Part shown: piece by piece, positions 1 to 64,000 of the stretch | Position numbering within the stretch: position 1 is the first letter of the stretch | Layout: every line of letters begins with the position of its first letter | Origin: an uncultured Oscillospiraceae bacterium | GTDB lineage: Bacteria; Bacillota; Clostridia; UMGS1883 | DNA length: 64,000 nucleotides | NCBI GenBank assembly: GCA_964385605.1 | Contig: CAYLPQ010000001.1 | Coordinates: 77,896-141,895, forward strand | Direction of reading: 5' to 3' | The notes under the pieces: generated by a model | Told to the model about the DNA's origin: nothing | What the model saw: only the letters and a program-made list of their open reading frames with translations | Database searches by the model: none | Program-made: the position numbers and the translations under genes

Positions 1-3000
1 CATAACTGCATACGAACCACGTGTCTTTGATTCCATTTTTGTCACATATGACCAGTTATGTAAATCCTGTCCCGGTTCAAAATCGGGATTTATAACGATA
101 CAGTTATGACCTTCCGGTCGTGTGAGGTAAAGATACGGCACTGCTGTCCATCCTCTGCCGTTTTCCTGAATTTTTGAATTATACAAATCCACAAATTGCG
201 TTCTGTAATTATAGTTTTCAACAGGTGTTTCCGTAACCCAACGTTCACCAAGCATATTGAATACATATGTCCCCGTATCAACGTGACCGTGTCCGGGAAG
301 CGGGTCACCACCGTGGAATGAAAGCCATGTAGCATTCTCTGTTCCCCAGGCAGATCTCAAGCTTACAAGCTCTGCCTTCGGGAAATATCCGTCCAAAGAA
401 AGTGATATATTTCCTTTAGAAGTCAAATGCTCCGGCTTTGTGTACCAAAGGTCAGTATTCGTTAAATTCATCGCATCATAGTACGCAAGCTTGATTTCCA
501 TAAGTCCCGGGTCGTTAAGCTTTTCAGAAAGCCATCCGAAATTACCCATATTATTTGTGGGTGCTCCGTTTTCACCATCATGGAAATTATTAACAGTAGT
601 CAGACTTGATGACTGAACTATATAATACGGTGCTTTATTAAAATCGGGACCACGCATCAGACCAAAGTCGTTTTCAAATGCAACATCTAAAGTTGTTATC
701 ATTCTCTGGAAATACTGCATACCATATGTCCAGTAGGTAAGACTTTCTGTATATGCACCGCTGGGATAGCACGTTATAGTATAACGTTCAACACCTTTTA
801 TAGCTTCGGATAAAAGCTTTGCACTATCCTCGGGATATACGTCCATCATTGCTACTGCACCGAGAGCATATGCACCGTGTCCTACAGGGTTCTGGTTCAT
901 CGAAGCATTTACATAATGCTTTGCTCCGGTTGAACCGATTCCGCCGTAAACCTCCAGACCGTTATGAAGACAACGTTCTTTTAACGATTCTTCAATAATT
1001 TTTCTTCTTTCAGGTGTAAAATAGTCATAACACCAGTCATAGCCTATTGATACTGCTGCTATTGTTTCAGAATGGCTGAGGTTTGCAAGCGGTCTCCAGT
1101 CGCCCCAGTTATCAATAGCATATTTTATATCAGCCCATATCTGTTCTGCATACTTACCGTCGCCTGTGAAGAGATATGCCTCACCGCAAGTTGTAATTCT
1201 GCTTAAAAGTGCTCTTGCAGAAGTTACATCATTGCTATAATCCATTTCTATAGGAGCTGAACCGAGTGCCGCGTCTGCTTTTTTAATGTTTGTTGCCAGC
1301 ATTTTTCCGATTTCTTCGTACTGAAAAGCTCGGTTCTTAACTGCTTCAACCTGCTGGGCGCTATGAATCAACCTGGGGTGTTCCCCTTTAGATTTTTCAT
1401 TAAATATCTGAAGCAGTTTTTCTGCAGACGGTCTGTCAAAGGCTGTATAGTTGTAAATATCCCACAAACCATAGTCACCTGACACACCCCAGTCCATTGT
1501 GTTAAGCTCGCCCGTATATGCAATGACCATACCTCTTGTATCATAGTATGTCTTTTTGCCGAAAGCCGCAAATAGCTCATCATATGTAGCATACGTTTTG
1601 CCATTTTCTGCAATGGTTTTTGTAAGCTTTGTTCCATTTGCCGTAACACTGTCATCTTTAATTTCAACCGGTTTTGAATACATCTTTCCAACAGCTTCAA
1701 CATCGATATAGCAAATACCGTCTTTTTCGATAAATAAACTATCACCGGAGGCTACTATTTCGCCTCCAAAATAAAGACGTTTACTTACAGTGTTCAAAAC
1801 CTCTGTTGCATTTAAGAGTGACACATTTGCCCAGTTTGCCCTTATCATACTCTTTTTCTCAAAGGAGTCATGACTCATTGGCTTCGGCTCTCTTCCCGAA
1901 TATATTGCAAACTGGTCAAAGCAAATATCTGCGCCACTATTTGGAATCTGCACCATTGCAGGATTACCAAAATCTTTATTTGCATAGGCAAGATTTTCCT
2001 TTACAAGCTTATAGTCAACAAAAACATCAAAGGTCTTGCTCGCAGCATCCAGCACAAAGGCAAGATTAGTCCATCTGTCCTTATGAACACGACCAACATT
2101 TGTACTGTCTGAAACTATATTATAGTTTGAAATGCTTGTTTTAAGACTCATAGAATGTGCTCTGCCGGTATCTTCAATATTAATAGATACACCGCCCTGT
2201 GATAAATCTACAGCCTTAATATTAAACTGAACAATTATGAAGCGCTTATCAGCTGCTGTTTCACGCGTATAGTTATCAGACATAGGAGATACTAAGTCCA
2301 AACGGTTATTTTTGTTATCATCTATCCATTCAAGATATTTATTACCGTTTTCTTCCTGCTTCACAAGAGTAGTTGCCTGACTTCCCGTCTGAATTCTTGG
2401 CAGAAGATTAAAGAAGGGATCAGTCGTCATTTCGTCAAAGTCACGAATGTAATACACTGATTCACTGACTGAACCATCACCTACATCAAGCTGAATTGCG
2501 CTTTCATTGTACTGCTTTTTGGGAAGTGTTGAAGTATCCTTCAATTTATCTCCACCATAAACATATACATTATCAAGTGTCACATCGATTGAAGTACCTT
2601 CCTCAGGATATAGCGCAAGCTGAACTGTTGTTATATCTTTGACAGGTGATTTCAGATAATACTTATCGCACACGCATACACCATTCTTGTAAAAGGAATA
2701 GACACCAGCTTTAGAGTTATAGATAATATCTATTTTCTGTTTGAAGCCTGTAAATCCGCCTATTGTATACCCTTCAGGATTTGAAAACCCTTTATCACCC
2801 TGAATATTCAAAATTTTAACTGAACTGTTTGAGCCATTTATAAAGGAAAGATCCCCTGTTACACTTCCGCCCGAAACCGAAATTTCCACCGAAAACACAA
2901 ATTTTTCAGGCAACGTCATTCCCGCATATTTTACCTTTATAAATCCATCCTCATTTGCACTCATTCGAAGAAGCTTGTTTTTTCCTTCTGTTTCTTCGAC

Positions 3001-3165
3001 GTATGCTACCTGTGAAGTAAATTCACCCACGGTAGGCAGGGAATTTGTTACTGCATCCTCATATGTTTCCGCAAGAAACACATCAACATTTTCGGCTAAA
3101 GTAAGCATCGGGCAAATACTAAACAGCATAAGGCATACTAAAAGCAAAGAAGTTACTTTCTTCAT
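1..3165 (-). CDS. secreted heparinase II/III-like (polysaccharide-lyase-like) protein, N-terminal ~1055 aa; C-terminus runs off the window start
   Basis: The minus-strand frame is open from the ATG at 3163-3165 (upstream GGGGGAA..GAGG RBS) to position 1 with no stop. It is missing from the ORF track because its stop lies outside the window. The N-terminus MKKVTSLLLVCLMLFSICPMLTLA is a signal peptide. The motifs LPGHGHVDTGTY (coded ~271-300) and RPEGHNCIVINPD (coded ~81-117) fit the Hepar_II_III domain. They align with PGHGHCDTGTF and RPEGHNCLVINPD in ORF 6769..9963, so the two are paralogs. Confidence 0.6.
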   Translation of the reverse strand, partial: MKKVTSLLLVCLMLFSICPMLTLAENVDVFLAETYEDAVTNSLPTVGEFTSQVAYVEETEGKNKLLRMSANEDGFIKVKYAGMTLPEKFVFSVEISVSGGSVTGDLSFINGSNSSVKILNIQGDKGFSNPEGYTIGGFTGFKQKIDIIYNSKAGVYSFYKNGVCVCDKYYLKSPVKDITTVQLALYPEEGTSIDVTLDNVYVYGGDKLKDTSTLPKKQYNESAIQLDVGDGSVSESVYYIRDFDEMTTDPFFNLLPRIQTGSQATTLVKQEENGNKYLEWIDDNKNNRLDLVSPMSDNYTRETAADKRFIIVQFNIKAVDLSQGGVSINIEDTGRAHSMSLKTSISNYNIVSDSTNVGRVHKDRWTNLAFVLDAASKTFDVFVDYKLVKENLAYANKDFGNPAMVQIPNSGADICFDQFAIYSGREPKPMSHDSFEKKSMIRANWANVSLLNATEVLNTVSKRLYFGGEIVASGDSLFIEKDGICYIDVEAVGKMYSKPVEIKDDSVTANGTKLTKTIAENGKTYATYDELFAAFGKKTYYDTRGMVIAYTGELNTMDWGVSGDYGLWDIYNYTAFDRPSAEKLLQIFNEKSKGEHPRLIHSAQQVEAVKNRAFQYEEIGKMLATNIKKADAALGSAPIEMDYSNDVTSARALLSRITTCGEAYLFTGDGKYAEQIWADIKYAIDNWGDWRPLANLSHSETIAAVSIGYDWCYDYFTPERRKIIEESLKERCLHNGLEVYGGIGSTGAKHYVNASMNQNPVGHGAYALGAVAMMDVYPEDSAKLLSEAIKGVERYTITCYPSGAYTESLTYWTYGMQYFQRMITTLDVAFENDFGLMRGPDFNKAPYYIVQSSSLTTVNNFHDGENGAPTNNMGNFGWLSEKLNDPGLMEIKLAYYDAMNLTNTDLWYTKPEHLTSKGNISLSLDGYFPKAELVSLRSAWGTENATWLSFHGGDPLPGHGHVDTGTYVFNMLGERWVTETPVENYNYRTQFVDLYNSKIQENGRGWTAVPYLYLTRPEGHNCIVINPDFEPGQDLHNWSYVTKMESKTRGSYAVM

Positions 3166-3184
3166 CTGCCTCATTCCCCCATTC

Positions 3185-4744
3185 TTATTTACCCAGATAT
3201 CTGTCATATGCCTGCTGCTCAATCTTAATATATTCATCAGCTCCGAGTGAATTCATTTCACTTATGAAAAGCTCATAGCTCAAATCAATATCTGTGTTTC
3301 CGAGTACCCATTTCTGCATCATTTCGCTAAGATGAGTTTCTACCTGTCCTTTATACTTGCTTACAAGTTCCTGCTCTTCTATTGTGTAGACTAACTGTAC
3401 CTTATCTTCAGGAAGGTAATCATTGTCAAGGTACATCTGCATACCTTCTTTTGCAAGGGGGTGTGCAAGGTCCATCTCAAACTGTGCAAGATTCATAACA
3501 CCCCAGTTCATCGCTGTACGATACTGGTTACGCAAGTTCATTGGTGCGGGGTCGGTTGATGCCAGGAATTCCTCTGTGAATTTAGGCTCGCCGTCAACCA
3601 TATTGTATGTAATACCTTCAACGCCGTAGTTAGCTGCAATCTTACCTTCTCTTGACCACCAGTAGTCAAAGTACTTAATTGCTTCAACTGTGTGCTTACA
3701 GTTTGCCGTAATAGCCCAACCTTCGCTGCTTATCTTATTTCTGTAAGTGTATTCAGCTCTTTCGCCGTTTACATTTTCAGGCGGTGCAAACGGAGCAAAG
3801 CGGAAACCTTCAATGTTAGCACCTAAAGTATCATTAAATGCAGCGGTACTTGTGAACCATTCATGTGTAATACCACCCAGGTTATTGCCGAGGAAATACT
3901 CTCTCTGTGACTTTCTGGTAAATATTTCCGGATCAATCAAGCCTTCTTTATACCATTTAGCTACAGTCTTTATCATTTCTTTAAACTGAGGCTCAAAAGG
4001 ACCGTATGAAACCTTGTCGCCATCATAACGGAATGAAGTATAAGCATCAAAAAGACCGCCGAAGTCATTCATTACACTTATAACATTTGACTTCGCTGTG
4101 AAATAGGGAACTTCATCCTGAATACCGTTTCCATTGGGGTCCTGTGTTTTGATTGCTACCATTGTATTGTAGAATTCTTCAAGATTATTAGGAGCTTCCA
4201 ATCCTAACTTATCAAGCCAGTCTGCTCTTATAAACCAGCCGTTTGCAGTCTGAAGCTCATTAACGAAGGGAATCCAGTAAATATTACCATCGGGAGCTGT
4301 TACATAACTTTCTACATCAGGATTCTCATCAAAATACTTCTTAATATTAGGAGCATGCTCTTCAATCAAATCATTAAGCGGAATAAGAGCACCTGACATA
4401 CCATACTCAATAAATGCATCGCGCTTATATGTATATATAATATCTGTAAGCTTTTTTGAAACTACAGCAAGCGCAAGTGCCTGGTCAAAATCTGTATTAT
4501 TTTCGCCCAGTTCAAATTTAAGATTTACATTTGTTCTGTCAAAAGCTTCTGTAAAGATGTTTTCCTCCTGCTTGGGTCCTCTGTACAGGATAGAAAGCTC
4601 TATCGGCTCATCTGTTATCTTATGTGTTAAGCTTCTTTCTGCGTTATCTGGCAAATTTGCTGTTTTTTTGTCGCCGGAGCATCCGGTAAGCAGCAGCATA
4701 AGTGCCAGAATTAACACAATTCCTCTTTTCAAATTTTTTCTCAT
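3185..4744 (-). CDS. lplA: extracellular solute-binding lipoprotein of a carbohydrate ABC transporter (large LplA/YtcQ-type SBP, 519 aa)
   Basis: The N-terminus MRKNLKRGIVLILALMLLLTGCSG is a lipoprotein signal peptide with an LTGC lipobox. At about 520 aa it matches family-1 SBPs of the LplA type. It sits immediately downstream of two LplB/LplC-type permease genes. The symbol is given by analogy to B. subtilis lplABC and is not based on a sequence search. Confidence 0.75.
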   Translation of the reverse strand: MRKNLKRGIVLILALMLLLTGCSGDKKTANLPDNAERSLTHKITDEPIELSILYRGPKQEENIFTEAFDRTNVNLKFELGENNTDFDQALALAVVSKKLTDIIYTYKRDAFIEYGMSGALIPLNDLIEEHAPNIKKYFDENPDVESYVTAPDGNIYWIPFVNELQTANGWFIRADWLDKLGLEAPNNLEEFYNTMVAIKTQDPNGNGIQDEVPYFTAKSNVISVMNDFGGLFDAYTSFRYDGDKVSYGPFEPQFKEMIKTVAKWYKEGLIDPEIFTRKSQREYFLGNNLGGITHEWFTSTAAFNDTLGANIEGFRFAPFAPPENVNGERAEYTYRNKISSEGWAITANCKHTVEAIKYFDYWWSREGKIAANYGVEGITYNMVDGEPKFTEEFLASTDPAPMNLRNQYRTAMNWGVMNLAQFEMDLAHPLAKEGMQMYLDNDYLPEDKVQLVYTIEEQELVSKYKGQVETHLSEMMQKWVLGNTDIDLSYELFISEMNSLGADEYIKIEQQAYDRYLGK

Positions 4745-4792
4745 AAAAAACTCCTCCTTATAATTATTGGTTTTATATATTTAACTTTACAA

Positions 4793-5674
4793 TTAACCTT
4801 TTACTGCACCGAGCATTATACCGTCCTTAAAATACTTCTGAATGAAAGGATAAATCAAAAGCATCGGTACAATTGATACCACAATTGTCGAATACACCAG
4901 CATATCTGAAGAATACTCAATAATTGTATCTGATTGTCCCTGTGGACCTGCAACTGTATTGGCACCAAATGTTGTGTCAATAATTATTTTCTTCAACACA
5001 ACCTGCAAGGGCTGTAAGTCATCCTGCCTTAACAGTATCATCGGCCATATGTAGCTGTTCCAGCAACCAATCAAAGACATAAGTGCAATAGTAGCAATAC
5101 ATGGCTTTGAAAGCGGAATGTATATACGGGTTAATACCTGCCAACTGTTTGCACCATCTAAAAATGCTGACTCTTCCATAGAATCAGGGATTGACTGAAA
5201 GTAAGTTCTCGTCAGGAGAACAAAGTAAGCCGGAACAGAAGATATTATAAGAGCCAGTCTTGTATCTAAAAGTCCCAAATCTACATAGTTCAAATATGCA
5301 GGAATCAATCCACCACCAAACCAAAGAGGTATTGAAACCAAAATATTAAACAGTTTTCTTCCTCTGAAACGTGGCTTTGAGAGAGGATATGAACCCAGGA
5401 TTACAAAGCTAACTGTAAACAATGTTCCAAAAAAAGCAATGAAAATTGAGTTACCGTAACCGGTCCAGATCATCTTTTCCTTCAAAACTTCTCTGTAAGC
5501 GCCAAGATTTAATCCCTTGGGCAGCAATATAACCTCACCGCGCATAACTGCATCCACATCACTCAACGATGCTGACAATACATAGACGAGAGGATACAGA
5601 CAGGCTAAAGAGAACAATAACAGTATGGTTCCGTTTATAAAATAAAATATTTTTTCACCTTTTGTTGCTTTCAT
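4793..5674 (-). CDS. lplC: carbohydrate ABC transporter permease (LplC/YtcP-like, ~293 aa)
   Basis: The protein is multi-pass hydrophobic with a binding-protein-dependent inner-membrane component layout. The track start MVGGEN lacks an RBS. The internal ATG (MKATKGEK) at 5672-5674 is preceded by GGGGGTGAG and avoids overlap with the upstream gene. Confidence 0.75.
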   Translation of the reverse strand: MKATKGEKIFYFINGTILLLFSLACLYPLVYVLSASLSDVDAVMRGEVILLPKGLNLGAYREVLKEKMIWTGYGNSIFIAFFGTLFTVSFVILGSYPLSKPRFRGRKLFNILVSIPLWFGGGLIPAYLNYVDLGLLDTRLALIISSVPAYFVLLTRTYFQSIPDSMEESAFLDGANSWQVLTRIYIPLSKPCIATIALMSLIGCWNSYIWPMILLRQDDLQPLQVVLKKIIIDTTFGANTVAGPQGQSDTIIEYSSDMLVYSTIVVSIVPMLLIYPFIQKYFKDGIMLGAVKG

Positions 5675-5685
5675 ATTCTCACCCC

Positions 5686-6642
5686 CTACCAAAGAGAAGT
5701 TTCTGTTACTCGCTTACTGATAATATTCGTTGCAAGAACAAAAACAAGTGCTACAAGTGAATTAAACAAGCCTACGGCTGTTGCAAAGTCATACTTACCT
5801 TCAGACATACCTAAACGGTACATATATGTAGATATAACGTCTGCAGTCTCGTACGTAACAGGCTGATATAACAAAATAATTTTTTCGTAACCGACAGAAA
5901 ACATACCGCCGACACTCAAAATAAGTTTTATTACTATTGTGGGCAATATACCCGGAAGAGTTATGTGAATTATCTGCCTGAACTTATTACCGCCATCAAT
6001 TACACAGGCTTCGTAAAGCGACGGGTCAATTCCCGACAGAGCTGAAAGATATATAATCGAGCTGTATCCGCAAGTTGTCCATATTCCGGTGGTAATATAT
6101 ATACTTCTGAACCATTCAGGCTTTGTCATGAAATATATGCGTTCTCCGCCCAAGGCTTCAATTAAATTATTGATTACTCCGCTGGGTGCAAGTAAATTTA
6201 CTGTAATACCACAGATAACAACCATAGATATAAAGTGAGGCAAGAAGGTTGCAGTCTGGAAAAAGCTCTTTAACTTTTTCGTTCTGACCTCATTGAGCAA
6301 TATTGCCAGAAGAATAGGAGCAGGGAAAGAAAATATCAAATTATAAATACCCAGTAAAAAAGTATTTTTCAATGTGCGTCCGAAATATGCTCCTGAAACA
6401 AATGTCTTGAAATGCTCAAGACCAACCCATTCACTGCCCCATATACCCTGATATGCATTGAAATCTTTAAAGGCAATGATAATACCATACATTGGTTTAT
6501 AGGTAAAAATCAGCAAGTGTAGTAAGAATGGAATAAACATTATGTACAAGGATAAGTCTTTCTTCACATCTGCCACAAAACGTCCCCTTTTAAACCCTGA
6601 TGAAGGGTGTACTTTTCTTTTAATTTTGCTAATCAAGTTCAA
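5686..6642 (-). CDS. lplB: carbohydrate ABC transporter permease (LplB-like, 318 aa, with the N-terminal extension typical of LplB)
   Basis: This is a polytopic membrane protein of MalF/LplB-like size and layout. It is the first gene downstream of a strong promoter. Its start appears to be TTG (TTG AAC TTG ATT = MNLI) following AAGGTTGG. Confidence 0.7.
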   Translation of the reverse strand: MNLISKIKRKVHPSSGFKRGRFVADVKKDLSLYIMFIPFLLHLLIFTYKPMYGIIIAFKDFNAYQGIWGSEWVGLEHFKTFVSGAYFGRTLKNTFLLGIYNLIFSFPAPILLAILLNEVRTKKLKSFFQTATFLPHFISMVVICGITVNLLAPSGVINNLIEALGGERIYFMTKPEWFRSIYITTGIWTTCGYSSIIYLSALSGIDPSLYEACVIDGGNKFRQIIHITLPGILPTIVIKLILSVGGMFSVGYEKIILLYQPVTYETADVISTYMYRLGMSEGKYDFATAVGLFNSLVALVFVLATNIISKRVTETSLW

Positions 6643-6697
6643 ACACCAACCTTAAATTAAAATTGTAAATTATAATTGCACTCCACTTTGTAACAAA

Positions 6698-6727
6698 ATT
6701 ATATGCTTGCCAGTATATAAATGTCAA
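6698..6727 (-). promoter_or_regulatory. sigma-A-type promoter for the lplB-lplC-lplA transporter operon
   Basis: The minus strand reads TTGACA, an 18-nt spacer, then TATAAT. It lies about 55 nt upstream of the lplB-like start and directly downstream of the stop of ORF 6769..9963. Confidence 0.7.
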
Positions 6728-6768
6728 TTTACATAAATTGCACTATATTCGCTTTTTTTGCATTAAAG

Positions 6769-9700
6769 CTATTCTTTTGTATTTATCGGCAATGCTTCTG
6801 TGAGAGGAGCAAGTTTTTCTTCAGAATCCCATACATATAACTTCGCAGAAAATTCATTTCCTTCAGGTATCTCACAAAACGCACTCATTCCATCATAAGT
6901 GTTATCTTTCGCGGGATGAATGCTGTAAAGTTCTTTCCCTTTATATACAACAATAAAAGGAAACAGATTTTTTGTCCTGACTTCCGCGCGAATATTTTTA
7001 TCGGTTTTATAAATTATCTCTGTAAAGTCATCGCACTTCCATTCATCCAATTGTACATTTTCAGAAGGCATAATATCATCTCCCATAGGGGAAAGCTTTG
7101 CCTGGATATACATATTTCCGTTTTCAGAACAATCAGCTACAACAGCAAGCTTTTTATATTTGCTATTGTCAGATTGACCTGCTGTTTGCGGAGATGTAGC
7201 AAGCGGTTCAGCTGACATTACTGTTAGTTCAAAGTTTGGGGCATCAGTAAGCAATTCAAATTTAATACTCTTTCCGCTTTTTGTTAAAATAGCAGTTTTA
7301 GCATCTTCCTGAATTTCAATCACCGTATCTGCCATTGTATGCATAAACCAATAGACCTTACCGGCACTTTTAATACCTTCTATTTCATCACGTATAATCA
7401 TACTGTTGCGATTATCATCAGTTTTAAAGCCGCGACGCACACTCGATGCATAATTGACGTATGCGTCAGTCATATTAAGGATACTGTAGCCCCCATATTC
7501 ATTTGTTTCAAATTTTTCAATCGGTGAAAATGCCGATGTATTATGTCCCGGCGACTCGTCAGGGTTTATAACCAAACAATTATGCCCCTCCGGTCTTGTT
7601 CTATATGTATCGAGCAGGCTACCTGCAAACGAATAGCTCTCCGATGGAAGATCTACCGCAAAACGAACACCATCATATTCATATACAAAGGTCCCCGTAT
7701 CGCAATGTCCGTGTCCGGGATAGGCATAACCTCCGTGATAAGATAAGAACATTCCGTTTGAGTCAAGCCATTCTTCTCGGAAAGAGCCGACTGCATCTCT
7801 TTGTATTGCAGCATCTTTTGGCAACTTTATATCATCCAGAACCTTTGCGTAAGAGGCCGGAAAATTAATGAGTGTTGTTATTCCATAATAAACCTTATGA
7901 TGCCAATCATATGTAAGTTTCCAGTCTGCCCATAAGGGCTCATTATACAAAGCTGCCAAGCCATAAAAGCTACCCATACTATATACCGAAAGATTCTGTT
8001 CAGAATCATGATAATTATTATTTTGTTGTATGCTTGCCGCATACATTATGTATTCGGGAGATTTTTCAAGTCCGGGCGAGTGAATCATACCGAAATCTTT
8101 TCCATAGGAAATTTTAATGCTCGAAACAGCCGGTACCCAATATTGCATCGAATATGTCCAATACGTCGTACCTTCAAGCCATGCGCCATCGGGATAGAAG
8201 CTATTCTGAAATTTTTCAACTGAACGAATTGCTTTTTCCAAAACAAAGCCCGCTTCCTCAGGATATTTATCCATGATTGCAAGGGCACATAAAATATATC
8301 CCCCGTTGATAACTGCATTCTGATTACTGTTTTTCGAATTTATCCACCACGAACTGTTACCGCCGATTTGTCCTCCGTAATTTTTCACAGCATAAACAAG
8401 GGCTTTTTTATAAAGAGCCTCCTCCATAGCCTTTTTCTGGGTATCATTCCACTCTTCATAAAGCCAGTCGTATGCATATGCCACAGCTGTTGCCATCTCT
8501 GCATTATCCAAGCCACTGTTAGGCTGCCAATGAGGAAAATCATCATCGTTTATAACTGCTTCAACATTTTCCCATATTCTATCCTTGACATTTTCTTTAA
8601 TTTCGTATTCATTTGCATCCGAAGCACTACTATCTTCCATTAAATGATACCATAGCGCAAGGTTTTTCACTCTTGAAAGCAATGTTCTTGCTTTCATCAT
8701 AACATTTTGTTTATTTGATGCATCGTTCAGCAACTTACCGGAATATTCATCATCTATACGCGTCTTACCTATTTCAAAATACCATTTAGCATATTCATAA
8801 GCATTTATCTCTTGTTTTATTTCGTCAATACGACCTTCCGGAATTGACAATCTGGGATGGTCCTTTTTTATATTATCAATCAAATATTCTGACGATGGCC
8901 TTTCATACATCAATTCATTGTGTAAAGTCCATTTCAAGCTGTCCGAAAGCTCGGCAACTCCCCCATCGTCACTCCAATAAATAAATCCGCGGTCGTCGTA
9001 TAAGGCCTTTTTGCCAAACTCTGCCAATGCAGCATCATACAATAAATACCCACCTATATTGATTTCAGTATTAAAAAGTTCCTCCAGTTTTTTACATGAA
9101 ATCAAAATTCTGCCATTTGAATACTTTACAATTTCAGCATCGTTTCCCTTTTTTCCGTTGATAATATAATCTCCGTAAATTGATATTGCAGACACACCTT
9201 CAGACTTATTATTGTCTGCATTAACTATTGACTTATACTCAAGATCATAGACAGTGTTATCAAAAACAGGCTCTCCGCTATAAAACACAAAATTATCAAA
9301 GCAATACGTGCCAGCAGTATATGATTTTTCTGAATGAAATCTTATACGCCATAAATCTATTATTACCGTTTCACGTGTTTCAATTTGTATATCGTTTGCA
9401 TAAACCGTAATATACGGTTTATCAACACTAAAATCGCAAACTACTCTTATTGTTGTCCACTCGTTTGCATTCAGTATGTTTTCTATACCGCAAACCTTGT
9501 CGTTAACAAGCCACACACTATGCGTATTGGTTCCGGTGCTGTCAGTCAGCATAAGTCCAATCTTTGTTGCAGTTTCTTTAGGCATCACATCAAACTGAAC
9601 AACCATTTTTTTTTCATTTATGGCCTCTGACAATATTTTTTCTATATTTGAGTTTCCCTCACCTGTCCCATACTCATAGTCAGGAGAATACTTTTCGAAA

Positions 9701-9963
9701 AATATATAGCGGTTACCACTTGTATCAACTTCTGTTCCTATATTGTTTCCGTTTTCACGCACTGTAATATTGTCAAATGGAGAATATTTGCCATAATAGC
9801 TATCATCAAAATTTTTTACAAAGTACAGCTCGCCACTCTCTTTGGTCACCTTTTCAGCAAAAGAAACTACTGGACATACAGACAGCAAAAACAAGCACAA
9901 CGTCCATAAGGCAACTACTTTTTTCATAAGCCTAGTTCTCCTTATCATTTTCTTTTTTATCAT
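6769..9963 (-). CDS. secreted heparinase II/III-like (polysaccharide-lyase-like) protein, 1064 aa
   Basis: A signal peptide lies within MIKKKMIRRTRLMKKVVALWTLCLFLLSVCPVVSFA. The C-terminal region has GHGHCDTGTF and RPEGHNCLVINPD, the hallmarks of the Hepar_II_III fold seen in PL12/PL15/PL17/PL21-like enzymes. It is a paralog of the partial ORF 1..3165. Confidence 0.6.
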   Translation of the reverse strand: MIKKKMIRRTRLMKKVVALWTLCLFLLSVCPVVSFAEKVTKESGELYFVKNFDDSYYGKYSPFDNITVRENGNNIGTEVDTSGNRYIFFEKYSPDYEYGTGEGNSNIEKILSEAINEKKMVVQFDVMPKETATKIGLMLTDSTGTNTHSVWLVNDKVCGIENILNANEWTTIRVVCDFSVDKPYITVYANDIQIETRETVIIDLWRIRFHSEKSYTAGTYCFDNFVFYSGEPVFDNTVYDLEYKSIVNADNNKSEGVSAISIYGDYIINGKKGNDAEIVKYSNGRILISCKKLEELFNTEINIGGYLLYDAALAEFGKKALYDDRGFIYWSDDGGVAELSDSLKWTLHNELMYERPSSEYLIDNIKKDHPRLSIPEGRIDEIKQEINAYEYAKWYFEIGKTRIDDEYSGKLLNDASNKQNVMMKARTLLSRVKNLALWYHLMEDSSASDANEYEIKENVKDRIWENVEAVINDDDFPHWQPNSGLDNAEMATAVAYAYDWLYEEWNDTQKKAMEEALYKKALVYAVKNYGGQIGGNSSWWINSKNSNQNAVINGGYILCALAIMDKYPEEAGFVLEKAIRSVEKFQNSFYPDGAWLEGTTYWTYSMQYWVPAVSSIKISYGKDFGMIHSPGLEKSPEYIMYAASIQQNNNYHDSEQNLSVYSMGSFYGLAALYNEPLWADWKLTYDWHHKVYYGITTLINFPASYAKVLDDIKLPKDAAIQRDAVGSFREEWLDSNGMFLSYHGGYAYPGHGHCDTGTFVYEYDGVRFAVDLPSESYSFAGSLLDTYRTRPEGHNCLVINPDESPGHNTSAFSPIEKFETNEYGGYSILNMTDAYVNYASSVRRGFKTDDNRNSMIIRDEIEGIKSAGKVYWFMHTMADTVIEIQEDAKTAILTKSGKSIKFELLTDAPNFELTVMSAEPLATSPQTAGQSDNSKYKKLAVVADCSENGNMYIQAKLSPMGDDIMPSENVQLDEWKCDDFTEIIYKTDKNIRAEVRTKNLFPFIVVYKGKELYSIHPAKDNTYDGMSAFCEIPEGNEFSAKLYVWDSEEKLAPLTEALPINTKE

Positions 9964-12121
9964 CGACTATGCATTTAGACCGGTACTCATTTGGCGAAAT
10001 ACCTGTTTTTTTCTTGAATACACGCACAAAACTTGTAGTGTTTAAATATCCTACACTCTCGCCAATTTCCTTGATTTTAATCATACTTTTATCTTTTAAA
10101 AGACTTTTTGCTTTTTTAATCCTGAGCTCCAGCACATAATCGATAAAAGTTTGTCCTGTCATTTTTTTATAGAGTTTGCTTACATACCCCACCGAAATAT
10201 TAAAACGTGCTGCTATATTTACAACAGACATTTCTTCCGTATTTGAAAAATTATCCATAACATAGTCGTTTATTTCATTGAAAAGGACATTTTGATTGTC
10301 AGTGTTCTTTGCAACTATAGCATTAAACACATTGTTGTAAAATGCATATAAAAAAACCTTAAGCTTTTCCTGATCGCGGCTGAAAGCAATTTTTTCTCGT
10401 ATATTTTCTCCATTTGCAAGTTCCGCCTCTGTTAAGCCAAAAGTCTCTACAATACGTTTTGCCGTCATCATAAGAGCAAATTTAAACTCAACGATTTCTT
10501 CAGAAGATATTTCTCTTTTGTCCGCATTGACATCCAATACATGAGAAAGAAGATTATAAAAACCTTCCTGATTACCTTCTCGAACAAATGAAACAAGACT
10601 GTCTTCAACTTCTATAGGATAATAATATCTGTCATATTTCTTTTTCTCGCCGCCATAATGATATACTGTATTCTCTATTGAGGCCATATGAATATCGCTG
10701 ATCTCGATTATTTCAGTATATAATCCGTACATGTCAGAGAGTTCAGCAATTCTATGGTCAAGCATTATCGCTTTAATCCTTATATTTAATTTTTGTTCAG
10801 CAGAAGTCAAATTTTTAAGGATAATCGTTTCTGCTTCATTATTTTTACTTTTCGGATACAAAAACACAGTCTTACCCAAGCTGAGTTCAAAGCTTTCTGC
10901 TGCAAGCTCATCTGCAATTTTTTCTAACAAGTCTTCGTAGGGTTTATTATTAATCACCGCTATATCAGAAGAGTCAAACATTAACACACCACATACGGCA
11001 CAATAAAAATCATCAGTTATCCTTAAGGAAAATAATTCTTTTTTATTTTCAATCTCACTTTTGCCAATTTTCCCCATGAAAATATCCTTTAAAAAGTTAC
11101 CCTTAAGCATTTTTTCATGTTCTTCCTGGTGTTTTTTTAATTCGTTATTCTTCTCTATCAAGCTCTCAAATGTGGATTCCATTACTCCAAATTCATCATA
11201 TTCGTCACTCTGCTCAAAGTATTTTTTCAAAAAAGTTCCAAATGGCTTATATATCTTTATTGCTATATATTTTGACAACCACAAAGTCAGCACAAAAAAG
11301 CATAAAAGAATTATTGCAAACTGCACAGAAAAATAAAAAGGAACTTTAAACTCGTCAGTTGCAATACCGTACTTCCATTCAGGAATAACAATTGAGCTTT
11401 TCCATATAGCTTGCTTTTTGTCGCTTGCTGAAAGTGAATCATATTTAAACAGATTACTCTCTTTTTCGTTTATATAAAATCCATTGAGCGATTCATTTTC
11501 CATATTTTCCGTCATTACAGTTTTATTTAACACGACCAGAAAACAGAGATTATTTTCTACGTAAACAGACTTTTTAACAAAAAATATTATGTAAGAGCTT
11601 TCATCCATACCTGTATATTTATCAGAAAGCCTGATAAAGGTATTTTCATCAAATCCTGCTAATGAGTCATGTTCGTAGGGGATATTCCCAAGTTTATCAT
11701 TAATATCATCGAGATGTTCAATTCCACTTTCCGAAATAAAACAATCATATTCCGGCTTGTACATAATCACCTCTATGCCCGAAATGCCTTTATGAGGCAT
11801 TGTATCGCTTATATATTTATATAATTGAATCTTATCATATTGGTTCACACTTTCTTTTCCGGCAAACTTTCTTACAGATGATTCCAAAGGTAGCACATCA
11901 ACATATTCAAACGCACTACGCAGTTCCTGATCTAATATATTTGCATGATTGTTTAATGTTATATATTCATTTTCTGTCTGTTTCTGCCGGTGAAGCTTTA
12001 TTTGTTGATATTCAAACAAGGATACAATTATCAAGCTAAAGCAAATCATTACAGTAAATATTAAAAGCCGAACATTTCTAAAATATTTATTTTTATTGTG
12101 CAAAATCATCCCTCGCTTCAA
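9932..12121 (-). CDS. membrane-anchored AraC-family transcriptional regulator (729 aa; N-terminal TM, large sensor region, C-terminal HTH_AraC)
   Basis: The C-terminus VSKLYKKMTGQTFIDYVLELRIKKAKSLLKDKSMIKIKEIGESVGYLNTTSFVRVFKKKTGISPNEYR is a double HTH AraC signature. Hydrophobic segments lie near the N-terminus (LLIFTVMICFSLIIVSLF) and near residue 270 (AIILLCFFVLTLWL). No receiver domain is present. Confidence 0.8.
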   Translation of the reverse strand: MKRGMILHNKNKYFRNVRLLIFTVMICFSLIIVSLFEYQQIKLHRQKQTENEYITLNNHANILDQELRSAFEYVDVLPLESSVRKFAGKESVNQYDKIQLYKYISDTMPHKGISGIEVIMYKPEYDCFISESGIEHLDDINDKLGNIPYEHDSLAGFDENTFIRLSDKYTGMDESSYIIFFVKKSVYVENNLCFLVVLNKTVMTENMENESLNGFYINEKESNLFKYDSLSASDKKQAIWKSSIVIPEWKYGIATDEFKVPFYFSVQFAIILLCFFVLTLWLSKYIAIKIYKPFGTFLKKYFEQSDEYDEFGVMESTFESLIEKNNELKKHQEEHEKMLKGNFLKDIFMGKIGKSEIENKKELFSLRITDDFYCAVCGVLMFDSSDIAVINNKPYEDLLEKIADELAAESFELSLGKTVFLYPKSKNNEAETIILKNLTSAEQKLNIRIKAIMLDHRIAELSDMYGLYTEIIEISDIHMASIENTVYHYGGEKKKYDRYYYPIEVEDSLVSFVREGNQEGFYNLLSHVLDVNADKREISSEEIVEFKFALMMTAKRIVETFGLTEAELANGENIREKIAFSRDQEKLKVFLYAFYNNVFNAIVAKNTDNQNVLFNEINDYVMDNFSNTEEMSVVNIAARFNISVGYVSKLYKKMTGQTFIDYVLELRIKKAKSLLKDKSMIKIKEIGESVGYLNTTSFVRVFKKKTGISPNEYRSKCIVDDKKENDKEN

Positions 12122-12244
12122 TAGTAAAACTTACTAAACCAACTATCGAGTTTCATCTTTATTGTAACTGCTTTTCTAACGTTGTTTCAAGAGGAAAAAA
12201 TAAGCATTGATTGTGTTATTTGGAATTTGTTTTTAAAGAATAAA

Positions 12245-14326
12245 TCACATAACGTTCTTTCTGTAACAGCTGAGCTCATATTCAATTACATAGTCAATGT
12301 GCTTAATTTTCCAACGTATGCGCTCCTCATCCCCCATATATTCCATAGACGGCTCCCAACCCAGGCGGGAGTCTTTTCTTACAAACTCAATTGCTTTTTC
12401 TGCGTTTTCCTTTTCGCGCAAAAGGAGTTTCTCCATTTGGTCAGCAAGCATTAAAATACTTTCAGCATTATTCTCGGATTTAATCTTTGCGGAGAACTTA
12501 TACCAGTATTTTGCATTTATTCCTGTAGTAACATAACAGCAAATGTATTCTCCCATATTCACAAGATAACACAGTTCTTCGTTTTTCTCCGAAATACCCT
12601 GAAGGATATCCGTTCCTTGCCGCATTAACTCGTACATTTTTTCCAGAGATTTTATCTCTGTATCAACCCGCATAAAGGGAAGCATTCCTCTTCCTGTTGG
12701 AAGTCCGTTTGTAGGATGATAGTCAGCCGGATACATTGTAAACATAATACGATTTCCGAAATGTGCATAACTCTCACCTTTTGGCTTCATTTCGCGAATT
12801 AAGCAGAAAGGATATGCCGGGCCGATTCTGAATGCTCCGTACTGGTCTGCATCGCTGGGTATATAATGAGTGATTGCATCACTCCATAATTTAAGTGCCT
12901 GACAGATTCTTTCAGCATTTTCCTCTCCGTATCGGGCAGAAATAACATCATTCAAGCATTTTTCACTATCGGTGTTTTCTTTAATGAAGCACTGTTTAGC
13001 AAGGTCCCCGATAAATGAAGGCCAAAAACCAAAATGATGAGATTCCATAACACCGCACAAACCCCATTTTTCGTTAGCCTCACGAAGACCCTTGTATCTT
13101 TTCATCCACTGATAAGGCATCGGCTCATAGGGCACAACACCCATATCCCATGTAGTACCACCGGTATTTGCCATTGTATACATACGGATACCACGTTTTT
13201 TTGCTGCTTCAGCCTCCGACTTAAAGTATTCGCCAGGGCCATGCAACGACAAGGTATAATCTGCTGTAAATTCAGTAATATCGTCTATTTTATAGCTCTC
13301 AAACATTTCAAAGGTTGCCATAAGGGTAATATCTGTCGGAAGGGAGTTTATAAGCTTCAGACGGTTTTCCTTATCAACATATCCCCAGTTATAGGTCCAG
13401 AAAACAATATCTGCATCCTTTTTCTGATTTCTTACCGCCTTTTTCACACATTCGAGCCACTGGGGATAATCATAACACGGCCACCAACCGGCAGACGGTT
13501 TTCCTGTGGGGAATCCATCCTTGTCAACCTTTTCCCTTGTTGGAGTAACATTAGGATCTTTGCTTGGAAATCCCACCGACTCCCCGACAAGTATAACACC
13601 TTTAAGGGAAGGACAATTTTTAAACAGTGTCCCGTAAAGGTTATCATAAAATTCCTGTGCATCTTCTTCCTCGGGATGCTTTTCGCTTTTTAAATAGCTG
13701 TAGGCATATACATCTATTCCGTAACGCGACGCACGATAAATGAGCTCGTTAAAATCAACGAACCCCGTGCTCGTCATATTAACACCTTTGACAAAAATCA
13801 GTATTGCATCCATTCCTGCGTGTGCAATAGATGCAAGATGTTCATTGGGGAAATTGTCTATTCCATAGCCTGAATGCACCATTCTGGGAGAGAACAGGTA
13901 CGTGTGTCTTATTTCCTCTTTTTTAAGAATTGGTGCTTTTTTCACATTCATTCTGTCCTCAAGACAGTAAAAAGCCTGTGCCACTCCTCTGTCATTTTTT
14001 CCGGAAATGGAAATACTGTCACCAATCTTTATTATGTAGTCTTCAGACTGATTTTCGTCAACAGAGCATAAAATGGCATTATCTGAAATTTTCTCATCCG
14101 AAATCATTGCAGATATTTTCATTGAGGTAAAAAGATAGCCTGTAAAATCTTTTGCCCCTGTAATTATAACCTCTGTACAATTTTCAGGCACAATGATATT
14201 TAGTCCGTTCTTCAGTTCAAGCTCGTTCTCGTCAGGAAGAATGTCAAAATTTCTGACATTCTTCCTGTGGATATTTAGTAGCCTTTTCCTAAACTCATAT
14301 TTTTGTTCATTCTTAAGCATATACAC
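12245..14326 (-). CDS. uncharacterised cytoplasmic 693-aa protein, putative glycoside hydrolase or phosphorylase (paralog of 21012..23129)
   Basis: There is no signal peptide. It shares long blocks with ORF 21012..23129: FSPRMVHSGYGID-FP, GMDAIL-F-KG-NMT, GV-LVGESV-FPS-DPN, GWWPC-DYP-WL, DIVFWTYNWG, GLCG-MESHH-GF-PSFI and YGAFRIGPAYPFC. I could not assign a family from memory. Confidence 0.5.
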   Translation of the reverse strand: MYMLKNEQKYEFRKRLLNIHRKNVRNFDILPDENELELKNGLNIIVPENCTEVIITGAKDFTGYLFTSMKISAMISDEKISDNAILCSVDENQSEDYIIKIGDSISISGKNDRGVAQAFYCLEDRMNVKKAPILKKEEIRHTYLFSPRMVHSGYGIDNFPNEHLASIAHAGMDAILIFVKGVNMTSTGFVDFNELIYRASRYGIDVYAYSYLKSEKHPEEEDAQEFYDNLYGTLFKNCPSLKGVILVGESVGFPSKDPNVTPTREKVDKDGFPTGKPSAGWWPCYDYPQWLECVKKAVRNQKKDADIVFWTYNWGYVDKENRLKLINSLPTDITLMATFEMFESYKIDDITEFTADYTLSLHGPGEYFKSEAEAAKKRGIRMYTMANTGGTTWDMGVVPYEPMPYQWMKRYKGLREANEKWGLCGVMESHHFGFWPSFIGDLAKQCFIKENTDSEKCLNDVISARYGEENAERICQALKLWSDAITHYIPSDADQYGAFRIGPAYPFCLIREMKPKGESYAHFGNRIMFTMYPADYHPTNGLPTGRGMLPFMRVDTEIKSLEKMYELMRQGTDILQGISEKNEELCYLVNMGEYICCYVTTGINAKYWYKFSAKIKSENNAESILMLADQMEKLLLREKENAEKAIEFVRKDSRLGWEPSMEYMGDEERIRWKIKHIDYVIEYELSCYRKNVM

Positions 14327-14521
14327 AACCTCGAATTTTTAGTTAATAACCGTAGTTATTCTTTCTACAAGAATTATATAATTATAATTTTACACCTTAT
14401 ATATTAAAAAGTAAATTGGCTTTTTTTGCACTCAGCATACATTATTTGCACTTTCTTTCCAAATTTTTCAACTGTTACATCATTTGTTCAAACAATGTTT
14501 ATGCAGTGCATTTATTGTCAT

Positions 14522-14562
14522 AAAAAAACTGTACCATCCCGTTTTGAATCGAGTTGGTACAG
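14522..14562 (-). terminator. rho-independent terminator downstream of the PHP gene
   Basis: On the minus strand an 8-bp stem (CTGTACCA / TGGTACAG) is followed by a run of seven T, just 3' of the stop at 14639. Confidence 0.5.
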
Positions 14563-14638
14563 CTCTATTTTTTGTTTTAATGCTCTTTCTCCGAATAGCC
14601 CTTACTTATTGAAATGTAGAATTCTGACCTTAACTTTC

Positions 14639-15499
14639 TTACAGACAAAGAAAAGCAGAAGTGTCAATACCATGCTTCATGCAAATCTCATTTATCTTCG
14701 AATAATCACATACCCCACTCAACACCTTTGAATGGCAGTCACTTCCCATAGATATTGCAATGCCACTGCTTTGAAGCTCTGATACCCAATCAAAATATGA
14801 GTTAATAAAACGTTCAGGATATTCATATTTGAAAAAACAGTTATTGAGTTCAAACGCAACATTATTTTCTAACATTGCGGCTTTGAGCTCACTTCTCATA
14901 GATTGTGAAATTACGGAAAAATCAAGAAAGGGATTTTCGTAATCCGGAAGATTCCACACATTTCTGAAAAGATTCTCATCCCACCATAAATAGTGTGCCA
15001 TTATCCTGGTGTAAGGGTGTGTTGCCGCAAACATATACTGTCTGTGATACTCTTTTAACACAGACTTTAAATCTGTAGCACAGTACATGGGCCAATGCAT
15101 ACCGCTTACAACATATTCTATTTTGTATTTTTCCATAAATTCTTCATCAAAATCAAACATAACAGGAGCATTGGCAGGACCGCCTGAACGAATTCCAAAT
15201 ATCGGAGGATCCTTATATTCTCCGCGGGCAATTATATCTACCTCCCATTTTGAGATAATGGTTGCCTCAATCCCAAAATGAAAATGACCTTCAAGTTCAG
15301 GATGCCTTTTTAGTGTAGCTTCATACTCTTTTCGTGAAGCAGCAATGTCCGCCTCCTGAAGTCTGGTATGATAGTGGTCTGTCACACCATAATCTGTTAT
15401 TCCAAGTTTTTTCGTCTCTGAAACAAGAGTTTCAAATTCCATACATGCACTGTCGCAACTGTATTTAGTATGTATATGCCAATCTGATGTAATTGCCAT
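14639..15499 (-). CDS. PHP-domain metal-dependent phosphoesterase (histidinol-phosphatase-like)
   Basis: The N-terminal DWHIHTKYSCDS and the ...GVTDHYHT motif are typical of the PHP fold. Confidence 0.65.
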   Translation of the reverse strand: MAITSDWHIHTKYSCDSACMEFETLVSETKKLGITDYGVTDHYHTRLQEADIAASRKEYEATLKRHPELEGHFHFGIEATIISKWEVDIIARGEYKDPPIFGIRSGGPANAPVMFDFDEEFMEKYKIEYVVSGMHWPMYCATDLKSVLKEYHRQYMFAATHPYTRIMAHYLWWDENLFRNVWNLPDYENPFLDFSVISQSMRSELKAAMLENNVAFELNNCFFKYEYPERFINSYFDWVSELQSSGIAISMGSDCHSKVLSGVCDYSKINEICMKHGIDTSAFLCL

Positions 15500-15535
15500 A
15501 ATTTTACTCCTTATTTATTAACATATATATTAATT

Positions 15536-16234
15536 TCAATGCAAAAACTGAAACAGCCTGTCCGGGAAGTTCACTGTCATACCGTCAACTTTCAAAAGAC
15601 ACATTTTCTTCATAAGATGAATGCCGGAAATGCCCCATGCTCTTACTCCAAGATTTAAAGCACGTAAATTTTTCATAATTTCATCTGTAATACAATCTGC
15701 ACTTGGCGCAATTTCTTCGCCATTGATGTCACAAAGCAGATTTATGTTTTCATCTGTTATTTCTTCCACAAGCCAGCCAACACGTGCTTCTGGATTTAAC
15801 TCTTTAATCTTTTTAATATAATCATATTTAAAGCTTGTAAATGTTGTTTTATCTAAAATTCCAAACTCTTCTGTCATATCAAGAGTATCTTTTTCAACAC
15901 CTTCGCCTTTCAGTTCAATGGCAAATTTTATATCATAGGATGAAAAGTGTTCAAGAAACTCACGTAAAGTCATAATTCTGTCGTAAAATCCTGTAGTAGA
16001 ATTTCCGTATATTTTAAGTTCCTTTAGTTCCTTTAAAGTGTAATCACAGACTTTTCCCGTACCATCTGAAACTCTGTCGACAGTATCATCATGAAACAAT
16101 ACCAGAAATCCATCTTTGGTTCTTTGCACATCTGTTTCTATGCCATTCGCTCCTTGCAATAATCCAAGACAGAACGATGACAGAGTATTTTCGGGAGCAT
16201 ATTCACTTGCCCCTCTATGAGCATAATTAATCAT
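15536..16234 (-). CDS. glycerophosphodiester phosphodiesterase (GDPD family)
   Basis: The N-terminal HRGASEYAPENTLSSF...ETDVQRTKDGFLVLFHDDTVDR is the canonical GDPD His-Arg-Glu-Asp motif set. Confidence 0.75.
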   Translation of the reverse strand: MINYAHRGASEYAPENTLSSFCLGLLQGANGIETDVQRTKDGFLVLFHDDTVDRVSDGTGKVCDYTLKELKELKIYGNSTTGFYDRIMTLREFLEHFSSYDIKFAIELKGEGVEKDTLDMTEEFGILDKTTFTSFKYDYIKKIKELNPEARVGWLVEEITDENINLLCDINGEEIAPSADCITDEIMKNLRALNLGVRAWGISGIHLMKKMCLLKVDGMTVNFPDRLFQFLH

Positions 16235-16273
16235 AAAAAATCGTCTCCTTTTTTTAAATCGATTTATTATATT

Positions 16274-16996
16274 TTACATACTATACTTTTCAACAAAATC
16301 AATTATGGGTGTATTATCATCAAGCCCGTGAGGATGATGACCGCAGTTTTCTTTTCCAATGACAACTATCGTTCCTGAATTTTCCTTGTAGTATTTTTCC
16401 AGGATTGCACCATTTTCAGCATAAGGAACAACAACATCTGACTTTCCGTATACCAGTATAACAGAAATGTTATTTTCAAGCAGCAGTTTCATTTTGTCGA
16501 TTGGGTGTTCTCTGTAACAAATCAGTTCCGGCAAAGTTATACCTGTTGCGTCCACAAACTCCTGCATCAAACTATCATCCGCAACTCCCAGTCCCGCGGG
16601 ACAGGAAAGCAAATTCATCACCGGGGCATCCAGATATAGCGCCGAAACACATTCAGGGTACTTTGCCGCAAACTTGCTTGCAATCAAACCACCACAACTC
16701 ATACCTACAGGAATACACTTTGCATACAATCCATACTCCCGGTTAAGATATTGTGCAAATCTTTTCTTAAGGTCCAGGTCTTCTTCAAGACACCATCGTG
16801 TAATATTTTTTATAAAAGCAAGATGCCAGCCTCTTTTTACCATTTCGAATTCAAAATTCTGAAAGGCATCAAAATACTCGGTTTTCAAAAGCCAGTTTTT
16901 ATTTTCATTTGGATTATCGGGGAATACAAGTATTGCCTCTCTTCCTTCAAACTCAAAGTCAATTCGTTTAAATCCATTCCATATAGATTCTTTCAT
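16274..16996 (-). CDS. alpha/beta-hydrolase-fold esterase-like protein
   Basis: The nucleophile elbow GMSCG, a later GKSDVVVP and CGHHPHG give a Ser-Asp-His arrangement. There is no signal peptide. Confidence 0.55.
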   Translation of the reverse strand: MKESIWNGFKRIDFEFEGREAILVFPDNPNENKNWLLKTEYFDAFQNFEFEMVKRGWHLAFIKNITRWCLEEDLDLKKRFAQYLNREYGLYAKCIPVGMSCGGLIASKFAAKYPECVSALYLDAPVMNLLSCPAGLGVADDSLMQEFVDATGITLPELICYREHPIDKMKLLLENNISVILVYGKSDVVVPYAENGAILEKYYKENSGTIVVIGKENCGHHPHGLDDNTPIIDFVEKYSM

Positions 16997-17023
16997 TGTT
17001 AATCATCCTTTCTGTATACATCT

Positions 17024-18367
17024 TTAATCTAAAGTCACTATAACGCTGCTGTCCGCCAAATAATCTATCCTGTCTCCGGATTTATTAAGACTGTCTATAA
17101 ATGCAAGATATTCCTCTTTTGATGAAAATTTGGGTTCAAACTCATCAATAATCTTTCTTGCTCTCTTTGCTGAATCAGAAAGAAGCAACAAAAGCATTCC
17201 CAACTGCATTTTCGCACTTGCGACACAAGCGGCTACAGGGTCTTTGATTTCATAATCACTACCATGTGCCGTACCTGTTGCTCCCGCTGCATATGGATGG
17301 ACTACCGGCATAATGCCACATAAATCGCCCATATCTGTACTTCCTGAACCAATAAAACTATTAGTAATGAATTCATATTCGGAAATAGCAAGTTCAGCTG
17401 CATCTTTGGCTACCTGCATCATATTTTCGTCATTTATCAACGGAGCATATCCTGGAATATCTATTATTTCCACGTTTGTTCCAAGAGAAAGTGCGGCACC
17501 GCACAGAGCCTGATTTACCCTTTTATTCGCACTGCAAATAGCCTCAAAGCTTGCACCACGCACATAGCTTTCCAGTATAGTTTTTTCAGGTATAGCATTA
17601 ACCATTGAGCCTCCACTTGTAATAATCGGATGAACTCTTATTATATCGCTTTCCTTAAATGTTTCACGGATGGCATTAATAGCATTCAGCCCGCAATTCG
17701 CTGCATAAAGCGCATTTTTTCCTTCCCACGGAGAACTTCCCGCATGAGAGGCTTTCCCTTTATAAATAATCTGCTTTGCCATGCAACCTACTGACCCTTT
17801 TCTGACCGAAAATGCACCTGAAGTGTGTACCATAAAAGCAATATCAACTCCGTCAAAATATCCTCTTGACAGAAATTCACTTTTGCCACCAAAGTATTTG
17901 ATTTTACCTTCTTTAACCAGTTTACTTCTGTATTCAATTTCCAGAAGTTCTTCTGCCGGAACTGCACAAAGCCTTATTTTACCACAAAATTTATCTGAAA
18001 TCCCGGGCTCTTTAAGAGCTGCGGCTATACCCACAAGCGCCGCACACTGTGCGTTGTGTCCGCACGAATGTACCGCTCCAGTTTCTGGATTTGCATCCTT
18101 ATGTTCAGGACATATTATAGAATCCAATTCAGCTAAAATCAAAATCTCCGGACCCGGCTTACCTGTATCTAAAATTGTATAAAAGCCCGTGATACCATCT
18201 GCCAAAACAAGATCATATCCAAGCTTTTTGAAAACACCTTCCAGATATGCAGATGTTTCATACTCTTTGTATCCTGTTTCTGGATGGTTCCAAATAAATC
18301 TTTCAGTATCCAAAATCAGCTGTGTATATTTTTCTACAGCCATACTTAATTCTTTCATAAAAAACAC
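17024..18367 (-). CDS. M20-family amidohydrolase (aminoacylase/hippurate-hydrolase type, M20D)
   Basis: The AVHSCGHNAQ motif and the overall size of about 450 aa fit M20D. There is no signal peptide. Confidence 0.7.
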   Translation of the reverse strand: MFFMKELSMAVEKYTQLILDTERFIWNHPETGYKEYETSAYLEGVFKKLGYDLVLADGITGFYTILDTGKPGPEILILAELDSIICPEHKDANPETGAVHSCGHNAQCAALVGIAAALKEPGISDKFCGKIRLCAVPAEELLEIEYRSKLVKEGKIKYFGGKSEFLSRGYFDGVDIAFMVHTSGAFSVRKGSVGCMAKQIIYKGKASHAGSSPWEGKNALYAANCGLNAINAIRETFKESDIIRVHPIITSGGSMVNAIPEKTILESYVRGASFEAICSANKRVNQALCGAALSLGTNVEIIDIPGYAPLINDENMMQVAKDAAELAISEYEFITNSFIGSGSTDMGDLCGIMPVVHPYAAGATGTAHGSDYEIKDPVAACVASAKMQLGMLLLLLSDSAKRARKIIDEFEPKFSSKEEYLAFIDSLNKSGDRIDYLADSSVIVTLD

Positions 18368-18659
18368 CTCATTTTATAATCGCATATTTTTTGAGTTTTT
18401 CTCCAAACAAATATAGATACCAGACTTAAAACCAAATTCACACATAATAATGTTAAAAAGATTATATCTTTTTAGTCTTTGCCTGTCAAGTAACACAATT
18501 TGCATAACATATACTTTTTTTGCACTCTCCATTCCCCTATATATTAGCATTTATATAAATTTCCTTAAATCACCAATTCAAACAAAGCATTACGCAGTGT
18601 TCAGAATATGTATGATAAGAAGTATTATTAACGATATATTCTACTGAATAACAGAGGAA

Positions 18660-18692
18660 GGGCGCTGCAGAAAATCCGCAGCGCCCCACTAT
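18660..18692 (-). terminator. GC-rich hairpin downstream of the GH4 gene (possible terminator with a weak U-tract)
   Basis: A 9-bp perfect stem GGGCGCTGC / GCAGCGCCC has the loop AGAAAATCC. It lies 50-80 nt 3' of the stop at 18738. The minus-strand tail is only moderately T-rich. Confidence 0.35.
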
Positions 18693-18737
18693 TTATATAA
18701 ACTCATGGCATAAGTTTATATCGAATTAATAAGGTTA

Positions 18738-20129
18738 CTATATACTATACATTGACAAATATTTCTTTGTGTTCTGTATCATTTCGTCAAATAACTTCCG
18801 TGCACTTTCCACATCAAGAGTTACAAGGGGATCGTTTACAAATGCATTGAATACACCCTCAATATCCCTGTTAGTAATTGCGGCATGAACTGCTTCCTGC
18901 TCTGCACATATTCTGGAAACAAGAGGATATATACTTTCAGGAATCCCGCCTGACATTACAGGCATAACACTGTCTGAACGGAAAACGGCATTTGTTTCAA
19001 CAACTGCTCCCATGGGAAGATTGGGAATCTGCCCTGTGTTTGGAATGTTTACATTTGTAACAAGGTCGCACAGTCCCACAAGAGCCCTTATTTGATTTAT
19101 ACCTTCCTCACCCGTTTTGTCAATTTTTACAGTTTCTTCACCGCTTCTTAATCTCTCGCTTCGTGCAATACGTTCCTTAAGCTCTTCTTTTCTGCTGTCA
19201 ACAGTTGTAAGAGCAAACCCCCATTTTTCTACAGTTTCCGGGTCTTTAAGGTACCATTTCCCTTCACAGAATTCCGCAAGATGTCTGTCGCCTGCGGCGG
19301 CAATGTAACCGTAGCGTTTAAAAAGGTCTATCTTTACCTTTTCCATACATTTAAGGTTTTTATTTGCCCAATTATCGTGAAGAGTTTCAGCATAGCCACA
19401 GTCAGAATATTTTTCGGCAAACTTACTGTACACCGGAAATAAATCCATATTCTTGTATTTTGCGGAAGTAATCCAGGTAAAGTGATTCACCGCAACGGGT
19501 GTAACCTTTATATCTTCTCTTTTTACATCCTTGATTCCGCAGATTTCTTCAAGCGCGGTCATAAGAACTTTCTGTGTGCCGAAAACCTCGTGACAGCATC
19601 CGAAAGCTTTGATTTCAGGGAAGGTTTTATAAAGAGTTTTTACACACAGTGTCATTGGGTTTGTGTAACTTATAACCCATGCATTCGGACAATATTCTTT
19701 TATATAATTTGCTATTTCTTCATACATAGGAACTGTACGCATCGCACGCACTATGCCTCCCGGGCCTGATGTATCTCCGACAGATTGATAAATTCCGTAT
19801 TTTTCAGGAGTATGTACATCAGAATACATTTCATCAAATGTTCCGGGCAAAATTGAAATTATAACAAAATCTGCATCAGTCATAGCCTCTTTTGCGGTTT
19901 TTACAGCATGGTAATTCCATACAGTATTTGCACCTTCGGCATTGTTAAATTTATTTCCTATAATTTCATTTGCAATTGCTGCATCATAATCGATATCATA
20001 AAGAAACACATCGCCGCTGATATCACTGCAGCTAGCAAGGTCACTCATAAGCCCCCAAGCCCAGCCACGGCTTCCGCCGCCGACATAAGCGATTTTTATA
20101 TCTCGCACACAATCTTTTTCAAATTTCAT
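18738..20129 (-). CDS. lplD: family 4 glycoside hydrolase (NAD+/Mn2+-dependent; LplD alpha-galacturonidase/alpha-glucosidase-like)
   Basis: The N-terminal IKIAYVGGGSRGWAWGLMSDLA Rossmann motif and a length of 463 aa are typical of GH4. The gene lies in the same region as the lplABC-like transporter. The symbol is by analogy only. Confidence 0.7.
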   Translation of the reverse strand: MKFEKDCVRDIKIAYVGGGSRGWAWGLMSDLASCSDISGDVFLYDIDYDAAIANEIIGNKFNNAEGANTVWNYHAVKTAKEAMTDADFVIISILPGTFDEMYSDVHTPEKYGIYQSVGDTSGPGGIVRAMRTVPMYEEIANYIKEYCPNAWVISYTNPMTLCVKTLYKTFPEIKAFGCCHEVFGTQKVLMTALEEICGIKDVKREDIKVTPVAVNHFTWITSAKYKNMDLFPVYSKFAEKYSDCGYAETLHDNWANKNLKCMEKVKIDLFKRYGYIAAAGDRHLAEFCEGKWYLKDPETVEKWGFALTTVDSRKEELKERIARSERLRSGEETVKIDKTGEEGINQIRALVGLCDLVTNVNIPNTGQIPNLPMGAVVETNAVFRSDSVMPVMSGGIPESIYPLVSRICAEQEAVHAAITNRDIEGVFNAFVNDPLVTLDVESARKLFDEMIQNTKKYLSMYSI

Positions 20130-20143
20130 GATAATCCACTCTC

Positions 20144-21025
20144 CTATTTAATTTCCCAGCCATTTTCACTATTTAAAAGACGCATTATAACAGGACGTTC
20201 ATCCTGCACAGGCTCGTTGGGCTTGTGCATAATAAAATACTCATTACCGCAAATATCCTCAAATATCATTCCGTGTCCGCCATTTTTATCCGAAACAGGA
20301 TTTTGAAGAACTTGCCAGTTTCCGTCTATATCCCCATTGTCGCTTTTTGCGATAAGCTCTGCATATCCGCTCCGGGTAAAGCTGGACCACAGGCAATATA
20401 ACTCACCATCTGTATTTCGTTTTAAAAACGGTCCGTCAGTAACAAAAGCAATCTCGTTTTCTCTTACGGTTTTTACACCTTTAAAATCAGATGCTTTCCA
20501 CAGTGTTTTGGGGACAGAAACGACTTCAGTCAAATCTGCCGAAAGCTGCACTTCACAGATTTCTCCGTCACCTGTCTGCAACCATTCATGACAAAAAACA
20601 ATGTGAGGGGCACCCTTTTTGTCAATATACAGAGTCCCATCAAGACATTCCCAATCGCGAGGAGTTACCGGGCAGTCTGATACCGGCACAAAATTGCCGT
20701 CAGGTGTATCAGAAACAAGAATATGCGTACCACGGCACTCTTTTTCTGACTTAAACGTGGCGAACATATAAAATTTTCCGTTGTAAAAATACACTTCCGG
20801 CGCCCAGAAATCCATGGTTCCCCAGAAACCATCTTGTTTCTCAAAAACGGATTTTGGTTCGTTCCAGTTTTTCAGGTCCTTGCTTACATAAACATCAAAC
20901 CCGGTTTGTTCACCCCATGGTTTTTCTTTTGTCGGCATGCCTACTCTTGAACCGTACATATAATATTTATTTTCCCACAACAAAATAAAAGGATCTCTTA
21001 TATTTATTTTTTCAAGTTTCATCAT
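20144..21025 (-). CDS. GH43-family glycoside hydrolase (beta-xylosidase/arabinofuranosidase-like five-bladed propeller)
   Basis: The N-terminal IRDPFILLWENKYYMYGS has the catalytic Asp motif. Internal WAPE and FYMFAT blocks are also present. The protein is cytoplasmic. Confidence 0.7.
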   Translation of the reverse strand: MMKLEKINIRDPFILLWENKYYMYGSRVGMPTKEKPWGEQTGFDVYVSKDLKNWNEPKSVFEKQDGFWGTMDFWAPEVYFYNGKFYMFATFKSEKECRGTHILVSDTPDGNFVPVSDCPVTPRDWECLDGTLYIDKKGAPHIVFCHEWLQTGDGEICEVQLSADLTEVVSVPKTLWKASDFKGVKTVRENEIAFVTDGPFLKRNTDGELYCLWSSFTRSGYAELIAKSDNGDIDGNWQVLQNPVSDKNGGHGMIFEDICGNEYFIMHKPNEPVQDERPVIMRLLNSENGWEIK

Positions 21026-23129
21026 AAACCTCTTTTGTAAGATTATGCTTTATTCCTTCTTTCAGTGCATTTATCTCGAAGTTCAGCAGATACTCCATCT
21101 GACGTATTTTCCATTTAATATGCTCCTCGTCTCCCAGATATTCCATCGATGGCTCCCATCCTAACCGTGAGTTTTTCTGAACAAGAGGAATGGCAGATTT
21201 TGCATTATCAATTTCAAGCAAGGCAATTTTCTCAAGTTCTTTAATGTACTTATTAATTACATTCGGATCATCCGAAGAATAGAGCCTTGTTCGCGCAACT
21301 GTATAGGTCTTTACATTTATTACACTACGGACAGTACACGCAATGAATTTTCCCAATTCAATAAGCTCCTCTAGTTCATCATTACATAACTCTATGCTTT
21401 CAAGAATATTAATTCCTTTCAGCAAATGATGCTCTAACACCTCAAAGGATTTTATTTCACGGTGTATTCTTATAGGAGAAACACTGATTTGGGTATTGCT
21501 GTCAAAGAAAGGATAATATGCTGAAGTTAAAATGCCTGTACCAAAATGTGCGTAATCAGCCTGCGGCGGTTTTATTTCACGATGCATACAGAACGGATAT
21601 GCCGGACCTATTCTGAATGCTCCGTATTGATCATCACACACTGCTATATAATGAGTAATTGCCTCACTCCATTCAAGCATTGCTTCATTAACTTTTTCAA
21701 CATTTTCTTCTCCGTATAAATTGCCAAGAAGTTCCTTTAAAATATTCTTTCTCGGCTTATCTGAAATTGTAAAACTCCATTTTGCAAACTCACTGATAAA
21801 TGATGGGTAAAATCCGTAATGATGTGACTCCATTAATCCGCATAAGCCGTATTCTTCTCTGCATTCAAGCAGTGCATCATATCTTTTTTGCCATTGATAT
21901 GGGAACGGCTCGTAGGGGATTACACCAAAATCCCATGTAAGACCTGCCGTATTTGCCATAGCATAAAGTCGAATGCCGTTCTCCTTTGCTGCTTTTGCCT
22001 CTGACAAGAAGCACTTTCCCGGTCCTGTTAACGACAATGTGTAATCCGACACATTTTCCATAACTCCGTTTTTTTCATAAATCTCACTCTTTTCAAAGGT
22101 TGCAAGAAGAGAAATATCCTCTGGCAAAGATTCTATGAGCTTTATGCGATCTATTTCGGGTGCGCCTCCCCAGTTATAGGTCCAGAATACAATGTCCGCC
22201 TCACTATTGTATTTTCTGATGACCTTTTTCAATAGATTCAACCAATCCGGGTAATCACAGCAAGGCCACCAGCCGGGATGCGTTTTTAAGTTTGGAATTC
22301 CGTCAGGACTTTTTCTTGAAATGCTTCCTGTAGTATTCGGGTCGTGACTTGGAAACGCAACTGATTCACCTACTAAAACAACACCCTTCAAGCCGGGACA
22401 TTCACGGAAAAGCTTACCGTAACTCCCATCATAATAATCATATGCCCCTTCATCATCCGGATGCATTTCACTTTTTAAATAGCTGTACGCATAAACGTCT
22501 ATGCCGTATTTAGCCGCTCTGCAAACTAACTCATTAAAGTCAAGAAACCCGTATGTTGTCATATTAGAGCCTTTTGTAAAAACCAAAATGGCATCCATCC
22601 CTGCGTGAGCAATATCACGCAAGTGACAATCTGGGAATTGGTCAATTCCATAGCCGGAATGGACCATTCTTGGAGAAAATGCAGCTTTACATTCTATAGT
22701 TTCTTTTTTAAGGAAAGGCGCTTTACGCAGTGTCATCATATCCTCCATACGGTACAATGCCTGTGCAACACCTCTTTCATCATGGGCTAAAACTTTTATG
22801 CTTTCTTCCACGGACAAACGGTATCCCATATAACCGTTACCTGTAGTCAATTGCTGTTCTTTATCAAAATCTATGCTGATAACTTTTTTGCCGGTTTCTT
22901 TTTTGCGCGCTATCATAACAGACACATTCATCGAAATGAGCATATACTCCTGAAAATCTTTTGCAGCCGTAAGAACGACATCACTGTCTGTTTGCGAGAT
23001 GTCAATTACAAACCCGTCTGTGATTACAAGTTCATCCTCACCGGGCATTATAGATACATTAACTATATCTTTTTTATGAATTTGCATCATTCTCTTTCTG
23101 AATTCATAATTTTTTTCGAGTTTTCTCAT
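21012..23129 (-). CDS. uncharacterised cytoplasmic 705-aa protein, putative glycoside hydrolase or phosphorylase (paralog of 12245..14326)
   Basis: It shares the same conserved blocks as ORF 12245..14326, for example GWWPCCDYPDWL, DIVFWTYNWG and GLCGLMESHHYGFYPSFI. There is no signal peptide. Confidence 0.5.
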   Translation of the reverse strand: MRKLEKNYEFRKRMMQIHKKDIVNVSIMPGEDELVITDGFVIDISQTDSDVVLTAAKDFQEYMLISMNVSVMIARKKETGKKVISIDFDKEQQLTTGNGYMGYRLSVEESIKVLAHDERGVAQALYRMEDMMTLRKAPFLKKETIECKAAFSPRMVHSGYGIDQFPDCHLRDIAHAGMDAILVFTKGSNMTTYGFLDFNELVCRAAKYGIDVYAYSYLKSEMHPDDEGAYDYYDGSYGKLFRECPGLKGVVLVGESVAFPSHDPNTTGSISRKSPDGIPNLKTHPGWWPCCDYPDWLNLLKKVIRKYNSEADIVFWTYNWGGAPEIDRIKLIESLPEDISLLATFEKSEIYEKNGVMENVSDYTLSLTGPGKCFLSEAKAAKENGIRLYAMANTAGLTWDFGVIPYEPFPYQWQKRYDALLECREEYGLCGLMESHHYGFYPSFISEFAKWSFTISDKPRKNILKELLGNLYGEENVEKVNEAMLEWSEAITHYIAVCDDQYGAFRIGPAYPFCMHREIKPPQADYAHFGTGILTSAYYPFFDSNTQISVSPIRIHREIKSFEVLEHHLLKGINILESIELCNDELEELIELGKFIACTVRSVINVKTYTVARTRLYSSDDPNVINKYIKELEKIALLEIDNAKSAIPLVQKNSRLGWEPSMEYLGDEEHIKWKIRQMEYLLNFEINALKEGIKHNLTKEVYDET

Positions 23130-23185
23130 AGTATTATCCCCTTAATCTGTTATGCCACTTCGCATATTCTCTCCTGAAATAAAGT

Positions 23186-25279
23186 TTAATTTTCATTAAG
23201 CATATTCATTACTTCAACTCCGGCACTTAATACAACACCTACACCGTGATCGTCATTTTCTATGGTATCAAGCTGCATATAATACTTTTCTTCCATATTA
23301 CAGCCTGAACCCATACATATTCCGTATACATTGCCTTTTTCGTCAATGCAGTTTCTGCATAATGATTTCCACGCATCATTTATTTCTTCTTTATATTCAG
23401 AAGATATCCAGCCGTTTACAATCCCTCTTGCAAGTGCTGTAATAAACATTGCACTGCCACTTGTTTCAATGTAGCTATCGGGGTTATCTATCACCTGGTG
23501 CCATATGCCTTTTTCTTTGTCACGGTATTTAAGAACACCCCGGGCAAACTTCTGAAAAACTGAAAGTATTTCTTCCCGCCCGTGATAATCTTCCGGCAAA
23601 AGCAGGAGCACCTCGGAAAGAGCAAGCAAAACCCATCCATTTCCTCTGCCCCATGGTACACGGTTAGCTTTATCTTCTTCCACGAAGAATATATGGGAAA
23701 ACAAATCCTTATCCTCCATATAAAGCCGCTTGTAAAACCCTCTTATCTGGATAAGAATATCATCAAAATAACATTCATTACCGCTTATCGCACCAAGACG
23801 AGCCATAAACGGAAGACACATATACATATCATCTGTCCACATAGTTTTTATGCGGTAAAATGTTCCGTCGGAGAATCTTGGTATTTTGTACGTAAGAACA
23901 TCACCAAGGATATTAAACAGATTCTCTGCATTGGAATCATTGGACATCATATAATATTCCGCAACATTTGTACCAATCGTTCCTATTGCGTCAAGACTTT
24001 TTATTCTTCCTCCGGTTGCAAGATATGATGCATATCCCGAACGTTCATTATCAACCGCACCATAATCACGGTGCAGGCAAAGAAGTTTCATACTTTCCGA
24101 AAAATATTGGTCAAAATCCTTTTTGCCAAGCTTCTGCGCGGCTTGCTTCATACCATAGAGTCCCACCATAATCGCATAAAACCATTTTCCGTAAAATGCA
24201 CTGTGAAGATATTGCCGAAGGTAAGTATTTTCCCTGTAAAAATTCCAGTACACACTTCCTCCCCAGGCCGTAGCATAAGGCTTAATAAATCCAAGTTCTG
24301 TTTCCGGTCCGTAGGGATAATCTACATTCTCTCCTTTTCTTCCGAAAGGACCTATCCATATCCACTGCAAATCAGGACAGTCAGCTCCGTCTATAAATGG
24401 AAGGCTGTGCTCGCCGGAAGTTTCAGCCGTAAAGCCCCACACATCTTCCTGGCGTGTGCTTTTTATCAAAAGCGGTGTATCACAGTTAAAGTTCTCTTCA
24501 AAAGCTCCGTTTTCAGAGTTATATATAATCTTATCCCCTGAAAAAACTTTAAGAGGATTTTTATGTTCAATTTTGATTTTTCCTTTTACACAGGTATAGG
24601 CATAAGCTGTGTAACCGTTTTTACACAATTTGGTAAAATCAAAAGTTTTTATATTGCTTTGAGGTGGTAAAACCGGATATACCCATTCAATTTCTTTAAT
24701 ATTCGGTTCTTTCTCTCCATTTTTATAAAGGCGGGAAAACTCAAGCAATTCCTGAAGCCTGTACCCCCTTTTTTTTACGTACTGCCAGGTGCAGTAAGCA
24801 TAGTCTCCGCCCGTTCCATATCTTAATTTGGGAACAAGAGGGAAAACATATACCGAAAAGTTTTCTTTCTCTGCAACTGCTTTTACAACTAGACGGTTCT
24901 CGCCTTTTTTGAAAGTTACGTATGTATCAAGAGTGTTATTGGGGCCGGTAGAAAGTATCTTTTCCTTTCCGTTAAAATACACCTTCGCTTCTGCACAACC
25001 TCTTATATTTATGAGTATTTCCCTTTCGTGGAGTCCTTCAAGGTAAGTTGATATATAAGCATAATCACCCTTATTATAACCGGGATAAACTTTTCCAAAA
25101 TCAACACCGGGTTTGTTTGACATATCAACATATTCATCATTTCGATACGGTCTGTATGATACCTTTGATTTCGGTCTGTATTTCAATGCATTCTCAAAAA
25201 TCTGATTGACAATTTCTCTGTTAGTTTTATGTTTTTCATTTATTGAATGTTCAACATATGTTCCCATAAATATCACCAT
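23186..25279 (-). CDS. GH88/GH105-like unsaturated uronyl hydrolase domain with a ~330-aa N-terminal extension
   Basis: The C-terminal half contains ANRVPWGRGNGWVLLALSEVLLLL, the GH88/GH105 (alpha/alpha)6 signature. It is a paralog of ORF 58510..60669. The track start is TTG; the ATG at 25277-25279 or the next ATG (MGTYVEH) is more likely. Confidence 0.65.
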   Translation of the reverse strand: MVIFMGTYVEHSINEKHKTNREIVNQIFENALKYRPKSKVSYRPYRNDEYVDMSNKPGVDFGKVYPGYNKGDYAYISTYLEGLHEREILINIRGCAEAKVYFNGKEKILSTGPNNTLDTYVTFKKGENRLVVKAVAEKENFSVYVFPLVPKLRYGTGGDYAYCTWQYVKKRGYRLQELLEFSRLYKNGEKEPNIKEIEWVYPVLPPQSNIKTFDFTKLCKNGYTAYAYTCVKGKIKIEHKNPLKVFSGDKIIYNSENGAFEENFNCDTPLLIKSTRQEDVWGFTAETSGEHSLPFIDGADCPDLQWIWIGPFGRKGENVDYPYGPETELGFIKPYATAWGGSVYWNFYRENTYLRQYLHSAFYGKWFYAIMVGLYGMKQAAQKLGKKDFDQYFSESMKLLCLHRDYGAVDNERSGYASYLATGGRIKSLDAIGTIGTNVAEYYMMSNDSNAENLFNILGDVLTYKIPRFSDGTFYRIKTMWTDDMYMCLPFMARLGAISGNECYFDDILIQIRGFYKRLYMEDKDLFSHIFFVEEDKANRVPWGRGNGWVLLALSEVLLLLPEDYHGREEILSVFQKFARGVLKYRDKEKGIWHQVIDNPDSYIETSGSAMFITALARGIVNGWISSEYKEEINDAWKSLCRNCIDEKGNVYGICMGSGCNMEEKYYMQLDTIENDDHGVGVVLSAGVEVMNMLNEN

Positions 25280-25352
25280 AGACAAGAATACAACACATTT
25301 TTCTTTATTTCCTTAAATTTGTTGTTCAAATAGAATAAAACAAGAAAATATT

Positions 25353-25380
25353 GTTGTATTTTTTATATTTTATGGTATAA
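25353..25380 (+). promoter_or_regulatory. sigma-A promoter of the AraC gene (TTGTAT, 16-nt spacer, TGgTATAAT extended -10)
   Basis: The -35 and -10 elements can be read directly. GAGGTG lies 7 nt before the ATG. The region overlaps the conserved 23-nt motif at 25335..25357. Confidence 0.65.
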
Positions 25381-25399
25381 TATCTTTGAGGTGATAAAA

Positions 25400-26209
25400 A
25401 TGCTGTTAAAACCGATTGAAGTTCCTCTTTTTGAAAAGAAATCCATTGAGGGGCGCCGTAAGATGCCCAAAGCACATTTTCATGATAAGCACGAGCTTTA
25501 TTACCTTGAAGAAGGACAGACAAAATATTTCATTGATACAGAAATATTTATCCTTGAGCCAGGCGATATGATTTTTATACCGAAAAATACACTTCATCGT
25601 ACAGAAAGCCTTGAATCAGAATCTGTCAGCCGTTCAATTCTTTATTTTAACGACTTTGATTTTGAGGATGAGCTTGCACCTTTTATTGAAAAACTTAAGC
25701 CCAGAAGGCTTATTAAAATCCAGCACAAAAAAATGCACTATATCCGTGGTCTTCTTGCCGAAATTGCCGAAGAAGAAGAAAAAAAGAAAGACGGATACCG
25801 TCAGATGCAGATGCTTTTCCTTAAACAGCTTGTTGTTATGATAGAAAGATATTGTATTGATAATGTTGAAAACAACATCAGTTCTTCGTACAGAGTTGCT
25901 GAAAACATTTCGAAATATATCAGGGAACATTACAACGAAAATTTAAGTCTTGCACACCTTTCCCGCGAATTTGCGATGACACCGTCGTATCTGTCAAGAA
26001 TTTTTAAGAAAAGCACCGGCATCAGCCTTAACGAATATATAAACATTGTAAGAATTACAGAGGCGGAAAAGCTTCTGAAAAATCCGGATATTTCTATAAC
26101 AGAGGTAGCTTTTGAGTGCGGTTTCAATGACAGCAATTACTTTTCATCCGTTTTCAAAAAAGCAAAAGGAATTACACCGAAAAAATTCTCAAAAATGAAT
26201 ATGGCATAA
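25400..26209 (+). CDS. AraC-family transcriptional regulator (cupin-like ligand domain + HTH_AraC)
   Basis: The C-terminus LAHLSREFAMTPSYLSRIFKKSTGISLNEYINIVRITEAEKLLKNPDISITEVAFECGFNDSNYFSSVFKKAKGITPKKF is the AraC signature. The track start is GTG at 25391; I prefer the ATG nine nucleotides downstream, which has GAGGTG. It is the only plus-strand gene in the window. Confidence 0.85.
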   Translation: MLLKPIEVPLFEKKSIEGRRKMPKAHFHDKHELYYLEEGQTKYFIDTEIFILEPGDMIFIPKNTLHRTESLESESVSRSILYFNDFDFEDELAPFIEKLKPRRLIKIQHKKMHYIRGLLAEIAEEEEKKKDGYRQMQMLFLKQLVVMIERYCIDNVENNISSSYRVAENISKYIREHYNENLSLAHLSREFAMTPSYLSRIFKKSTGISLNEYINIVRITEAEKLLKNPDISITEVAFECGFNDSNYFSSVFKKAKGITPKKFSKMNMA

Positions 26210-26252
26210 AAAGAAAAGAAAGGACATTGCAGTTTTTGCAAATGTCCTTTCT
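26208..26252. terminator. bidirectional hairpin between the convergent AraC (+) and secreted-protein (-) genes
   Basis: A 10-bp stem AAAGGACATT / AATGTCCTTT is flanked by an A-rich 5' side and a T-rich 3' side. On the minus strand it is followed by CTTTTCTTTTT. Confidence 0.55.
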
Positions 26253-26298
26253 TAATATATAAGCTCATGGCAAGTTCACATCGCTTTAATTGCGTAAA

Positions 26299-28848
26299 TT
26301 AATCGCAAAGTTCGTCATTCATAAATGCAACAGGTGAAATACCGTCTGCACCTATTACAAAAATCTTAATCTGGTCTACTCCGGTATTTGAGTAGGGATG
26401 CTGTGTAGACATATTCTTAAGAAGACCTGTATCTGCCACAAAATTCTCATTATCAGTAAGACTGATTGTTTTTACAAGGATAAGTTTTCCTTCAAGATAC
26501 TGTGCAACTACAATCTTTTCAGTGCCTGTGATACCTTCAAGCCAAAGTCCGTTGAAAGCACTTTTTCCGTTAAGTCCAAGCCCGCGGATAGATGCTGGAG
26601 CAAGTCTTTTTGTAAAAGTCTTTGACTCTGTAACTGTACCGTCAGCACTTGTAGCAGTGATTGTAAATTCAACTGTCTCGGGACTGTCAACGTCGATTGC
26701 TGTTACAGTCTCACCATTGACTTTGTACGTGATTGATGGACCGTCTGTCTGAAGAGTATATCTTGCAGGATTGTTATGAACATCTGTCTCATCCGTGTAG
26801 AAGTCAGAATTGTTATTAATCCATGACTTACTGATAGTCTTTTCAACAAGAGCTCTGTTGGTAAGTGTAGGATGAATTACATCTGAAGCATAGAGAACTG
26901 CTGCTGCGTTAAGAGCTGCATTTACTTCTGCTACATTTGCATCACTGAAGCTGCGGAGAGTTACGTTATCAAGCCATACATCGCCTGCAGCACTTGATAC
27001 CGTTGAAATACCACGAACTGTAGCGCTGGTTGTATTCGTCTTATAAGCATTTCTTCTTACAATGGGATGTGGTGTAACAAGAATACCGTCTGCGTAAACT
27101 TCGTATGTCTGCGACATGATGTTGAAGTCAAATACAACATTTATCCACTCACCTTCCTTATCCTGAAGAAATTCGGGCATAGGAAGCCAAAGTGTATCTA
27201 TATCATTACTTCTTAATCCGGTACCTGATTCATTTGCTACTGATTTTGTTGTACCAAAACCAATCTGTTTTGATTCAAAGTTAAATACAAGGAAACAGGA
27301 ATCTGCGCCCTGAATACCGGCAACCTGAACACCGCCATAGTTTGAGGTTGCTTCCTTGTCGTGGCGATATTTAACGTCTGCACTTGCAAGAACTCTGTCT
27401 GCAAATCCAGCGCCGGAGGCACCTGAACCTGCGCTAAGTGTACCGCTGCCTGCGGGAGCATTTTTGTGAAGAACAGTTGCATGAGCAGGATTTTCGTCAG
27501 TAACGTAACCTGTCTCACCTGCCTTGTCTTCAAAATCAATTCTTGAAAGGTTTGTTGTGCCTTCCTGTGCTACCTGAAGGTAGTAGGGAATTGTTTCAAC
27601 AACTTCGCCTGCTGTGATTGTAGCAGTGAAGGTAACGTTTTTCGGAATAAATGAATTTACAGCAGTTACCTTACCATCGTTTGTGATAACAGATGTATCG
27701 CTTGATTCATATGCAATTGTAACATTAGCTGATTCTGCAGGAGATGCTACAAGGTTAAGGTCGCTGTCAACACCAACAAGCTTTCCGTCAGAGGTGAGCT
27801 GATTTGCAAGAACAAGATTTTTGTAATAATCTGCTCTTTCCTGATCGGGGAGTGAGCCGATTACACCGTCTGCAGTAGATTCTGCATAAACATAGATATC
27901 ATCAACAAAGATGTGAGCAGTTGTTACTCTGAAGGGGAATGTAACCTTAACTGCCTTGTCAGATGTAAAATCAGGAACGTATGTCTTTGATGCATCGTAT
28001 GTAACATATTCTGTAAGCAAACCGTCCTGATAGTATTCAACCTTGCCAAGCTCTTTGTCAATTCTTATTGTAAGGTCAACAAAGTCTGTTCCGGGAACTG
28101 ATGTATTACGGCTGTTATTTACCGCAGTACCTCTTGTATGCCATGGATTAGCGGTCAAAAGGGCACCACCGTAAACTTTTCCTGCCCAACCGGCGCTACC
28201 AAGCATAAATTCGCCGGCTTTTGTGCCGCCCCAACTAATGTTCATGTTAAGACCTGAATGGGTTGTAGCCTTTACAGGAGCATAAACCTTTGCCTTCATA
28301 ACATAGTAACGTGCATTCTGAATTCCGGGGGCTTTGTTCATAGTGTAAACGAAAGCATCACCTGTAGCAGGAGCTGATGTATCACCATCGTTGTTCTTAA
28401 AGCCGAGCTTTGCATAGCTGTTGGTACCGTCCACAACATATTCGGCAGCAAATGTACCTGCACTGCTTGTTGCTACTGTCCAACCCTGATCTGTGCCGAT
28501 TGCATCGCCATTTTCAAGGTCATAATCCTCAAAAGTAACGATTTCGCTGACCCCAACGATTGTCTGGGGCTGTACCTTTACAGTAAAGCTTGTGCCGTTT
28601 ACTGTAAGAGTAACCTCCTCTACATCAAAAAGTGAACGGGTAACTGTACCATCAAGAGCAATTACAGCCTCGTTCGATGAAGTAACCGTTGCACCTTCAG
28701 GGAAAGTGAGGTTACCTGTGATAAATTCGGGAACCTGACCGTTTGAAATATCCTCAAACAAAACAGCTTCGCCTTCTGCCATTACAGTAAATGCACACAT
28801 TGAAAGTGCCATCATCATTGCAAGACAGAGTGCCATAAATTTTTTCAT
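26299..28848 (-). CDS. secreted 849-aa protein with ConA/LamG-like and Ig-like beta-rich domains (function unknown)
   Basis: The signal peptide is MKKFMALCLAMMMALSMCAFTVMA. It is beta-rich with two regions that look like LamG/ConA-like lectin folds. It has no SLH or catalytic motif I can name. Confidence 0.5.
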   Translation of the reverse strand: MKKFMALCLAMMMALSMCAFTVMAEGEAVLFEDISNGQVPEFITGNLTFPEGATVTSSNEAVIALDGTVTRSLFDVEEVTLTVNGTSFTVKVQPQTIVGVSEIVTFEDYDLENGDAIGTDQGWTVATSSAGTFAAEYVVDGTNSYAKLGFKNNDGDTSAPATGDAFVYTMNKAPGIQNARYYVMKAKVYAPVKATTHSGLNMNISWGGTKAGEFMLGSAGWAGKVYGGALLTANPWHTRGTAVNNSRNTSVPGTDFVDLTIRIDKELGKVEYYQDGLLTEYVTYDASKTYVPDFTSDKAVKVTFPFRVTTAHIFVDDIYVYAESTADGVIGSLPDQERADYYKNLVLANQLTSDGKLVGVDSDLNLVASPAESANVTIAYESSDTSVITNDGKVTAVNSFIPKNVTFTATITAGEVVETIPYYLQVAQEGTTNLSRIDFEDKAGETGYVTDENPAHATVLHKNAPAGSGTLSAGSGASGAGFADRVLASADVKYRHDKEATSNYGGVQVAGIQGADSCFLVFNFESKQIGFGTTKSVANESGTGLRSNDIDTLWLPMPEFLQDKEGEWINVVFDFNIMSQTYEVYADGILVTPHPIVRRNAYKTNTTSATVRGISTVSSAAGDVWLDNVTLRSFSDANVAEVNAALNAAAVLYASDVIHPTLTNRALVEKTISKSWINNNSDFYTDETDVHNNPARYTLQTDGPSITYKVNGETVTAIDVDSPETVEFTITATSADGTVTESKTFTKRLAPASIRGLGLNGKSAFNGLWLEGITGTEKIVVAQYLEGKLILVKTISLTDNENFVADTGLLKNMSTQHPYSNTGVDQIKIFVIGADGISPVAFMNDELCD

Positions 28849-28986
28849 AATGATTTCCTCCTTATATTATATTTTTCAATTATATTCTACAACACAGTTT
28901 TTGTCTTAACCTTGATTTTTTAACACAAATCAAGGTAAAACACGAAAATATTGCTGTATTAATTTACTTTTCTTTATAAAATGCCT

Positions 28987-30096
28987 TTATAGTTGATACG
29001 TTTTCAAGGGCAAGCTCATTCCTCTTGCGGCATTAGCTTTTACTTCCTCCGGAAGCCATACCGGAAAGTCTTTTACAAGGCAGCTTTTTAACTCACCACT
29101 TTTGTATCCATCAAGAATATCCTCGCAATAGCGCAGTGATTTTTCCTTGTCTGTTATTCTTGGAGTTTCTCCGAAAGCCTTTATAAAGCTGTTAATGTAA
29201 ATATCCATAACAACATTCCCGGGAAGACGTGCAGGATTAATGACAACATTTTCGCCGTAAATTTCAGGATTAAGGTCATAATAGACCGCGGTGAAGGGTT
29301 CACTTTCTTCAAGGAACTTACGGACAGGGGAATGCCTTGTTACAATTTCAAAGTCATCATCCTCTTCAAAACGGCAGTTATATGTATCTGTGCCATAGAT
29401 AACCCTGTCGCTGAACTTTGTGAAAAATTCGTTCCAACCTTCAAGGTCATCTGAAAATCTGATTATAAAATCACCGCCGAGGGCAAGGTCAACTGAAACT
29501 CCGGGATAAGTATCCATAATCTGTTCAAGATGTTTTCTGTCATGCGCCATATTGAACATATGAGCAAATGTAACACGAAGACGGGGATGCCGTTTTAAGA
29601 CATTCAGCATTTCATTCTGAATCACATCTCTCGCCTTTGTGTTTTCACTGTCGGGAAAAGCTACAAAATGACCTATATGCATTACAACCGGAAACTGGGT
29701 CTCTTCCAGAAATGCAAACATTGGCTCATATTTTTCACTGTCAAACTTGCAATTAAAAAGTTCGTGATAGTCTGTCTTTCCTTCAAGGATTTTTATCCCG
29801 TCAAAACCAAGGTCATAATAGAGCTTCACCTGACGGAGAAATTCATCGGCATTATCCCTTTTGTCACCGTGGTGAACAATCGCCGCAAAAGCAAACACAT
29901 TCTCTCCCATCTTATCTTTAAGATAAAGAGCCTTAAGATTCGAGGTGTTATCAATTCCCAGGTCGCCTGCGTATTCGTATGAAAGCACTGCGATTTTATC
30001 AAGATTAAGATACTCTACTTCTTTTTTCACGAGCAGCAATGTTTCTTCAATAGGACGATGAAAAGCAATATGCCAATGACCATCATTGATTTTCAC
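28987..30096 (-). CDS. metal-dependent TIM-barrel hydrolase, amidohydrolase-2-like (possible sugar lactonase)
   Basis: The N-terminal DGHWHIAFH and internal HHGD and MHIGHF histidine clusters are present. The protein is cytoplasmic. The assignment is tentative. Confidence 0.4.
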   Translation of the reverse strand: MKINDGHWHIAFHRPIEETLLLVKKEVEYLNLDKIAVLSYEYAGDLGIDNTSNLKALYLKDKMGENVFAFAAIVHHGDKRDNADEFLRQVKLYYDLGFDGIKILEGKTDYHELFNCKFDSEKYEPMFAFLEETQFPVVMHIGHFVAFPDSENTKARDVIQNEMLNVLKRHPRLRVTFAHMFNMAHDRKHLEQIMDTYPGVSVDLALGGDFIIRFSDDLEGWNEFFTKFSDRVIYGTDTYNCRFEEDDDFEIVTRHSPVRKFLEESEPFTAVYYDLNPEIYGENVVINPARLPGNVVMDIYINSFIKAFGETPRITDKEKSLRYCEDILDGYKSGELKSCLVKDFPVWLPEEVKANAARGMSLPLKTYQL

Positions 30097-30174
30097 ATTT
30101 GAAAATCCATTTTTTTTCTATATATTTACTCATATTTGTACCCCCTGTAAAGTGGAGATGCTGAAACTACGTTT

Positions 30175-32964
30175 TTAATCGTATTGTGAGTTCATATTTG
30201 TTATAACAACAAGGTCGTATACCGTACCGTCAATACGTTTTAAAAGAACCTTTGTATCCGGATTGAAATTCTCGTAACCTTTTGCTGTAAGCTGTGCCGC
30301 TGACGGAATTTTATCTCTAGTTATAACCTTGACTTCTTTTGTTTCGCAATCAAATTCAAATATGGACATTGAGCTTGATTCTGACTGAAGGATTGTCGTC
30401 CAGAAGGTTTCTTCAGTAGGGGTCTTATTTCCAGACATATTAATATAGTCTGCATTGGCTTTACTGTAAGTGCTGATTTTGTTACTGCCTACATGACACG
30501 GATAGCCCAGAATATAATAGTTTTCGTCATCGTTAATTTCTGTCTGTCCGTTCATGTCAAAATAAGTGTAATCGGGGTCAGTATCCCTCTGGGGAGAATA
30601 TACAATCCTGGCCCTGCTTATTCCCTCTTCATTATCAAAACCGATTTCAAAAACATCACCTGCAAGGATTTTTCCGTTGCTATCAGGGTAACGTTTTTTT
30701 ACTGCCTCGGAAAGAATGCCATCATATGATTCAACAAAGGATCTGAAGTCCTGTGCCCACCAACCGTTTATAGCCTGTTTGAATTCCCCGTCAAAGTCCT
30801 TCTGCACATAGGCTTCGGTAACTACAAAGAGTCTTGAATTTATATCTAGCGGTTCAGACACTACAATCGCTCCGGCTTCCCATCCGTCATCCGCATCATA
30901 AAGCTTAAGATAACAGCTACCGTAACGTCTTGTATAAGCCGTATAATCAATAACACTGACCAGTTCTTCGTTGGTTTCTTCCACAGTTTTAGAAGTGGTG
31001 TTAACGGCAAAAATTTTAGTATTTGAAGTTATAATCTGATTTCCGTTATAGGTTCTCAATCCATTTATACTCTTTGTTGAATATCCTGATTCACTTACAA
31101 AATCAAGGCTGAAGTTCTCAAGGTCAAAGCCGAACATTGAGCCTGTATTATCAGTTGCGGAGTCAAGCTCCTTCAGTTTTCCGTCAGAGTTTATTCTCAC
31201 CATTACAAGCTGCGGCTTGATATTGCCTGTCGCTGCATCGAAGAAAATACTTGATGAAAGGATGTCATTACCGGTCTTATTTTTTATGCCGTCAAAAGTC
31301 AATTTATCGGCAACCGGAACTGTTACATAATCATTGCTTTCAAGAAGAAGCTTTACACTTACTCTACCGCCGTCAAGTCCCTGTCCTGTCTTTCCTGCAT
31401 CCAGCATATAAGCATACTGGAGTCTGCCTTGTGTTTCAATAAGCATCGCTATGTTTCCCTCATAGTTAAGAAGCACTCTATATGACGACCCCGGCACAGG
31501 GGCATTAAAAGTTACCGGCTTTGTATTCATAAGGGTTTCATAGGTATTGGAAAATTCGTAAACCATATCACCAAATATAACTCTTATTTTTCCGTCTTCA
31601 GCTGTTTCGACAGATTCTGCAACAATTTCCAAAGTCAGCTCGGAAACAATAAAACGAATTTTTTCATTATTCTTGCTTCTGAATACCGATACAACACTGT
31701 TTTCCTTTATGCCGTCGGGCAAAATTTGCTCACCTGCGGCATTCTGGAAAATGCAAGTTTTATATTCTCCGTAATTTATAAACGCATAATCATCCTCGGA
31801 ATAAGTTGCCACAAACTTTTTTGTCTCTGCATTGCAATTTTTAAAAACAATATCGCGGTATTCCTCTGCTATTACTGTTTCATAGTCACCGTCCATATCT
31901 GCATCGATAAGCTTTAGGGTTCCGTCCTTAATTTTGAGGGTTTCGCCGTTAAAGGTTTTGTCAAGACCTCCGTTATAGATAAGGTTGGCATACGGGTCTA
32001 TCCTATATTTTTTCTTTTTACCGTTAATTTCCGCAGTCACACAAGTCTTGGAAAAATCTCCGGACTCTGTCAGAAGTTCATAAGCTTTTACTGTTACGAT
32101 GTCATTTCTGCCTGTTTTTTCACTGACATAAAGCAGTGCATTATTATCCTGCTTATAGTAATACTCTACATAACAACCAAGAAATTCTCTTTCCCGGTCA
32201 TCTGTCCCTGTGAGAACTTTTTTACCTATTTTACTACAATCAATCGCAAGAGCCGTTTCTCCGTTTATCGCAGTAATACCGTTATCTGTCATAACACCTT
32301 CGCCGATATAGATACTATGATATACGTTAAGCGCTGTGTTATCCTCATAGCTTGCAAAATAAGCCTTATCATTTGTGAGGTAAACAATTTCATAGACCTC
32401 TGCTTCTGCAGATAACTTTATAAGGTTTGCCGCTGTATCAAATGTAAGAGGTGCATCAAAATCGTAGGGTGGATTATCTACAATACCGATATTATATGCA
32501 CAACGCAAGTATCCATCCGAATAACCTCCTGCTACTGTAGCCGCCGGGGTATATCCAAGAGCAGTAACAACCGTTTTTATCGCCTGCCTGTATGTAATAG
32601 GTTCGTCCGGTAAAAATCTCCCGTCTCCCACACCATTCATAATACCCAAGGCTGCCATAGCATCAATTTCACAGGCATAAAGATTACTTTGCGGAACATC
32701 AGTGAAACAGTTATTAGTGTTATAATCTTTGTTTATCCCTAAAAGATCTGCAACCATTTTGGCAAATGTAGCCCTGGAAACTGTAGAGTCCGGCTTTTCT
32801 TCGGGAAAACTATATATTTCAAGGAATGTTATGAAATCGACATTTTTCTCATAATCTGCAGTGTCTGTTACCGATGTCTTATTTTCCTCCTGTGCGAAGG
32901 TTGGCATTCCGGACACAAGCAGTGCTATCAGCAGGACAAGCGCAGTTATTTTATTAAATCTCAT
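30175..32964 (-). CDS. cell-surface protein with three N-terminal SLH domains and a large beta-rich C-terminal region (929 aa)
   Basis: After the signal peptide (MRFNKITALVLLIALLVSGMPTFA) come SLH-like repeats: FTDVPQSNLYACEIDAMAALGIMNGVGDGRFLPDEPITYRQAIKTVVTALGY and flanking repeats. Confidence 0.65.
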   Translation of the reverse strand: MRFNKITALVLLIALLVSGMPTFAQEENKTSVTDTADYEKNVDFITFLEIYSFPEEKPDSTVSRATFAKMVADLLGINKDYNTNNCFTDVPQSNLYACEIDAMAALGIMNGVGDGRFLPDEPITYRQAIKTVVTALGYTPAATVAGGYSDGYLRCAYNIGIVDNPPYDFDAPLTFDTAANLIKLSAEAEVYEIVYLTNDKAYFASYEDNTALNVYHSIYIGEGVMTDNGITAINGETALAIDCSKIGKKVLTGTDDREREFLGCYVEYYYKQDNNALLYVSEKTGRNDIVTVKAYELLTESGDFSKTCVTAEINGKKKKYRIDPYANLIYNGGLDKTFNGETLKIKDGTLKLIDADMDGDYETVIAEEYRDIVFKNCNAETKKFVATYSEDDYAFINYGEYKTCIFQNAAGEQILPDGIKENSVVSVFRSKNNEKIRFIVSELTLEIVAESVETAEDGKIRVIFGDMVYEFSNTYETLMNTKPVTFNAPVPGSSYRVLLNYEGNIAMLIETQGRLQYAYMLDAGKTGQGLDGGRVSVKLLLESNDYVTVPVADKLTFDGIKNKTGNDILSSSIFFDAATGNIKPQLVMVRINSDGKLKELDSATDNTGSMFGFDLENFSLDFVSESGYSTKSINGLRTYNGNQIITSNTKIFAVNTTSKTVEETNEELVSVIDYTAYTRRYGSCYLKLYDADDGWEAGAIVVSEPLDINSRLFVVTEAYVQKDFDGEFKQAINGWWAQDFRSFVESYDGILSEAVKKRYPDSNGKILAGDVFEIGFDNEEGISRARIVYSPQRDTDPDYTYFDMNGQTEINDDENYYILGYPCHVGSNKISTYSKANADYINMSGNKTPTEETFWTTILQSESSSMSIFEFDCETKEVKVITRDKIPSAAQLTAKGYENFNPDTKVLLKRIDGTVYDLVVITNMNSQYD

Positions 32965-32980
32965 ACTTAATCCTCCTGAC

Positions 32981-34798
32981 TTATTTTTCTATCAATTCGC
33001 AAATCAACTTTACTGCCTGTGCTCTTGTAAGCTCTTCCATTGGACGGAAGCTTCCGTCTTCGAAGCCTGAAATTATACCTGCTGCTACGAGCATTTCTAC
33101 ACTTTCTGCAGCATATTCTGAAATTTCATCAAAATCTGTTACACTACCACTACCGGAAAGAGTAATACCATTCTTTTTGCACAGGCGCGCAATCATTACA
33201 GCTGCGTCCTGCCTTGAAACGGGTTTTGCCGGCATAAATGTTCCGTCACCCATTCCATTAATGATGCCTGAATCCACTGCAATTTTTATGTAAGAAGCAG
33301 ACCATCTGTCATTTTCAACATCGCTGAAGTTTAACTCTGCCTCTGATTCTTCAAGTTCAAATGCTACTACCAGCATTTTCACAAACTGCTCTCTAGTAAC
33401 TTCCTTATCAGGCATAAAGGATCCGTCGGGATAACCTTCAACAACTTTCTTTGAAGAAAGATTTTTTATTGAAGTGTATGCCCAGTGAGAATCTGTAATA
33501 TCAGTATAATACACACCCTGCACTTCATCTTTTTCTTTATCAGAACTGATAAGATTATCATTAACACCCAAAATGTTATTCATATTTGAGCTTCCGCCTG
33601 TGCCGGAGAATCCGCCACCGTCAGAGCTTCCGCCACTACTGCTTCCACCGCCACCGGAGGATCCGCCACCGCCTGAAGATGACCCACCTTTAAGTACATT
33701 TATACGTTTTTTGAGAGCTTCGAGTACCTGCGACGGTTTTTCAAAATCTTTGTCTACAAATGCCTTGTTTACCTCGTAATCTGTATACTTTTCACAATAG
33801 ATAGCATAATCTGTCTTATCAAGACCAAGAAGTACAGAATACTTTTCTATAACGGGTGCAACAGTTGTTGCATCCTTCGTATTAAGAAGAGCAAGTGCTA
33901 CCGCCTGCGCTATTGCAGTTTTTACATCCGTCATACATTCAGGCGCATCATCCTTAAGAATTGTTGCTGCAATTGGATAAGCTGCATCCTTCATAAGAGT
34001 ATAATGTTCATTCTCTTCTGAAAAGTCATACCCGATAAGATTACCGTACTTGCCGATGTAATTTTTAATATCTTCACTACTGATGCTTTCGGGAAATTCA
34101 CGAAGTGCATCTACAATTTCGAGAACATTTGTAATATCCTGCATTGAATTGAATTTTTTTCCTGTAGCAGAAGAAACTTTACAGTCGTTATTTCTTACTG
34201 AAATAAACTTTTCATGTATTTCGTCTTTGTTAGCCTGATAGTCATCGCCAAGCTCAATTCCCAAAAGGAGCTGATTTTGTCTCAAAAGTTCTTCAAGCTC
34301 ACTTGCTTCTGCATTTTCAAATGCCGGAAGTGTTACATGAGTGATAGTATCATCTGTGTAATACTGTCTGAGAATTGATGCTTCAACAGGCATTCTGCCA
34401 CTACCACTGGCTTTTACTATGAGGTACTGCCCGTTTTCAATGCCGTCAAGAGCAAAACGAATGCTATATTCACCGTTTACAGATGCCTTTACCTCGTTCC
34501 AACGAATGAGCTTTGTAATATCCTCAAGAGGCTTCATTTCCGCAGGATTCTCTGAAAGCTCACCATTTTCAAGTCTGATATCCTCAAGACCGTTTATAAA
34601 TGCAGGGTCATATACTACTATATTTATAGCCTGACCATATTTTGCGGGAGTTGTTCCACTTACAACAAGGAATTCTCCCTCATCAGAAAAGTCAAACTCT
34701 GCATTAAGAACAAAACCTTCAGCTGCACCGACCTGTACAGAACACAATGTGAAAAGCATTGTCAATGCGAGAATTAAACTGATTAACTTGTTTTTCAT
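32981..34798 (-). CDS. cell-surface protein with a helical N-terminal region, a Gly/Ser linker and three C-terminal SLH domains (605 aa)
   Basis: After the signal peptide comes the linker GGSSSGGGGSSGGGGSSSGGSSDGGGFSGTGGSS. The C-terminus has SLH repeats: WAYTSIKNLSSKKVVEGYPDGSFMPDKEVTREQFVKMLV, WSASYIKIAVDSGIINGMGDGTFMPAKPVSRQDAAVMIARL and AAESVEMLVAAGIISGFEDGSFRPMEELTRAQAVKLI. Confidence 0.7.
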   Translation of the reverse strand: MKNKLISLILALTMLFTLCSVQVGAAEGFVLNAEFDFSDEGEFLVVSGTTPAKYGQAINIVVYDPAFINGLEDIRLENGELSENPAEMKPLEDITKLIRWNEVKASVNGEYSIRFALDGIENGQYLIVKASGSGRMPVEASILRQYYTDDTITHVTLPAFENAEASELEELLRQNQLLLGIELGDDYQANKDEIHEKFISVRNNDCKVSSATGKKFNSMQDITNVLEIVDALREFPESISSEDIKNYIGKYGNLIGYDFSEENEHYTLMKDAAYPIAATILKDDAPECMTDVKTAIAQAVALALLNTKDATTVAPVIEKYSVLLGLDKTDYAIYCEKYTDYEVNKAFVDKDFEKPSQVLEALKKRINVLKGGSSSGGGGSSGGGGSSSGGSSDGGGFSGTGGSSNMNNILGVNDNLISSDKEKDEVQGVYYTDITDSHWAYTSIKNLSSKKVVEGYPDGSFMPDKEVTREQFVKMLVVAFELEESEAELNFSDVENDRWSASYIKIAVDSGIINGMGDGTFMPAKPVSRQDAAVMIARLCKKNGITLSGSGSVTDFDEISEYAAESVEMLVAAGIISGFEDGSFRPMEELTRAQAVKLICELIEK

Positions 34799-37699
34799 TT
34801 ATTTTCCATCCTTTCCCGAGATGACTTTTACGTCGACAGAAATAATCGTGGCAGGACTACCTGCAGCACCTACACGGAAATCTGTTCCTAATAAATCCAT
34901 ATTTCCCAGACATATATCGTCAAACTTAAAGGTCTGTGTTACAATCTTGCCGGTATTTTTTCTATCAATATAATTTTTTTCAGTGGTAACCTTGTTCACA
35001 TATTTATGCGAATTCTGAATCCATCTGTGGTAATAGAACGTAATGGGAAGAGTTGTATCATCTTTGTAGGTTATGGAAATCTCTGCCGCTACGTTGTCGC
35101 TATCTACTACCTCGCGCTTTACGTTTACATAAAGCTCTTTTCCTGCAGGAACTTCAGTTCCAACATATGTACCGTCTTCTGCGTAGAGAGGATTTACATC
35201 AAATGCAAAATCACCCTCGTATGCGATGGCATCACAGGATTCGGAAATGTCATATCTTCCGCCGGAGGCAGGATTACCGGTGATATCAGAAACATCTGCC
35301 CAACCGAACTGTGCTATTTTGAAAGTTTCATCCCAGCAACCAAAGATTGCATAAGTGTTTTTTGGACTCATCTGGGGATGAAGATGTCCGGGATTTGCGG
35401 AGTTTTGAGGGAGGAATGCGATTGTTTCTGTAGCACCGGTCTCGGCATCAATCACAAAAAGTCCTGAAAGCTTCGCTGATGAACCGTATTTATTATCTGC
35501 AGCAATCCATCTGCCGTCATGACTTATCATTGAGTGATTAGTACCTGTACCTGCACTTCCAAGAATTGTGGGGGCGATACCGTAGTCCGCCTTTATATAT
35601 CTCTTGTCAGTACCATCAATTCTCTGCAAAAGGAAATTTGTATCAGGACCAACAAATCCACGCATTCCGTCAACATAAGTGGAACTGCCTACCTTGCCAA
35701 TCCACTCACCGTCATAAGACCAGAACTCGTGACCGGCATTTTCGCCGACGTAACCGCTGCCGGGCTTTTCGGGGTCAGGAGATCTGAACCATTTTTGTTC
35801 AACTATGTTATAGTATTCGTCAGTATCAGTATTTACAATCCATACTCGCTCGGGATTAAGACTTCCCTCGTAAAAATACGCAAGAGTTGCATTTGATGTT
35901 TCGTGAGCAAAGAAATACAGATTACTGTACTTTGGGTTTGGATTTATGCACGGATGATTAGGTGCATAGTCAGGAAAATCAAAACCGTAGTAATGACTTA
36001 AATCCCATTCACCGGTTTTAATGTCAAATATAGGGAATCTGGTCATCAGCTTGTTGTCAAATTCACCGCTGTTATCTGCCCACCAAACACTTAACTTTGA
36101 TTCGTCATTGTTAACCTGCAAAAGTGATGGAGAACTCTTTTGCCACTCCGGAAGCTTGCCTATAAAAGTTGCTTCATATGTGTCAAGATCAAGCTTCCAT
36201 ATTTCGTATTTTCTGTTTATATACCACAAATTGTTAAGAGGGGTAACCATACAGTTGTTTTCGTTGGGAGAATCTGAAATGTATTTACACATTTCTGTCT
36301 TAATATTATATTCCCATATTTTATTGTCCGCAGTTCTGAAATAAATTCTGGTTTCATCCATAGACATACAGTTCATAGTAAAATACGGTTTTATTGCATT
36401 CTGTCCAAAGAAGTTAACTGTGTAATAGGTTCTGCCCGTATATTTATCTACATACGTTTTCTTGGGAATCTTAAAATCCGTACTCATAAGCCAATCCCAG
36501 ATATTGTCATCGTTTGCGTTGGCAAGGGTTTCCATATTGTAATCTCCAGAATTCATACCGTCTGTAAACGGACAGTAACCTGTATCGGGATTAGTCATAG
36601 AAAAACAGTTCATTGCCAGAAGCACAAACGCATCAACGTCGGCATTTTTCTCCGGTTGGAAAAGCATACTTCCCACCGTAATGAGTTTTTTGTCTTTTGC
36701 AAGCTGATAAACGTCGGTCTCTTCGGTTACATTTTCACCAATAAGCTTAAGATACCACTCTACAAGCTCTTTCTGCGTAAAATAATCTTTTGCACCGAGT
36801 GTATCGCCTTTTTCTATAATTCCAAGCTCAATTGCCATTGCCACATAGGGATCCGCCTCGGGACTCACATCGCTAAAGCCTGATTTTATATTTTTCGAAA
36901 GAGCCTCATCTTCCATTCTGTAGGTTTTTATAAGCTGTGTAAGCGCCTCTTCCCTCGTAAGCTCTTTGTCAAGGCGGGGTTCAAAAACTTCTCCCTCACC
37001 GTATCCGTCAAAAACCTCAAGAGTATGAAGTGAGTTTGCTTTTTGCCTGTTAAATGTGCCTATCTTTTCGCCAGGCTTTGCAGTACGGCTTATGTTACGC
37101 ACCTCTACCTTGGAGAATGAGTTATATGCACCTGAACGTATTCTTATATCTGCACCGTTATCAAATTTTCCTGTAAATTCCGCATCATCAATATGTATCC
37201 TTACACGGAACCAGGTTCCCTGTGTTTTAACACCGTTTTCGTCAAGACCAAGCTTGTATACTCTTTCAGATTTAGTGGTCGTTGAACCCCTCGGTTGATA
37301 TTCCACGTAGAAATATCCGCCTCCGCCATAGTCCCAATAGTCAAGTATTATTTCAAAAACACTGTCGTCTTTACCTGCAAAGTTCTCATCAAGCTTGAAA
37401 TAGAAGTAGTTCTCAACATAAACCTGTCGTGCCTCTACCCCGTTCCATTCAACCTTTTCACTGTAAAGTTCACTGTATCTGCCCTCTTCCTCGGAGCCAA
37501 GATAAGTCATCTTATCCATTTTCGGCCGACTACTGAAAATGATTGATGCATTTTCGGAATTTGGGGTATCAGGACCTGTTACGGCAGTCTGCATTGATGC
37601 GTAATCATCATCTGATGCTGCAAAAGTATTTACCGCAAAAAGGACAGACATTATTAAAATAAACGCAAAGGATATTAATCCAATTCTTTTCCTTTTCAT
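34799..37699 (-). CDS. secreted 966-aa beta-propeller-like protein (function unknown; possible lyase or binding module)
   Basis: The signal peptide is MKRKRIGLISFAFILIMSVLFAVNTFA. A long beta-strand-rich region has repeated W/Y-rich blades. One SLH-like segment appears mid-protein (FSDVSPEADPYVAMAIELGII). Confidence 0.45.
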   Translation of the reverse strand: MKRKRIGLISFAFILIMSVLFAVNTFAASDDDYASMQTAVTGPDTPNSENASIIFSSRPKMDKMTYLGSEEEGRYSELYSEKVEWNGVEARQVYVENYFYFKLDENFAGKDDSVFEIILDYWDYGGGGYFYVEYQPRGSTTTKSERVYKLGLDENGVKTQGTWFRVRIHIDDAEFTGKFDNGADIRIRSGAYNSFSKVEVRNISRTAKPGEKIGTFNRQKANSLHTLEVFDGYGEGEVFEPRLDKELTREEALTQLIKTYRMEDEALSKNIKSGFSDVSPEADPYVAMAIELGIIEKGDTLGAKDYFTQKELVEWYLKLIGENVTEETDVYQLAKDKKLITVGSMLFQPEKNADVDAFVLLAMNCFSMTNPDTGYCPFTDGMNSGDYNMETLANANDDNIWDWLMSTDFKIPKKTYVDKYTGRTYYTVNFFGQNAIKPYFTMNCMSMDETRIYFRTADNKIWEYNIKTEMCKYISDSPNENNCMVTPLNNLWYINRKYEIWKLDLDTYEATFIGKLPEWQKSSPSLLQVNNDESKLSVWWADNSGEFDNKLMTRFPIFDIKTGEWDLSHYYGFDFPDYAPNHPCINPNPKYSNLYFFAHETSNATLAYFYEGSLNPERVWIVNTDTDEYYNIVEQKWFRSPDPEKPGSGYVGENAGHEFWSYDGEWIGKVGSSTYVDGMRGFVGPDTNFLLQRIDGTDKRYIKADYGIAPTILGSAGTGTNHSMISHDGRWIAADNKYGSSAKLSGLFVIDAETGATETIAFLPQNSANPGHLHPQMSPKNTYAIFGCWDETFKIAQFGWADVSDITGNPASGGRYDISESCDAIAYEGDFAFDVNPLYAEDGTYVGTEVPAGKELYVNVKREVVDSDNVAAEISITYKDDTTLPITFYYHRWIQNSHKYVNKVTTEKNYIDRKNTGKIVTQTFKFDDICLGNMDLLGTDFRVGAAGSPATIISVDVKVISGKDGK

Positions 37700-37714
37700 A
37701 GTCTACCTCCCATA

Positions 37715-39274
37715 TCAGTCGGCGGCAATTATTCTGATGGCATTAATTGCTATATCTTTATTGGAAGTAATTGTGTTTGTACCACTTCCTATATCTGTGA
37801 TATCAAAAGTCATCTTCTGCCATTTTCCGCTTTCTGAAACAGTCTTTTCCTCTCCGTTAAGAGTAATTACTGTATCGTCTGTGGGAGCATTGTACGTAAC
37901 TATAACCTTTACATTTCCCGTATAGAGGTCACTGTCAGTTACATTGAACTCAACTGCACCTCCGGGAATTGAAGAAAGTTTTATTCCTGTACGGTTACCA
38001 ATTTTTTCAGGAATGAAGCCTGCCGCATTTGTTGTCAGGTCACACACGACCGTCCCTCCGTCTGCAGTAAGGTATGAGCCGGCATTTTTCTTAAGAGTAT
38101 AAAATTCGTCTGTTTCCCCATCTGTATCAAAAATCGGATACACTTTGAAATCACGAACCTTAATACCGGTTGTCCGCCAGTCATCGCAGCTTATTCTGAA
38201 GTTGTAGTAACCATTACCCAGATTGTCGTTGTACTGGAAAGTATCACCTGCCTGAAGGGGATAAACTCTTCTTATAGTTTTCCATGTATTTGTATTTGTT
38301 TTTGTAATTGCAAGTGATCTGTTCTGCCTGTTTCCGTCAGCTCTCGTGACATAGGCATCAAAAGTCATTTTTGAAGATCCTTCATCAAAATATGTAAATT
38401 CATAAGCAACAGCCTCTGCTCCCGAAGTCTCTGCAAAATAATCGTCTGAAAATCTGTAAGTAAGAAATGCCTGTCCCTGAACACCGTTTGCAATACGGTA
38501 TGTTGACCAGAAGCAGTCAAGTCCGCCCGCCTGTGTCTTTGTAACATAGAAGTTTCTGTTTTCCTCCGTGAGAGTACCTGTAAAAATGAAATTTCCGTCA
38601 GGCGACTGTGTGTATTCATCAGTAGTGATAGCCGCATTTTTGTAAAGTGTTGTTGCACTTACTTCACCAACTTCGGATTCCTTACCCTCTGTATCTACTG
38701 CACGAACTTCAAAATTGTAATCAGTTCCACTTGCAAGATTCTCAACAGTGCAGTTGAGATTTGCACAATCCTCTGCCACAAGCATCCCTTCATCGTAGAT
38801 ATTATAAGTAAGGTTATCTGTGCTGTCATAATCGTCAAGGGCACCTTCCCAGTTGATTGTGGCATCTGACACATTTGCAATTGCAGAAAGCCCCTCTGGA
38901 GCTGTAGGAGCATTGTTAAGAAGAGACATATTTCCGGAAAGACTATTCCAGACATTGTAGGCAAGAACTCCGCCATCCTCGGTCTTATCTTCAAGAGTTA
39001 AGCTGATTGTATTTCCATCGAGAAGAGAAACATCCTCACATACCTCTGCATTAACAGAAAGTATTCTGCCGGAATCAGGGTGCATATATGCCGCAACAAG
39101 CACCGCACTCTTCCCTGCAGGCTTTGAAAGAAGCTCCGCATTAACTGTAGTTACCCCGTTTTCTGTCTGCACCGTAGTTTCCCCAATAATAACTCTTTCC
39201 TCTGTTGCGCTTACATTAACGCATCCAAAAAGAACCATCATTGTAAGCATAAGCACTAAAAACTTTTTCATCAT
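37715..39274 (-). CDS. secreted protein with a fibronectin type III domain and a LamG/ConA-like region (519 aa)
   Basis: The signal peptide is MMKKFLVLMLTMMVLFGCVNVSA. The FN3 signature is NLTYNIYDEGMLVAEDCANLNCTVENLASGTDYNFEVRAVDTEGKESEVGEVSATT. Confidence 0.55.
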   Translation of the reverse strand: MMKKFLVLMLTMMVLFGCVNVSATEERVIIGETTVQTENGVTTVNAELLSKPAGKSAVLVAAYMHPDSGRILSVNAEVCEDVSLLDGNTISLTLEDKTEDGGVLAYNVWNSLSGNMSLLNNAPTAPEGLSAIANVSDATINWEGALDDYDSTDNLTYNIYDEGMLVAEDCANLNCTVENLASGTDYNFEVRAVDTEGKESEVGEVSATTLYKNAAITTDEYTQSPDGNFIFTGTLTEENRNFYVTKTQAGGLDCFWSTYRIANGVQGQAFLTYRFSDDYFAETSGAEAVAYEFTYFDEGSSKMTFDAYVTRADGNRQNRSLAITKTNTNTWKTIRRVYPLQAGDTFQYNDNLGNGYYNFRISCDDWRTTGIKVRDFKVYPIFDTDGETDEFYTLKKNAGSYLTADGGTVVCDLTTNAAGFIPEKIGNRTGIKLSSIPGGAVEFNVTDSDLYTGNVKVIVTYNAPTDDTVITLNGEEKTVSESGKWQKMTFDITDIGSGTNTITSNKDIAINAIRIIAAD

Positions 39275-39569
39275 ATTGTCCTCCTCTTTACAGTTTATAT
39301 ATTTTCAAAAAAGTTCTTTCTATACTATACCTAACTTAAGTATAGTGTTAATCACTGTTTTATTCAATGTACAATTATTCGCAGTTAATTCATTTTTATT
39401 CTAGAGAACCTATTATTTGAAAATTTAGAAAAATGTTACTGCTGTGTTTGCATTTCAATTCTAATTATATTCTGCAACATTTTTTTCCTAATTTCCTTTA
39501 ATTTATTGCTTACAATTTATTAAAACAAGAAAATTTTGTTGTAACAAGAGTATTAAGAAGTATTATTAA

Positions 39570-39610
39570 TAAAAAAGCAGGCTGGAGCCTGCACACAAGT
39601 CGCGCACATA
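39570..39610 (-). repeat. GC-rich repeat element copy 1 (A-run + GCAGGCTGGAGCCTGC hairpin + conserved tail ACNNNNGTCGCGC), acting as a terminator on the minus strand
   Basis: The plus strand reads AAAAAAGCAGGCTGGAGCCTGCACACAAGTCGCGCACAT. A homologous copy in reverse orientation lies at 60865..60908. Confidence 0.5.
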
Positions 39611-39651
39611 CAAAATGCAAACATAATTTCAAGCAAATTTCCTATATAGTT

Positions 39652-39685
39652 AAAAATGCGTTACGGAACACCGTAACGCATTTTT
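39652..39685. terminator. strong bidirectional rho-independent terminator 3' of the M20 gene
   Basis: AAAAATGCGTTACGG-AACA-CCGTAACGCATTTTT is a 10-bp perfect stem with an A5 run upstream and a T5 run downstream. It lies 12 nt after the stop at 39697. Confidence 0.75.
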
Positions 39686-39696
39686 AACAGGATGGT

Positions 39697-40845
39697 TTAT
39701 ATTTTTATGGTCAGTATTGTTTTTATTGCAATTTCGAGACCTGTTTTAAGAGAAGCTTTTTCAACCCATTCTTCTCTGGTATGGGCTCCCTCTCCGTTGA
39801 AAATGCCTATACACACTGCCGGAATACCCATTGAAAGAGGAACATTGCAATCAGTAGATGCTGCTTTAACAACTATCTGTTTACCGCTTACTTCTGAAGC
39901 TACATCACAGCATATTTTTGCCAGTGAATTTTTCTTTTTCAAATCTACACCGTTTTCACAAGGCCTTTCGCCTACACATTCAACAAAAACACTTATATTT
40001 TCTTTTTGAGCAGAGGCGAAAATATCAGAAAATTTTCTTTTCATATATTCCAGACTTTCAAAATCATTACTTCTGTATTCACAAAGCATTTTTGCACTTT
40101 GCGCAATGGTATTGACAGATGTTCCGCCCTCAAAGGTTCCAACATTATAGGTGGTTTTTGTGTTTTTGTCATTTGAAAGCTCTATTTTGTAAATATCGGA
40201 GACAATATCTGAAAGTACGGTTATTGCGTTAGGATTTCCAAATTTATGGTATGAATGACCACCTTCGGTAGTTACTTCAACCATATACCTGTGTGAGCCT
40301 ACGCATTTATCGTATACGTTGCCGATTTTACTGTCAAGGGCTATAAACTGCTTTACACGATTACCAAACTGTCTCATAACAGCTTTTGTGCCACGCAAGT
40401 TGCCAAGACCTTCTTCACAGGAATTCAGTACAAATAAAATACCTTCTTTAAAAGAGATGTTGTTTTCAATAAGGAACTTTATAGTATACAGAAGAACGCA
40501 GACACTTGCAGTATCATCACCTGCACCGGGATAACATATTCTTTCTTCATCTTCCTTTAATTCCATTGGCTTTGTATCAGGAAAAACAGTATCGGTATGT
40601 GCTGAAACAACAGTAATACTGTCACTGTTTTCGCAGTTAAAAGGGAAAATCACATTATTTACTTCATCAATATACGCAGATTCCGCGCCGATATTCTTAA
40701 GCCAATTAAGGCAAAAACCAGCTCGCTTCGCTTCTTTGCCCGAAGGTGCAGGCAAAGAAGCAAATGTCCGTAGTAAATCCAAAAGTTTGTCATAATTCTC
40801 TGTTATATAATTTCTGATAAGTTCCTGCATCGCACTCTTCCTCAA
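39697..40845 (-). CDS. M20-family metallopeptidase/deacylase (ArgE/DapE/CPG2-like)
   Basis: VVSAHTDTVFPD, AGDDTASV and later Glu and His blocks are present. The protein is 382 aa and cytoplasmic. Confidence 0.65.
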   Translation of the reverse strand: MRKSAMQELIRNYITENYDKLLDLLRTFASLPAPSGKEAKRAGFCLNWLKNIGAESAYIDEVNNVIFPFNCENSDSITVVSAHTDTVFPDTKPMELKEDEERICYPGAGDDTASVCVLLYTIKFLIENNISFKEGILFVLNSCEEGLGNLRGTKAVMRQFGNRVKQFIALDSKIGNVYDKCVGSHRYMVEVTTEGGHSYHKFGNPNAITVLSDIVSDIYKIELSNDKNTKTTYNVGTFEGGTSVNTIAQSAKMLCEYRSNDFESLEYMKRKFSDIFASAQKENISVFVECVGERPCENGVDLKKKNSLAKICCDVASEVSGKQIVVKAASTDCNVPLSMGIPAVCIGIFNGEGAHTREEWVEKASLKTGLEIAIKTILTIKI

Positions 40846-40847
40846 TG

Positions 40848-41885
40848 TTATACTTTAATACGTCTTCCGCTTTGCTGACTTTCATAAACTGCTTCTACAA
40901 TTTTCTGATTAAAAATAGCTTCTGCTGCGGTTACGGGTACGTCTGATCTTTCAATTATTGCGTCAGAAAATTTTTCTATTTCTTTTGTGTACATGTTTCC
41001 ACCTGTATACTCAAGAGGTTTCATTACAACAGCACCTTCATCTGTAATGGTTTTAAGCTTTACACTTCCACTTTCAATCTGTCCTATTGTTCCATCAGCA
41101 GATATTACACCTTTAGTGCCGTAAATTTCAAATTTACATCCTCCGATTGCATCCGGAATATTGAAATTCGCCTCAACCGTGAATAAGGCTCCGTTTTCCA
41201 TACGAAGAACTGCACTGGCGGCATCCTCGGTGTCAGGATATTCAAAAATCTGATTACCGCACATACCTGTAACTTCTTTTGTTTTAAGCGATGTAAGGTA
41301 CTGAAGCAAGTCAATACAATGAATACCCATATCCATCATCGTTCCACCGCCGCTGAATGCTTTTGTCTGCCTCCATTTTACGGGAGAAACAGGCGACCAG
41401 CAATTGAATTTAGCATAAGCTGACACAATTTCACCTAATGCACCTTTTTCAACATATTCCTTAATAAGCTGATGGGCGCTGTGAAATCGCATCATAAAAC
41501 CTACTCCCAGAAGAACATTTTTACCTTTACAGTAGGATTCTATCTGACAAGCTTCTTCACTTGTAACCCCCATAGGCTTTTCAAGCAAGATATGCTTGCC
41601 CTTATCAGCTGCTTTAAAAACTTGTTCCTTATGACAAAATACAGGTGTTGCAATATAAACAGCATCGATATCCTGTTCAAGAAGTGCATCCACACTGTCA
41701 GTTGCAAAAGATGCGTTATATTTGTTTTTTACATTTTCAGCAACTTCTGCATTTATATCCATTACAGCATAACATTCTGCATTTTCAGCAAGCATCATTC
41801 CCGGTATTGTTCTTCTGTCAGCAATACCGCCGCAGCCTATTACACCCCATTTGATTTTTTTCATATAATTACTCCTTTTTATCAA
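40848..41885 (-). CDS. Gfo/Idh/MocA-family NAD(P)-dependent oxidoreductase
   Basis: The N-terminal KIKWGVIGCGGIA Rossmann motif and the ILLEKP motif are present. The gene overlaps the upstream gene by 4 bp, so translational coupling is likely. Confidence 0.8.
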   Translation of the reverse strand: MIKRSNYMKKIKWGVIGCGGIADRRTIPGMMLAENAECYAVMDINAEVAENVKNKYNASFATDSVDALLEQDIDAVYIATPVFCHKEQVFKAADKGKHILLEKPMGVTSEEACQIESYCKGKNVLLGVGFMMRFHSAHQLIKEYVEKGALGEIVSAYAKFNCWSPVSPVKWRQTKAFSGGGTMMDMGIHCIDLLQYLTSLKTKEVTGMCGNQIFEYPDTEDAASAVLRMENGALFTVEANFNIPDAIGGCKFEIYGTKGVISADGTIGQIESGSVKLKTITDEGAVVMKPLEYTGGNMYTKEIEKFSDAIIERSDVPVTAAEAIFNQKIVEAVYESQQSGRRIKV

Positions 41886-42745
41886 AAAGAAAAGACTTCT
41901 TTTTTAAATTCTTCAGTTAATGGTGAACCATATTCGGAAACCTGGAAAGCTTCTGCAAAAAGCACACTCTTTCCTTTTTCTCCGTATCGTTCAATAAGCT
42001 TATCACGGTACTTTGCAGCAGGCATTGCTTCGCGGTATTCACTGTTGTTGCTGATAGTAGGAACACTTAATTCCTCGACAGTGAGAAGTCTGCCGTCACG
42101 AGGCACACGTGGTGTACGAAGCCATTCAAGTCTTTCCTTTTTGTCTGTAGGAACTTTATCCAGGAAACCTCTTGAAGCAGGTAACCATTCATAGACCTGT
42201 GATTCGTAGCAATCAAACATTTCGTATTTTTTATCAATCACGTCATCAGTTGCTATAACTATTTCGGGATTAAAAACAGGATTTGTAAATTTATCGTAAA
42301 AATACATTATAACAGGCATTTTGGGAAGTGCTTTTACTTCCGGGCAAAATCTGGGTACAATAAGAAGATATGATGCATCCTGAACAAGGATAGCAACGTC
42401 ACGATGATCAGCATGATAGTCATTTGATCTGTGGGTAAAGATTATATCTGGCTGAAATTCACGGATATATCGAATCATTTTCTTTCTGTTTTCAATACTT
42501 GTGGAAACCTCACACTCGGGAAGTCCCATATTATCATACTCAATTCCGCTGATTTTTGAAGCCATCTGACATTCTGCAAGTCTTCTTTCGTTAAGAGCTT
42601 CAGGCTCCATTTCGTGATGACCCATAGTTCCGTTACATACGGAAAGAAAACGCACTGTGTGACCTCTTTCAATAAATTTCAGAGCTGTTCCGCCGCATCT
42701 GAAATCGTTGTCATCCATATGTGCACCAATCATTAAAATTCTCAT
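41882..42745 (-). CDS. PIG-L/LmbE-family N-acetyl-sugar deacetylase
   Basis: The N-terminal MRILMIGAHMDDNDFRCGGTAL matches the AHPDDE..GGT zinc-site pattern of the family. The RBS is AAAGGA. Confidence 0.7.
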   Translation of the reverse strand: MRILMIGAHMDDNDFRCGGTALKFIERGHTVRFLSVCNGTMGHHEMEPEALNERRLAECQMASKISGIEYDNMGLPECEVSTSIENRKKMIRYIREFQPDIIFTHRSNDYHADHRDVAILVQDASYLLIVPRFCPEVKALPKMPVIMYFYDKFTNPVFNPEIVIATDDVIDKKYEMFDCYESQVYEWLPASRGFLDKVPTDKKERLEWLRTPRVPRDGRLLTVEELSVPTISNNSEYREAMPAAKYRDKLIERYGEKGKSVLFAEAFQVSEYGSPLTEEFKKEVFSF

Positions 42746-42824
42746 AACAAACTATCCTTTCGTCTGTGATTTTTTCATATATAGGATTCATTCCATCTAA
42801 ATGATGATTAATTCAAATTTTGCA

Positions 42825-42950
42825 ATCCCTCCACCACCTACGGTGGTCCCCCTCCCTTTACACAAGGGAGGCTCACCGAGGCTTTAGAAGCCGCGCAACA
42901 AAGCCTTCCCTGTGCAAGGGAAGGTGGCACACGAGAGTGTGACGGAAGGG
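42825..42950. other. GC-rich (~62% GC) multi-hairpin element of unknown nature (candidate structured leader RNA or sRNA)
   Basis: Five consecutive local inverted repeats are present: CCACC-TACG-GGTGG, CCTCCC-TTTACACAA-GGGAGG, GGCTT-TAGA-AAGCC, CCTTCCC-TGTGCAA-GGGAAGG and CACAC-GAGA-GTGTG. On the plus strand two loops are UNCG- and GNRA-type tetraloops. The element lies between the terminator at 43015..43055 and the deacetylase operon start at 42745. Confidence 0.3.
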
Positions 42951-43014
42951 TTGTTTCTAAAAATCATCATTTATCCAAAATGTTACTCACGATAAAGCGC
43001 GCAAATTCCTATAC

Positions 43015-43055
43015 GGTAAAATATTTGCACCAAAGACCGTAGTCTTTGGTGCAAA
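43015..43055 (-). terminator. rho-independent terminator 3' of ORF 43075..44235
   Basis: A 15-bp perfect stem ATTTGCACCAAAGAC-CGTA-GTCTTTGGTGCAAAT is followed on the minus strand by ATATTTTACC. Confidence 0.7.
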
Positions 43056-43074
43056 TAATATTATTTGTTGGTTT

Positions 43075-44235
43075 TTAGTTTAATGTAGTTGAAATTGCGT
43101 AAGGTACAAGCTGGTCATCCACAACAAATGCACGATAAACTTTTCCTTCATCAAGAGAAAGTGTTGTCTTGCTGTCTGTCCATGCTGTTGAGCCTGACAC
43201 TGTACCAAGAATCTGAACATCTGTCAAAAGACCGTTTTCGTATACTGCACCGTAAATCTTTGCTTCGGGAGTTAAAGAACCTGCCTTTGTTACTGTAAGA
43301 GTAGTGCCGTCAATAGCAAGCTCGTAGGGGAATGCAGGCTCCGCAACTGTTACTGTTGCAACAGCTTTAACATCTACAGAATATCCATCCATTACACCAT
43401 ATACAGTCTTTGTTCCTGTAGTAGTTGTATCAACATCTTCCCAAAGCACGTTCACTGTTTCTGAAACGCCATCTGCAGTTACATTTACCGTTGAAGGAAA
43501 ATTTGCTTCCTGTCCAACTGCAACAGAAATATTCACAGCTTCCTGTGAAAAGCTTGTAACAGGAGTATACTGCGCAATATACATATCATCAAAGTACACA
43601 CCTTCACTGTTTGCATCGTAAGGATAAACCTTTATCTGATATGGATCACGGTTTGCGTTGGTTATATTAGCGAAAGCATAAGTAAGATTTGTAATATGGT
43701 TACCATTTAAATAAACATCAAGTGTTACAGTGCTATCAGTATGGTTTTCGACAAACTTCATTCTAATATCATTCCAGTCGCCAGTCGACAAGGTTTCACT
43801 ATTTATCAGAACATCTTTTGAGTTGGTTTGATAATAATAATCTCCGTCGGAACCAGATGTAAATTTAGAGTTGAGAACAGGATACGATGCATTTGAACCT
43901 GCTATCTGAACAAGAAAGTCCTTGCTTACAGACTTATCTAATTTTACTTTGAATCCAACTTCATAATATGCACTCGAAATCGCCTTGGTCTTATCACCGG
44001 TAATAAGAAGTGCATTTGAACTACCTGTAGTAGCATCTTTAATTTCAAGAAAACTATTACCATTTTCCGTCAAAACTTGTATACCCGTTTTTGACACGGT
44101 AAACGCATCAAATGATTCATTTAGAGTATAATCGTACTTGTTAACCGTCTCGCCCTCTGCCATTGCAGGAATAGCCATAGCAGAAAGCATAAGCATACAT
44201 AACACTACTGAAAGAAACTTTTTCATATTTTTCAT
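43075..44235 (-). CDS. secreted protein with a LamG/ConA-like domain and a C-terminal Ig-like (Big-type) domain (~386 aa)
   Basis: The internal ATG at 44233-44235 (MKNMKKFLSVVLCMLMLSAMAIPAMA signal peptide) is preceded by GGAGG. The track start 44376 would add 47 non-hydrophobic residues with no RBS. The Ig-like block is NISVAVGQEANFPSTVNVTADGVSETVNVLWEDVD. Confidence 0.55.
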   Translation of the reverse strand: MKNMKKFLSVVLCMLMLSAMAIPAMAEGETVNKYDYTLNESFDAFTVSKTGIQVLTENGNSFLEIKDATTGSSNALLITGDKTKAISSAYYEVGFKVKLDKSVSKDFLVQIAGSNASYPVLNSKFTSGSDGDYYYQTNSKDVLINSETLSTGDWNDIRMKFVENHTDSTVTLDVYLNGNHITNLTYAFANITNANRDPYQIKVYPYDANSEGVYFDDMYIAQYTPVTSFSQEAVNISVAVGQEANFPSTVNVTADGVSETVNVLWEDVDTTTTGTKTVYGVMDGYSVDVKAVATVTVAEPAFPYELAIDGTTLTVTKAGSLTPEAKIYGAVYENGLLTDVQILGTVSGSTAWTDSKTTLSLDEGKVYRAFVVDDQLVPYAISTTLN

Positions 44236-44350
44236 TTTAAAAACCTCCAAATCGTTTTCAATAATACTATTTAATACTAGCAAGAAAACCGCTGTTTTTC
44301 TATACCAATTTCTGTTTTTTGCGGACAAATTCTTTATTTTCACCTTTAAA

Positions 44351-45151
44351 TCATACATCCAGAACCATTCTGTCATAGCAGATAACGGGATTTTTTGTAC
44401 AGCCTTTCATATCTTCAAATGCGGCTTTTTCATCATTGAGGATTGCCCTTCCGTTATGGGAGAAAAGTAATTGTCCGACATTATGGGTATCTGCAAAATC
44501 ACAAACATCCTTAACCTTATGATGACCTGTTTCTGCTATGAGGAAATCGCACCCATTCCCCAACACATTTTCAAGGTCATCCATATCACGTACATCACCG
44601 GAGTAAAGAATTGTTTTTCCGTCAACTGTAATTTTAAAGGAATAGGATTTCGGCTTTTCCCCGGGCAAAAACTTTATATGATGGTTATGAATTGCCTCGA
44701 CTTTAATATTTTCATCTTCATACAAAAGTCCGTCGGTTATTTCATGCTCACAGATTTCAAACCAATCACGATACTGTAAACCTATACCTCGTAACACATC
44801 GTCAAAGCTATTCCATAGTCCCATATCGCCTATATGAAAATCTACCTTTTTTTCAGGTGGATATGTATTGCGGACTGTGGCAAGCTTCCATATTGTATAT
44901 ATTGTGTTAAGCAGACCGCCAAGATGGTCAATATGTGGATGAGAAATAAATATTGCCTTAATCCTCAACAAATCTATCCCCATAAGATGCGCTGTACGGG
45001 AACAGCCCTCCCCTGCGTCAAAAAGATAATAATATCCGTTACTTTCAATCATCATTGATGAGTGATGACATTCAGGCATAGGCTCCGTTCCTGCACACGT
45101 TCCAAGGAAAATAATTTTTGACATATTACTTTTTTGATTCCTCATAGTCAT
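44351..45151 (-). CDS. MBL-fold metallo-hydrolase
   Basis: The FISHPHIDHLGG motif (HxHxDH) and later H and D ligands are present. The start is ambiguous among three in-frame ATGs at 45151, 45145 and 45124. Confidence 0.65.
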   Translation of the reverse strand: MTMRNQKSNMSKIIFLGTCAGTEPMPECHHSSMMIESNGYYYLFDAGEGCSRTAHLMGIDLLRIKAIFISHPHIDHLGGLLNTIYTIWKLATVRNTYPPEKKVDFHIGDMGLWNSFDDVLRGIGLQYRDWFEICEHEITDGLLYEDENIKVEAIHNHHIKFLPGEKPKSYSFKITVDGKTILYSGDVRDMDDLENVLGNGCDFLIAETGHHKVKDVCDFADTHNVGQLLFSHNGRAILNDEKAAFEDMKGCTKNPVICYDRMVLDV

Positions 45152-47996
45152 ACATTATTTCAGGAGAAAATCTGAGTCTCATAGCAAATACTTTTGCAAC
45201 ATCGTTTTCAAATCTGTATGGAGACTCCAGCATTTTGTCAAAAGCCTTCTTCACTATATCAACATAGCTGTTTTCATTATCCACACTTCCGAACAGCAAC
45301 GCATCAAGTATTTCCATACTCGTTTCAGGCTGACTGACACGTCTTTCAACCTCTTTGAACGCGGTAGAATACCAGAATTCCTGAAGCTCCTCATCGTACA
45401 TATCAACAAGCCACTTTGCCATATTAACACAGCACTGACGGATATGTTCATCGCCGGTCATACAGTAAAGCTTTCTCATTGCAGAAGCGAGCACACCGTG
45501 CATAAACGGCTTTCCGCCATAGCAGAACTTACGTTCTGTCACTTCTTTAGGCTGTGGAACAGGCATCATTGTACTTATACAGCCCGTCTTTGCATCCTGC
45601 TTAAAAATTACGCGTTCCGCCATTATGCGGCAGGCATTAAGATAGTATTCATCAAGAGTAATATCATAAGCCGCCTGTAGAGCGAGCATACACCATCCGG
45701 GTTCTCTTTCTGTAAGGAAATCAAATTTTCTTGTATAGTATTTTGCCAAAGTATCAGCACAGTTGAGAACTATAGTTTTATACCTTTCGATACCTGTCAT
45801 CTTATAGTACAATGCAAGTCCGTCATTAAAGATATGACCCATCTGAAATTTAATTTTAGGATAGCTTTTCGGTACAAGCTCGTGAGGATAGTAATTATTT
45901 GCATGACCTACAGTGTGGACAAAGAAATAACCCTTTTCCTCAAAACTCACTCCTGTATGGCTGGTATCAACCTCCGAATAATGAGCCATACCAATACGGG
46001 CAAGGTCATAGAAACGTTCGTCACCCGTTCTCAAATAGTGAATCATCAATCCATAATGGAAATCATATTCAAGATTCATCCAGTGAATATTGTTCTCACC
46101 AAAGCTGTCTCCGTAATTAAGCATACCGTAATCACGGTAGCTTTCTCTATGATTAAGATATAACTGGAGGGAATTATCCATATAAGCATCATATTTGGGA
46201 AAATCGGGACATCCGCATTTAATACGTCCGAAAGCCATGCTTTTTTCAATTGCTTCACAGTCGGGATGGAGAAATGATATATCTGTCAGCTTTTCTGCAT
46301 CTTTTCCAAAAATAACTGTGTGATATTTTCGGAGCCCGCCGTGGAATTCATATTTTCCTGTTTTTAAATAGAAAAACATCTGTGCTTCGAGAAGTACATC
46401 CTCCTTTCTATAATGCTCCGGCTTTGTAATAAAGGGGCAAATTCCGATTTTTACTGAATCTTCTGCTGCAACAAATGATTTAGGGTAATTCTGCCAGAAT
46501 TCTTCAACAATAATTTCTGTATTATCAACAGCAAAACGTCCGTCAATCTTCTGCGCCACTTCTTTTCCGCCTACAACAGCCGTTTTTTCATCAAGCTGCA
46601 TTACATCTATTGAACAGCTATTCTGTGAAGGTCCTTCCAGATACAGCCCGTTAATTGTGTAAAATTCGTTATTCAACAAATCATTTTCAAATCCAAACTC
46701 AAGACGGTACGCATCTATATTCCTGTAAAAGTGCAGGTGGGTATAGCATTTCATACTTCTTTTTCCATCACACATAAAACGGTTAAAACGCGTTATTACA
46801 ATGTGATTTGCACCCTGCTCCTCTACAAAATACTCACCACCGCAAGCAGTATAACGCATATCATCTGCACCATAAAGAACAGCATACAGTTCCTTGTCCG
46901 GAAGTACGGAATTATTTTTGTTGTTGAAATAGTACACTTTTTCTCCGTTTGTAACAGTTATGCCATCTTCACTACAAACAGCAGAAAATTTTTCGAGACT
47001 GACCTGCTTATCACTATCCACTGCATAAAACTTTCTTCCGTCAAGAGGCAAAATTGCGTTGACAGAAACTGTTTTAATACTGTCGTCATTCCATTTGGAA
47101 GTAACTTTGCACTGCGTGAGATAGTTCTCACCGTTTTCGTCGGTAATATGAAGTCCGTCACAGGAATACATTTCTCCGATACCGAAAGGAAGTACACTCA
47201 CAGCAGGATATATACCTTCTTTTTCAGCATCGCATTTAAGTTCGATTTTTACCGGAGAATTACTTCCTTTTTCATAAACTTTTGCTTTACATCTGCCACG
47301 TCCGCAAAGGATATTACCCTCTTCATCCTGAAGCTCAATAACAAATCTCATTCCCCACAATTCCTCGGGAATTGTAAAGCGATGATTATTAAGATATTCT
47401 TCCTCTGTATAAATAGTATCTCCCAGCAATATTCTACCGCGGCAGGCAACCTTGGTCCAGAAGCGAACCTCGCCGTTATCTGTTGTTAAATTCATAATAC
47501 GGTTAAGTTGAGGCTTGGGAGCATCCTTCATAAGCACAATTGCTGTAAAAAGAACGTGTTCACCATCAAGAACCAGATATTTTATTTCATCGCCTTTTTT
47601 AAGCTCTATAGCATCTTCAGTTACAAAGAAATAATACTTTTTATCATCTCTTCCGTAGCGAAATCTTCCTATTCTTTCACCGTTCACACTAAGTTCAACA
47701 AGACATTCGCCAAAGGCACCGCACTCTTCTTCGAGCACAGGAATATACTCTTCATCATAGGTGCCGAAAGTATCTCTCACCTGAAGTGCAAGGTAATATT
47801 TTCCGTCAGCAGGAGCTTTTGCCGAAAGGCTTGCTCCTGCTGAACCAAAATCAAACACATGAGGTACAAAGTAACTTCTTCTCTGCGCATGAAAGCCCTC
47901 ATTATGTAACATATCAGAAGACAAAACAAAATCATTTTCTGAATGAACATATTTTGTTATTTCTGCATCTCCTGAAAGTAATCTGATAAAATTCAT
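45126..47996 (-). CDS. large cytoplasmic protein (956 aa) of unknown function, possibly a carbohydrate-active enzyme
   Basis: There is no signal peptide. It has beta-rich N-terminal two-thirds and a helix-rich C-terminal third. It sits between secreted-enzyme genes and the MBL hydrolase gene. I cannot name a family motif. Confidence 0.4.
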   Translation of the reverse strand: MNFIRLLSGDAEITKYVHSENDFVLSSDMLHNEGFHAQRRSYFVPHVFDFGSAGASLSAKAPADGKYYLALQVRDTFGTYDEEYIPVLEEECGAFGECLVELSVNGERIGRFRYGRDDKKYYFFVTEDAIELKKGDEIKYLVLDGEHVLFTAIVLMKDAPKPQLNRIMNLTTDNGEVRFWTKVACRGRILLGDTIYTEEEYLNNHRFTIPEELWGMRFVIELQDEEGNILCGRGRCKAKVYEKGSNSPVKIELKCDAEKEGIYPAVSVLPFGIGEMYSCDGLHITDENGENYLTQCKVTSKWNDDSIKTVSVNAILPLDGRKFYAVDSDKQVSLEKFSAVCSEDGITVTNGEKVYYFNNKNNSVLPDKELYAVLYGADDMRYTACGGEYFVEEQGANHIVITRFNRFMCDGKRSMKCYTHLHFYRNIDAYRLEFGFENDLLNNEFYTINGLYLEGPSQNSCSIDVMQLDEKTAVVGGKEVAQKIDGRFAVDNTEIIVEEFWQNYPKSFVAAEDSVKIGICPFITKPEHYRKEDVLLEAQMFFYLKTGKYEFHGGLRKYHTVIFGKDAEKLTDISFLHPDCEAIEKSMAFGRIKCGCPDFPKYDAYMDNSLQLYLNHRESYRDYGMLNYGDSFGENNIHWMNLEYDFHYGLMIHYLRTGDERFYDLARIGMAHYSEVDTSHTGVSFEEKGYFFVHTVGHANNYYPHELVPKSYPKIKFQMGHIFNDGLALYYKMTGIERYKTIVLNCADTLAKYYTRKFDFLTEREPGWCMLALQAAYDITLDEYYLNACRIMAERVIFKQDAKTGCISTMMPVPQPKEVTERKFCYGGKPFMHGVLASAMRKLYCMTGDEHIRQCCVNMAKWLVDMYDEELQEFWYSTAFKEVERRVSQPETSMEILDALLFGSVDNENSYVDIVKKAFDKMLESPYRFENDVAKVFAMRLRFSPEIMYDYEESKK

Positions 47997-48018
47997 AAAA
48001 TTTCCTCCATTATCAGAC

Positions 48019-51000
48019 TTAATACTGTGAAATATTAAATCCGCGGCCTATTCCGTCAGCCACTTTTGCACCATTTTTGTTATACCAGAAATAGAGAACA
48101 ACTGTGCCGCCTTCGTTTGTAATTGTTCCTATGTCAGTTGTTCCGTCGCCATCCATATCGCAAGTAAATTTCTGCTGACCCGTCTGATATGATTTCATAC
48201 TGGTTGAGTCATAACCTCTTACGGGTGCAAGGGGTTTTACTCTAACTTTAAATTCACCGTCAACCAGAACATTATCTGTAGGCATAAAAATGTAATCAGT
48301 GCTACCCTCACCTGTCCAGTTAATGATATTAAACTGTCTGTTACGGATATAACTGTTTGCGACATTGAGGACTTCTCCGTCAAGTGATAAGTACATAAGC
48401 TGTGATGCCGGCTGTCCCATAGCATTGTCACCGGTAATAATCTGGAATGGATTATCGTCAATACCGAGATTTGCTTTTTCCACAGTTTCATAATGCACTG
48501 CATCATCAAGTGCCCATACTCTGTCACCGTTACCGTCAATCATAATTATGTTACTTCCGCCGCCACAGGGAGACATACAGAAGCGCTGGTCTTCTTTGGG
48601 AATACCCTTATTCGGGAAAGCCTTCAATGTTCCCTCTAGTTTTTCAGTAAGAAGTGCCTTATCTTCAGCATCTATTTTGCCGTCGCCCGTTGTATCTCCG
48701 GCAGTAAACTGATTTCCTGTAAGGGTTACCTCTCCGCTAATATGCTTGTTAAGCAAATCAAGGTCTTTATCATTAATAATTAAATCACCCGTTGTGTCAC
48801 CTGTAAGAACAAAATTAACCACTTCAAGTGAATCCTTATGTCCGCGGCTTATATAACCGGGATAGTCATCCTCTTTCATTGACCAGAGTACACTTCCGTC
48901 ATCATCTATGCAAGCATATCCTACGATAACTTCATCGTGACCGTCATTATCAATATCTATAGGCTGTGGATAATGACCAACCTTTAATCCTTCCGGCATA
49001 CAGGTGTACCAGATAGGCTTCCAGTCTTTGGTATATGCCCATACTTCTGTATAACGGGTTTTTACCATAATATCACTGGGATAGCCGTTGCCCGAAATAT
49101 CAGCAAAGATTATGGTATCACTTGCCCAACTTCCTGCTGTATATTCAGACATTGGCATTTTATAACGATTTTTCACTTCACCGGTAGCAGCATTGAATAT
49201 GTAAAGATATTCGCTTGTAGCTGCAACAACCTCAAGCTGACCGTCATTTTCCAGGTCGTGCACCTGACAAGGCAAGTCACTACCAAGAGCTTTTGAACCT
49301 TTAGCAGGGTCTCCCCATTTCCAGAGGATGGTACCGTCTGCTTCCTGTACAGCTATACTTGCACAATCGTGATTTCCCGAGAAAAGGGGATCATCGTAAA
49401 TACGTGCAGAAATGTACTCAAGCTCACCGTCGTTATCAACATCGTTTACACAAACCCATCGGCTCTGATAATCCGGATCAAGCTCAACACGCAAATCCGG
49501 TTCTACATATTCAATATTCTCCGGCGCACCTCCGGGGGCAAACACCTGAAACTCTGAAAGAGCTGCTGTTCCCTGCAATTCAGTCACGGTAAATCGTACA
49601 CTTGTTACAGTCTTTGCATCAAAAGTAACATCACTGGGATAACCAGTATTTCGTATATCTTTCACTTGTATTTCTGAACCGTCGCTGAAAGTAAGAACTC
49701 CAGCTTTTATCCAGTTATCATATTTCGCTGAATCGTGAAGAATAATACGGTTTATTGTCTGCGGTTCATTCCATGAAAGCTCAACCCACTTTTCCGCTTC
49801 ATCACCGCTGTGCCATTCACCGATACCACCGAATTCTGCAATTATATTATCATTAATTCCCTGTTTGTCATATTCTGCAGACTTTTCGCCGGATACATTG
49901 ACATCTGCATAGAAAGCGAGATTATCTACGGGAGTACGGCGCTTGAGAATAACTCGAAATTCAGAAAGCTGTGCATAGGTAGTATTTCCCATTGCATCGA
50001 TTGCATCGTAAATAGTTATTCTGACATTTGTTGAACGTGCAGGAGCAAAGCTCAAAATCTGCTCGCCACTATAGAACTTGTCGGTTCTATCCTGTACAGT
50101 TTCGTAAACTGTACCACCGCTTCTGTCCACATCTACTGTATATTTAAGAGAAACTCCGTCAGGAATCTTAAGGTATGCACCCTCAACCTCGCTTTCACGC
50201 ACAAGGTCTATATTACAGAACTGCGTAAAGGTGTAAAGCGAAGGAGCATCATAGTAGTCTACATCGATTTTACCGCCGGTAGCCTTTCCTATCGACCATC
50301 CGGTGGGTTTTGTTGTGCCGGCTTCATACTCTTCAAAATTCTGCTGTGTTACAACTTCTTCAAAGCTTTGAAGAGGAGAAGAATACGAAACCTTGATATT
50401 ATCTAGGTAAAAACCGCCTGTAGTACGCGTACTCATGTGATAGCGAAGCTGTCTGACATCATCACAACGTTCTCTGAAAGATGCCTCCGCCAGACAAAGC
50501 TTACCATCTACGTATGTATCATAAGTCTGTGAATCTGTGTTTATTACAATTTTAATATTGTACCATGTATCTGCAGAAACGTCTCTGTAAACGGTTCCTC
50601 CACCGCCGGCAAGTTTAAACACACCGCCTGACTGAATAAGTGAAACTGCCGTATTGCCGTTTGAGCTGTAAATATACGGAAGTGCTTTCTCATCTGAAAC
50701 ATCTGTTACAAGCACGTCCTGTTCAACAACTACAATACCTTTACACGGTTCAAAATTATACTGCATAGCAAGAGTAGTGTTTCCTATTTCAGGCTTCAAA
50801 AGACGAAGACTCTTTCCGTTATCTACAGGAGTAAGCGGAGGTGCAGCCTGCCACTTTGTAGAATCCTCTCCGTCTACTAAATTACTCGCCGGAAACTCCT
50901 CTGTCTCGGTAGAGAATGTAACCTTGCTGCCAGTATAAATTCCCGGAACATATTCCTCATCTGGAGCTTTATAGTTATCAAGATAAGGGACACGCGAACT

Positions 51001-51714
51001 ATAATATACTTCACGCGGATCACTTTCCACAGAAGATCCGCCGGTACTTATTGATGCACCGCTGCCTGTATTTGATATTTTTATCCCGGTAAGTATCTCC
51101 CCTGAATTTATAAGCATACTGTCAAGGAGAAGTTTTGCATTTTTTCCCGTTACACTATACTGAACACTGTTTGCAGAGCTTTTCGTGCTGTAATTCAGTG
51201 TTCCTCCGATTTTAATACCATTAAGCATAACTTCGTAGCTTGCAGCCTGCAGATTTGCATTTATCTCTACATTATACCAGGTTCTTTCCACATAACCCGA
51301 AAGCTTCACCCAGCCGTTGTTGCTCATAGCTTTAATCTGTCTGTTACTGAATGTGACTGTAAACAAAGTTTTTCCGTCGGACATAACACGTATCTGTGCT
51401 TCTTTTCCGTCGTAAAAACAAATTTTTTGTCTTAAAACCAACACACTGTCTGTAGAGCTATCAAAATTAACACGCGCAACTGCCATATCTCCTGTATCAT
51501 TAGTAAGGCTAATGCCCTTACTGTCAGCTCCGTTTGCCATTTTTACCGTGCTTCCGTAAAATGTTTCGAATTTTTCCAATTGACTTTCCGATTGTGAATC
51601 AAAATTCAATTCCATATAAAGTGGCTCTTTATCCTCCGCCTGTACAGGAATAATTCCAATACAGAGCATAAGAATCATTGCCAGTATTTTTTTCATTGCG
51701 CATCCTCCTTTCAA
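48019..51714 (-). CDS. secreted multi-domain protein (1231 aa): LamG-like N-terminus, F5/8-type-C/CBM32-like domain, FG-GAP/beta-propeller region (PL11 rhamnogalacturonan-lyase-like), dockerin-like Ca-binding pair
   Basis: A signal peptide (MKKILAMILMLCIGIIPVQA) follows MKGGCA. FG-GAP-like repeats are DVDNDGELE, DLENDGQLE and DIDNDGHDE. The dockerin-like pair is GDTTGDLIINDKDLDLLNKHISG...AGDTTGDGKIDAEDKALLTEKLEG, coded around 48625..48810. Confidence 0.55.
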   Translation of the reverse strand: MKGGCAMKKILAMILMLCIGIIPVQAEDKEPLYMELNFDSQSESQLEKFETFYGSTVKMANGADSKGISLTNDTGDMAVARVNFDSSTDSVLVLRQKICFYDGKEAQIRVMSDGKTLFTVTFSNRQIKAMSNNGWVKLSGYVERTWYNVEINANLQAASYEVMLNGIKIGGTLNYSTKSSANSVQYSVTGKNAKLLLDSMLINSGEILTGIKISNTGSGASISTGGSSVESDPREVYYSSRVPYLDNYKAPDEEYVPGIYTGSKVTFSTETEEFPASNLVDGEDSTKWQAAPPLTPVDNGKSLRLLKPEIGNTTLAMQYNFEPCKGIVVVEQDVLVTDVSDEKALPYIYSSNGNTAVSLIQSGGVFKLAGGGGTVYRDVSADTWYNIKIVINTDSQTYDTYVDGKLCLAEASFRERCDDVRQLRYHMSTRTTGGFYLDNIKVSYSSPLQSFEEVVTQQNFEEYEAGTTKPTGWSIGKATGGKIDVDYYDAPSLYTFTQFCNIDLVRESEVEGAYLKIPDGVSLKYTVDVDRSGGTVYETVQDRTDKFYSGEQILSFAPARSTNVRITIYDAIDAMGNTTYAQLSEFRVILKRRTPVDNLAFYADVNVSGEKSAEYDKQGINDNIIAEFGGIGEWHSGDEAEKWVELSWNEPQTINRIILHDSAKYDNWIKAGVLTFSDGSEIQVKDIRNTGYPSDVTFDAKTVTSVRFTVTELQGTAALSEFQVFAPGGAPENIEYVEPDLRVELDPDYQSRWVCVNDVDNDGELEYISARIYDDPLFSGNHDCASIAVQEADGTILWKWGDPAKGSKALGSDLPCQVHDLENDGQLEVVAATSEYLYIFNAATGEVKNRYKMPMSEYTAGSWASDTIIFADISGNGYPSDIMVKTRYTEVWAYTKDWKPIWYTCMPEGLKVGHYPQPIDIDNDGHDEVIVGYACIDDDGSVLWSMKEDDYPGYISRGHKDSLEVVNFVLTGDTTGDLIINDKDLDLLNKHISGEVTLTGNQFTAGDTTGDGKIDAEDKALLTEKLEGTLKAFPNKGIPKEDQRFCMSPCGGGSNIIMIDGNGDRVWALDDAVHYETVEKANLGIDDNPFQIITGDNAMGQPASQLMYLSLDGEVLNVANSYIRNRQFNIINWTGEGSTDYIFMPTDNVLVDGEFKVRVKPLAPVRGYDSTSMKSYQTGQQKFTCDMDGDGTTDIGTITNEGGTVVLYFWYNKNGAKVADGIGRGFNISQY

Positions 51715-54390
51715 TTACTCTTCTATAACAAATATTTCACGAATATAGTGATAGCGATAGTTAAGAACCATAAGTGTACCATCGGGCAGGCTTTGCGGGC
51801 TTCCGGTGGATGGAATCAAAATAGATTCATCTGCCGATTCAAATTTTCTTGTTTCGTCTGAATATTTATAAACGATACTACCATTCAGATATGCCGCCCA
51901 CGGACGTTCTTGCCCTACATATACACTTACTGCAGAGCCGTTCTTTCGCCACAATCTACCAGTCTGGCTCCAGATTGTGGGGAATCTTCCGCTTCCTTTT
52001 ATTACTGTTCGTTCAGTTAATGTCAAACCTTTACTTGGTGAATATATTACATAATCAGAATGGATTTTCAGTTCACCTTTAAGAGTCTTCTGGCACTGAA
52101 CAATACTTCCCGGTTCAGGAACCGAACCATCAAGCGAAGTATAAACAAATTCTTCTTCAACACCGCGAAGAAAACCTTTTACCATAGGCTGAAATTCTCC
52201 ATCCTTGTCCTTGCCCATATAAACACTGTTAATTGCAAGGAAATATGAGTCAAGCACTTCTACATCACTGTCTGCAGAGGCATCGGGCATATACAGAAGA
52301 ACGGATGCAGTATATGTATCATCGCAATCAAACACCTGCATATTGGCATAATCGTCATTATTCTCAAATATAGAAGCATCAACTATCTGCATATCATCTT
52401 CTACAACTTCGCCGTTATTACATGGAAGGTAGAAAACCTTTGTTGTTCCGGAAAGATGGAACACATGATTATATGAAGATTCATGAACAAAGCTTGATGT
52501 TGAGTTCTGGAAATTATAGGTTTCTGATGTGGTTATCGCATCGAAATCCATAGAAAATTTATCAAGATTATATCCTAATGCTGTAGCATTTGTATATTTA
52601 TCTATAGCAGTAACAACACCTTCATCATTAACACTGTAGCATATCATCTGCGGAATGAAATAACCTGCTTCATCATAAAACAGGTTCATTACATCTGCAG
52701 TTTTATAAGTTTTTAATTCATATACATCAGAAGAAAATTTAATCTTATCTGCAATGTCAAATATCTGAACTTTTCCTTTATGGTCAAACAGCTTTATCTC
52801 ATATTGTTTGGAAAGTGTTCCCTTTGTTGCAGCATCTATAGCATATGCATATGCGTTTTCTTCACTGCTCACTTTATATACTGCAGCAATTTCTCCTATA
52901 ACGTCAAAATAAAATTCTGATCTTAACCCTGATTTCATTGGTGTAAAACCTGTGTTTTCAGGAAGGCTCATATATTGCTCTGAAACGGCATATTCATAGC
53001 CGTTAATCAGCACATAGGTGTTATCATCTTCAACAATTGCTTCCACTGTACCGCCAACACCGCTACGGGTTGGTATAATCGTTACAAGGGAACCGTCCTT
53101 TGAACGTGCTACACTGAGAACATCCCAGTTAGAGAGCTTAAGAAGCTGTTCCCAGCCACCCCATATGCCGTCATTACCGAGAACTCTATATGTAACGTTG
53201 TTGTTCTTATCCCTGCGAAGTGTTTTTTTATAGTGACAATTTATGACATCTTCTGCAACACTTTCGCAAACGTAGTTTTCATAATTCCAAATAAAACAAA
53301 CGTCATAAACATCATCATCGTTATGGTCTATAAGCTTTACATAACCGGTAGGAAAATCAAGGTCATCAATATCAAAGTCGAGATCGTAAACATCGTTATA
53401 CATAAAACGATGTTCTTTTGAAAGATCTGCTGTTTGTGTTTTCCCTGTCTGAGTTTTATAACAGAACTTTCTCAATGAAAATTCCGGAGAATCAGTATTT
53501 AAGTCACCTATTTTTATCATAAGTTCATTATTATCTGATGTAGGAAATGCGTATAACAGCTTTTCAGCATCTGCATTCCCATCGGTAGCATAAGCTTCAA
53601 CCATATAACCAAGAAGCGAAGGAACATATGTATCGGAATAGTTCAAAACAGTGCTTCCGATTTTAACACTTCCCTCGGCAGTATCTTTGTTTCGTGAAAG
53701 CATACTTCTGCCATCTACACTGTTTACAACAGCTTCAAATTTACGGATTCCCATATATTTACCGAGAATAGTGCTACGGGTTTTTGTGTTGTAACCAGCC
53801 TTATTAGTCACAGAAGTAAGTTCAACAAGCTCTACATCAAGGCAATTGTATACCATCTGGGCAAGCTCGGCTCTGCTTACAAAATTACCCTGATTATAAT
53901 TTACATTTTCCAAAATATCGAGCTTACTTGCGCATATAGCATAGCCCAAGGGGTATCCACCGTTTTTCTCTGCCTGAACTTCATATCCGAGAATATATAA
54001 CAAGCATTTCACTGCCTGCTCATATGTCACATAGGTATTGGGCATAAAATTACCGTTTTCGTCACCAACCATAATTTTTTGAGAATGTACTGTTGCAATC
54101 TGATGATAATACACGTGACCTTCATTAACATCTGCAAATTCAGGCTTTTGTGCAGTCTGCATATCGTGCATATTCATAAGCTTACAAATAATTGAAGCAA
54201 ATTCTCCTCTTGTAATTTGAGATGCATCAGAATCGTTGTTTGAAAATGCATCCATTATTCCCAAAGCTTTTACAACCTGCAAATGGTCTGTATTGACAGA
54301 TAGCTGTACAATGCTTTCTGCGGATGCCGGAGTCGCAGATATAAGCAGCAATATACACAAAACAATTGCTAAAACTTTACGCATATTCAA
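51715..54390 (-). CDS. cell-surface protein with N-terminal SLH domains and a large beta-rich C-terminal region (891 aa)
   Basis: The signal peptide is MNMRKVLAIVLCILLLISATPASA. The SLH-like repeats are ITRGEFASIICKLMN..., FADVNEGHVYYHQIATVHSQKIMVGDENGNFMPNTYVTYEQAVKCLLYILGY and YAICASKLDILENVNYNQGNFVSRAELAQMVYNCL. Confidence 0.6.
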   Translation of the reverse strand: MNMRKVLAIVLCILLLISATPASAESIVQLSVNTDHLQVVKALGIMDAFSNNDSDASQITRGEFASIICKLMNMHDMQTAQKPEFADVNEGHVYYHQIATVHSQKIMVGDENGNFMPNTYVTYEQAVKCLLYILGYEVQAEKNGGYPLGYAICASKLDILENVNYNQGNFVSRAELAQMVYNCLDVELVELTSVTNKAGYNTKTRSTILGKYMGIRKFEAVVNSVDGRSMLSRNKDTAEGSVKIGSTVLNYSDTYVPSLLGYMVEAYATDGNADAEKLLYAFPTSDNNELMIKIGDLNTDSPEFSLRKFCYKTQTGKTQTADLSKEHRFMYNDVYDLDFDIDDLDFPTGYVKLIDHNDDDVYDVCFIWNYENYVCESVAEDVINCHYKKTLRRDKNNNVTYRVLGNDGIWGGWEQLLKLSNWDVLSVARSKDGSLVTIIPTRSGVGGTVEAIVEDDNTYVLINGYEYAVSEQYMSLPENTGFTPMKSGLRSEFYFDVIGEIAAVYKVSSEENAYAYAIDAATKGTLSKQYEIKLFDHKGKVQIFDIADKIKFSSDVYELKTYKTADVMNLFYDEAGYFIPQMICYSVNDEGVVTAIDKYTNATALGYNLDKFSMDFDAITTSETYNFQNSTSSFVHESSYNHVFHLSGTTKVFYLPCNNGEVVEDDMQIVDASIFENNDDYANMQVFDCDDTYTASVLLYMPDASADSDVEVLDSYFLAINSVYMGKDKDGEFQPMVKGFLRGVEEEFVYTSLDGSVPEPGSIVQCQKTLKGELKIHSDYVIYSPSKGLTLTERTVIKGSGRFPTIWSQTGRLWRKNGSAVSVYVGQERPWAAYLNGSIVYKYSDETRKFESADESILIPSTGSPQSLPDGTLMVLNYRYHYIREIFVIEE

Positions 54391-54397
54391 ACCTCCT

Positions 54398-56875
54398 TTA
54401 TTTCTGTGCTAATTCACCAAATAATCCGTAAAGCAGTTTTGCAGCTTCCGCTCTGCTTGTATGATTCTTTGGACGGATTGTATTATCTTCATATCCTGAA
54501 AGTATTCCCCTGGAACCGAGGCAGTTAATGGCATCCTTTGCATAATCTGAAACATCGCTGTAATCTGCAAATGATGCTACTTCAACAGCGCCCTCTGTTT
54601 CAAGCGCGCGGTAAATAATAACTGCAAGCTGTTCTCTGGTAATATAATCGTATGGCATGAATTTTCCATCTGTTCCCTGTATGATTCCATAGGACGCCGC
54701 TTTTTTTACTTCGTCGTTGAACCAATCATTATCTTTTACATCAACAAAAGCTATGGCATTTTCATTTTCCTGTTCAGGAAGCATACGACCAAGCATTACA
54801 ACGAACTCGGCACGGGTAAGTGTTCCCTCCGGACGGAAGGTATTATCCTCAAATCCTGTAATAATACCAGCTTCACAAAGTGCAGAAATTGCTTCCTCTG
54901 CCCAGTGTCCGCTTATATCTGTAAGATTATTTGTTATCTGTGTTTCCGGAGTCTGAACAACCGGTTCAATTTCGGGAGCAAGTTCCTGATTATCTTCTTT
55001 TTTATAAGCAGAGCCACCACCGCCGCCTCCGCCGGATGAGCCGCCACCGCCTGATGAACCACTTCCTGATGTAAAGTCATCCTCTTCAAGTTCAGGAGGA
55101 GTCTGGGGGTTCTCCGGAAGGTTTAAAACAGCAGTATTCCAATCTGCACGTATATCTTCAACTTTCGTATAGGATTTATTATACAGTGCCGGATACAATG
55201 AATCTGCATTTTCAGCAGTAACTGATGTAAGGTCCAGACCAAATACATCATCGTTAAACTTTTCTACAATTTCCTCAATACCGCTTCTTTCAGCCGCATT
55301 AATACTTGTCATAGCCATAGAATAGCGAAGTGCACCCTGAATTTTTTCATCTGAAATAAGAAGATTTTCGTTGTCAGTCCGTTTTGTTTCGAAATGAGAG
55401 AAGAACTCTTCTTTATTTTCATTAAACACGGCATTCTCTGCGTATTCAGTAATGTAACCGCCCTTTTCCAAAACTGCAAATACCTCTTCTGATGTTTGCG
55501 CATTCTTAAGCTCAAGATAACTCTTTGCTTTCAGAAAATCTGACTGTACCTCCGGAATTGAAGTGTAATCCACACTGCTGTTTTTGAAATATGCAGTTAT
55601 AAAAGCAAGATTATCAAGAGCTTTTTGTGTGAGTACATCATTTTCTTCAGGAAGAAGCAAACCAATTTCTTCTTCAGTCAGGAAACACGGAAGATAATAC
55701 TTAATCAAGTTCTGTGCTTCTTCATCTGCTTCCGGCAAATCTGAAAAGTCACCGGGAAGCGCTTCAAGTTGCTGCGTAGTAGCAACATATATTTTTTGTT
55801 GTTTACCACTACCCTTAATTTCTCCACCGATATAACGTTGTATATCTGCATAATACCAGCCGGGTTCTACATTTACTTCTTCTGAAAATTCAAATGTCGC
55901 TGCAGGATCATCTGTTTTTACGGCAACTGTCTGTGAAAGCTGTGTTATATCAGAATCATCCTCTGCGTTAATGAGAGAAAGGCTGTAACTCTGCTCAAGA
56001 AACACCGAATCCGTACCGTTAGAAACAACAATCCTTGGAGTTGCTTCAGCATAATTCATTGCTGCTTCAAAATTCATAGTAAGTTCAGCAGGATCATATG
56101 AAACAATACTCTTACCTCTGACAACTATATCGTCAAAATAAATTACTTCATCAAGAGGATTTCCTGTATCAAAGCGATACTGATACATTCTTACACTTTC
56201 AACAGCTTTACCTGCAGTATATCCTATTCCGCCTGTACCTATTTCCGTAAAAGTATATGTACCTACAAGTTCATTATTAAGATATACATAGAAGTTTGAC
56301 AGGTCCTTATCGGTTGTTCCGTCAACATCCACTCTGTGCATAATCATTTTTATTTTATTGAAGCTTTCTTCGGTAAAGTTTTCACCGTCATCTTCAGCAT
56401 TTTTTGGAAGATGATAAAGAGCATCTGTTCCGATTACTTCCTCACTTCCTACTTTAACTCTGTATCTGTTCAGGTCTCCGTTGTCACAACTGATTTTTAC
56501 ATTAAGACGTGCATTGCTTGCCCCCTGCATAAGCTGAACATATGCTTCTGCCCTTTCCCCGCCTGTCTCTCTGGGAAGAACTTTGAATTCAAGCTCCACT
56601 ATGTCCTGACTGACAGCGGTGTCAAGAACTATCTTTTCTGTATTATCAACTGCGCCATCCGTTCTATATAACGAGAAAGCTTTGTCTTCTGTATCACTGA
56701 TTTCAACGATAGCATTTTGAGATGATTCAGGAGTATAACTCTCAAAATCCTGATTGAATGTAATTTGTGTTATCTGTGCAGTTTCTGTTATTGCAGTTTC
56801 TTCAGCCATAGTAACCGGTATAACAGTCATTAACATTACAACTGCAAGTATAAATGATATACCTTTCTTTTTCAT
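54398..56875 (-). CDS. cell-surface protein with a Gly/Ser linker and three C-terminal SLH domains (~825 aa)
   Basis: The internal ATG at 56873-56875 (MKKKGISFILAVVMLMTVIPVTMA signal peptide) is preceded by AGGAGG. The linker is SGSGSSGGGGSSGGGGGGGS. The C-terminal SLH repeats are WAEEAISALCEAGIITGFEDNTFRPEGTLTRAEFVVML, WFNDEVKKAASYGIIQGTDGKFMPYDYITREQLAVIIYRAL and AKDAINCLGSRGILSGYEDNTIRPKNHTSRAEAAKLL. Confidence 0.7.
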   Translation of the reverse strand: MKKKGISFILAVVMLMTVIPVTMAEETAITETAQITQITFNQDFESYTPESSQNAIVEISDTEDKAFSLYRTDGAVDNTEKIVLDTAVSQDIVELEFKVLPRETGGERAEAYVQLMQGASNARLNVKISCDNGDLNRYRVKVGSEEVIGTDALYHLPKNAEDDGENFTEESFNKIKMIMHRVDVDGTTDKDLSNFYVYLNNELVGTYTFTEIGTGGIGYTAGKAVESVRMYQYRFDTGNPLDEVIYFDDIVVRGKSIVSYDPAELTMNFEAAMNYAEATPRIVVSNGTDSVFLEQSYSLSLINAEDDSDITQLSQTVAVKTDDPAATFEFSEEVNVEPGWYYADIQRYIGGEIKGSGKQQKIYVATTQQLEALPGDFSDLPEADEEAQNLIKYYLPCFLTEEEIGLLLPEENDVLTQKALDNLAFITAYFKNSSVDYTSIPEVQSDFLKAKSYLELKNAQTSEEVFAVLEKGGYITEYAENAVFNENKEEFFSHFETKRTDNENLLISDEKIQGALRYSMAMTSINAAERSGIEEIVEKFNDDVFGLDLTSVTAENADSLYPALYNKSYTKVEDIRADWNTAVLNLPENPQTPPELEEDDFTSGSGSSGGGGSSGGGGGGGSAYKKEDNQELAPEIEPVVQTPETQITNNLTDISGHWAEEAISALCEAGIITGFEDNTFRPEGTLTRAEFVVMLGRMLPEQENENAIAFVDVKDNDWFNDEVKKAASYGIIQGTDGKFMPYDYITREQLAVIIYRALETEGAVEVASFADYSDVSDYAKDAINCLGSRGILSGYEDNTIRPKNHTSRAEAAKLLYGLFGELAQK

Positions 56876-56909
56876 AAGTGTCCTCCTAATAATATGTTGA
56901 AAATTGCTG

Positions 56910-58397
56910 TTACATCCTTGCAAATTTTGACGGGGATATATTTTCATGCTTCAGGAAAATTCTTCTGAATGTTCTTGAATTTTTAAATCCCGATTTTTCA
57001 GATAACTCCTCTATCGTTATTTCAGGATTGGCGATTATCATTCTTTTTGCTTCGTCAACTCGGACTTTGTTTATATAATCGAGAAGTTTAATATCTGTGT
57101 TTCGTTTGAACATATTTGAAAGATATGCAGGATTTATATAAAACCTTGCAGCAATCGCATTGACGTTCATATCAGCATCAGCATAATTTTCCCGTACATA
57201 TTGTTTTATCTTTTCGCAGAACGGCGAAGCTACACCTTTATTATTTTCTGCAATACACTCACATACTTCTTTCAGATATTCTTTCAGAATATGTTCCATC
57301 TCAATAACGGAATCTGTAAAGAAAATATCATTAAGCTTTTTACTGCAACCAAGGCTTATTCCGTTTTCTTTTTCAGTTTCACCAATAGCTTTCAGAATTG
57401 TTCCTGCTATTTCAAACATAAAGCATCGGATTATGTATATGGGATAGCTTCGCTGATAGAGAATTTCATCAAGTGCATTTCTTATCAGTCCATAGGCACG
57501 GGCAAAATCGCCTTTTTTAATATAGATGATAATACTGATTTCAGTGTCTATTGAGTAGTTATAAACATCATAGTCGCGTTTGGCGATTTTTTCCGCATCA
57601 ATTATACATCCGTCTTTCTGACTTAAAAATGCTGCATCCTTCACTTCACGGTAAACATCAGAAATCTCATCCTTATTTTCTGTAATGCGGCCATATATAA
57701 CATCAGCATCAATATTCAAATCAGATTTTAATGAATTAATAAACTTTCTGGATATTTTTTCAATATCATCTTTTAAGCTATCAGAAGAAGCTTTAAAAAC
57801 TGCTATCATCCATAAAGCACCGCCGGTCTGATTTTCTGCAAAATGAATATTTGCTATTTCTGAAAACAAATCTTTTGCAATCTCTTTGACACCGGTTTTC
57901 TTAATTTCTGAAAAGCTTTCTTTGCTGTAGGCAACAAACAGTATGCTGTACGCACCGTTAAATTGCGGCAGTAAATTGCTAACCTCATCATCCATAGGTT
58001 TTCCTTCCAACAATTCCGTTACAGCCCTTATTCTGAATTGTTGCTCCATGGTTTCTACTTTATGCACAAGCTCATTTCTTTCACACAAAAGGTCCGAGAG
58101 ACAGTTTTCAAGTTTGTCGGTCATTGCTTTTTTCTGTATATGCTCTCTGCCCGATGAAATTTTTAAAATTTCTGAAAGTCTCTTAATCTGTTTATGTTTT
58201 TGTATCAACATCGACAACAACACTGTAAAACCTAATGCCGCTATCAAAAAGATAATCATTTTCACAGCAGCACTTTCAAAACCGAAATAGATACCTGCCA
58301 TACTGCAAAAAGCCAAAACAAGCAAAACAACTATATGGATATATTCATTTTTCCCCGAACTTCTTTTATTCTTTTTCATATTTTTCCCTTTCAACAC
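56910..58397 (-). CDS. membrane-anchored AraC-family transcriptional regulator (495 aa)
   Basis: N-terminal TM helices are IVVLLVLAFCSMAGIYFGF and MIIFLIAALGFTVLLSMLI. The C-terminal HTH_AraC is AARFYINPAYLSNMFKRNTDIKLLDYINKVRVDEAKRMIIANPEITIEELSEKSGFKNSRTFRRIFLK. Its 3' end overlaps the 5' end of the track ORF 54398..56947; this is resolved if that gene starts at 56875. Confidence 0.8.
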   Translation of the reverse strand: MLKGKNMKKNKRSSGKNEYIHIVVLLVLAFCSMAGIYFGFESAAVKMIIFLIAALGFTVLLSMLIQKHKQIKRLSEILKISSGREHIQKKAMTDKLENCLSDLLCERNELVHKVETMEQQFRIRAVTELLEGKPMDDEVSNLLPQFNGAYSILFVAYSKESFSEIKKTGVKEIAKDLFSEIANIHFAENQTGGALWMIAVFKASSDSLKDDIEKISRKFINSLKSDLNIDADVIYGRITENKDEISDVYREVKDAAFLSQKDGCIIDAEKIAKRDYDVYNYSIDTEISIIIYIKKGDFARAYGLIRNALDEILYQRSYPIYIIRCFMFEIAGTILKAIGETEKENGISLGCSKKLNDIFFTDSVIEMEHILKEYLKEVCECIAENNKGVASPFCEKIKQYVRENYADADMNVNAIAARFYINPAYLSNMFKRNTDIKLLDYINKVRVDEAKRMIIANPEITIEELSEKSGFKNSRTFRRIFLKHENISPSKFARM

Positions 58398-58509
58398 TGC
58401 ATAGTATACAATGCTGAAATTATCTCATATAAATATGGTTTTGTATACACGCAAATCTTTGGAAGACAGGACATTTTCTTACAGCATTATACATATAAAT
58501 TTACGGCTA

Positions 58510-60669
58510 TTACCCAATTTCTTTTACTATCTCACTGTCTCCATTTAAAATAATGTCGCCGAGAAGCATCAGAAGGACACCGGTTCCGTGATTATCATCT
58601 TTAACTGTTCCCAATCTCAAGTAGTAAGAAACATCCATCGAACAGCTTGAACCCATACAAACATTATAAAAAATGCCTTCTTTATCTACGCATTTTGCGA
58701 GCAATGCTTTTAGTCCACGTTTCACATTTGCTAAATACTTCTTATCAATCCAGCCGTTCTTTACCCCGCGGTACATAGCCAGAGTAAACATAGCTGTACA
58801 GGAAGCTTCCTGATAACTTTCATCTTTATCAAGCACCTGATGCCACATACCTTCATCATCCTGGAAGCTTTCCAATCCTTCGCAAAATTCAGAAAAAGCG
58901 GAGCGCAACACTTCAAACTTATCCCCTTTTTCATCATTTACAGTAAGTAATATTTCGCTTAAAGAAAGAGCTATCCAACCATTGCCGCGACCCCAGGGGA
59001 TACAGTTTTTCAGGCCGGTATCGAGGAAGAATATATGAGAAAAAATCTTTTTTTCTTCCATATAAAGTCTCTTTTTAAATCCGCGAATCTGTGTAATGAT
59101 TTCGTCAAGACACTCGGTTTTACCAAATTCCTTATACAATCTTATCAAAAACGGACATGACATAAAGAAATCATCTGCCCACATTGTTTTGCTTTCTTTT
59201 CTGCAGAAAGTGTCGTCATCAAAACGGGAAATTTTTGTTTTTACATTATCATAAAGCTTGTCAATCAATTCGAGATACTTCTTGTCACCGGTGGTTTTAT
59301 ATGCTTCTATGAAATTTACTCCCATTGTTCCGTTATAATCAAGCAATCCTTCCGATGATGCTCCGCTCATAAAATTGGAAAAATTATACTCGGCAAAATC
59401 GTATCTTGCATAATCATACCAGTCTGCCAGGAAAGACATGTTCTCAATAAAGTACTCCGGGTATGCTCTTTCGCCAAGAGCATTTCCTGCATACTGCATA
59501 CCATACATACAAAGCATTGTCGCATAGTACCAATGACCAAAAAAGCTTGAATCAATACAAGCTCTCAATCTTGCATTCTGAAATCTCCAGAAAACGGTTT
59601 CTCCCTTTTCATTAACAAAAGGTGTAATCCTTTTATCATCAATCTCTACAATTGCATCTGTGTAAAAAGGACCGCAGTACATAAAAAGAAATTCTTCTTT
59701 TCTGTCAGTTTCCAGCATGGGAAGTCCAATGCCTTTACAGTCTTTTATCCGGAAGCCCCAACCGGCAACCTGTTTCCTTGATTTTAACAGAATTTTGTCA
59801 TTTTTCTTAATTTCTATCAGCTTTTCGTCACCTGATGACAGCTTGCAAAGCTCATTGTTGTTCATATAGACATCTGTATCAGAAGTCGCGGAAATCATAA
59901 TATAACCGTCGTTTTCAGCAAAAGTATATGCTACTGCATATTCACCTTCCTGATACATAGCAGAAAAGTCTATCAAGTCTTTTTCCTTTACAACTTTCGG
60001 AAAATTATATACAGGCTTATCTTCAAAATCACATTTGGAATGATACGCATCTTCCAAAGATGCAAAACCGGTATAAAGCGGTGAAACAGCAAGTCCTTCT
60101 TCCTTATTCAACCCTTCCACAGGAAGATTCATACGCACCATAACCAAGTAGAAATTAGCCCAAAGGCTTGCACAGCTCGGTGGCGAAATATTAAGCCAGA
60201 AGCCGTCATTTATATCATTGAAAACATATTTAATTACAAGATTGTTTTTACCGCCTTTTTTCAGGAAAACGGGCAACGAAACATACTTTTTACTTTCTGC
60301 ACAGTTTTTTGCGTCTTCAAAAGAAGAAAACAGACATTTCCCGTCAAGAAATACCGAAACAAGACCTGTAACATTTATCCACACAGTATAATCTTTTTCA
60401 ATAGATATATTGCCTGAAACATAGGCTACGTCACCGGCTTTACTTTCAGGATAGATTTTTTTCATATCAAAATAAATATCGTGCTTACGTTTTTTACCGT
60501 AGGAAATTTCCTCCATATATATGTAAGGATTCCACATCGGACTTTTTACAGGTCTGGTTTCAAGCAGATGCGAAAGCACCGTAGTTGCTATATCCTTACA
60601 GGAAACTGCGGTTTTTAAGATTGTATCCTCCGCATTCATTTTAACATTTACAACATCACTTTTATGCAT
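58510..60669 (-). CDS. GH88/GH105-like unsaturated uronyl hydrolase domain with a ~330-aa N-terminal extension (paralog of 23186..25279)
   Basis: The motif IPWGRGNGWIALSLSEILL is in the C-terminal half. The N-terminal region aligns with the paralog (KAGDVAYVSGNI vs NKGDYAYISTYL). The RBS is GGAGGT. A TATAAT lies 8 nt upstream of the RBS with a poor -35, which suggests activator dependence. Confidence 0.65.
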   Translation of the reverse strand: MHKSDVVNVKMNAEDTILKTAVSCKDIATTVLSHLLETRPVKSPMWNPYIYMEEISYGKKRKHDIYFDMKKIYPESKAGDVAYVSGNISIEKDYTVWINVTGLVSVFLDGKCLFSSFEDAKNCAESKKYVSLPVFLKKGGKNNLVIKYVFNDINDGFWLNISPPSCASLWANFYLVMVRMNLPVEGLNKEEGLAVSPLYTGFASLEDAYHSKCDFEDKPVYNFPKVVKEKDLIDFSAMYQEGEYAVAYTFAENDGYIMISATSDTDVYMNNNELCKLSSGDEKLIEIKKNDKILLKSRKQVAGWGFRIKDCKGIGLPMLETDRKEEFLFMYCGPFYTDAIVEIDDKRITPFVNEKGETVFWRFQNARLRACIDSSFFGHWYYATMLCMYGMQYAGNALGERAYPEYFIENMSFLADWYDYARYDFAEYNFSNFMSGASSEGLLDYNGTMGVNFIEAYKTTGDKKYLELIDKLYDNVKTKISRFDDDTFCRKESKTMWADDFFMSCPFLIRLYKEFGKTECLDEIITQIRGFKKRLYMEEKKIFSHIFFLDTGLKNCIPWGRGNGWIALSLSEILLTVNDEKGDKFEVLRSAFSEFCEGLESFQDDEGMWHQVLDKDESYQEASCTAMFTLAMYRGVKNGWIDKKYLANVKRGLKALLAKCVDKEGIFYNVCMGSSCSMDVSYYLRLGTVKDDNHGTGVLLMLLGDIILNGDSEIVKEIG

Positions 60670-60773
60670 TAGTGCTACCTCCGGTAATTATTATACGAAT
60701 AAAATATCATTATTTTATTTGCTTTGTCTATGCTCATTATTTTAAATAATCGGTCTTTTTCTTTAATTTTGCA

Positions 60774-60809
60774 CAAAAAAATAAGTAACGTCATTTAACG
60801 TTACTTATT
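60774..60809 (-). terminator. perfect 11-bp inverted repeat AATAAGTAACG-N8-CGTTACTTATT followed on the minus strand by a T7 run (terminator and/or operator)
   Basis: It lies 105-140 nt upstream of the GH105-like start and 110 nt downstream of the stop at 60916. It reads as a rho-independent terminator for the upstream operon. The palindrome could also bind a dimeric regulator. Confidence 0.5.
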
Positions 60810-60864
60810 TCTTGCCGTATAGGAAATTGCGTAAAATTGATACGCGTGAAACTATGTCCGCACC

Positions 60865-60908
60865 GGGGATGAGCGCGACGCGGGTGCAGGCACAGCCTGC
60901 TTTTTTTG
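60865..60908 (+). repeat. GC-rich repeat element copy 2 (reverse orientation): GCAGGCACAGCCTGC hairpin + T8 run, with conserved GCGCGAC tail
   Basis: The minus-strand reading AAAAAAAAGCAGGCTGTGCCTGCACCCGCGTCGCGCTCAT aligns with copy 1 at 39570..39610. As oriented here it is an intrinsic terminator for plus-strand transcription. Confidence 0.5.
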
Positions 60909-60915
60909 TGCATTA

Positions 60916-61764
60916 TTAAAGTGTTGCTATTTTATTATTCAGAAATTCAATCGCCTTTGCAATGTCTGCCGCAGGATTCTCTCCTACTTCTCTTTCTACT
61001 GTCAAAAAGCCTTTATAGCCTATTTCCTCAAGAGCCTTAAGATAGTTGTCAAAGTCAACATTACCTTCGCCGAGAGGCATTTCAATATATGCATCTCCCT
61101 GATTTGCTTCCTCGTCAATGATGCGGTAAACAACCTCTGGATTGCAGGGACGAAGATTTTTACCATCCTTTGCGTGGGTATGTACAATATAATCCTTAAG
61201 TGTATGAACACCTTTTACGGGGTCATCGCCTGTTACCATTACAAAGTTTGCAGGGTCAAAGTTTACTGCAACACCTTTTGAACCAAGGGAATCAAGAAAT
61301 CCCTTAAGTGTTGTTGCAATTTCCGGACCTGTCTCAATAGCAAAATGCGCTTTGAGGCTGTCGGCATAACGGGCAAGTTCAAAACAAGCCTCCTGCATAA
61401 TTTTATAACGGTCATGACTTGGGTCAGCAGGAACAACACCTATATGTGTTGTAACGATGTCCGTTTCAAGCTCCGTTGCAAGGTCAAGAATTCTCTTGGA
61501 TTTTTCAATAAGACCGGGATTAAGCTCCTTGTTACCGAATCCCATGCCTAGGTCACCGCAAAGTGCGGAAAAAACAAGACCATGTGATTTTACAATATCA
61601 AGAAGCTCTCGTCGTTTTGCACCAACAAGATTTTCGGGTGCAAATTCTCCGTTTGTAGCATACATCTGAAGGCCTTTTGCTCCAAGCTCCGAAGCCTTTT
61701 TGATAGCTTCTTTATAGTCAAGTTTAAAAGAATCAAGCATTACACCAATAGGAAACTGATACAT
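60916..61764 (-). CDS. sugar phosphate isomerase/epimerase (xylose-isomerase-like TIM barrel)
   Basis: It is 282 aa and cytoplasmic. Conserved acidic and His blocks (HFAIETGPE, TTHIGVVP, VTGDDP) are typical of the AP-endonuclease-2 / sugar-isomerase TIM fold. Confidence 0.55.
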   Translation of the reverse strand: MYQFPIGVMLDSFKLDYKEAIKKASELGAKGLQMYATNGEFAPENLVGAKRRELLDIVKSHGLVFSALCGDLGMGFGNKELNPGLIEKSKRILDLATELETDIVTTHIGVVPADPSHDRYKIMQEACFELARYADSLKAHFAIETGPEIATTLKGFLDSLGSKGVAVNFDPANFVMVTGDDPVKGVHTLKDYIVHTHAKDGKNLRPCNPEVVYRIIDEEANQGDAYIEMPLGEGNVDFDNYLKALEEIGYKGFLTVEREVGENPAADIAKAIEFLNNKIATL

Positions 61765-61776
61765 AGTTTTTCTCCT

Positions 61777-62589
61777 TTATATTTCTACAGTAAGTCCGTC
61801 ATATGAGACGATATAACCGTAATCCTTTACCCTCTCCTCAAGTTCATGATGTATTGGGCGCGCATTATGTGAAAAATGATTTATAACCTTTACGGTATTA
61901 TCTGATATAACACCCATATCAGTAAGCTTTGCCACAAGTCTGTTAATATTGTCAATTCCCATATGAGGATGAATATCCTCAATAGGAATATCAATATTAG
62001 TGCAGTCCATACTTATTAAATCAAGTTTCACGTTGTTCTTTTCAAAATACTCAAACACCTCGCCAAAGAAGAATCCCGTATCGTGAGCATAAAGAATAAC
62101 CTTATCTCCTTCAATCAGATAGAAACGGGCATCATCACCTTCAGCATGATTTGCAGGAAATGAAGTAACACGGTAATTTCCAACAGTTATGGGTTTAAAT
62201 GTTTCTATTTTATTAAGCGCAACATTTTTCGGGATTTTGGTCGAAATTTTATCATAAACACCCTGGCCACAGAAAACATTAAGAGTTGGCACTCGCATTT
62301 CCTTTGCATAAGTACCGCCGCGCCTTTCAAGCTCAATCTTATAAAAATGGTCACTGTGAGAATGGGTTATTAAAAGATTTTCAATCTTGTCACCTTCGAT
62401 ATTATTCATCAGGAAATGATGGTACGTATCTGCAGGAATGTCCAAAAGCAGGTTATCATTTATAATCGCCTGACTTCTTGTGCGGATATTCTTTCCGCCA
62501 ATCTTACGGGCATCAATACAATGCCTGCAATTGCAGAACACCGCCGGAAATCCTTCCGCTGCAGCTGTGCCGAGATATGTTAATTTCAT
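61777..62589 (-). CDS. MBL-fold metallo-hydrolase
   Basis: The LLITHSHSDHF (HxHxDH) motif is present. The protein is 270 aa. Confidence 0.65.
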   Translation of the reverse strand: MKLTYLGTAAAEGFPAVFCNCRHCIDARKIGGKNIRTRSQAIINDNLLLDIPADTYHHFLMNNIEGDKIENLLITHSHSDHFYKIELERRGGTYAKEMRVPTLNVFCGQGVYDKISTKIPKNVALNKIETFKPITVGNYRVTSFPANHAEGDDARFYLIEGDKVILYAHDTGFFFGEVFEYFEKNNVKLDLISMDCTNIDIPIEDIHPHMGIDNINRLVAKLTDMGVISDNTVKVINHFSHNARPIHHELEERVKDYGYIVSYDGLTVEI

Positions 62590-62591
62590 AG

Positions 62592-63614
62592 TTAACCCTC
62601 TCTTTTAAGTTTACTTTTAATAATTCTGTCAGCCTCTGCCGCCCAGCGAAAGCTTTCCCACATATCGTCAAGCGAAGGATTAGCTTCAGTTTCTCCCTCA
62701 ATCATATCAATCAGTGTCTGAAGCTGTGCACCGGTAGGCTTGCGTTTGCAATTTACATTTATCATTTCGTAGCGCTTTTCGGGATATGTATAGTATTCGA
62801 TGAGGTCGCCCTCCTCCTGATGCTCGTGCCGGTTCATCTGTAGTATAATCCGTATTCTTCCTTTTGGTCCTATAAATTCTTTTGTATTCTCTGCAGACAT
62901 GGTATTGCTCCACCCTGCTTCATAATAAGCGACAGAACCGCCCGAAAGTCTCGCAGTTATAAGGCCGTAGTTATAACTTGTCTCGGGAACATCCTCCTCT
63001 GTTCTCAAGCCTATTCCCGATACTTCCTCCACATCTTCGCCGGTAAACCAGCGCATAACATCAATATAATGAACACCACAGTCAAGAATCGGTGATGTAT
63101 CTTTAATCAGATTAAGATATTTACTCCAGTTCATAGTGTGATGATTTTGAGTCATACGCATAACCACGGGTTTACCGATAGCACCGCTCTGGATCATTTC
63201 GGCAACCTTGCAGTAAGTGTCATTGTGCCGCAAAATATATCCTATAAGCACTTTGCACTGCGGATTGTCACGAATAAGCTTAACAGCTTCTTCTCCGCTT
63301 TCAATATTATCCGCAATAGGCTTTTCGCAAACAACGTGCTTGTTATTTCTGATACATTCACGAAGTATTTCAAGATGAGTTGACGGATATGTTGAAATAA
63401 TAACTATATCCACATCATCTCTTGCTACAATTACACGGTAATCTGTATCCGCATAGTCGGCATGATAAATACGCGCAAATCGCTGTGCGCTTTCAATATT
63501 TAAATCGCAAACACACTTGATATTTACATTTTCCATGAGCATTATATCATCAAGGTGTGCCGCACCCATAGAACCGCATCCTATGAGTGCAACGTTATAA
63601 GTTTTCTGTGCCAT
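62592..63614 (-). CDS. Gfo/Idh/MocA-family oxidoreductase
   Basis: YNVALIGCGSMGAAHL Rossmann and VVCEKPIA motifs are present. The track start 63689 lacks an RBS. The internal ATG (MAQKTYNV) at ~63612-63614 is preceded by GAAGAAGGG, so the start is uncertain between these. Confidence 0.75.
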   Translation of the reverse strand: MAQKTYNVALIGCGSMGAAHLDDIMLMENVNIKCVCDLNIESAQRFARIYHADYADTDYRVIVARDDVDIVIISTYPSTHLEILRECIRNNKHVVCEKPIADNIESGEEAVKLIRDNPQCKVLIGYILRHNDTYCKVAEMIQSGAIGKPVVMRMTQNHHTMNWSKYLNLIKDTSPILDCGVHYIDVMRWFTGEDVEEVSGIGLRTEEDVPETSYNYGLITARLSGGSVAYYEAGWSNTMSAENTKEFIGPKGRIRIILQMNRHEHQEEGDLIEYYTYPEKRYEMINVNCKRKPTGAQLQTLIDMIEGETEANPSLDDMWESFRWAAEADRIIKSKLKREG

Positions 63615-63688
63615 TTTTTGCCCTTCTTCTTTTTGCATTTGTGCTACATTATACTTTATACAAGAAACAAAGTCAAGAGAAAAAAGCA

Positions 63689-64000
63689 TTAAAGCTCAAT
63701 CCATTCGTAAGGCTTCTGAAGTGCTCTGTAGCCTGCTTCACGTATAGCAATTGCGTCAACTGTCTGGCTGTGTTCAACCGGGATTTTTCCTGTTTTAAAG
63801 AATTCAACAAGTGCCTCCATAAAAAGATTGAAATGCTCTGAAAATATAGTATAATCTGTAGGATTGTTTTCCTTATCAACAGTTCTTATTTTAAACTTAA
63901 CATCATTTGAATGATGCATCTGTGCAACTCTGCCGTCTTCAAATTCGATTAAAAGAGAGGGATGTTCAAGATCGCCAAGACCCATAACTCTTGTTGCACG
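63689..64000 (-). CDS. 3' portion of a gene running off the window end; C-terminal fragment resembling a Gfo/Idh/MocA-type oxidoreductase
   Basis: The frame is open to the window edge. The C-terminal FKTGKIPVEHSQTVDAIAIREAGYRALQKP resembles the C-terminal helix of Gfo/Idh/MocA proteins. Its stop overlaps the next start. Confidence 0.35.
   Translation of the reverse strand, partial: RATRVMGLGDLEHPSLLIEFEDGRVAQMHHSNDVKFKIRTVDKENNPTDYTIFSEHFNLFMEALVEFFKTGKIPVEHSQTVDAIAIREAGYRALQKPYEWIEL

Follow-up and report, generated by a model that had tools for sequence, protein, structure and literature searches.

Genes A and B, which lie in the 64,000-nucleotide stretch analysed here (the window), probably encode Sec-secreted, multi-modular polysaccharide lyases with a divergent PL35-like catalytic module, acting by the mechanism and in the pathway proposed below. 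Their lyase activity is predicted from sequence comparisons and structural modelling.

Two paralogous genes on either side of an importer

The earlier note on this DNA had described two paralogous open reading frames, sharing a GHGH-DTG and a RPEGHNC-VINPD block and bracketing an LplABC-style importer. Both frames are indeed on the minus strand, both blocks were located in each (Table 1), and a substrate-binding protein (SBP) and two BPD_transp_1 permeases are encoded between them. The proteins align with 30% identity over 675 residues (blastp E-value of 1e-83), a similarity that places their paralogy far beyond chance. A begins with MKKVTSLLLVCLMLFSICPMLTLA and crosses the left edge of the window, so that just 1,055 residues are visible. 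Its orthologues (P0012–P0020), which are 72–90% identical, contain 1,430–1,444 residues and end with an F5/8 type C domain (F5_F8_type_C at residues 1327–1437 in P0012). The true start of B is probably at nucleotide 9927, giving a protein of 1,052 residues, because most orthologues begin at the position of Met13, a residue shared by 90% or more of the B-type sequences that were aligned.

Table 1. Features of the locus, in window coordinates (residue equivalents refer to GAGase II)
Feature	Coordinates	Strand	Description
Lyase A	1..3165	-	Cut by left window edge, C-terminus missing
A, RPEGHNCIVINPD	82..120	-	aa 1016-1028; His aligned with Mn2+ ligand His457
A, PGHGHVDTG	271..297	-	aa 957-965; putative catalytic His (His401), Mn2+ ligands His and Asp (His403, Asp405)
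A, ESLTYWTY	724..747	-	Putative catalytic Tyr (Tyr246)
A, SMNQN	889..903	-	Putative carboxylate-neutralising Asn (Asn192); Met at Asn191 position
SBP	3185..4744	-	LplA-like lipoprotein, 519 aa, lipobox LLTGC, SBP_bac_1
ABC permease	4793..5692	-	LplC-like, BPD_transp_1
ABC permease	5686..6642	-	LplB-like, 318 aa, BPD_transp_1
Sigma-70-like promoter	6698..6727	-	TTGACA, 18 nt spacer, TATAAT; consensus match alone
Lyase B	6769..9963	-	Complete, 1,064 aa as listed
B, RPEGHNCLVINPD	7558..7596	-	aa 790-802; His794, putative Mn2+ ligand (His457)
B, Asp771 block	7645-7662	-	Corresponds to Asp421
B, PGHGHCDTG	7693..7719	-	aa 749-757; His751 putative catalytic; His753, Asp755 putative metal ligands
B, EGTTYWTY	8152..8175	-	Tyr601, putative catalytic Tyr
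B, NSNQN	8317..8331	-	Asn547, putative neutraliser (Asn192); Asn545 (Asn191)
AraC-type regulator	9932..12121	-	Membrane-anchored, 729 aa; HTH_18 and HTH_AraC at C-terminus
GH67/GH138/GH115-like fold protein	12245..14326	-	Cytoplasmic, 693 aa, unannotated family
GH4	18738..20129	-	LplD-type alpha-galacturonidase orthologue (3fef, E 5.8e-142)
Paralogue of 693-aa protein	21012..23129	-	705 aa, 50% identity
GH105-type unsaturated uronyl hydrolase	23186..25285	-	Cytoplasmic; Glyco_hydro_88 219.6 bits; 360-aa N-terminal extension
PIG-L	41882-42745		
Second cytoplasmic GH105 (GH88/105-like)	58510-60669		

B consists of a signal peptide, a ConA-like β-sandwich (residues 45–229; all boundaries are approximate), a small α/β domain (257–331), an (α/α)6 toroid (341–700), an antiparallel β-sheet domain (717–960) and a C-terminal β-sandwich (990–1060). 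In A, the signal peptide is followed by two N-terminal β-sandwiches, a small Cu_amine_oxidN1-like domain, a PL35-like (α/α)6 toroid and the start of the β-sheet domain; Cu_amine_oxidN1 was found in A-type relatives. With about 1,440 and 1,050 residues, A and B are multi-modular, against about 620 residues for the characterised PL35 enzymes. The signal peptides, read by eye from both N-termini, and the modelled fold bear out their description as secreted lyase candidates with a heparinase II/III-type fold. An SLH domain was detected neither in B nor in the portion of A inside the window, and P0012, an orthologue of A at full length, likewise has none; this, too, agrees with the earlier note. 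Detection of the Hepar_II_III and DUF4962 families succeeded in part: Hepar_II_III_C is recognised in B (38.5 bits, cut-off 24), whereas for A the matches fall below the gathering thresholds (24.4 versus 28.7 bits for DUF4962 and, in the orthologue P0012, 22.8 versus 24 bits for Hepar_II_III_C).

The importer resembles LplABCD of Bacillus subtilis in its lipoprotein SBP of about 520 residues, its permeases of about 318 and 299 residues, the lack of an ATPase gene, and the presence of a strong LplD GH4 orthologue, here 9 kb away. Unlike that of B. subtilis, it sits between two lyase genes. These genes had been taken as a classical mark of pectin or rhamnogalacturonan use, a reading that does not hold, as KEGG labels LplABC-type transporters as aldouronate transporters and about 20 copies occur in one Clostridium population (PMC7501288). 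A perfect sigma-70-like consensus lies between B and the gene of the first permease, and may act as an internal promoter for A and the transporter genes. The AraC-type regulator, the transmembrane segments of which were read by eye, is encoded directly upstream of B, and occupies the same place in loci L047 and L050, where the SBP is 92% identical.

The B-A gene pair is kept in several lineages. The two genes are neighbours, or have just the transporter between them, in L047, L048, L049 and L050; for three further pairs of orthologues, the matching lengths of their contigs point to a like arrangement. The transporter is missing from the pair in a lineage with 46% identity.

Relation to PL35 and the predicted active site

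The catalytic modules of A and B are assigned, from sequence and model, to a divergent relative of the recently described CAZy family PL35. Among PDB sequences, B is closest to the PL35 chondroitinase 9o3q (E-value of 2.6e-40), 8khw (3.7e-39) and 8khv (4.4e-38), and A matches 8khv (1.9e-38). The same three structures were the best Foldseek matches of the AlphaFold model of B (pLDDT 81.9, pTM 0.80), with E-values of 1e-26 to 2e-28 and target TM-scores of 0.78–0.82; the model superimposes onto 8khv and 8khw with a TM-score of 0.82. A relative of canonical size, P0148, provides a bridge: its score is 266 bits against B and about 220 bits against each of the three PL35 structures.

These closest enzymes, GAGase II of Spirosoma fluviale (8KHV), GAGase VII of Bacteroides intestinalis (8KHW) and the Bacteroides chondroitinase (9O3Q), have in common with A and B the (α/α)6 toroid and antiparallel β-sheet, the Asn/Tyr/His triad, the ligands of the Mn2+ site and Arg94. 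The GAGases, however, are proteins of 624–648 residues made of the two catalytic-core modules alone (DUF4962 plus Hepar_II_III), whereas A and B carry extra β-sandwich, Cu_amine_oxidN1-like and, in A, F5/8 type C modules. GAGase hosts are Bacteroidota, and the host of A and B is a Clostridia-type Firmicute. Structure-based alignment gives 22–24% identity to the characterised PL35 members, whereas 35–45% is reported within the family. The possibility raised earlier, that the proteins would fall into a known characterised family, is therefore realised only as far as PL35 is the nearest family: at such low identity its specificity is not transferable to A and B, and three substrate-binding residues differ.

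In GAGase II, Asn192, Tyr246, His401 and the Mn ligands His403, Asp405, Asp421 and His457 were validated by mutagenesis (PMC12088678). In the alignments, they all fall on conserved positions of A and B. The GHGH-D block is thus predicted to hold the catalytic His and the Mn2+ site, and the RPEGHNC block the fourth metal ligand. Among 22 A-type, B-type and distant sequences, Asn547, Tyr601, His751 and Asp755 (B numbering) never vary, and His753 and His794 occur in 90% or more. A degenerate catalytic Tyr or His, which had been considered, is excluded at the sequence level, as the Asn, Tyr, His and metal ligands are all conserved. Three residues with which GAGase II binds glycosaminoglycans, Arg87, Arg88 and His136, are not kept: A has Asn, Asp and Ala in their place, and B has Ser483 at the His136 position and, by transitive alignment, Asn and Val at those of Arg87 and Arg88.

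A and B would catalyse a β-elimination at a 4-linked uronic acid. The carboxylate would be neutralised by an Asn (Asn547 in B, Asn758 in A), with a His (His751, His960) and a Tyr (Tyr601, Tyr811) serving as general base and acid. The metal, which is Mn2+ in characterised PL35 enzymes, would steady the loop that bears the catalytic His, bound in B by His753, Asp755, Asp771 and His794. The polymer would probably be held by the extra β-sandwiches and, in A, by the C-terminal F5/8 type C module.

Catabolic genes and the likely substrate

The 693-residue protein is encoded upstream of the AraC-type regulator in the window, in L047 and in L050. It matched no family in the searches performed, although it has more than 2,393 homologues; going by its fold, taken from a model and a fold search, it is probably a uronidase that works after the lyases. 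The Glyco_hydro_88 proteins are closest to 3k11 (annotated just as a putative glycosyl hydrolase), YteR and the ulvan unsaturated rhamnoglycuronyl hydrolase 4ce7, while the sole match titled GH88, 5noa, scores far lower. The GH88/105-like hydrolase and PIG-L deacetylase said to accompany the lyases exist, but at a distance of 13–50 kb, and the hydrolases are nearest to GH105. The GH105, GH4 and PIG-L genes, 9–50 kb from the lyases, may belong to other modules of a very large locus, which also contains a GH43.

The caution that sequence does not name the substrate is supported. A non-glycosaminoglycan, uronic-acid-rich heteropolysaccharide of plant or microbial origin is somewhat favoured: the combination of two GH105, an LplD-type GH4, a GH43 and two GH67/GH138-like proteins argues for it, as does the lack of a sulfatase among the 36 open reading frames scanned in the window. 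It is less likely, although it retains some weight, that the substrate is a glycosaminoglycan-type polymer such as chondroitin, hyaluronan or heparosan, and that A and B are ordinary PL35 lyases degrading such host or dietary chains in an animal gut. All characterised relatives are glycosaminoglycan lyases, the catalytic and Mn residues are kept, and a PIG-L deacetylase is encoded within the window. Some A-type relatives (L053, L055) adjoin GH20, GH109, GH95 and a glucosamine-6-phosphate isomerase-like gene (Glucosamine_iso), neighbours that, like the F5/8 type C domain of the A-type proteins, would fit HexNAc-containing host-type glycans and weaken the argument for another substrate. Against a glycosaminoglycan substrate stand the replacement of Arg87, Arg88 and His136, an identity to the GAGases lower than that reported among PL35 members, the lack in the window of a clear GH88-type unsaturated glucuronyl hydrolase as well as of a sulfatase, and the local partners, namely the LplD α-galacturonidase, GH43 and GH67/GH138-like proteins. 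When the genes around more distant homologues were surveyed with Pfam (116 neighbours), no CAZyme partner proved to be conserved.

Other enzymes of the same fold and the proposed pathway

Uronate C5-epimerases have the same scaffold as A and B. Human dermatan sulfate epimerase 1 (6HZN) has the two-domain fold of A and B, ranks ninth in the fold search and also uses the His and Tyr residues; the current Pfam name of DUF4962 is 'DSE-like_N'. It is, however, a biosynthetic eukaryotic enzyme with 13% identity, whereas A and B are bacterial, secreted and adjoin an oligosaccharide importer, in a catabolic locus with two GH105 that require the unsaturated ends made by a lyase, which points to a lyase. 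A purely polysaccharide-binding role is at odds with catalytic and metal residues that are all invariant or nearly so, and either alternative to lyase activity is very improbable.

The heparinase II/III- or alginate-lyase-type families PL12, PL15, PL17 and PL21, to which the proteins had been likened, are scarcely credible as an assignment: they share with A and B the Pfam families Hepar_II_III_C and DUF4962 and, together with PL33 and PL39 and including the PL15 exo-alginate lyase Atu3025 (3A0O) and an exo-heparinase (6LJA), the fold class and the His/Tyr β-elimination, but the sequence similarity is marginal (4e-5 for PL33, 1.5e-3 for PL15 3a0o and 1e-3 for PL21 2fuq, some 35 orders of magnitude behind PL35), and in the second Foldseek tier (PL15, dermatan sulfate epimerase 1, PL39, PL33, PL21, PL17, PL12) these lyases reach target TM-scores of 0.51–0.69, with r.m.s.ds of 6–13.6 Å, versus 0.78–0.82 for PL35.

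As PL35-like lyases, A and B would release unsaturated oligosaccharides, which the lipoprotein SBP would catch and the two permeases take into the cell, energised by an ATPase encoded elsewhere. In the cytoplasm, the GH105 unsaturated uronyl hydrolases and the other glycosidases of the locus would trim them, and the AraC-type membrane protein upstream of B probably controls the gene set. A and B are part of a large uncharacterised branch, found mostly in metagenomes of ruminant and gut Clostridia.

Organization of the locus

The paralogous secreted lyase candidates A and B bracket a lipoprotein solute-binding protein (SBP) and two permeases, and every gene in the first 25 kb of the window lies on the minus strand. 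A and B are paralogues with 30% identity across 675 residues (E = 1e-83). The description of this pair in the earlier note was confirmed, with the reservation that A is incomplete in the window. The two motif blocks cited there, GHGH-DTG and RPEGHNC, are found in both proteins, and the reported lack of an SLH domain holds for B, for the visible part of A and for a full-length A orthologue. Most orthologues of B begin at the residue corresponding to Met13, so the true start of B is probably nt 9927. B is separated from the first permease gene by 126 nt, within which there is a 12/12 match to the sigma-70 consensus (TTGACA, 18-nt spacer, TATAAT). This is a consensus match only, which suggests that the transporter and A could be transcribed separately from B.

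The gene order is conserved in two metagenomic loci, L047 and L050 (77–90% identity), as 693-aa protein, AraC, B, permease, permease, SBP, A and a Big_7 protein. In two more distant loci, L048 and L049 (46% identity), B and A are directly adjacent, without the transporter. Co-location is also suggested for three further pairs of B and A orthologues, whose contigs have identical lengths. Locus L051 has an LplABC-like transporter preceding an A-type gene and lacks B. In L050 (3282-6447), where the A orthologue has 90% identity, gene calling divides the B orthologue into pieces of 751 and 295 aa. A frameshift, a pseudogene or an assembly error could each account for the split; in the window, B is intact.

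Features of the window discussed in the text
Feature	Position	Strand	Remarks
Protein A	1-3165	-	Runs off the left window edge; 1,055 residues visible; N-terminus MKKVTSLLLVCLMLFSICPMLTLA
Solute-binding protein	3185-4744	-	Lipoprotein, 519 aa; between A and B
BPD_transp_1 permease	4793-5692	-	Between A and B
BPD_transp_1 permease	5686-6642	-	Between A and B
Sigma-70 consensus match	6698-6727	-	
Protein B	6769-9963	-	1,064 aa as listed
AraC-type regulator	9932-12121	-	Membrane-anchored, 729 aa; abuts the start of B
693-aa protein	12245-14326	-	Cytoplasmic; upstream of the AraC-type regulator
Phosphoesterase and hydrolase genes	14639-18367	-	Between the lyase operon and GH4/GH43
705-aa protein	21012-23129	-	Paralogue of the 693-aa protein, 50% identity
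Glyco_hydro_88 protein	23186-25285		Used for the PDB search
SLH gene pair, two copies	30175-34798, 51715-56947		
Large secreted protein	34799-37699		966 aa
GFO_IDH_MocA and AP_endonuc_2 genes	40848-41885, 60916-63689		
Large secreted protein	45126-47996		956 aa
Dockerin protein	48019-51714	-	Secreted, 1,231 aa

Relationship of A and B to the PL35 family

In Pfam, B matches Hepar_II_III_C above threshold (38.5 bits) and A has a sub-threshold match to DUF4962; neither protein has a match in NCBIfam. Among all PDB sequences, the best matches of B are three characterized PL35 enzymes, the chondroitinase 9o3q (E = 2.6e-40), GAGase VII (8khw, 3.7e-39) and GAGase II (8khv, 4.4e-38), and A matches 8khv with E = 1.9e-38. 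Other families score much lower (PL33, 4e-5; PL21, 1e-3; PL15, 1.5e-3), and no PDB sequence of PL12 or PL17 matches A or B at E up to 1. An AlphaFold (AF2) model of B, built on 22 sequences (pLDDT 81.9, pTM 0.80), includes the two core modules of PL35 in the same order, an (alpha/alpha)6 toroid and then an antiparallel beta-sheet domain. The first three ranks of a Foldseek search with this model are the PL35 structures (E = 2e-28 to 1e-26), with target TM-scores of 0.82 for 8khv, 0.82 for 8khw and 0.78 for 9o3q. PL15, dermatan sulfate epimerase 1, PL39, PL33, PL21, PL17 and PL12 occupy lower ranks, with target TM-scores of 0.51–0.69. The gap in sequence is bridged by a homologue of canonical size (P0148, 635 aa), which scores 266 bits against B and about 220 bits against each PL35 structure.

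The sequence matches, the fold ranking and this bridge place the catalytic modules of A and B as PL35-like, A by its PDB sequence matches and B also by its predicted fold. The earlier note had proposed secreted lyase candidates of a PL12/PL15/PL17/PL21-like family bracketing an LplABC transporter. The heparinase II/III fold class and the reading as secreted lyases, which would supply the importer, are retained, and the family is revised: the four proposed families are not the nearest, reaching sequence E-values no better than 1e-3 and fold target TM-scores of 0.51–0.62. The identity between the B model and the characterized PL35 enzymes is 22–24% in structure-based alignments, below the 35–45% described inside the family in the PL35 papers. 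The family was founded in 2019, and its characterization in 2024–2025 covers only a few enzymes, which come from Bacteroidota and from Victivallis (phylum Lentisphaerota). All characterized members act on glycosaminoglycans (GAGs), and one also acts on poly-mannuronate.

Residues shown to be essential by mutagenesis of GAGase II, the catalytic set Asn192, Tyr246 and His401 as well as the four Mn2+ ligands (eLife; PMC12088678), were mapped onto A and B through HMMER alignments. The numbering of the PDB entry is that of the paper minus 22; with this constant offset, 7/7 residues of GAGase II fall on the expected letters.

Essential residues of GAGase II and their counterparts in B and A
GAGase II	Role	B	A
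Asn192	Neutralizer	Asn547 (NSNQN)	Asn758
Tyr246	Catalytic	Tyr601 (TYWTY)	Tyr811
His401	Catalytic	His751	His960
His403	Mn ligand	His753	His962
Asp405	Mn ligand	Asp755	Asp964
Asp421	Mn ligand	Asp771	Glu979 (conservative Asp to Glu change)
His457	Mn ligand	His794	His1020

The GHGH-DTG block therefore corresponds to the catalytic histidine and two metal ligands, and the RPEGHNC block carries the fourth metal ligand. Asn547, Tyr601, His751 and Asp755 of B do not vary among 22 aligned A-type, B-type and distant sequences, in which conservation of His753 and His794 is 90% or higher. On the strength of this conservation of catalytic and metal residues, the idea that the proteins are degenerate or serve for binding only was rejected.

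Among the residues proposed to bind GAG in GAGase II (Arg87, Arg88, Arg94 and His136), only Arg94 is kept, as Arg426 in B and Arg651 in A. Arg87, Arg88 and His136 are replaced by Asn, Asp and Ala in A. In B, His136 is replaced by Ser483, and Arg87 and Arg88 by Asn and Val according to a transitive alignment through A. These four positions describe the specificity of the GAGases and do not define membership of the family.

Most likely, A and B would act by His/Tyr beta-elimination with the asparagine as neutralizer, supported by a structural Mn2+-type site. The products would be unsaturated oligosaccharides, which would be taken up by the ABC importer and trimmed in the cytoplasm by GH105 and other glycosidases. 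Homology, fold, conserved residues and synteny are demonstrated, and lyase activity, substrate and regulation are inferred.

According to the model and DSSP, the signal peptide of B precedes a ConA-like beta-sandwich (~45-229), which is followed by a small alpha/beta domain (~257-331), the toroid (~341-700), the beta-sheet domain (~717-960) and a C-terminal beta-sandwich. The first beta-sandwich has weak fold matches to sialidase CBMs, agarase modules and calreticulin. A has an extra N-terminal module compared with B, residues 41-979 of B aligning to 239-1208 of the A-type relative P0018. Full A orthologues span 1,430–1,444 aa and carry an F5/8 type C module at 1327-1437. A Cu_amine_oxidN1 domain, clear in A-type relatives, occupies the position of the small alpha/beta domain of B.

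Proposed import, downstream enzymes and candidate substrate

The transporter has the layout of LplABC-type CUT1 systems, with a large lipoprotein SBP (SBP_bac_1, visible lipobox) and two BPD_transp_1 permeases in an operon without ATPase. No ABC_tran domain was detected in the 36 window ORFs scanned, and the SBP has no match in NCBIfam. LplABC(D) genes had been regarded as a marker of pectin use. They are not diagnostic, because KEGG annotates LplABC-type transporters as aldouronate transporters and about 20 copies occur in one Clostridium population (PMC7501288).

The GH88/105-like and PIG-L genes named as partners of the lyases are present, at a distance of 13–50 kb. The Glyco_hydro_88 proteins of the window have no signal peptide. 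For the one searched against the PDB, the top match is 3k11 (2.7e-39), an entry whose annotation goes no further than putative glycosyl hydrolase. YteR (2.8e-23) and 4ce7, the GH105 ulvan hydrolase (1.6e-20), come next, and 'Family 88' stands in the title of a single match, 5noa (1e-16). Judged by these matches, the protein is closest to GH105 structures rather than GH88. No literature was found on PDB entry 3K11 together with GH105. The GH4 protein of the window is a strong orthologue of the alpha-galacturonidase LplD (3fef, E = 5.8e-142), and a GH43 is also present.

Searches of Pfam, NCBIfam and the PDB sequences gave no match for the 693-aa and 705-aa proteins. The former has more than 2,393 homologues, for which all names shown are 'hypothetical protein' from Clostridia-type MAGs. 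The structures nearest to its AF2 model (pLDDT 90.2) are the RG-II alpha-galacturonidase of GH138 and alpha-glucuronidases of GH67; GH20, GH115 and GH84 come after these, and identity is about 10%. From this model, the two proteins are likely uronidases and possibly represent an undescribed glycoside hydrolase family.

No sulfatase was found among the 36 window ORFs scanned. Together with GH105, the LplD-type GH4, GH43 and the GH138/GH67-like protein, this makes a heteropolysaccharide rich in uronic acid and free of sulfate a better candidate substrate of A and B than a sulfated GAG. There is contrary evidence, to which the non-diagnostic nature of LplABC-type transporters belongs. A-type relatives elsewhere adjoin GH20, GH109, GH95, GH2 and a glucosamine-6-phosphate isomerase-like gene. 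In addition, no CAZyme partner proved to be conserved in a Pfam census around distant homologues, which covered 116 ORFs at distances of up to 7 kb in 15 Clostridia MAG loci (L003-L016 and L018); the census showed only SBPs, permeases, SLH proteins and esterases. Genes between the lyase operon and GH4/GH43 encode a PHP phosphoesterase, a GDPD glycerophosphodiester phosphodiesterase, an alpha/beta hydrolase and an M20 amidohydrolase, a hint that the substrate may bear phosphodiester, ester or amide substituents.

The whole 64-kb window is one co-directional CAZyme island for carbohydrate utilization; of the 36 ORFs scanned, only one lies on the plus strand. The island contains six paralogous gene pairs (A/B, the 693/705-aa proteins, two GH105, two SLH pairs and two GFO oxidoreductases), in addition to three related AraC-type regulators. 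Many large secreted proteins have no family assignment, such as those of 966 and 956 aa, and PDB sequence searches with these two and the dockerin protein gave nothing useful. The dockerin protein combines DUF7402, F5/8 type C, FG-GAP and dockerin type I domains, the latter in contrast to the SLH anchors of the other surface proteins of the locus. Weak matches to PL11 and to the lambda-carrageenase propeller make it a possible further lyase or hydrolase. In each copy of the SLH gene pair, the first protein (605 and 849 aa) ends in three SLH repeats and is followed by a partner of about 900 aa (929 and 891 aa, 26% identical mutually) with one N-terminal SLH repeat. At least six MAG loci (L003, L013, L034, L040, L044 and L050) have homologues of this pair next to genes for PL35-like lyases, and the pair may form a cell-surface module for glycan capture or an enzyme module. 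GFO_IDH_MocA oxidoreductases and a xylose-isomerase-like TIM barrel (AP_endonuc_2) recur beside A-type lyases in L053 and L055, a pairing that we take to be reminiscent of oxidative (3-keto) glycoside cleavage pathways.

Distribution and significance of the branch

A word-indexed search of 5.8 billion proteins returned only 10 orthologues of B and 9 of A, all from metagenome assemblies. An exhaustive HMMER search of 1.84 billion cluster representatives detected 4,600 relatives with E-values not above 1e-3, of which 1,747 also pass a cut-off of 1e-30. Only two clusters at 50% identity, P0002 and P0007, are of B-type. With these two set aside, the 150 best matches have a median length of 1,393 aa, and 83 of 146 counted reach at least 1,300 aa. 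The A-type architecture therefore marks a large uncharacterized group. This PL35-like branch comprises hundreds of 50%-identity clusters, typically of about 1,400 aa, with the domain order beta-sandwich modules, Cu_amine_oxidN1, toroid, beta-sheet and F5/8 type C.

A recent duplication of A as the origin of B was rejected: B shares 29–36% identity with many A-type lineages and is no closer to its own neighbor, and the duplication is therefore old. A contig search with the B sequence alone found no relative. Repeated with an alignment on GTDB representative genomes, the search found only relatives at 33% identity or less, mostly in Clostridia MAGs from rumen, horse, goat and human gut, with some Verrucomicrobia and Lentisphaerae. 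Judged by record names, the nearest relatives come from ruminant gastrointestinal metagenomes. Among cultured relatives, Ruminococcaceae bacterium AB4001 has a homologue of 955 aa (L006).

We tentatively propose, with somewhat less than even confidence, that A and B belong to a large, mostly Clostridia and uncharacterized PL35-like branch with a specificity new to PL35, for a plant pectic/arabinogalactan-type or a microbial uronic-acid heteropolysaccharide and not for GAG or alginate, and that they work with undescribed cytoplasmic GH67/GH138-like glycosidases, the 693-aa and 705-aa proteins.

The finding is real; it is incremental for CAZyme biology and introduces no new principle. The nearest uncharacterized relatives of PL35 form a far larger, multi-modular group in ruminant and gut Clostridia, whose loci look like plant or microbial acidic-glycan utilization, not GAG utilization. 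A-type proteins are nearly unannotated in standard pipelines because their Pfam scores fall below threshold. The branch is large, wholly uncharacterized and linked to a second unannotated family of putative glycosidases. Once found, the substrate would widen the range of specificities known in PL35 and would assign a function to these many poorly annotated proteins, and the family of the 693/705-aa proteins, with more than 2,000 homologues, could be tied in as a new glycoside hydrolase family.

Follow-up and report, generated by a model that had tools for sequence, protein, structure and literature searches.

A clade of putative unsaturated-uronyl hydrolases of family GH105 with a predicted N-terminal tandem jelly-roll module

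The window, i.e., the whole stretch of 64,000 nucleotides analysed here, encodes two long GH105 proteins, both on the reverse strand. In the list of open reading frames the gene of paralog 1 (23186..25279) runs from an ATG at 25279 to a stop codon at 23186-23188 and encodes 697 residues. A TTG at 25285 is an alternative upstream start (699 residues). The true start is probably the ATG at 25267 (residue M5, giving 693 residues), which is favoured by the family consensus MGxYCEHSI, by a GGTGA 8-13 nt upstream and by the 693-residue gene call on a public contig that is identical in sequence; this contig encodes the counterpart of paralog 1 as an identical 693-residue protein (P0003). Paralog 2 (58510..60669, 719 residues) was identified by its PF07470 match and its alignment with paralog 1, which is near full length (31% identity, residues 9-684, E 2e-105). 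The first-pass annotation had described the N-terminal part as conserved between the two paralogs, and this was confirmed: the N-terminal 345 and 360 residues alone aligned with 21% identity over 337 positions (E 9e-10), which excludes chance and makes the likeness real homology. A 693-residue protein (12245..14326) was also considered as the second paralog, and rejected because BLASTP found no relation to paralog 1. It pairs with the 705-residue protein encoded at 21012..23129.

A divergent gene (25391..26209, forward strand) encodes an AraC-family regulator with a cupin sensor and an HTH domain, as recognised by Pfam, and the same arrangement is found on L001. This protein likely regulates the operon of paralog 1. 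Downstream of paralog 1, also on the reverse strand, lie the genes of the 705-residue protein (21012-23129), which has no recognised family and matched nothing in the PDB, of a GH43 (20144-21025) and of a GH4 (18738-20129), all without signal peptides. Judging from spacing and overlap only, these genes (18738..23129) probably form one operon with paralog 1. The locus had been proposed to be built around lyase, hydrolase and deacetylase/dehydrogenase steps. Support for this picture is loose: the window does encode one secreted Hepar_II_III_C protein (6769..9963), but the PL11-like and PcRGLX-like matches were below the Pfam thresholds, and the operon partners of paralog 1 are the three proteins listed above. 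A secreted 966-residue protein without a recognised family is encoded at 34799..37699.

The C-terminal part of paralog 1 (residues 365-697, 23189..24187, reverse strand) corresponds to a GH105 (alpha/alpha)6 catalytic domain, as indicated by its matches in Pfam, the PDB and Foldseek, and by the helices of the AlphaFold2 model (about 11-12 in residues 368-693). PF07470 (Glyco_hydro_88) matched residues 365-693 of paralog 1 with 219.6 bits (E 7.5e-65) and residues 379-704 of paralog 2 (58558-59535, reverse strand) with 187.5 bits (E 4.5e-55), for a cut-off of 26.6 bits. The NCBIfam model of beta-galactosidase BglB gave sub-threshold scores of 87 and 114 bits (cut-off 420). The PDB sequences closest to paralog 1 in phmmer searches were 3k11 (E 2.6e-39) and YteR (E 2.7e-23), and the family profile matched them with E-values of 5.6e-64 and 1.4e-38, respectively. 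The title of another recovered PDB entry, 4q88, names family 88. Foldseek searches with the model of paralog 1 retrieved the same two structures (3k11, E 2.4e-22, TM-score on the target 0.71; YteR, E 2.8e-20, TM-score 0.80), and the best matches were all GH105/GH88 barrels. The UGL structures of GH88 (1vd5, 2zzr, 3wiw) were recovered neither by phmmer nor by the family profile, and were matched by fold only (Foldseek, E 2.6e-9 or weaker). Since GH105 structures were found by sequence and UGL only by fold, both paralogs classify by sequence as GH105 and not as GH88. The original description, GH88/GH105-like, is thus narrowed to GH105.

The active site is complete when compared with that of YteR (Y41, D88, H132, W141, M147, H189, W211, W217; PMC4528949). 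The first-pass annotation had raised the possibility that the catalytic Asp is lacking. It is present: D483 (codon 23831..23833, reverse strand) is the equivalent of the catalytic Asp143 of YteR in the alignments. It lies in the motif MWTDDMYM (23819-23842), which aligns with MWLDGLYM of YteR, and is invariant in 74 homologs as well as in a set of 48. The WGRGNGW motif, previously placed in the C-terminal part, is indeed inside the GH105 domain (residues 543-549, 23633..23653, reverse strand). Overall, D88, W141, D143, M147, H189, W211, R213 and W217 of YteR correspond to D430, W481, D483, M487, H529, W543, R545 and W549, and these eight pocket residues are invariant in the 74 homologs. Y368 is probably the equivalent of Y41, at a position where the family alignment with YteR stops short. 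The sole active-site change relative to YteR is the replacement of H132 by an invariant Arg (R476), likewise Arg in 3k11. Because of this change, the substrate may differ from that of YteR.

The N-terminal ~340 residues of both paralogs matched no Pfam and no NCBIfam profile. The AlphaFold2 model of paralog 1 (pLDDT 95.5, pTM 0.92, versus a pLDDT of 42 for the single-sequence prediction of the protein) is beta-rich in residues 40-360. It begins with a segment (residues 1-54, 25118..25279; this and the following segments are on the reverse strand) that contains a predicted helix (residues 20-33) and a conserved strand, RPxxxVxYRPY, in which R35, Y42 and P44 are nearly invariant across the 74 homologs. 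This is followed by the jelly-roll domain D1 (residues 55-150, 24830..25117; motifs VDF, GDYAY, VYFNGE and KKGENRLVVK; model strands in 73-149), an inter-domain segment with a conserved Y160 and an SRLY motif (residues 151-205, 24665..24829), the jelly-roll domain D2 (residues 206-296, 24392..24664; motifs FDF, AYAYT and WGF; model strands in 199-292), and a lead-in to the barrel starting with LQWIWIGPFG (residues 297-364, 24188..24391; model strands 307-312 and 352-358). In paralog 2 the module covers approximately residues 1-360, with D1 at about 60178-60486 and D2 at about 59713-59994 (reverse strand). D1 and D2 aligned with each other in hhalign (probability 94%, E 1.2e-7). According to the model, the module consists of a helix and two homologous galactose-binding-like jelly rolls, derived from an internal tandem duplication.

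Searches of Pfam at E ≤ 10 with 17 diverse N-terminal modules produced nothing meaningful, with neither a CBM nor Bac_rhamnosid_N, and the profile of the whole module had only chance-level matches among PDB sequences. With the profile of D1, weak matches were obtained to GH2 sugar-binding domains and, with an E-value of 0.004, to residues 999-1050 in the C-terminal part of Lmo2446. The fold search used the whole-protein model as query, not the isolated module, and its matches reaching past the barrel included the oyster-mushroom lectin POL, a tandem jelly roll (E 1.6e-7, 325 columns), and GH78 rhamnosidases (2okx, E 2.2e-8, 834 columns). The TM-scores to POL (0.14-0.27) confine this likeness to the individual sandwiches. 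As modelled, the fold of the module is not new.

The sequence of the module diverges faster than that of the barrel (37% versus 55% identity, as pairwise means), and almost none of the module positions is invariant in the broader set of 48 sequences, which speaks against a conserved and precise site of binding. In the close family, G71-D72 and N128 do not vary; the GD motif is absent from D2, and D72 is outside the columns conserved at 90% or more in the broader family. Natural variants of 505 residues with one jelly roll, and of 415 residues with neither, suggest that the barrel can fold without the module. The reading frame of the 415-residue variant (L046) begins at the equivalent of W306. 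It lacks D1 and D2 but keeps the lead-in, which is therefore probably part of the catalytic core.

The full-length query retrieved 75 clusters at 96-100% query coverage, and exhaustive searching of 1.84 billion representatives with HMMER yielded 109. Relative to these searches, a word-indexed search with the N-terminal 345 residues alone was misleadingly sparse (two fragments only). PF07470 was present in all 48 long representatives, with no other Pfam domain except in P0081, which carries histidine-kinase domains in front of the long GH105. We also searched genomes with the full-length alignment, and nearly all of the best 80 loci, which were the ones kept, span the whole query. The carriers among them are MAGs of Clostridia, as well as Lachnospiraceae, Acetatifactor and Paenibacillus, and one MAG encodes at least ten long GH105 copies. 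Cultured carriers include Acetatifactor muris DSM 23669 and Paenibacillus agaridevorans. NCBI already labels two of the clusters 'glycoside hydrolase family 105 protein'. A hydrophobic N-terminal run was found in none of 74 members, i.e., they have no signal peptide, and from their sequences the long GH105 enzymes are predicted to be cytoplasmic. In literature searches we found no characterised member of the long clade, no characterised multidomain GH105, no fusion of GH105 with CBM67, and nothing of relevance on the NCBIfam BglB model. The extension had been called novel relative to the single-domain enzymes, with the proviso that it might be a common fusion. It is missing from the solved or characterised single-domain GH105/GH88 enzymes and from Pfam, but within its clade the fusion is common. 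Sequence comparisons thus indicate that the tandem jelly roll followed by GH105 is the standard architecture of a modest clade of gut Clostridia and Paenibacillus, and no one-off.

Long GH105 genes typically lie close to genes for an ABC importer, for an AraC regulator and for secreted enzymes, of which some resemble lyases. AraC homologs were found near the long GH105 gene in 14 of 81 loci, and genes for solute-binding proteins and permeases in 24-32 of the 81. Immediately downstream of the Paenibacillus genes are secreted BNR_4 proteins, one of which also has Hepar_II_III_N, and proteins headed by CBM96. The BNR_4 family includes PL25 and PL42 lyases (PMC8377490, PMC13193363). In most loci, no lyase could be recognised within 8 kb. 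Among the secreted neighbours, the one seen most often is a ~900-residue SLH protein (19 of 80 loci), and domain identification recognised only SLH domains in the recurrent secreted neighbours.

We consider it fairly likely that both genes of the window encode cytoplasmic, exo-acting GH105 unsaturated-uronyl hydrolases with an integral non-catalytic accessory module. In the mechanism that we infer, along with the class of substrate, the function of the module and any contact between it and the active site, a polysaccharide lyase would act outside the cell and leave a 4,5-unsaturated uronate at the non-reducing end of an oligosaccharide. The neighbouring ABC system would import this product, which would enter a YteR-like pocket of the (alpha/alpha)6 barrel, where D483 would catalyse the hydration of the C4=C5 vinyl ether. 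In the single-chain model the module and the barrel form one compact body. By analogy, the module probably helps to hold or select the aglycone of longer or branched imported oligosaccharides, in that it lengthens the plus subsites or forms a wall to them, and/or mediates oligomerisation. Beta-sandwich domains of GH78, GH15 and GH65 enzymes have such subsite and oligomerisation roles. A non-catalytic role in binding or oligomerisation is thus a reasonable guess, whereas a CBM that targets polysaccharides is unlikely.

A more specific form of binding, in which the module is a lectin-type CBM of a new family related to CBM67, appears doubtful to us. The ligand would be one defined substrate sugar, e.g., the L-rhamnose beside the unsaturated uronate, possibly bound via calcium, and the affinity for scarce imported oligosaccharides would rise. 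The carbohydrate-binding domains of POL are CBM67-like and calcium-dependent (PMC11512411), and the duplication of D1 and D2 mirrors the two domains of this protein, which Foldseek matched together with GH78 rhamnosidases. The invariant G71-D72 and N128 of the close family, the frequent presence of rhamnose at +1 in known GH105 substrates, and the BNR_4 proteins beside the Paenibacillus homologs, from a family of lyases acting on Rha-GlcA linkages, also fit this idea. Yet the enzyme is predicted to be cytoplasmic, the 17 diverse modules lack Pfam CBMs even at the relaxed threshold, the TM-scores to POL are low, and D2 lacks the GD motif, of which D72 is not retained across the broader family. 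Moreover, the GxNxL motif characterises the structure of galactose-binding-like jelly rolls, as in GH2 N-domains, and does not mark a ligand site. A bolder and quite unlikely scenario is that the module founds a new carbohydrate-binding family reading the aglycone of undescribed unsaturated oligosaccharides, with the recurrent secreted proteins (the ~900-residue SLH protein and that of 34799..37699) as novel lyases. They would form an uncharacterised Gram-positive system for using acidic glycans, which some uncultured Clostridia of the gut would carry at ten or more loci in one genome.

The chemistry itself might have changed, so that the long clade acts on a saturated glycoside or on a non-carbohydrate vinyl ether instead of lyase-generated unsaturated uronides. 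The shortage of lyases within 8 kb, the Arg in place of H132, the BglB match, and the many copies in one MAG, which suggest a broad substrate range, would agree with this. We nevertheless regard it as improbable: the full set of residues for vinyl-ether hydration is invariant, the closest structure (3k11) has the same Arg, the BglB scores are far under the cut-off, and lyase-type neighbours do exist (the window has Hepar_II_III_C, and Paenibacillus has BNR_4 with Hepar_II_III_N). The extension could also be an artefact of a mis-called start, a frameshift fusion or an assembly chimera. The histidine-kinase fusion of P0081 may be a gene-call fusion, and the start of paralog 1 is uncertain by 4-6 codons. 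However, both paralogs of the window are single uninterrupted reading frames, the model is confident across all junctions, and at least 75 clusters and dozens of independent genomes, including those of the cultured Acetatifactor and Paenibacillus, have the same architecture. Given this family-wide conservation of the fusion, we reject an artefact with near certainty.

Enzymes of GH105 usually count as simple cytoplasmic trimmers with a single domain, and in the long proteins the barrel is all that domain databases annotate. The hydrolase with an accessory module that we favour leaves the understanding of GH105 chemistry unchanged. The gain would be the definition of a new GH105 subfamily and of its accessory domain, perhaps along with hints at new families of lyases. 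The clade occurs only in Bacillota and has undergone strong expansion in some uncultured Clostridia of the gut. Its conserved pair of jelly rolls offers a handle on how substrate length or branching may be selected after import, and its genes flag loci with extracellular depolymerases yet to be named.

Several known systems resemble parts of these proteins. The N-terminal sugar-binding domain of GH2 and the C-terminal part of the GH31 protein Lmo2446 share the strand-turn-strand motif vY.NG...(v/l).l..G.N.l.v, but these matches cover only ~45 residues with E-values of 0.004-2, near or below significance, so that no function can be transferred. POL of Pleurotus ostreatus (6t1d) and the CBM67 of SaRha78A resemble the module, as modelled, in having two consecutive homologous jelly rolls of ~100-160 residues. 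They differ in the relative orientation of the domains and have no detectable sequence relation to the module, which has no identifiable calcium or sugar site, and whose domains are fused to an enzyme predicted to be cytoplasmic. The GH78 alpha-L-rhamnosidases (RhaB 2okx, BT 3cih, A. terreus 6gsz) and the PL27 enzyme BACCELL_00875 (5no8) also have beta-sandwiches in front of an (alpha/alpha)6 barrel. With Foldseek, 690-834 columns aligned across both parts (E 2e-8 to 8e-6), but with TM-scores of 0.22-0.24, which suggests a different relative placement of the domains; for the GH78-type arrangement, 737-834 columns aligned with E 2e-8 to 5e-6, TM-scores of 0.22-0.23 and an rmsd of 20-27 Å. These enzymes have no sequence similarity to the long clade, and their catalytic machinery and reaction are different.

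The closest relatives are the GH105 enzymes, i.e., YteR (1nc5/2gh4), NP_813087 of B. thetaiotaomicron (3k11), CA_C0359 (4wu0) and the ulvan-type 4ce7. They share with the long clade the (alpha/alpha)6 barrel, the Pfam family, the catalytic Asp and the surrounding Trp, His, Arg and Met residues, the predicted intracellular location, and a gene neighbourhood that includes importers and secreted, lyase-like enzymes. Beyond the Arg that replaces H132 of YteR, the difference lies in the architecture: the solved GH105 proteins that we recovered are single-domain proteins of ~330-445 residues, to which the long clade adds ~300 N-terminal residues predicted to form two jelly rolls.

Both long genes of the window encode members of a GH105 subfamily whose tandem jelly-roll module is uncatalogued. 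Paralog 1 (23186..25279, minus strand) is an uninterrupted ORF of 697 aa counted from the ATG at 25279. Judging from the sequence, its true start is more likely the ATG at 25267 (residue M5), given the homolog consensus N-terminus (MGxYCEHSI), a GGTGA 8-13 nt upstream, and a gene call of 693 aa on a public contig of identical sequence. Its single Pfam domain is PF07470 (Glyco_hydro_88, residues 365-693, E 7.5e-65), and the WGRGNGW signature lies at residues 543-549. Paralog 2 (58510..60669, minus strand) has 719 aa, with PF07470 at 379-704. A 693-aa ORF (12245..14326) was rejected as a second copy, being unrelated to paralog 1. The first-pass annotation correctly described two paralogs conserved even in their N-terminal extension: the alignment spans both proteins (residues 9-684, 31% identity, E 2e-105) and holds for their N-terminal ~350 residues taken alone (21% identity, E 9e-10). 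Both matched the NCBIfam model NF051900 (“beta-galactosidase BglB”) below threshold, with 87 and 114 bits for a cut-off of 420.

The closest solved sequence to the catalytic barrel is 3k11, a GH105 of B. thetaiotaomicron (E 2.6e-39). Sequence searches also matched YteR (E 2.7e-23), the ulvan-type 4ce7 and CA_C0359 (4wu0) (both ~2e-20), and a profile of the 74-sequence family improved the values for 3k11 and YteR to 5.6e-64 and 1.4e-38. UGL-type GH88 structures were matched at the fold level only (Foldseek). We used the profile alignment to map the pocket residues of YteR (PMC4528949) onto paralog 1: D88 corresponds to D430, H132 to R476, W141 to W481, D143 to D483, M147 to M487, H189 to H529, W211 to W543, R213 to R545, and W217 to W549. 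The sole departure is the arginine replacing H132, which is common to 3k11. All nine positions are unchanged across the 74 homologs, and the core ones also in a far more divergent set of 48 sequences. Hence, the catalytic Asp, whose absence would speak against GH88/GH105, is present and invariant (D483). Paralog 1 should therefore be a competent vinyl-ether hydratase-type glycosidase. In the established GH105 mechanism, the Asp143 equivalent hydrates the C4=C5 double bond, the hemiketal collapses, and 4-deoxy-hexosulose uronate is released (PMC4528949). By analogy, the long GH105 very probably follow it: D483 would hydrate the C4=C5 bond of the substrate, and collapse of the hemiketal would then release 4-deoxy-hexosulose uronate.

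Among the matches listed, only Bacillota have the fusion, a clade architecture that is rare yet firmly established. The full-length query retrieved 75 clusters, nearly all of 660-740 aa and with 96-100% query coverage, of which two carry the NCBI label “glycoside hydrolase family 105 protein”. An exhaustive HMMER search of 1.84 billion representatives with the N-terminal profile returned no more than 109 clusters, 55 of them at E≤1e-10. Roughly half of the 109 have 620-780 aa and an N-terminal match, and most others are fragments; a few unrelated multi-sandwich proteins match single sub-domains only, and weakly. PF07470 follows the module in all 48 long representatives, so the extension is indeed a common fusion, as the first-pass annotation had allowed; only one of the 48 has other Pfam domains, histidine-kinase domains in front, and is probably a fused gene call. 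A pattern scan of species-representative genomes matched at least 594 stretches, at least 545 of them encoding relatives. Among the best 80 of these at least 545 loci, nearly all cover the whole query, and the hosts are Clostridia MAGs from human and ruminant guts, Lachnospiraceae, Oscillospiraceae, Acetatifactor muris, A. aquisgranensis, and several Paenibacillus. The fusion is therefore not peculiar to the window. The MAG JAZRTB01 (Clostridia SGB_6689) encodes at least ten long GH105 in different contigs or loci (L002, L004, L007, L008, L010, L016, L023, L059, L062, and L078 in our numbering of genome loci), which indicates a strong expansion of the system. It also encodes the closest genome relative of paralog 1 among the matches listed (69% identity).

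None of the 74 long GH105 has a signal-peptide-like hydrophobic run, which makes them cytoplasmic enzymes. Downstream of paralog 1, its strand continues with genes for a 705-aa protein, a GH43, and a GH4; on the other side, a divergent AraC regulator gene faces it. The 705-aa protein (21012..23129, minus strand), located between paralog 1 and the GH43/GH4 genes, is cytoplasmic and 50% identical to the product of 12245..14326 (minus strand). Neither of these ~700-aa paralogs has a Pfam family, and 21012..23129 has no PDB sequence match. Inspected by eye, their sequence is similar to a GH20b/GH67N-type N-domain with a TIM barrel after it, and they could represent an undescribed glycosidase family; no more than 5 of 81 long-GH105 loci have homologs. 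Two secreted SLH-anchored proteins of ~900 aa (30175..32964 and 51715..54390, both minus strand, 26% identical), in which Pfam and PDB profile searches recognise the SLH region only, are candidates for an uncharacterised depolymerase or binding protein. A secreted 966-aa protein (34799..37699, minus strand), with no Pfam family or PDB sequence match, has homologs in nine long-GH105 loci. Of the lyases proposed by the first-pass annotation, the secreted Hepar_II_III type is represented by one Hepar_II_III_C protein (6769..9963), and the PL11-like one by nothing beyond a sub-threshold RGL11_C match in 48019..51714 (minus strand). The latter encodes a secreted 1231-aa protein with DUF7402, F5/8 type C, FG-GAP, and dockerin domains, and adjoins a cytoplasmic 956-aa protein (45126..47996, minus strand) with a PcRGLX-like match, also below threshold. 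Clusters of GFO/IDH/MocA oxidoreductase, xylose-isomerase-like TIM-barrel, metallo-beta-lactamase-fold, and PIG-L deacetylase genes (40848..42745, 44351..45151, and 60916..63689, all minus strand) call to mind pathways of oxidative (3-keto) cleavage of glycosides and of de-N-acetylation more than the classical KduI/KduD route for unsaturated uronates.

Across the best 80 of the at least 545 loci, long GH105 are accompanied by ABC permeases and a solute-binding protein (27-32 loci), AraC-type regulators (14 + 14), secreted SLH-anchored proteins of ~870-900 aa (19, e.g., L076:5517-8114 and L004:2537-5410), and GFO/IDH/MocA and FAD oxidoreductases (8 each). In Paenibacillus, a large secreted protein, probably an acidic-glycan lyase, is encoded directly downstream (L031:10144-12927, L075:10352-13549, L022:10258-15930, L024:10155-15272). 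Two of these four match BNR_4 strongly (284-292 bits), one also having Hepar_II_III_N and F5/8C; the other two are giant proteins with an N-terminal CBM96 (132.5 bits in L022; 25.5 in L024, for a Pfam cut-off of 26). BNR_4 includes PL25 ulvan lyases and a PL42 Rha-GlcA lyase (PMC8377490, PMC13193363), and CBM96 was first defined on an alginate lyase (PMC9971899). This neighbourhood fits the standard scheme of extracellular lyase, ABC import, and cytoplasmic GH105. The extracellular partner differs between loci and often lacks a recognisable identity. Eight loci of Acetatifactor and other Lachnospiraceae encode a cytoplasmic protein of ~855 aa directly upstream of the long GH105 (e.g., L033:5365-7929, L051:5243-7801, L065:5295-7853); the L033 representative has no Pfam match.

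The module resembles no catalogued domain in sequence: those of the paralogs have no match in Pfam or NCBIfam, 17 diverse modules gave nothing meaningful against Pfam at E≤10, and whole-module profiles found no match among PDB sequences. An AlphaFold2 model of paralog 1 built with the 74-sequence alignment (pLDDT 95.5, pTM 0.92; pLDDT 42 from a single sequence) shows a helix (residues 20-33), a conserved strand with RPxxxVxYRPY, a beta-sandwich D1 (~55-150), a connecting segment, a second sandwich D2 (~206-296), a short lead-in (297-364), and a barrel of ~11-12 helices. D1 and D2 align with each other (hhalign, 94% probability, E 1.2e-7; VDF/FDF, GDYAY/TAYAYT, VYFNG/KVFSGD), so the module arose by internal duplication. 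A D1-only profile had marginal PDB matches through the motif “VY.NG ... G.N.L.V”, with the C-terminal region of Lmo2446 (residues 999-1050, E 0.004) and with GH2 sugar-binding domains (E 0.2-2). The top Foldseek matches of the full-length model in the PDB are single-domain GH105/GH88 barrels. Beyond the barrel, it matched GH78 rhamnosidases (2okx, E 2.2e-8 over 834 columns; also 3cih and 6gsz), the PL27 BACCELL_00875 (5no8), and POL, an oyster-mushroom lectin of two domains (E 1.6e-7 over 325 columns). Taken jointly, these findings assign D1 and D2 to the galactose-binding-like jelly-roll class. Their fold is already known; their sequence family is uncatalogued.

The first-pass interpretation, including a fused binding or oligomerisation domain, is supported in part. 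For the role of the module, we favour an accessory part that would shape the plus subsites for imported oligosaccharides that are longer or branched, and/or mediate oligomerisation. Over a polysaccharide-targeting CBM, this role is favoured by the location in the cytoplasm, by a model that forms one compact body, and by the faster evolution of the module (mean identity over homologs 37%, against 55% for the barrel), with no strictly conserved site in the broad 48-sequence family. The main rival, a CBM67-like, possibly rhamnose-binding lectin, is attractive given the matches to GH78 and to POL, itself two CBM67-like, calcium-dependent jelly rolls (PMC11512411), and given that substrates of known GH105 and BNR_4 enzymes are rich in rhamnose, but it lacks sequence support. 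Natural variants of the long clade would be ready-made truncation controls: a 415-aa protein of Paenibacillaceae without jelly rolls, starting at the W306 equivalent (L046:8010-9254), one of 505 aa with a single jelly roll (L072:2817-4331), and one of 765 aa with an extended N-terminus (L080:7008-9302). More novel possibilities may reside in the secreted neighbours and in the substrate. GH78, PL27, and POL resemble D1 and D2 in their sandwiches, but the TM-scores of these multi-domain matches are low (0.14-0.31): individual sandwiches match, whereas the overall arrangement of domains seems to differ from that of paralog 1.

Follow-up and report, generated by a model that had tools for sequence, protein, structure and literature searches.

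Local regulators of the AraC family are typical of Gram-positive polysaccharide utilisation loci (PMC5320581), and PecR, PecR2 and HemR of Caldicellulosiruptor bescii are predicted AraC-family regulators of pectin use (PMC8579813). In Escherichia coli, RhaS recognizes two inverted half-sites that overlap the −35 element, and AraC combines a strong with a weak half-site and with a remote site for repression, so that repression and activation can proceed from alternative half-site pairs (PMC11983282). Direct and inverted site pairs both occur within the family, as documented for ToxT, XylS and AdpA (PMC9722767).

Here we describe a 23-nucleotide box at three promoters in a 64-kb window, the whole stretch of DNA that was analysed, from an uncultured gut Clostridia bacterium. 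The regulator encoded there belongs to a clade from uncultured Oscillospirales-like MAGs labelled Acutalibacteraceae or Ruminococcaceae. Comparative analysis indicates that the box is most likely the operator of the cupin-type AraC-family regulator encoded at 25400-26209, which would co-control three pectin-type gene clusters. Literature searches for the motif or for the regulator clade found no description. We regard the assignment as solid at the level of an operator and regulon of an uncharacterised AraC clade, which is an ordinary type of regulatory element and leaves current understanding of AraC-type regulator action unchallenged.

Among NCBIfam families, the regulator resembles RhaS best. 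As in the E. coli RhaS/RhaR system (rhaI1-rhaI2 at rhaBAD, and the RhaR site at rhaSR), a protein of about 270 amino acids joins a cupin to an AraC-type DNA-binding domain, and two inverted half-sites of about 17-23 bp, the proximal one reaching the core promoter, precede a sugar-catabolic operon. The half-sites here are 23 bp long and 24-26 bp apart, against 14-16 bp between those of RhaS, and the proximal inverted copy lies at −33 to −11 rather than at −48 to −32. Unlike RhaS, one strong box would serve two divergent promoters, and no CRP partner is expected in Clostridia. With AraC (araI1-araI2/araO2 in E. coli) the locus shares a divergent, predicted autoregulated regulator gene, a strong half-site followed by a weaker candidate proximal one overlapping the −35 region, and, about where a class II site would lie, the candidate partial direct copy RCAA-N7-AAGG; a choice between alternative half-site pairs may exist here too. 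The direct copy lies 30 bp from the box and not 21 bp as in AraC, and a distant O2-like site was not seen. The box is also marbox-like (MarA/SoxS) in its two short elements, 7-bp A/T-rich spacer and length of about 20 bp, matching ACAA-N7-TTGT, but MarA is a monomer without a sensor domain, whereas the elements of the present box make up a dyad accompanied by a candidate second site. The likeness to PecR, PecR2 and HemR lies in the setting: a local AraC-family regulator beside pectin/oligogalacturonide genes in Clostridia-type bacteria, recognized by comparative genomics. The regulator aligns over its full length with RhaS, AraC and RhaR at scores below the NCBIfam equivalog cutoffs (115.3 versus 288 bits for RhaS, 102.8 versus 208 for AraC and 90.5 versus 525 for RhaR), and thus shares their architecture without being an orthologue of any named regulator.

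Three copies of a 23-nucleotide box

The degenerate 23-mer TAAAACAMGAAAATWTTGYTGTA has exactly three matches in the window with up to three mismatches allowed, all on the plus strand and all with zero mismatches to the degenerate pattern. The target genes of all three lie on the minus strand, the strand on which the boxes are listed below, with scores from a weight matrix built only from boxes of other genomes.

25336-25358, minus strand: distal box of site 1, TACAACAATATTTTCTTGTTTTA (target orientation), 35.0 bits
28936-28958, minus strand: distal box of site 2, TACAGCAATATTTTCGTGTTTTA, 28.7 bits
39521-39543, minus strand: distal box of site 3, TACAACAAAATTTTCTTGTTTTA, 30.4 bits
18738-25267, minus strand: target operon 1, encoding GH88/105 (PF07470; 23186-25267), an unknown 705-aa protein (21012-23129), GH43 (20144-21025) and GH4 (18738-20129)
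26299-28848, minus strand: target 2, encoding a secreted 849-aa protein with an aBig_2 domain
28987-39274, minus strand: target operon 3, encoding an FN3 protein (519 aa, 37715-39274), a 966-aa protein (34799-37699), two SLH proteins (605 aa, 32981-34798; 929 aa, 30175-32964) and an amidohydrolase_2 (369 aa, 28987-30096)

The earlier note had reported three near-identical copies in the same orientation; the common orientation holds, as do the coordinates of the second and third copies, and the first begins at 25336 rather than at 25335. That copy was correctly placed upstream of the divergent GH105-like gene, since it lies between the GH88/105 ATG at 25267 (taken from the gene call) and the araC ATG at 25400. 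Boxes 2 and 3 lie 88 nt from the ATG at 28848 and 247 nt from the ATG at 39274, close to the roughly 90 and 250 nt first estimated.

A chance origin, which the earlier note had thought unlikely, finds no parallel in randomized sequence. In 100 dinucleotide-preserving shuffles of the window, the pattern, again with up to three mismatches, was found a mean of 0.00 times (largest count 0), against three times in the window itself. The matrix scan of the source genome covered the 64-kb window, where the next-best position reached 14.4 bits compared with 28.7-35.0 bits for the three sites; maxima from 50 Markov-shuffled windows scored with the same non-window matrix averaged 12.1 bits, the largest being 17.2. 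The 23-mer is a real repeated motif that forms only the upstream part of a conserved, roughly 95-nt promoter module. This larger module, the minus-strand targets and the inverted copies 48 nt downstream of the box were missing from the earlier description. As a testable sequence for the operator we offer the consensus a(a/t)tACAACAAtATTTTCTTGTTTT.

The adjacent regulator and its promoter

25400-26209, plus strand: gene of the araC-family regulator, a 269-aa protein with cupin/AraC_binding at its N terminus and HTH_18 at its C terminus
25373-25381, plus strand: extended −10 of araC, TGgTATAAT, 19 nt past the end of the box

The regulator is encoded by the only plus-strand gene nearby, divergent from the GH88/105 unit. 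It has both the C-terminal domain of two helix-turn-helix motifs that is typical of the AraC/XylS family (PF12833 HTH_18, 82.4 bits with a cutoff of 33.6; PF00165 HTH_AraC, 77.1 bits with a cutoff of 26.6, in two stretches) and the N-terminal cupin for ligand binding and dimerisation of the AraC/RhaS subtype (PF02311 AraC_binding, 44.4 bits with a cutoff of 21.1; PF07883 Cupin_2, 38.7 bits with a cutoff of 27.2), and its relatives in the PDB are the DNA-binding domains of AraC, MarA, ToxT and XylR.

The araC promoter has a TG at 25373-25374 and a −10 TATAAT at 25376-25381. Of 13 loci, 12 have 19-20 nt between the end of the box and an extended −10 of the form TGnTAnnnT, after which come a GGTGA-type ribosome-binding site and the araC start codon; this spacing puts the box at about −52 to −32, overlapping the −35 region. 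The overlap with the araC −35 region noticed earlier thus holds, through the last bases of the first copy. At class II marbox promoters, the box likewise ends 19-20 bp before the −10 hexamer. The placement of the box at the araC promoter is the classical one for autoregulation, which is expected here. We rejected a reading of the box as solely an UP element of the araC promoter: C5, C8, C17 and G20 are 76-94% conserved, and the box is also present away from any araC gene.

A conserved promoter module upstream of the targets

In gene orientation, the module runs from the box (−80 to −58) through a variable linker of 23±1 nt to AAGG (−36 to −33) and a −10 hexamer, TAnnnT. Alignment of the three window promoters with nine from other genomes, 12 in all, resolves three conserved blocks with unconserved DNA between them: the box, an AAGG-ending block with the consensus AAWTWAAGGAAA, and the −10 hexamer. 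AAGG is invariant in this alignment (invariant columns A48, G49 and G50) and begins 22-24 nt after the box and, in most of the promoters, 23-24 nt before the hexamer. A−11 and T−7 of TAnnnT are invariant in 12/12 promoters, and from its fixed place we read the hexamer as a sigma-70-type −10.

25311-25314, minus strand: site 1 AAGG, −36 to −33, the invariant columns
25285-25290, minus strand: site 1 predicted −10 of the GH88/105 operon, TATTCT, at an inferred position
28910-28913, minus strand: site 2 AAGG
28879-28889, minus strand: site 2 −10 region, in which TAGAAT (28884-28889) keeps the conserved spacing and TATAAT (28879-28884) overlaps it
39495-39498, minus strand: site 3 AAGG
39464-39474, minus strand: site 3 −10 region, in which CAGAAT (39469-39474) keeps the conserved spacing and TATAAT (39464-39469) overlaps it

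For the GH88/105 operon the predicted transcription start falls near 25278; the corresponding predictions are 28877 for site 2 and 39462 for site 3, both approximate and on the minus strand, and about 25388 on the plus strand for araC. Target promoters have a good −10, mostly without an extended −10, and carry the non-consensus AGGAAA at the −35 position. Pairwise identity averages 83% across the box, 72% across the −35 block and 77% across the −10, and drops to 46% in the linker and 36% downstream. Such block-wise conservation with diverged linkers points to selection on separate elements and not to recent duplication. A sigma-H-type promoter for AAGGAAA was considered and rejected: a GAAT-type −10 occurs only at sites 2 and 3, the other promoters being of TATAAT type, and AGGA lies about 3 nt farther from the −10 than in the sigma-H consensus.

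The leaders of the targets differ in length and layout. At the GH88/105 operon promoters of the window (25267-25290), L055 and L056, only about 13-15 nt separate the predicted start from the ATG; this short leader, conserved in the three genomes, would place the GGTGA ribosome-binding site almost at the 5′ end of the transcript. At site 3, the box-dependent −10 lies about 190 nt from the FN3 start codon, and a second sigma-70-like promoter, TTAACA-16-TATAGT (39351-39324), sits inside the leader; its orthologue in L144 (9807-10000) likewise combines two promoters, with a strong TGGTACAAT. The site 3 leader (39274-39474) has no Rfam match. Upstream of site 3, after an M20 peptidase gene, are two tandem terminator-like hairpins (39577-39592 and 39649-39688), one with a perfect 18-bp stem and the other with a T-run behind a GC-rich stem. 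Between box and AAGG (28906-28939), site 2 has an additional inverted repeat of 13 nt, TTAACCTTGATTT / AAATCAAGGTAAA, and a comparable ACCTT...AAGG arrangement is present in L040. Beyond the boxes of sites 2 and 3, on the side away from the targets, lie −10-like hexamers (TAAAAT, 28977-28982, and TATTAT, 39561-39566), 20 and 19 nt from the box, with araC-promoter-like spacing and pointing away from the targets; they are absent in L056 and L144 and may be vestigial or due to chance.

Second copies of the box and the predicted mode of action

The box itself consists of ACAA and TTGT with 7 bp between them and centres 11 bp apart. Centres 11 bp apart are expected for the footprint of one AraC-type DNA-binding domain that carries two helix-turn-helix motifs. 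Weaker, inverted copies of the box lie 48 nt downstream of it, start to start, and cover −33 to −11.

25289-25311, minus strand: site 1 proximal inverted copy, GAAATAAAGAAAAATGTGTTGTA, about −33 to −11, 16.3 bits in leave-one-out scoring, offset 47
28888-28910, minus strand: site 2 proximal inverted region, ..AGACAAAAACTGTGTTGTA, −9.6 bits, the weakest of the three
39473-39495, minus strand: site 3 proximal inverted copy, GAAATTAGGAAAAAAATGTTGCA, 4.7-7.3 bits at offset 48

A leave-one-out box matrix was run in reverse orientation along each of 15 promoters, and in 13 of them the best reverse match fell at offset 47-50, usually 48. The mean reverse score is −3 bits at offset 48 and about −30 bits at other offsets; site 1 and L040 reach 16 bits, and five others 5-11 bits. 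At site 1 the two arms form an inverted repeat (I1) of 27 nt with 78% complementarity. The left half of the box, by itself, has its best forward match at offset 30, which corresponds to the partial direct copy RCAA-N7-AAGG at about −47 to −33. Judged as a class II second half-site, both the inverted and the direct copy are conserved in position, and neither is canonical in place with full similarity.

We consider it likely that the box is the operator of the regulator at 25400-26209 and works mainly by activation. From the sequence comparisons we infer binding of the regulator as a dimer, activation rather than repression, and an inducer derived from pectin or hexuronate. The 23-mer would be the high-affinity half of the operator of this cupin-type AraC/XylS-family protein, with ACAA and TTGT each contacted by one helix-turn-helix of a single AraC-type domain. 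The regulator presumably dimerizes through its cupin domain, placing one subunit on the distal box at about −69; such a dimer would need a second site, and the other subunit may occupy a weaker promoter-proximal one, either the inverted copy at −33 to −11 or the partial direct copy at about −47 to −33. Sugar binding would then activate the targets and switch on three units: GH88/105-705aa-GH43-GH4, the aBig_2 secreted protein, and FN3-966aa-SLH-SLH-amidohydrolase. Through the site 1 box, at −52 to −32 of the divergent araC promoter, the regulator would control its own synthesis. Sugar-dependent activation is favoured because the targets lack a consensus −35 and mostly an extended −10, features that make them look activator-dependent, while araC has an extended −10.

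Counter to activation, the best-supported second copy, at −33 to −11, has a repressor-like position and not the usual −35-proximal position of an activator. An inverted copy there keeps open a repressive or dual, AraC-like switch built from the same regulator and operator, which we rate as possible but unlikely. Without inducer, a dimer would bridge the distal box and the −33 to −11 copy, occluding the target core promoter and the regulator's own −35, and inducer would release or move the protein. The fixed offset of the inverted copy over the spacer and the start of the −10 fits this, as does the overlap of the box with the −35 region of the araC promoter; the proximal arms are also 67-80% identical among the three window sites, compared with 53% over all pairs, and AraC itself represses by bridging distant half-sites (PMC11983282). 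Besides the activator-dependent look of the targets, it speaks against repression that in 5 of the 12 aligned promoters conservation of the proximal arm does not extend to its outer half, and that most sugar-responsive AraC/XylS proteins are activators (PMC9722767). Both second copies could be put to use in a compact three-site AraC-type 'light switch' common to the two divergent promoters, within 70 bp and without a long-range loop: the strong box would be the anchor, the inverted copy at −33 to −11 would serve sugar-free shut-off, and the direct copy at −47 to −33 would serve sugar-bound recruitment of RNA polymerase. We think this arrangement quite unlikely.

The box in related genomes

Orthologous loci were reached through homologues of the regulator. 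The loci with the box beside the regulator gene (L055-L059, L061-L064, L040, L138/139, L140/141 and L142/143) come from different metagenomes and MAGs. The box adjoins the cupin-AraC orthologue in every recovered locus with at least 42% regulator identity, amounting to 12 independent loci at 42-75%. Conservation in orthologous loci, a check that the earlier note had suggested, is thereby borne out, and its proposal of a shared operator with the soluble AraC at 25400-26209 as regulator gains support from comparative evidence. In L055 (75%), L056 (69%), L142 (64%), L057 (54%), and L138 and L140 (both 48%), the regulator gene diverges from an operon headed by GH88 or GH4, and the intergenic box has the same module; L055 and L056 repeat the gene order of target operon 1 beside araC. 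A metagenome scan with the AraC alignment returned only relatives of at most 46% identity, and in those of 42-46% (L058, L059 and L061-L064) the best site of the locus lies just upstream of the regulator gene, scoring 17-33 bits with a matrix made without these loci. L067 (42%) has a 23.9-bit box nearby in the opposite orientation, for which reason it was excluded from the alignments. The geometry to both divergent promoters is fixed across loci.

In relatives of at most 40% identity, box scores are noise, and 557 kb of related Clostridia loci from 33-36% relatives hold one match above 15 bits. The box thus behaves as a local autoregulated operator would, conserved in the regulator's own upstream region, rare elsewhere and diverging with the regulator. 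When 596 Gb of species-representative genomes were scanned for the exact pattern AAAACANGAAAATNTTGNTGTA, 53 single matches came up, almost all of them within coding sequence of unrelated phyla; only L040, where the box precedes uxaB, looks genuine, and it alone encodes an AraC orthologue, beside the box. The scan does not amount to a genome-wide census, because its pattern is too closely tied to the window variant and the GTDB representatives do not include the source species.

Further boxes precede aBig_2-type secreted-protein genes in L056 (at 14278) and L144 (at 1102), the latter adjoining a different AraC paralogue, 26% identical. L144, which comes from the same MAG as L055, also has a weak 13.9-bit box with a full AAGG/−10 module before its FN3 operon orthologue (at 9812). 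It is the only FN3 orthologue to keep one: the box was not found at the FN3 cassettes of L145 and L146, which belong to other operons.

It is very improbable that the box is bound by another protein, one of the larger AraC-type regulators of the window (9932-12121 and 56910-58397) or a global regulator, with the adjacency of the small araC being incidental. Two such regulators are indeed encoded in the window, and the inner AACAA-N7-TTGTT dyad could suit a classical dimeric helix-turn-helix protein; however, the box travels with the small cupin-AraC in loci without large regulators (L040, L057, L138 and L140), and its score falls as the small AraC diverges. The rarity of the box, with only three sites in 64 kb and the single match in 557 kb, excludes a global regulator.

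Pairing of the arms in RNA, as a leader hairpin or attenuator, or their extrusion as a DNA cruciform, is extremely improbable. Sites 1 and 2 do fold better than shuffled sequence (z = −3.9 and −5.3), and 79% of arm cells are pairable compared with 51-66% in slid controls. Against this, site 3 has a z of only −0.8, and the 3′ end of the element holds the conserved −10, which puts the distal arm upstream of the predicted start. RNAalifold gives a consensus energy of −0.06 kcal/mol, with the 5-bp inner ACAA/TTGT dyad as the only conserved pairing; covariation is not significant (three pairs show changes on both sides, and 74 of 500 shuffles reach that number), and no Rfam match reaches the gathering score. 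That the copies are remnants of a small mobile element, or a recent promoter duplication, without shared function is vanishingly improbable: the spacing of about 26 nt between the inverted arms and the presence of three copies in 15 kb might suggest it, but the module keeps its position by orthologous genes whose regulators are only 42-75% identical, linkers have diverged to background (46%) while blocks are kept, and the exact-pattern genome scan found no element-like copies elsewhere.

The predicted regulon and neighbouring loci

With the box read as the operator of the small cupin-AraC, the regulon can be placed by its gene content. GH4 is the gene most constantly linked to the regulator across loci, and its other neighbours elsewhere are GH88/105, GH43, uxaA, uxaB and uxaC; the GH4, GH88/105 and uxa neighbours point to a regulon for the catabolism of hexuronate or pectin-type oligosaccharides. 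The promoter architecture and consensus would thus describe an AraC clade that is widespread in uncultured gut and rumen Clostridia and consistently tied to genes for pectin and hexuronate use. With the consensus, regulon members should be predictable in MAGs, and predicted membership links large secreted SLH, FN3 and aBig_2 proteins of unknown function to the degradation of pectin-type glycans. In Clostridia, the module might in addition find use as a sugar-inducible promoter part.

In L144 (MAG GCA_045651805.1), a different motif, GCGAACAAAAGTGAAT ... ATGCATTGAAA, is common to two upstream regions (924-1205 and 5745-6128) that adjoin a 297-aa AraC paralogue, 26% identical to the window regulator; this motif, which is absent from the 64-kb window, is probably the operator of that paralogue. 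Several MAGs (L144, L145 and L146) share with the window a cassette of four genes, for an FN3 protein (about 519 aa), a protein of about 967 aa and two SLH proteins (about 605 and about 929 aa), that keeps its gene order and protein sizes and is inserted into different operons governed by different AraC-type regulators.

Nearly all genes of the window lie on the minus strand. The window also encodes the two further AraC-type regulators (9932-12121, 729 aa; 56910-58397, 495 aa), another GH88/105 protein, a heparinase II/III-like protein of 1064 aa and a sugar ABC transporter (58510-60669, 6769-9963 and 3185-6642). Such gene content indicates several Gram-positive polysaccharide loci side by side, each probably with its own regulator.

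Follow-up and report, generated by a model that had tools for sequence, protein, structure and literature searches.

A duplicated four-gene cassette of gut Clostridia encodes a predicted PL22-like lyase and a pair of SLH proteins

Introduction

Four adjacent genes, here called A, B, C and D, lie within a 64,000-nt stretch of DNA from an uncultured Oscillospiraceae bacterium (the whole stretch is referred to as the window). A first-pass annotation had taken their products for a cell-wall-tethered multiprotein apparatus that captures or degrades polysaccharide and is devoid of any recognisable catalytic domain. What tethers these proteins to the surface, and is one of them an enzyme after all?

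Results

The four open reading frames were found on the minus strand, consecutive and co-oriented as annotated, in the order A (37715..39274), B (34799..37699), C (32981..34798) and D (30175..32964). The intergenic gaps measure 15, 0 and 16 bp, with the ATG of C sitting immediately after the stop codon of B. A Shine-Dalgarno-like site precedes each gene (gaggagg in the case of A), and the sole hydrophobic stretch of each product is N-terminal and signal-peptide-like. Upstream of A lie a promoter-like site (TTAACA-16-TATAGT; 39324..39351, minus strand; a consensus match only), a terminator-like hairpin that closes the upstream M20 peptidase unit (39577..39592, minus strand) and a second hairpin at about 39645-39682. 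A-B-C-D form a single tightly packed unit of predicted secreted proteins, and the short gaps, the ribosome-binding site at every start and the terminators and promoter-like site upstream of A suggest that they are cotranscribed.

B (966 aa) had been described as a beta-propeller-like protein without SLH domains. The propeller held up: the AF2 model (pLDDT 86.7, pTM 0.78) and Foldseek agree on a seven-bladed beta-propeller at residues 410-805 (35285..36472, minus strand). It is preceded by an N-terminal beta-sandwich (residues 29-209; 37073..37615, minus strand), recognised from the modelled strands, and followed by a C-terminal one (residues 809-961; 34817..35275, minus strand), the two being related by hhalign (B_N~B_C, 93.2%). 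Between N-terminal sandwich and propeller, residues 215-407 (215-408 at its widest; 36479..37057, minus strand) form a divergent internal SLH triplet. This region, helical in the model, aligns with the SLH domains of C (hhalign probability 97.4%, E 1e-11; blastp E 2.5e-4) and of D (hhalign 95.9%, 143 columns), and the B profile matches the SLH domains of SpaA in the PDB (E about 1e-3). Within it, Q309 and E311 are invariant and T248 and R249 are kept in at least 90% of B-family members; SLH-motif residues are the best-conserved positions within the SLH regions of B, C and D alike. The B family is small, with only 41 matches among 5.8e9 proteins. Since B itself carries a triplet, SLH triplets are present in three of the four cassette proteins.

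The propeller resembles polysaccharide lyases of family PL22. In profile searches of the PDB, the B family matched 3pe7 (E 3.9e-13) and 3c5m (E 1.7e-12), and the same two structures were the top Foldseek matches (E 1e-18, TM 0.72-0.74), generic WD40 propellers following at ~5e-11, about 7-8 orders weaker. B residues R618, H657, H722, N769, H772 and H774 map to R217, H242, H287, Q350, H353 and H355 of YeOGL. Of these YeOGL residues, B retains Arg, the catalytic His and all three metal-binding His, and has Asn at the position of the metal-binding Gln. All but N769 are kept in every aligned B paralogue, down to 23-31% identity, and in PL22-like proteins of Paenibacillaceae (Paenibacillus, Cohnella), position 769 being N, D or H. 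Seven of 33 B-family members touch Pfam PF14583; the window's own B misses that threshold and had no match in a Pfam/NCBIfam scan, its identity to solved PL22 enzymes being only 17%. Profile, model and residue mapping together lead us to predict that B is a cryptic PL22-like polysaccharide lyase. The known members of PL22 are single-domain enzymes about 390 aa long that reside in the cytoplasm and have short oligomers as substrates. Because they are reportedly small cytoplasmic exo-acting oligomer lyases, an account ascribed to Abbott, Gilbert and Boraston from 2010, an extracellular polymer-acting role for B would be an extrapolation.

The first-pass annotation instead saw a non-catalytic cassette for capture or adhesion, in which the propeller would be binding or structural, or would reuse its His cluster for unrelated chemistry. 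Beta-propellers do serve as versatile binding platforms, and both the missing Pfam or NCBIfam match and the low identity to PL22 structures fit that reading. We nevertheless consider it quite improbable, given that the profile homology is significant and specific to PL22, that PL22 structures clearly lead the structural matches, that the YeOGL active-site positions persist across such divergent paralogues (769 as N, D or H), and that GH88-family unsaturated-uronyl hydrolases recur among the neighbours. With a PL22-like propeller whose catalytic residues are intact, the cassette can no longer be said to be without a recognisable catalytic domain.

A (519 aa) had been read as an FN3/LamG protein without SLH domains. 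Its FN3 domain (residues 125-201, about 122-204 in the domain layout; 38672..38902, minus strand) is supported by Pfam (fn3, E 8e-6) and is the only PDB match of the A-family profile (1k85, E 2.5e-16), while LamG was found neither in A nor in 12 relatives. The protein comprises a signal peptide, a beta domain (25-120), the FN3 domain and two beta-sandwich modules (205-519), the latter homologous to the modules that flank the B propeller (hhalign: A_C~B_C 93.6%, A_C~B_N 88.7%). No anchor was detectable in A.

C (605 aa) has the annotated layout of signal peptide, N-terminal domain, Gly/Ser linker and three C-terminal SLH domains. The SLH triplet (residues 427-605; 32984..33520, minus strand) is canonical, with three Pfam stretches (E 2.2e-38) and a match to the SLH domains of Sap (9g93, E 6e-29). 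The linker occupies about residues 371-405 (33584..33688, minus strand), its poly-Gly being conserved in the family. Upstream of it, the N-terminal domain (residues 27-370, minus strand), the helical part of which follows the first-pass reading, is cassette-specific, which argues against C being a standard S-layer protein present everywhere. D (929 aa) carries, behind its signal peptide, the full N-terminal SLH triplet that had been annotated (residues 37-187; 32404..32856, minus strand) and an all-beta body of ~740 aa (residues 190-923; 30196..32397, minus strand). The AF2 model (pLDDT 84.5, pTM 0.56) renders this body as tandem OB-fold-like beta-barrels, and searches of the PDB returned no credible match to it.

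The pairing of N-terminal and C-terminal SLH proteins recurs in the window at 51715-56875, beside a dockerin-like protein, as previously noted. C2 (54398..56875, minus strand) ends in three SLH domains (Pfam E 5.9e-35), and its residues 458-574 weakly match C_N; of its two possible starts, 56875 and 56947, the former has a ribosome-binding site and is likely the true one. D2 (51715..54390, minus strand) combines an N-terminal SLH triplet with a D-type body and is a paralogue of D (26% identity over 787 aa, E 2e-42; D_body HMM E 4e-174). The adjoining 1231-aa protein yields a possibly spurious Dockerin_1 match (26.7 bits, E 6e-6), located within an FG-GAP/RGL11-type Ca-binding propeller region. 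Together with the scaffoldin-like layout of C (head, linker, C-terminal SLH), this match could suggest a cellulosome-like arrangement, in which C or D is a cohesin-bearing anchoring scaffoldin that docks dockerin enzymes such as the 1231-aa neighbour. Such an arrangement seems far-fetched: cohesin (PF00963) was absent from A-D, from C2/D2 and from the 62 family members scanned at E<=0.1, neither A nor B has a dockerin, and the D model consists of OB-like barrels, not cohesin jelly rolls.

The four genes are co-conserved in related genomes, at about 25 loci in a few gut Clostridia/Oscillospiraceae MAGs, one of which holds at least seven cassette copies. Even where B identity has fallen to about 31%, the order (A)-B-C-D is constant across loci L002-L030 and L039. 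Over 300 locus pairs, identity in any one of B, C and D tracks identity in the other two (Spearman 0.80-0.83 between identity matrices); the three proteins co-diversify, and the four genes have been inherited and duplicated as a block. Within 10 kb on either side of 25 related loci, we counted AraC regulators at 12, GH88-family genes at 8, ABC permeases at 8 and solute-binding proteins (SBP) at 7; an ABC transporter lies that close in only about one third of related loci. In locus L037, the order is B-SBP-permease-permease-C-D. The window itself holds two GH88-family genes, RGL11-like, PcRGLX-like, heparinase II/III-like, GH43 and GH4 genes, as well as ABC importer genes and AraC regulators.

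Without exception, the D-type genes examined, among them distant D relatives in five independent contexts, lie directly 3' of a gene whose product has an SLH triplet at its C-terminal end, and a natural C-D fusion (P0144) joins D to a CBM/GH-like head. Judged by sequence, C and D belong to a large gene-pair family. On the D side, at least 150 clusters (50% identity) are full-length, with 7,712 matches at E<=1e-30, and 'S-layer homology domain-containing protein' is the sole source name met. Because the D family is so large, an S-layer-like structural role stays alive as a rival: C and D, or at least D, would be paralogues that form a lattice or insert into one, B would be an S-layer-associated enzyme with no more than its anchor in common with them, and surface-layer remodelling or patching would replace substrate capture as the function of the cassettes. 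Sap, EA1 and SbsB likewise join an SLH triplet to a multi-domain beta body, and D resembles them in design and size; its source name points the same way. Yet, outside the SLH domains, the fold of D matches neither the Sap nor the SbsB body, the many D copies within a MAG are divergent (18-38% D-body identity), each of them goes with a lyase paralogue of its own, with an AraC regulator and with catabolic genes, and the fusion links D to a CBM/GH-like head. On balance, we regard a structural S-layer role as unlikely.

Discussion

Our preferred reading, to which we assign a probability of roughly 60%, takes the cassette as one of several copies of a surface depolymerase unit that is modular and specific for its substrate, within a Gram-positive polysaccharide-utilisation region. 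Sequence and structure models are best explained by a wall-tethered, substrate-inducible complex for uronate-glycan lysis, in which C and D have putative roles. The multiprotein, wall-tethered polysaccharide apparatus of the first-pass annotation thus survives in outline, supported by co-conservation, co-diversification and GH88, lyase-like, ABC and AraC neighbours, but sheds its non-catalytic character, its SLH-free B and its LamG domain.

In such a complex, B would be the catalytic subunit, cleaving a uronic-acid-containing glycan extracellularly by metal-assisted beta-elimination, and its two flanking beta-sandwiches, like their two homologues in A, would serve as substrate-binding modules. 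Pyruvylated secondary cell-wall polymer is the ligand of the SLH triplet fold in SpaA and Sap. C and D may form an obligate non-catalytic pair whose adjacent SLH triplets occupy neighbouring positions on the wall polymer. The D rod of OB-like barrels and the C head would together make up a platform, scaffolding or glycan-binding, that keeps lyase and substrate at the surface and passes products to the binding protein of the ABC transporter; the unsaturated oligosaccharides would be imported and then trimmed by GH88/GH105-family hydrolases encoded nearby. Through AraC-type regulators, a glycan specific to each paralogous cassette could induce it.

Among known systems, PL22 (YeOGL, 3PE7; VPA0088, 3C5M) shares with B the seven-bladed propeller (profile homology at E about 1e-13), the conserved Arg and four conserved His (one catalytic, three metal-binding), and the pairing with downstream processing of unsaturated uronates. 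B differs in being predicted to be secreted, in its 966 aa with the propeller set among two beta-sandwich modules and an SLH triplet, and in its sequence (below the PF14583 threshold, ~17% identity, Gln350 to Asn).

SLH-bearing xylanases, pectinases and glucanases are known from Thermoanaerobacterium, Caldicellulosiruptor and Paenibacillus, and the SLH proteins of 1585-1877 aa that adjoin PL22-like genes in L032-L035 exemplify the type. Like the cassette, these SLH-anchored Firmicutes polysaccharidases combine an extracellular enzyme, a wall tether made of an SLH triplet and a sugar-utilisation locus. In B, however, the triplet is internal and highly divergent, a putatively obligate, non-catalytic SLH pair (C, D) and a secreted A accompany the enzyme, and the entire A-B-C-D unit is duplicated many times per genome.

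Anchoring scaffoldins of cellulosomes (SdbA, OlpB, Orf2p type) resemble C in their head, flexible linker and three C-terminal SLH domains, and C, like them, is encoded beside enzymes and presumably non-catalytic; cohesin and dockerin were not detected in the cassette, and D has no cellulosome counterpart. Unlike the S-layer proteins of Bacillales (Sap, EA1, SbsB), D has a body of OB-like barrels that matches no Sap or SbsB assembly domain, and occurs in many copies, each specific to its locus and each preceded without fail by a gene for a C-terminal-SLH protein.

With the Sus-like utilisomes of Bacteroidota there is no homology, and the cassette differs in its monoderm host, its anchorage to wall polymer instead of lipid or the outer membrane and its ABC rather than TonB-dependent importer. 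The likeness is one of analogy: a conserved non-catalytic surface core (here, putatively, C-D) joined to a surface depolymerase and duplicated per substrate, with a dedicated regulator and an adjoining importer.

A block of four genes for secreted proteins

Four adjacent minus-strand genes at the positions proposed by the first-pass annotation were borne out by the ORF list: A (39274..37715; 519 aa), B (37699..34799; 966 aa), C (34798..32981; 605 aa) and D (32964..30175; 929 aa). The gaps between A and B, B and C, and C and D measure 15, 0 and 16 bp, respectively, a Shine-Dalgarno-like sequence is present at all four starts, and the 422-bp spacer 5′ of A contains two terminator-like hairpins and a promoter-like site. 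Judging by this arrangement, A–D appear to open a single transcription unit, which may extend into an amidohydrolase gene (30096..28987) and the gene for an 849-aa aBig_2 protein (28848..26299). In each of the four proteins, an N-terminal signal-peptide-like sequence is the sole strongly hydrophobic segment.

The window is uniform in composition and transcribed almost wholly from the minus strand, which carries all but two annotated genes; the exception we looked at is an AraC gene at 25391-26209. Apart from 26001-28000 (+0.012), every 2-kb segment shows negative GC skew, and an Rfam search detected no RNA family in the window. The window sequence has an identical counterpart in a Logan contig of run SRR14307658.

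B is predicted to be a secreted PL22-like lyase

B has no match in Pfam or NCBIfam, and its family counts 41 members among 5.8 billion clusters, all of ~950-980 aa. A profile built from an alignment of 33 of these members retrieved from the PDB two solved PL22 oligogalacturonate lyases, YeOGL of Yersinia (3pe7) and VPA0088 (3c5m), at E-values of 3.9e-13 and 1.7e-12 over B residues ~414-789. In an AlphaFold model of B (pLDDT 86.7, pTM 0.78), the signal peptide is followed by a beta-sandwich (30-205), a helical region (218-406), a propeller (414-802) and a second beta-sandwich (810-960). The propeller is seven-bladed with PL22 structures as its best matches: a Foldseek search of the PDB placed 3c5m and 3pe7 first (E = 7e-19 to 2e-18; TM(target) 0.72-0.74), with generic WD40 propellers next at ~5e-11, ~7-8 orders of magnitude behind. 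Pfam PF14583 did not match the window's B and matched 7 of 33 relatives weakly (best E = 1.9e-7).

To map individual residues, we aligned all B paralogues with five Paenibacillaceae PL22-like proteins of ~360 aa (from Paenibacillus and Cohnella) and YeOGL. R217, H242, H287, H353 and H355 of YeOGL correspond to R618, H657, H722, H772 and H774 of B, all invariant in the family, while Q350 corresponds to N769, a conservative change at a position occupied by N, D or H across the family. In the PL22 active site, YeOGL reportedly holds Mn2+ by three His and one Gln and further relies on a His base and a stabilising Arg, and we take the mapped residues to be these six; the title of its PDB entry reads ‘in complex with manganese’.

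Given the PL22 profile and fold matches and the conserved active-site residues, the first-pass statement that the cassette holds no recognisable catalytic domain was wrong. Going by its propeller, B very probably cleaves uronate glycans by metal-dependent beta-elimination, and we regard the prediction of lyase function as likely. That the cassette is instead non-catalytic is contradicted by this same PL22 evidence, making such a reading very unlikely.

Further PL22-like propellers were seen around related loci. In nine of them (L016:10899-16193, L017:17360-22666, L018, L021-L023, L025, L027 and L029), D precedes a giant protein (~1400-1770 aa) with a second PL22-like propeller and then a B-type beta-sandwich, which is C-terminal in five and internal in four. 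Two others (L014 and L024) encode a shorter protein of ~670 aa, consisting of propeller and sandwich only, ~8 kb 5′ of B. In Paenibacillus and Cohnella (L032-L035), PL22-like genes encoding ~360-aa proteins with all catalytic residues kept lie within ~4-5 kb of genes for very large proteins (1585-1877 aa) with C-terminal SLH triplets. Compared with this conventional arrangement, the fused architecture of B stands out.

A and B share beta-sandwich modules

According to hhalign, the two beta-sandwiches flanking the B propeller are homologous to each other, and the C-terminal half of A contains a pair of modules homologous to them in turn (88.7-93.6%). As to the ‘FN3/LamG’ label given to A, the FN3 half stood (Pfam E = 8e-6; A-family profile against 1k85, E = 2.5e-16) and the LamG half fell away, with no LamG found by HMM in A or 12 relatives at E ≤ 0.1. 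Outside the FN3 domain, the family profile had no credible match among PDB sequences. A candidate lipobox in A (LFGC) was dropped, as its Cys varies among homologues.

Three of the four proteins carry SLH triplets

The wall-anchor domains that had been assigned to C and D were recovered in both. C ends in three canonical SLH domains preceded by a Gly/Ser linker (Pfam E = 2.2e-38; Sap SLH E = 6e-29), with the TRAE-type motifs TREQ, SRQD and TRAQ and with T468, E470, R529 and R592 invariant. In D, Pfam reports a single SLH stretch, and the family profile makes the N-terminal tandem triplet detectable, spanning residues 8-160 of the 182-aa SpaA SLH chain (E = 1.9e-15); the Arg of its TRAE-type motif, R64, is invariant.

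B, which had been described as devoid of SLH, turned out to possess a divergent internal triplet. Residues 221-347 match the SpaA SLH chain weakly in the alignment profile (E about 1e-3), blastp links residues 223-295 to the SLH of C (E = 2.5e-4), and HMMs of the C and D SLH regions match the same stretch in many B paralogues. A sub-alignment of B 215-408 compared by hhalign matched the SLH of C at 97.4% (E = 1e-11) and that of D at 95.9% over 143 columns. The SLH motif positions are among the most conserved of the region: Q309/E311 are invariant, and no fewer than 90% of members retain T248/R249. Therefore, together with the triplets of C and D, three of the four cassette proteins carry predicted wall anchors. 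The three-pronged helical fold expected of an SLH triplet was also recovered.

The cassette is conserved and multiplied in uncultured gut Clostridia

When the B alignment was used to scan a single genome of each species, 32 loci emerged, 27 of them in metagenome-assembled genomes (MAGs) of uncultured Clostridia/Oscillospiraceae (including UMGS, MGYG-HGUT and Hadza gut assemblies); the other five are the small PL22-like genes of Paenibacillus and Cohnella. Individual MAGs hold several copies, with at least seven in JAZRTB and at least five each in JAZQAO and JAZPYX. As judged by tblastn and custom domain HMMs, B, C and D sit side by side in one orientation in nearly all Clostridia/Oscillospiraceae loci whose flanks are long enough, except for L037, with an ABC importer separating B from C, and L031, where neither C nor D was seen. 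An A homologue precedes B in most of the B-C-D loci. In three loci (L003, L010 and L011), the A-type protein is enlarged, with a second A-related protein just upstream.

This arrangement is kept even where B identity falls to ~31%. Over 300 locus pairs, the identities measured for the B propeller, the C head and the D body are correlated with one another (Spearman 0.80-0.83, to which shared phylogeny adds), as they are among paralogues within one MAG (0.56-0.69), implying that the genes duplicate and diverge as a block.

Some neighbours recur as well. The secreted 849-aa protein (26299-28848, minus strand), for which the aBig_2 domain is the only match, has homologues within ~10 kb of the cassette in 8 of 25 loci, usually right after D, with 36% full-length identity in L014; it may be a fifth member of the module or an unrecognised enzyme. 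Two paralogous proteins of ~700 aa (21012-23129 and 12245-14326, both minus strand; 50% mutual identity, no Pfam match) have homologues of ~48-50% identity 5′ of the cassette in L021, L023 and L027.

The C-D pair extends beyond the lyase cassette

Run with HMMER against 1.84 billion cluster representatives, the D profile yielded 7,712 matches at E ≤ 1e-30. Among the best 150 of these, almost all are full-length (~870-1050 aa, E < 1e-121), and the architecture of D-type SLH followed by D body recurs in 145 of 146 top proteins checked. At E ≤ 1e-3, matches number 147,555, many of which probably cover the SLH part only. The D body has no Pfam or NCBIfam match, and family names in cluster look-ups are generic only. 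For the N-terminal domain of C, the family profile had no credible match among PDB sequences, and a single-sequence search returned 19 matches, all close relatives.

Genomic context was sampled for six distant D representatives, and in five (L037, L039, L040, L041 and L043) the gene directly 5′ of D ends in a canonical SLH triplet. Gene order is B-like, SBP, permease, permease, C, D in L037; SBP, AraC, A, B, C, D, aBig_2, GH4 and amidohydrolases in L039, close to the window's layout; and three GFO/IDH/MocA genes, permeases, SBP, C, D in L040, while L041 resembles the window's second cassette. The sixth representative, P0144 (L042:2016-7316; Logan SRR10963010), is a natural fusion of the C-position protein with D, encoded by a single 1766-aa ORF seen on three contigs and reading, in order, signal peptide, CBM/GH-like head, SLH triplet, Glu/Pro-rich linker, D-type SLH triplet and D body. 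Such a fusion is classical evidence for two proteins acting together.

Within the window, the pairing of C-terminal and N-terminal SLH proteins recurs at 51715-56875, as had been noted: C2 has three C-terminal SLH domains, and D2 shares 26% identity with D across 787 residues (E = 2e-42). The start of C2 called by the ORF lister (56947) overlaps an AraC gene (56910-58397), and a ribosome-binding site (taggagg) supports 56875, which, as first annotated, is most likely the true start; D2 probably begins at ATG 54384 rather than TTG 54390. A secreted protein of 1064 aa with a C-terminal heparinase II/III domain (6769-9963, minus strand) is weakly similar in residues 4-132 to the C2 N-terminus (E = 2e-5), a likeness that may come down to a shared signal peptide and Ig-like module.

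Next to the second cassette lies a gene for a 1231-aa protein (48019-51714, minus strand; true start likely near 51696) with DUF7402, F5/8 type C and FG-GAP domains, a weak RGL11 C-terminal match and a Dockerin_1 match of 26.7 bits, the last of which may reflect Ca-binding loops of a PL11-like propeller. This is the only dockerin match in the neighbourhood of the cassettes, none being found in A or B. Cohesin (PF00963) gave no match in A–D, C2 and D2 or in family members at E ≤ 0.1, nor in any other window protein scanned, and the D model had no cohesin-like match. With neither cohesin nor dockerin found in the cassette proteins, a cellulosome-like system is extremely improbable.

C and D might instead be structural proteins of the S-layer type. 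D does have the corresponding design, an N-terminal SLH triplet and then a string of beta domains in about 800-950 aa, shared with the lattice proteins Sap, EA1 and SbsB, and the size of its family would suit this role. Such proteins would be expected in one or a few housekeeping copies apart from catabolic loci, unlike the cassettes, of which a single MAG holds at least seven and others at least five; the cassettes are moreover tied to lyase, GH88, ABC and AraC genes, and no fold similarity to the Sap and SbsB bodies was detected for the D body. We thus consider an S-layer role unlikely. In our preferred reading, C and D would form a scaffold or glycan-binding platform, which is possible but still tentative.

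The window is a predicted glycan-utilisation region

CAZyme-type genes in the window comprise two of the GH88 family (Pfam PF07470), GH43, GH4, PcRGLX-like and heparinase II/III-like genes, alongside the RGL11-like/DUF7402/F5-8C protein with the dockerin-like match. They are accompanied by an ABC importer (SBP and two permeases), four AraC regulators, and genes for oxidoreductases, a deacetylase and a peptidase. Regulator, ABC sugar importer and CAZymes are thus co-localised, as in a Gram-positive polysaccharide utilisation locus, and, going by gene content, the window is a large putative acidic-glycan utilisation region. Among 25 non-redundant related loci, AraC genes occur in 12 and SBP in 7, while GH88-family genes, ABC permeases and the 849-aa aBig_2 protein are each present in 8. 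GH88/GH105 enzymes process the unsaturated ends made by lyases, which fits B acting as a lyase upstream of the GH88-family enzymes.

A further cluster (40848-44376 and 60916-63689, minus strand) encodes GFO/IDH/MocA oxidoreductases, a xylose-isomerase-like TIM barrel, a Big_4 protein with a weak 3-keto-disaccharide hydrolase match, a PIG-L deacetylase, a metallo-beta-lactamase-fold protein and an M20 peptidase. This combination resembles pathways of oxidative (3-keto) glycoside cleavage; near related cassettes, GFO/IDH/MocA genes recur in 5 of 25 loci.

Discussion

The best overall explanation, to which we assign a probability of roughly 0.6, is a wall-anchored lyase cassette within a glycan-utilisation region; that the cassette is a wall-anchored glycan-processing unit we consider, by itself, probable. 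In the mechanism we propose, B would cleave a uronic-acid-containing glycan at the cell surface, the substrate being bound by the sandwich modules common to A and B, with the C-D pair serving as a wall-anchored platform. Products would be taken up via the ABC system and finished by GH88-family enzymes, and each paralogous cassette would be induced by its own glycan.

Neither PL22 lyases nor polysaccharidases tethered by SLH domains are new in themselves. Our literature searches returned nothing on this SLH/PL22-like module, and four of its features appear undescribed in that literature: a PL22-like lyase that is secreted, modular and equipped with an SLH triplet of its own inside the chain, the obligate tie of the lyase to a C-SLH/N-SLH pair, the novel fold of D, and the multiplication of cassettes to at least seven within a single genome. 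How glycans are held, cut and imported at the surface of Gram-positive gut bacteria is far less understood than the Sus paradigm of Bacteroidota. The B family would represent a previously unrecognised clade of secreted, wall-anchored PL22-related lyases, and since this clade is invisible to Pfam and NCBIfam, CAZyme annotation of that type probably misses such genes in gut metagenomes. Multiplication at least sevenfold in one genome and at least fivefold in two others implies a broad acidic-glycan diet for this uncultured Clostridia lineage. As for the paired SLH proteins, a large family with a novel body fold, strict adjacency and natural fusion make a physical complex testable, and if the mechanism holds, the C-D pair could mark surface glycan-processing loci in monoderm genomes.

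Comparison with PL22 sets B apart. The known oligogalacturonate lyase is a cytoplasmic single-domain enzyme of ~390 aa, and to our knowledge the family has been known only for cytoplasmic oligomer lyases; B differs in its 966 aa, its signal peptide, its SLH triplet and its two extra beta-sandwich modules.

A broader and more doubtful proposal is that the C-D pair constitutes a widespread and hitherto undescribed two-component, wall-anchored platform of monoderm Bacillota with interchangeable glycan-processing heads. In each pair, the upstream protein would consist of a variable head and a C-terminal SLH triplet, and the downstream protein of an N-terminal SLH triplet and a rod built from OB-like barrels. 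Both triplets would be docked next to each other on the wall polymer, with the D rod binding or guiding glycan chains. The interchangeable head would come from the upstream partner, as a non-catalytic domain in the cassette and a CBM/GH-like one in the fusion P0144. If true, this would counter a proposed rule that places His/Mn-type pectate-lyase active sites in the cytoplasm, and the platform, together with extracellular PL22-like lyases, would be the Gram-positive functional counterpart of the surface utilisome of Bacteroidota.
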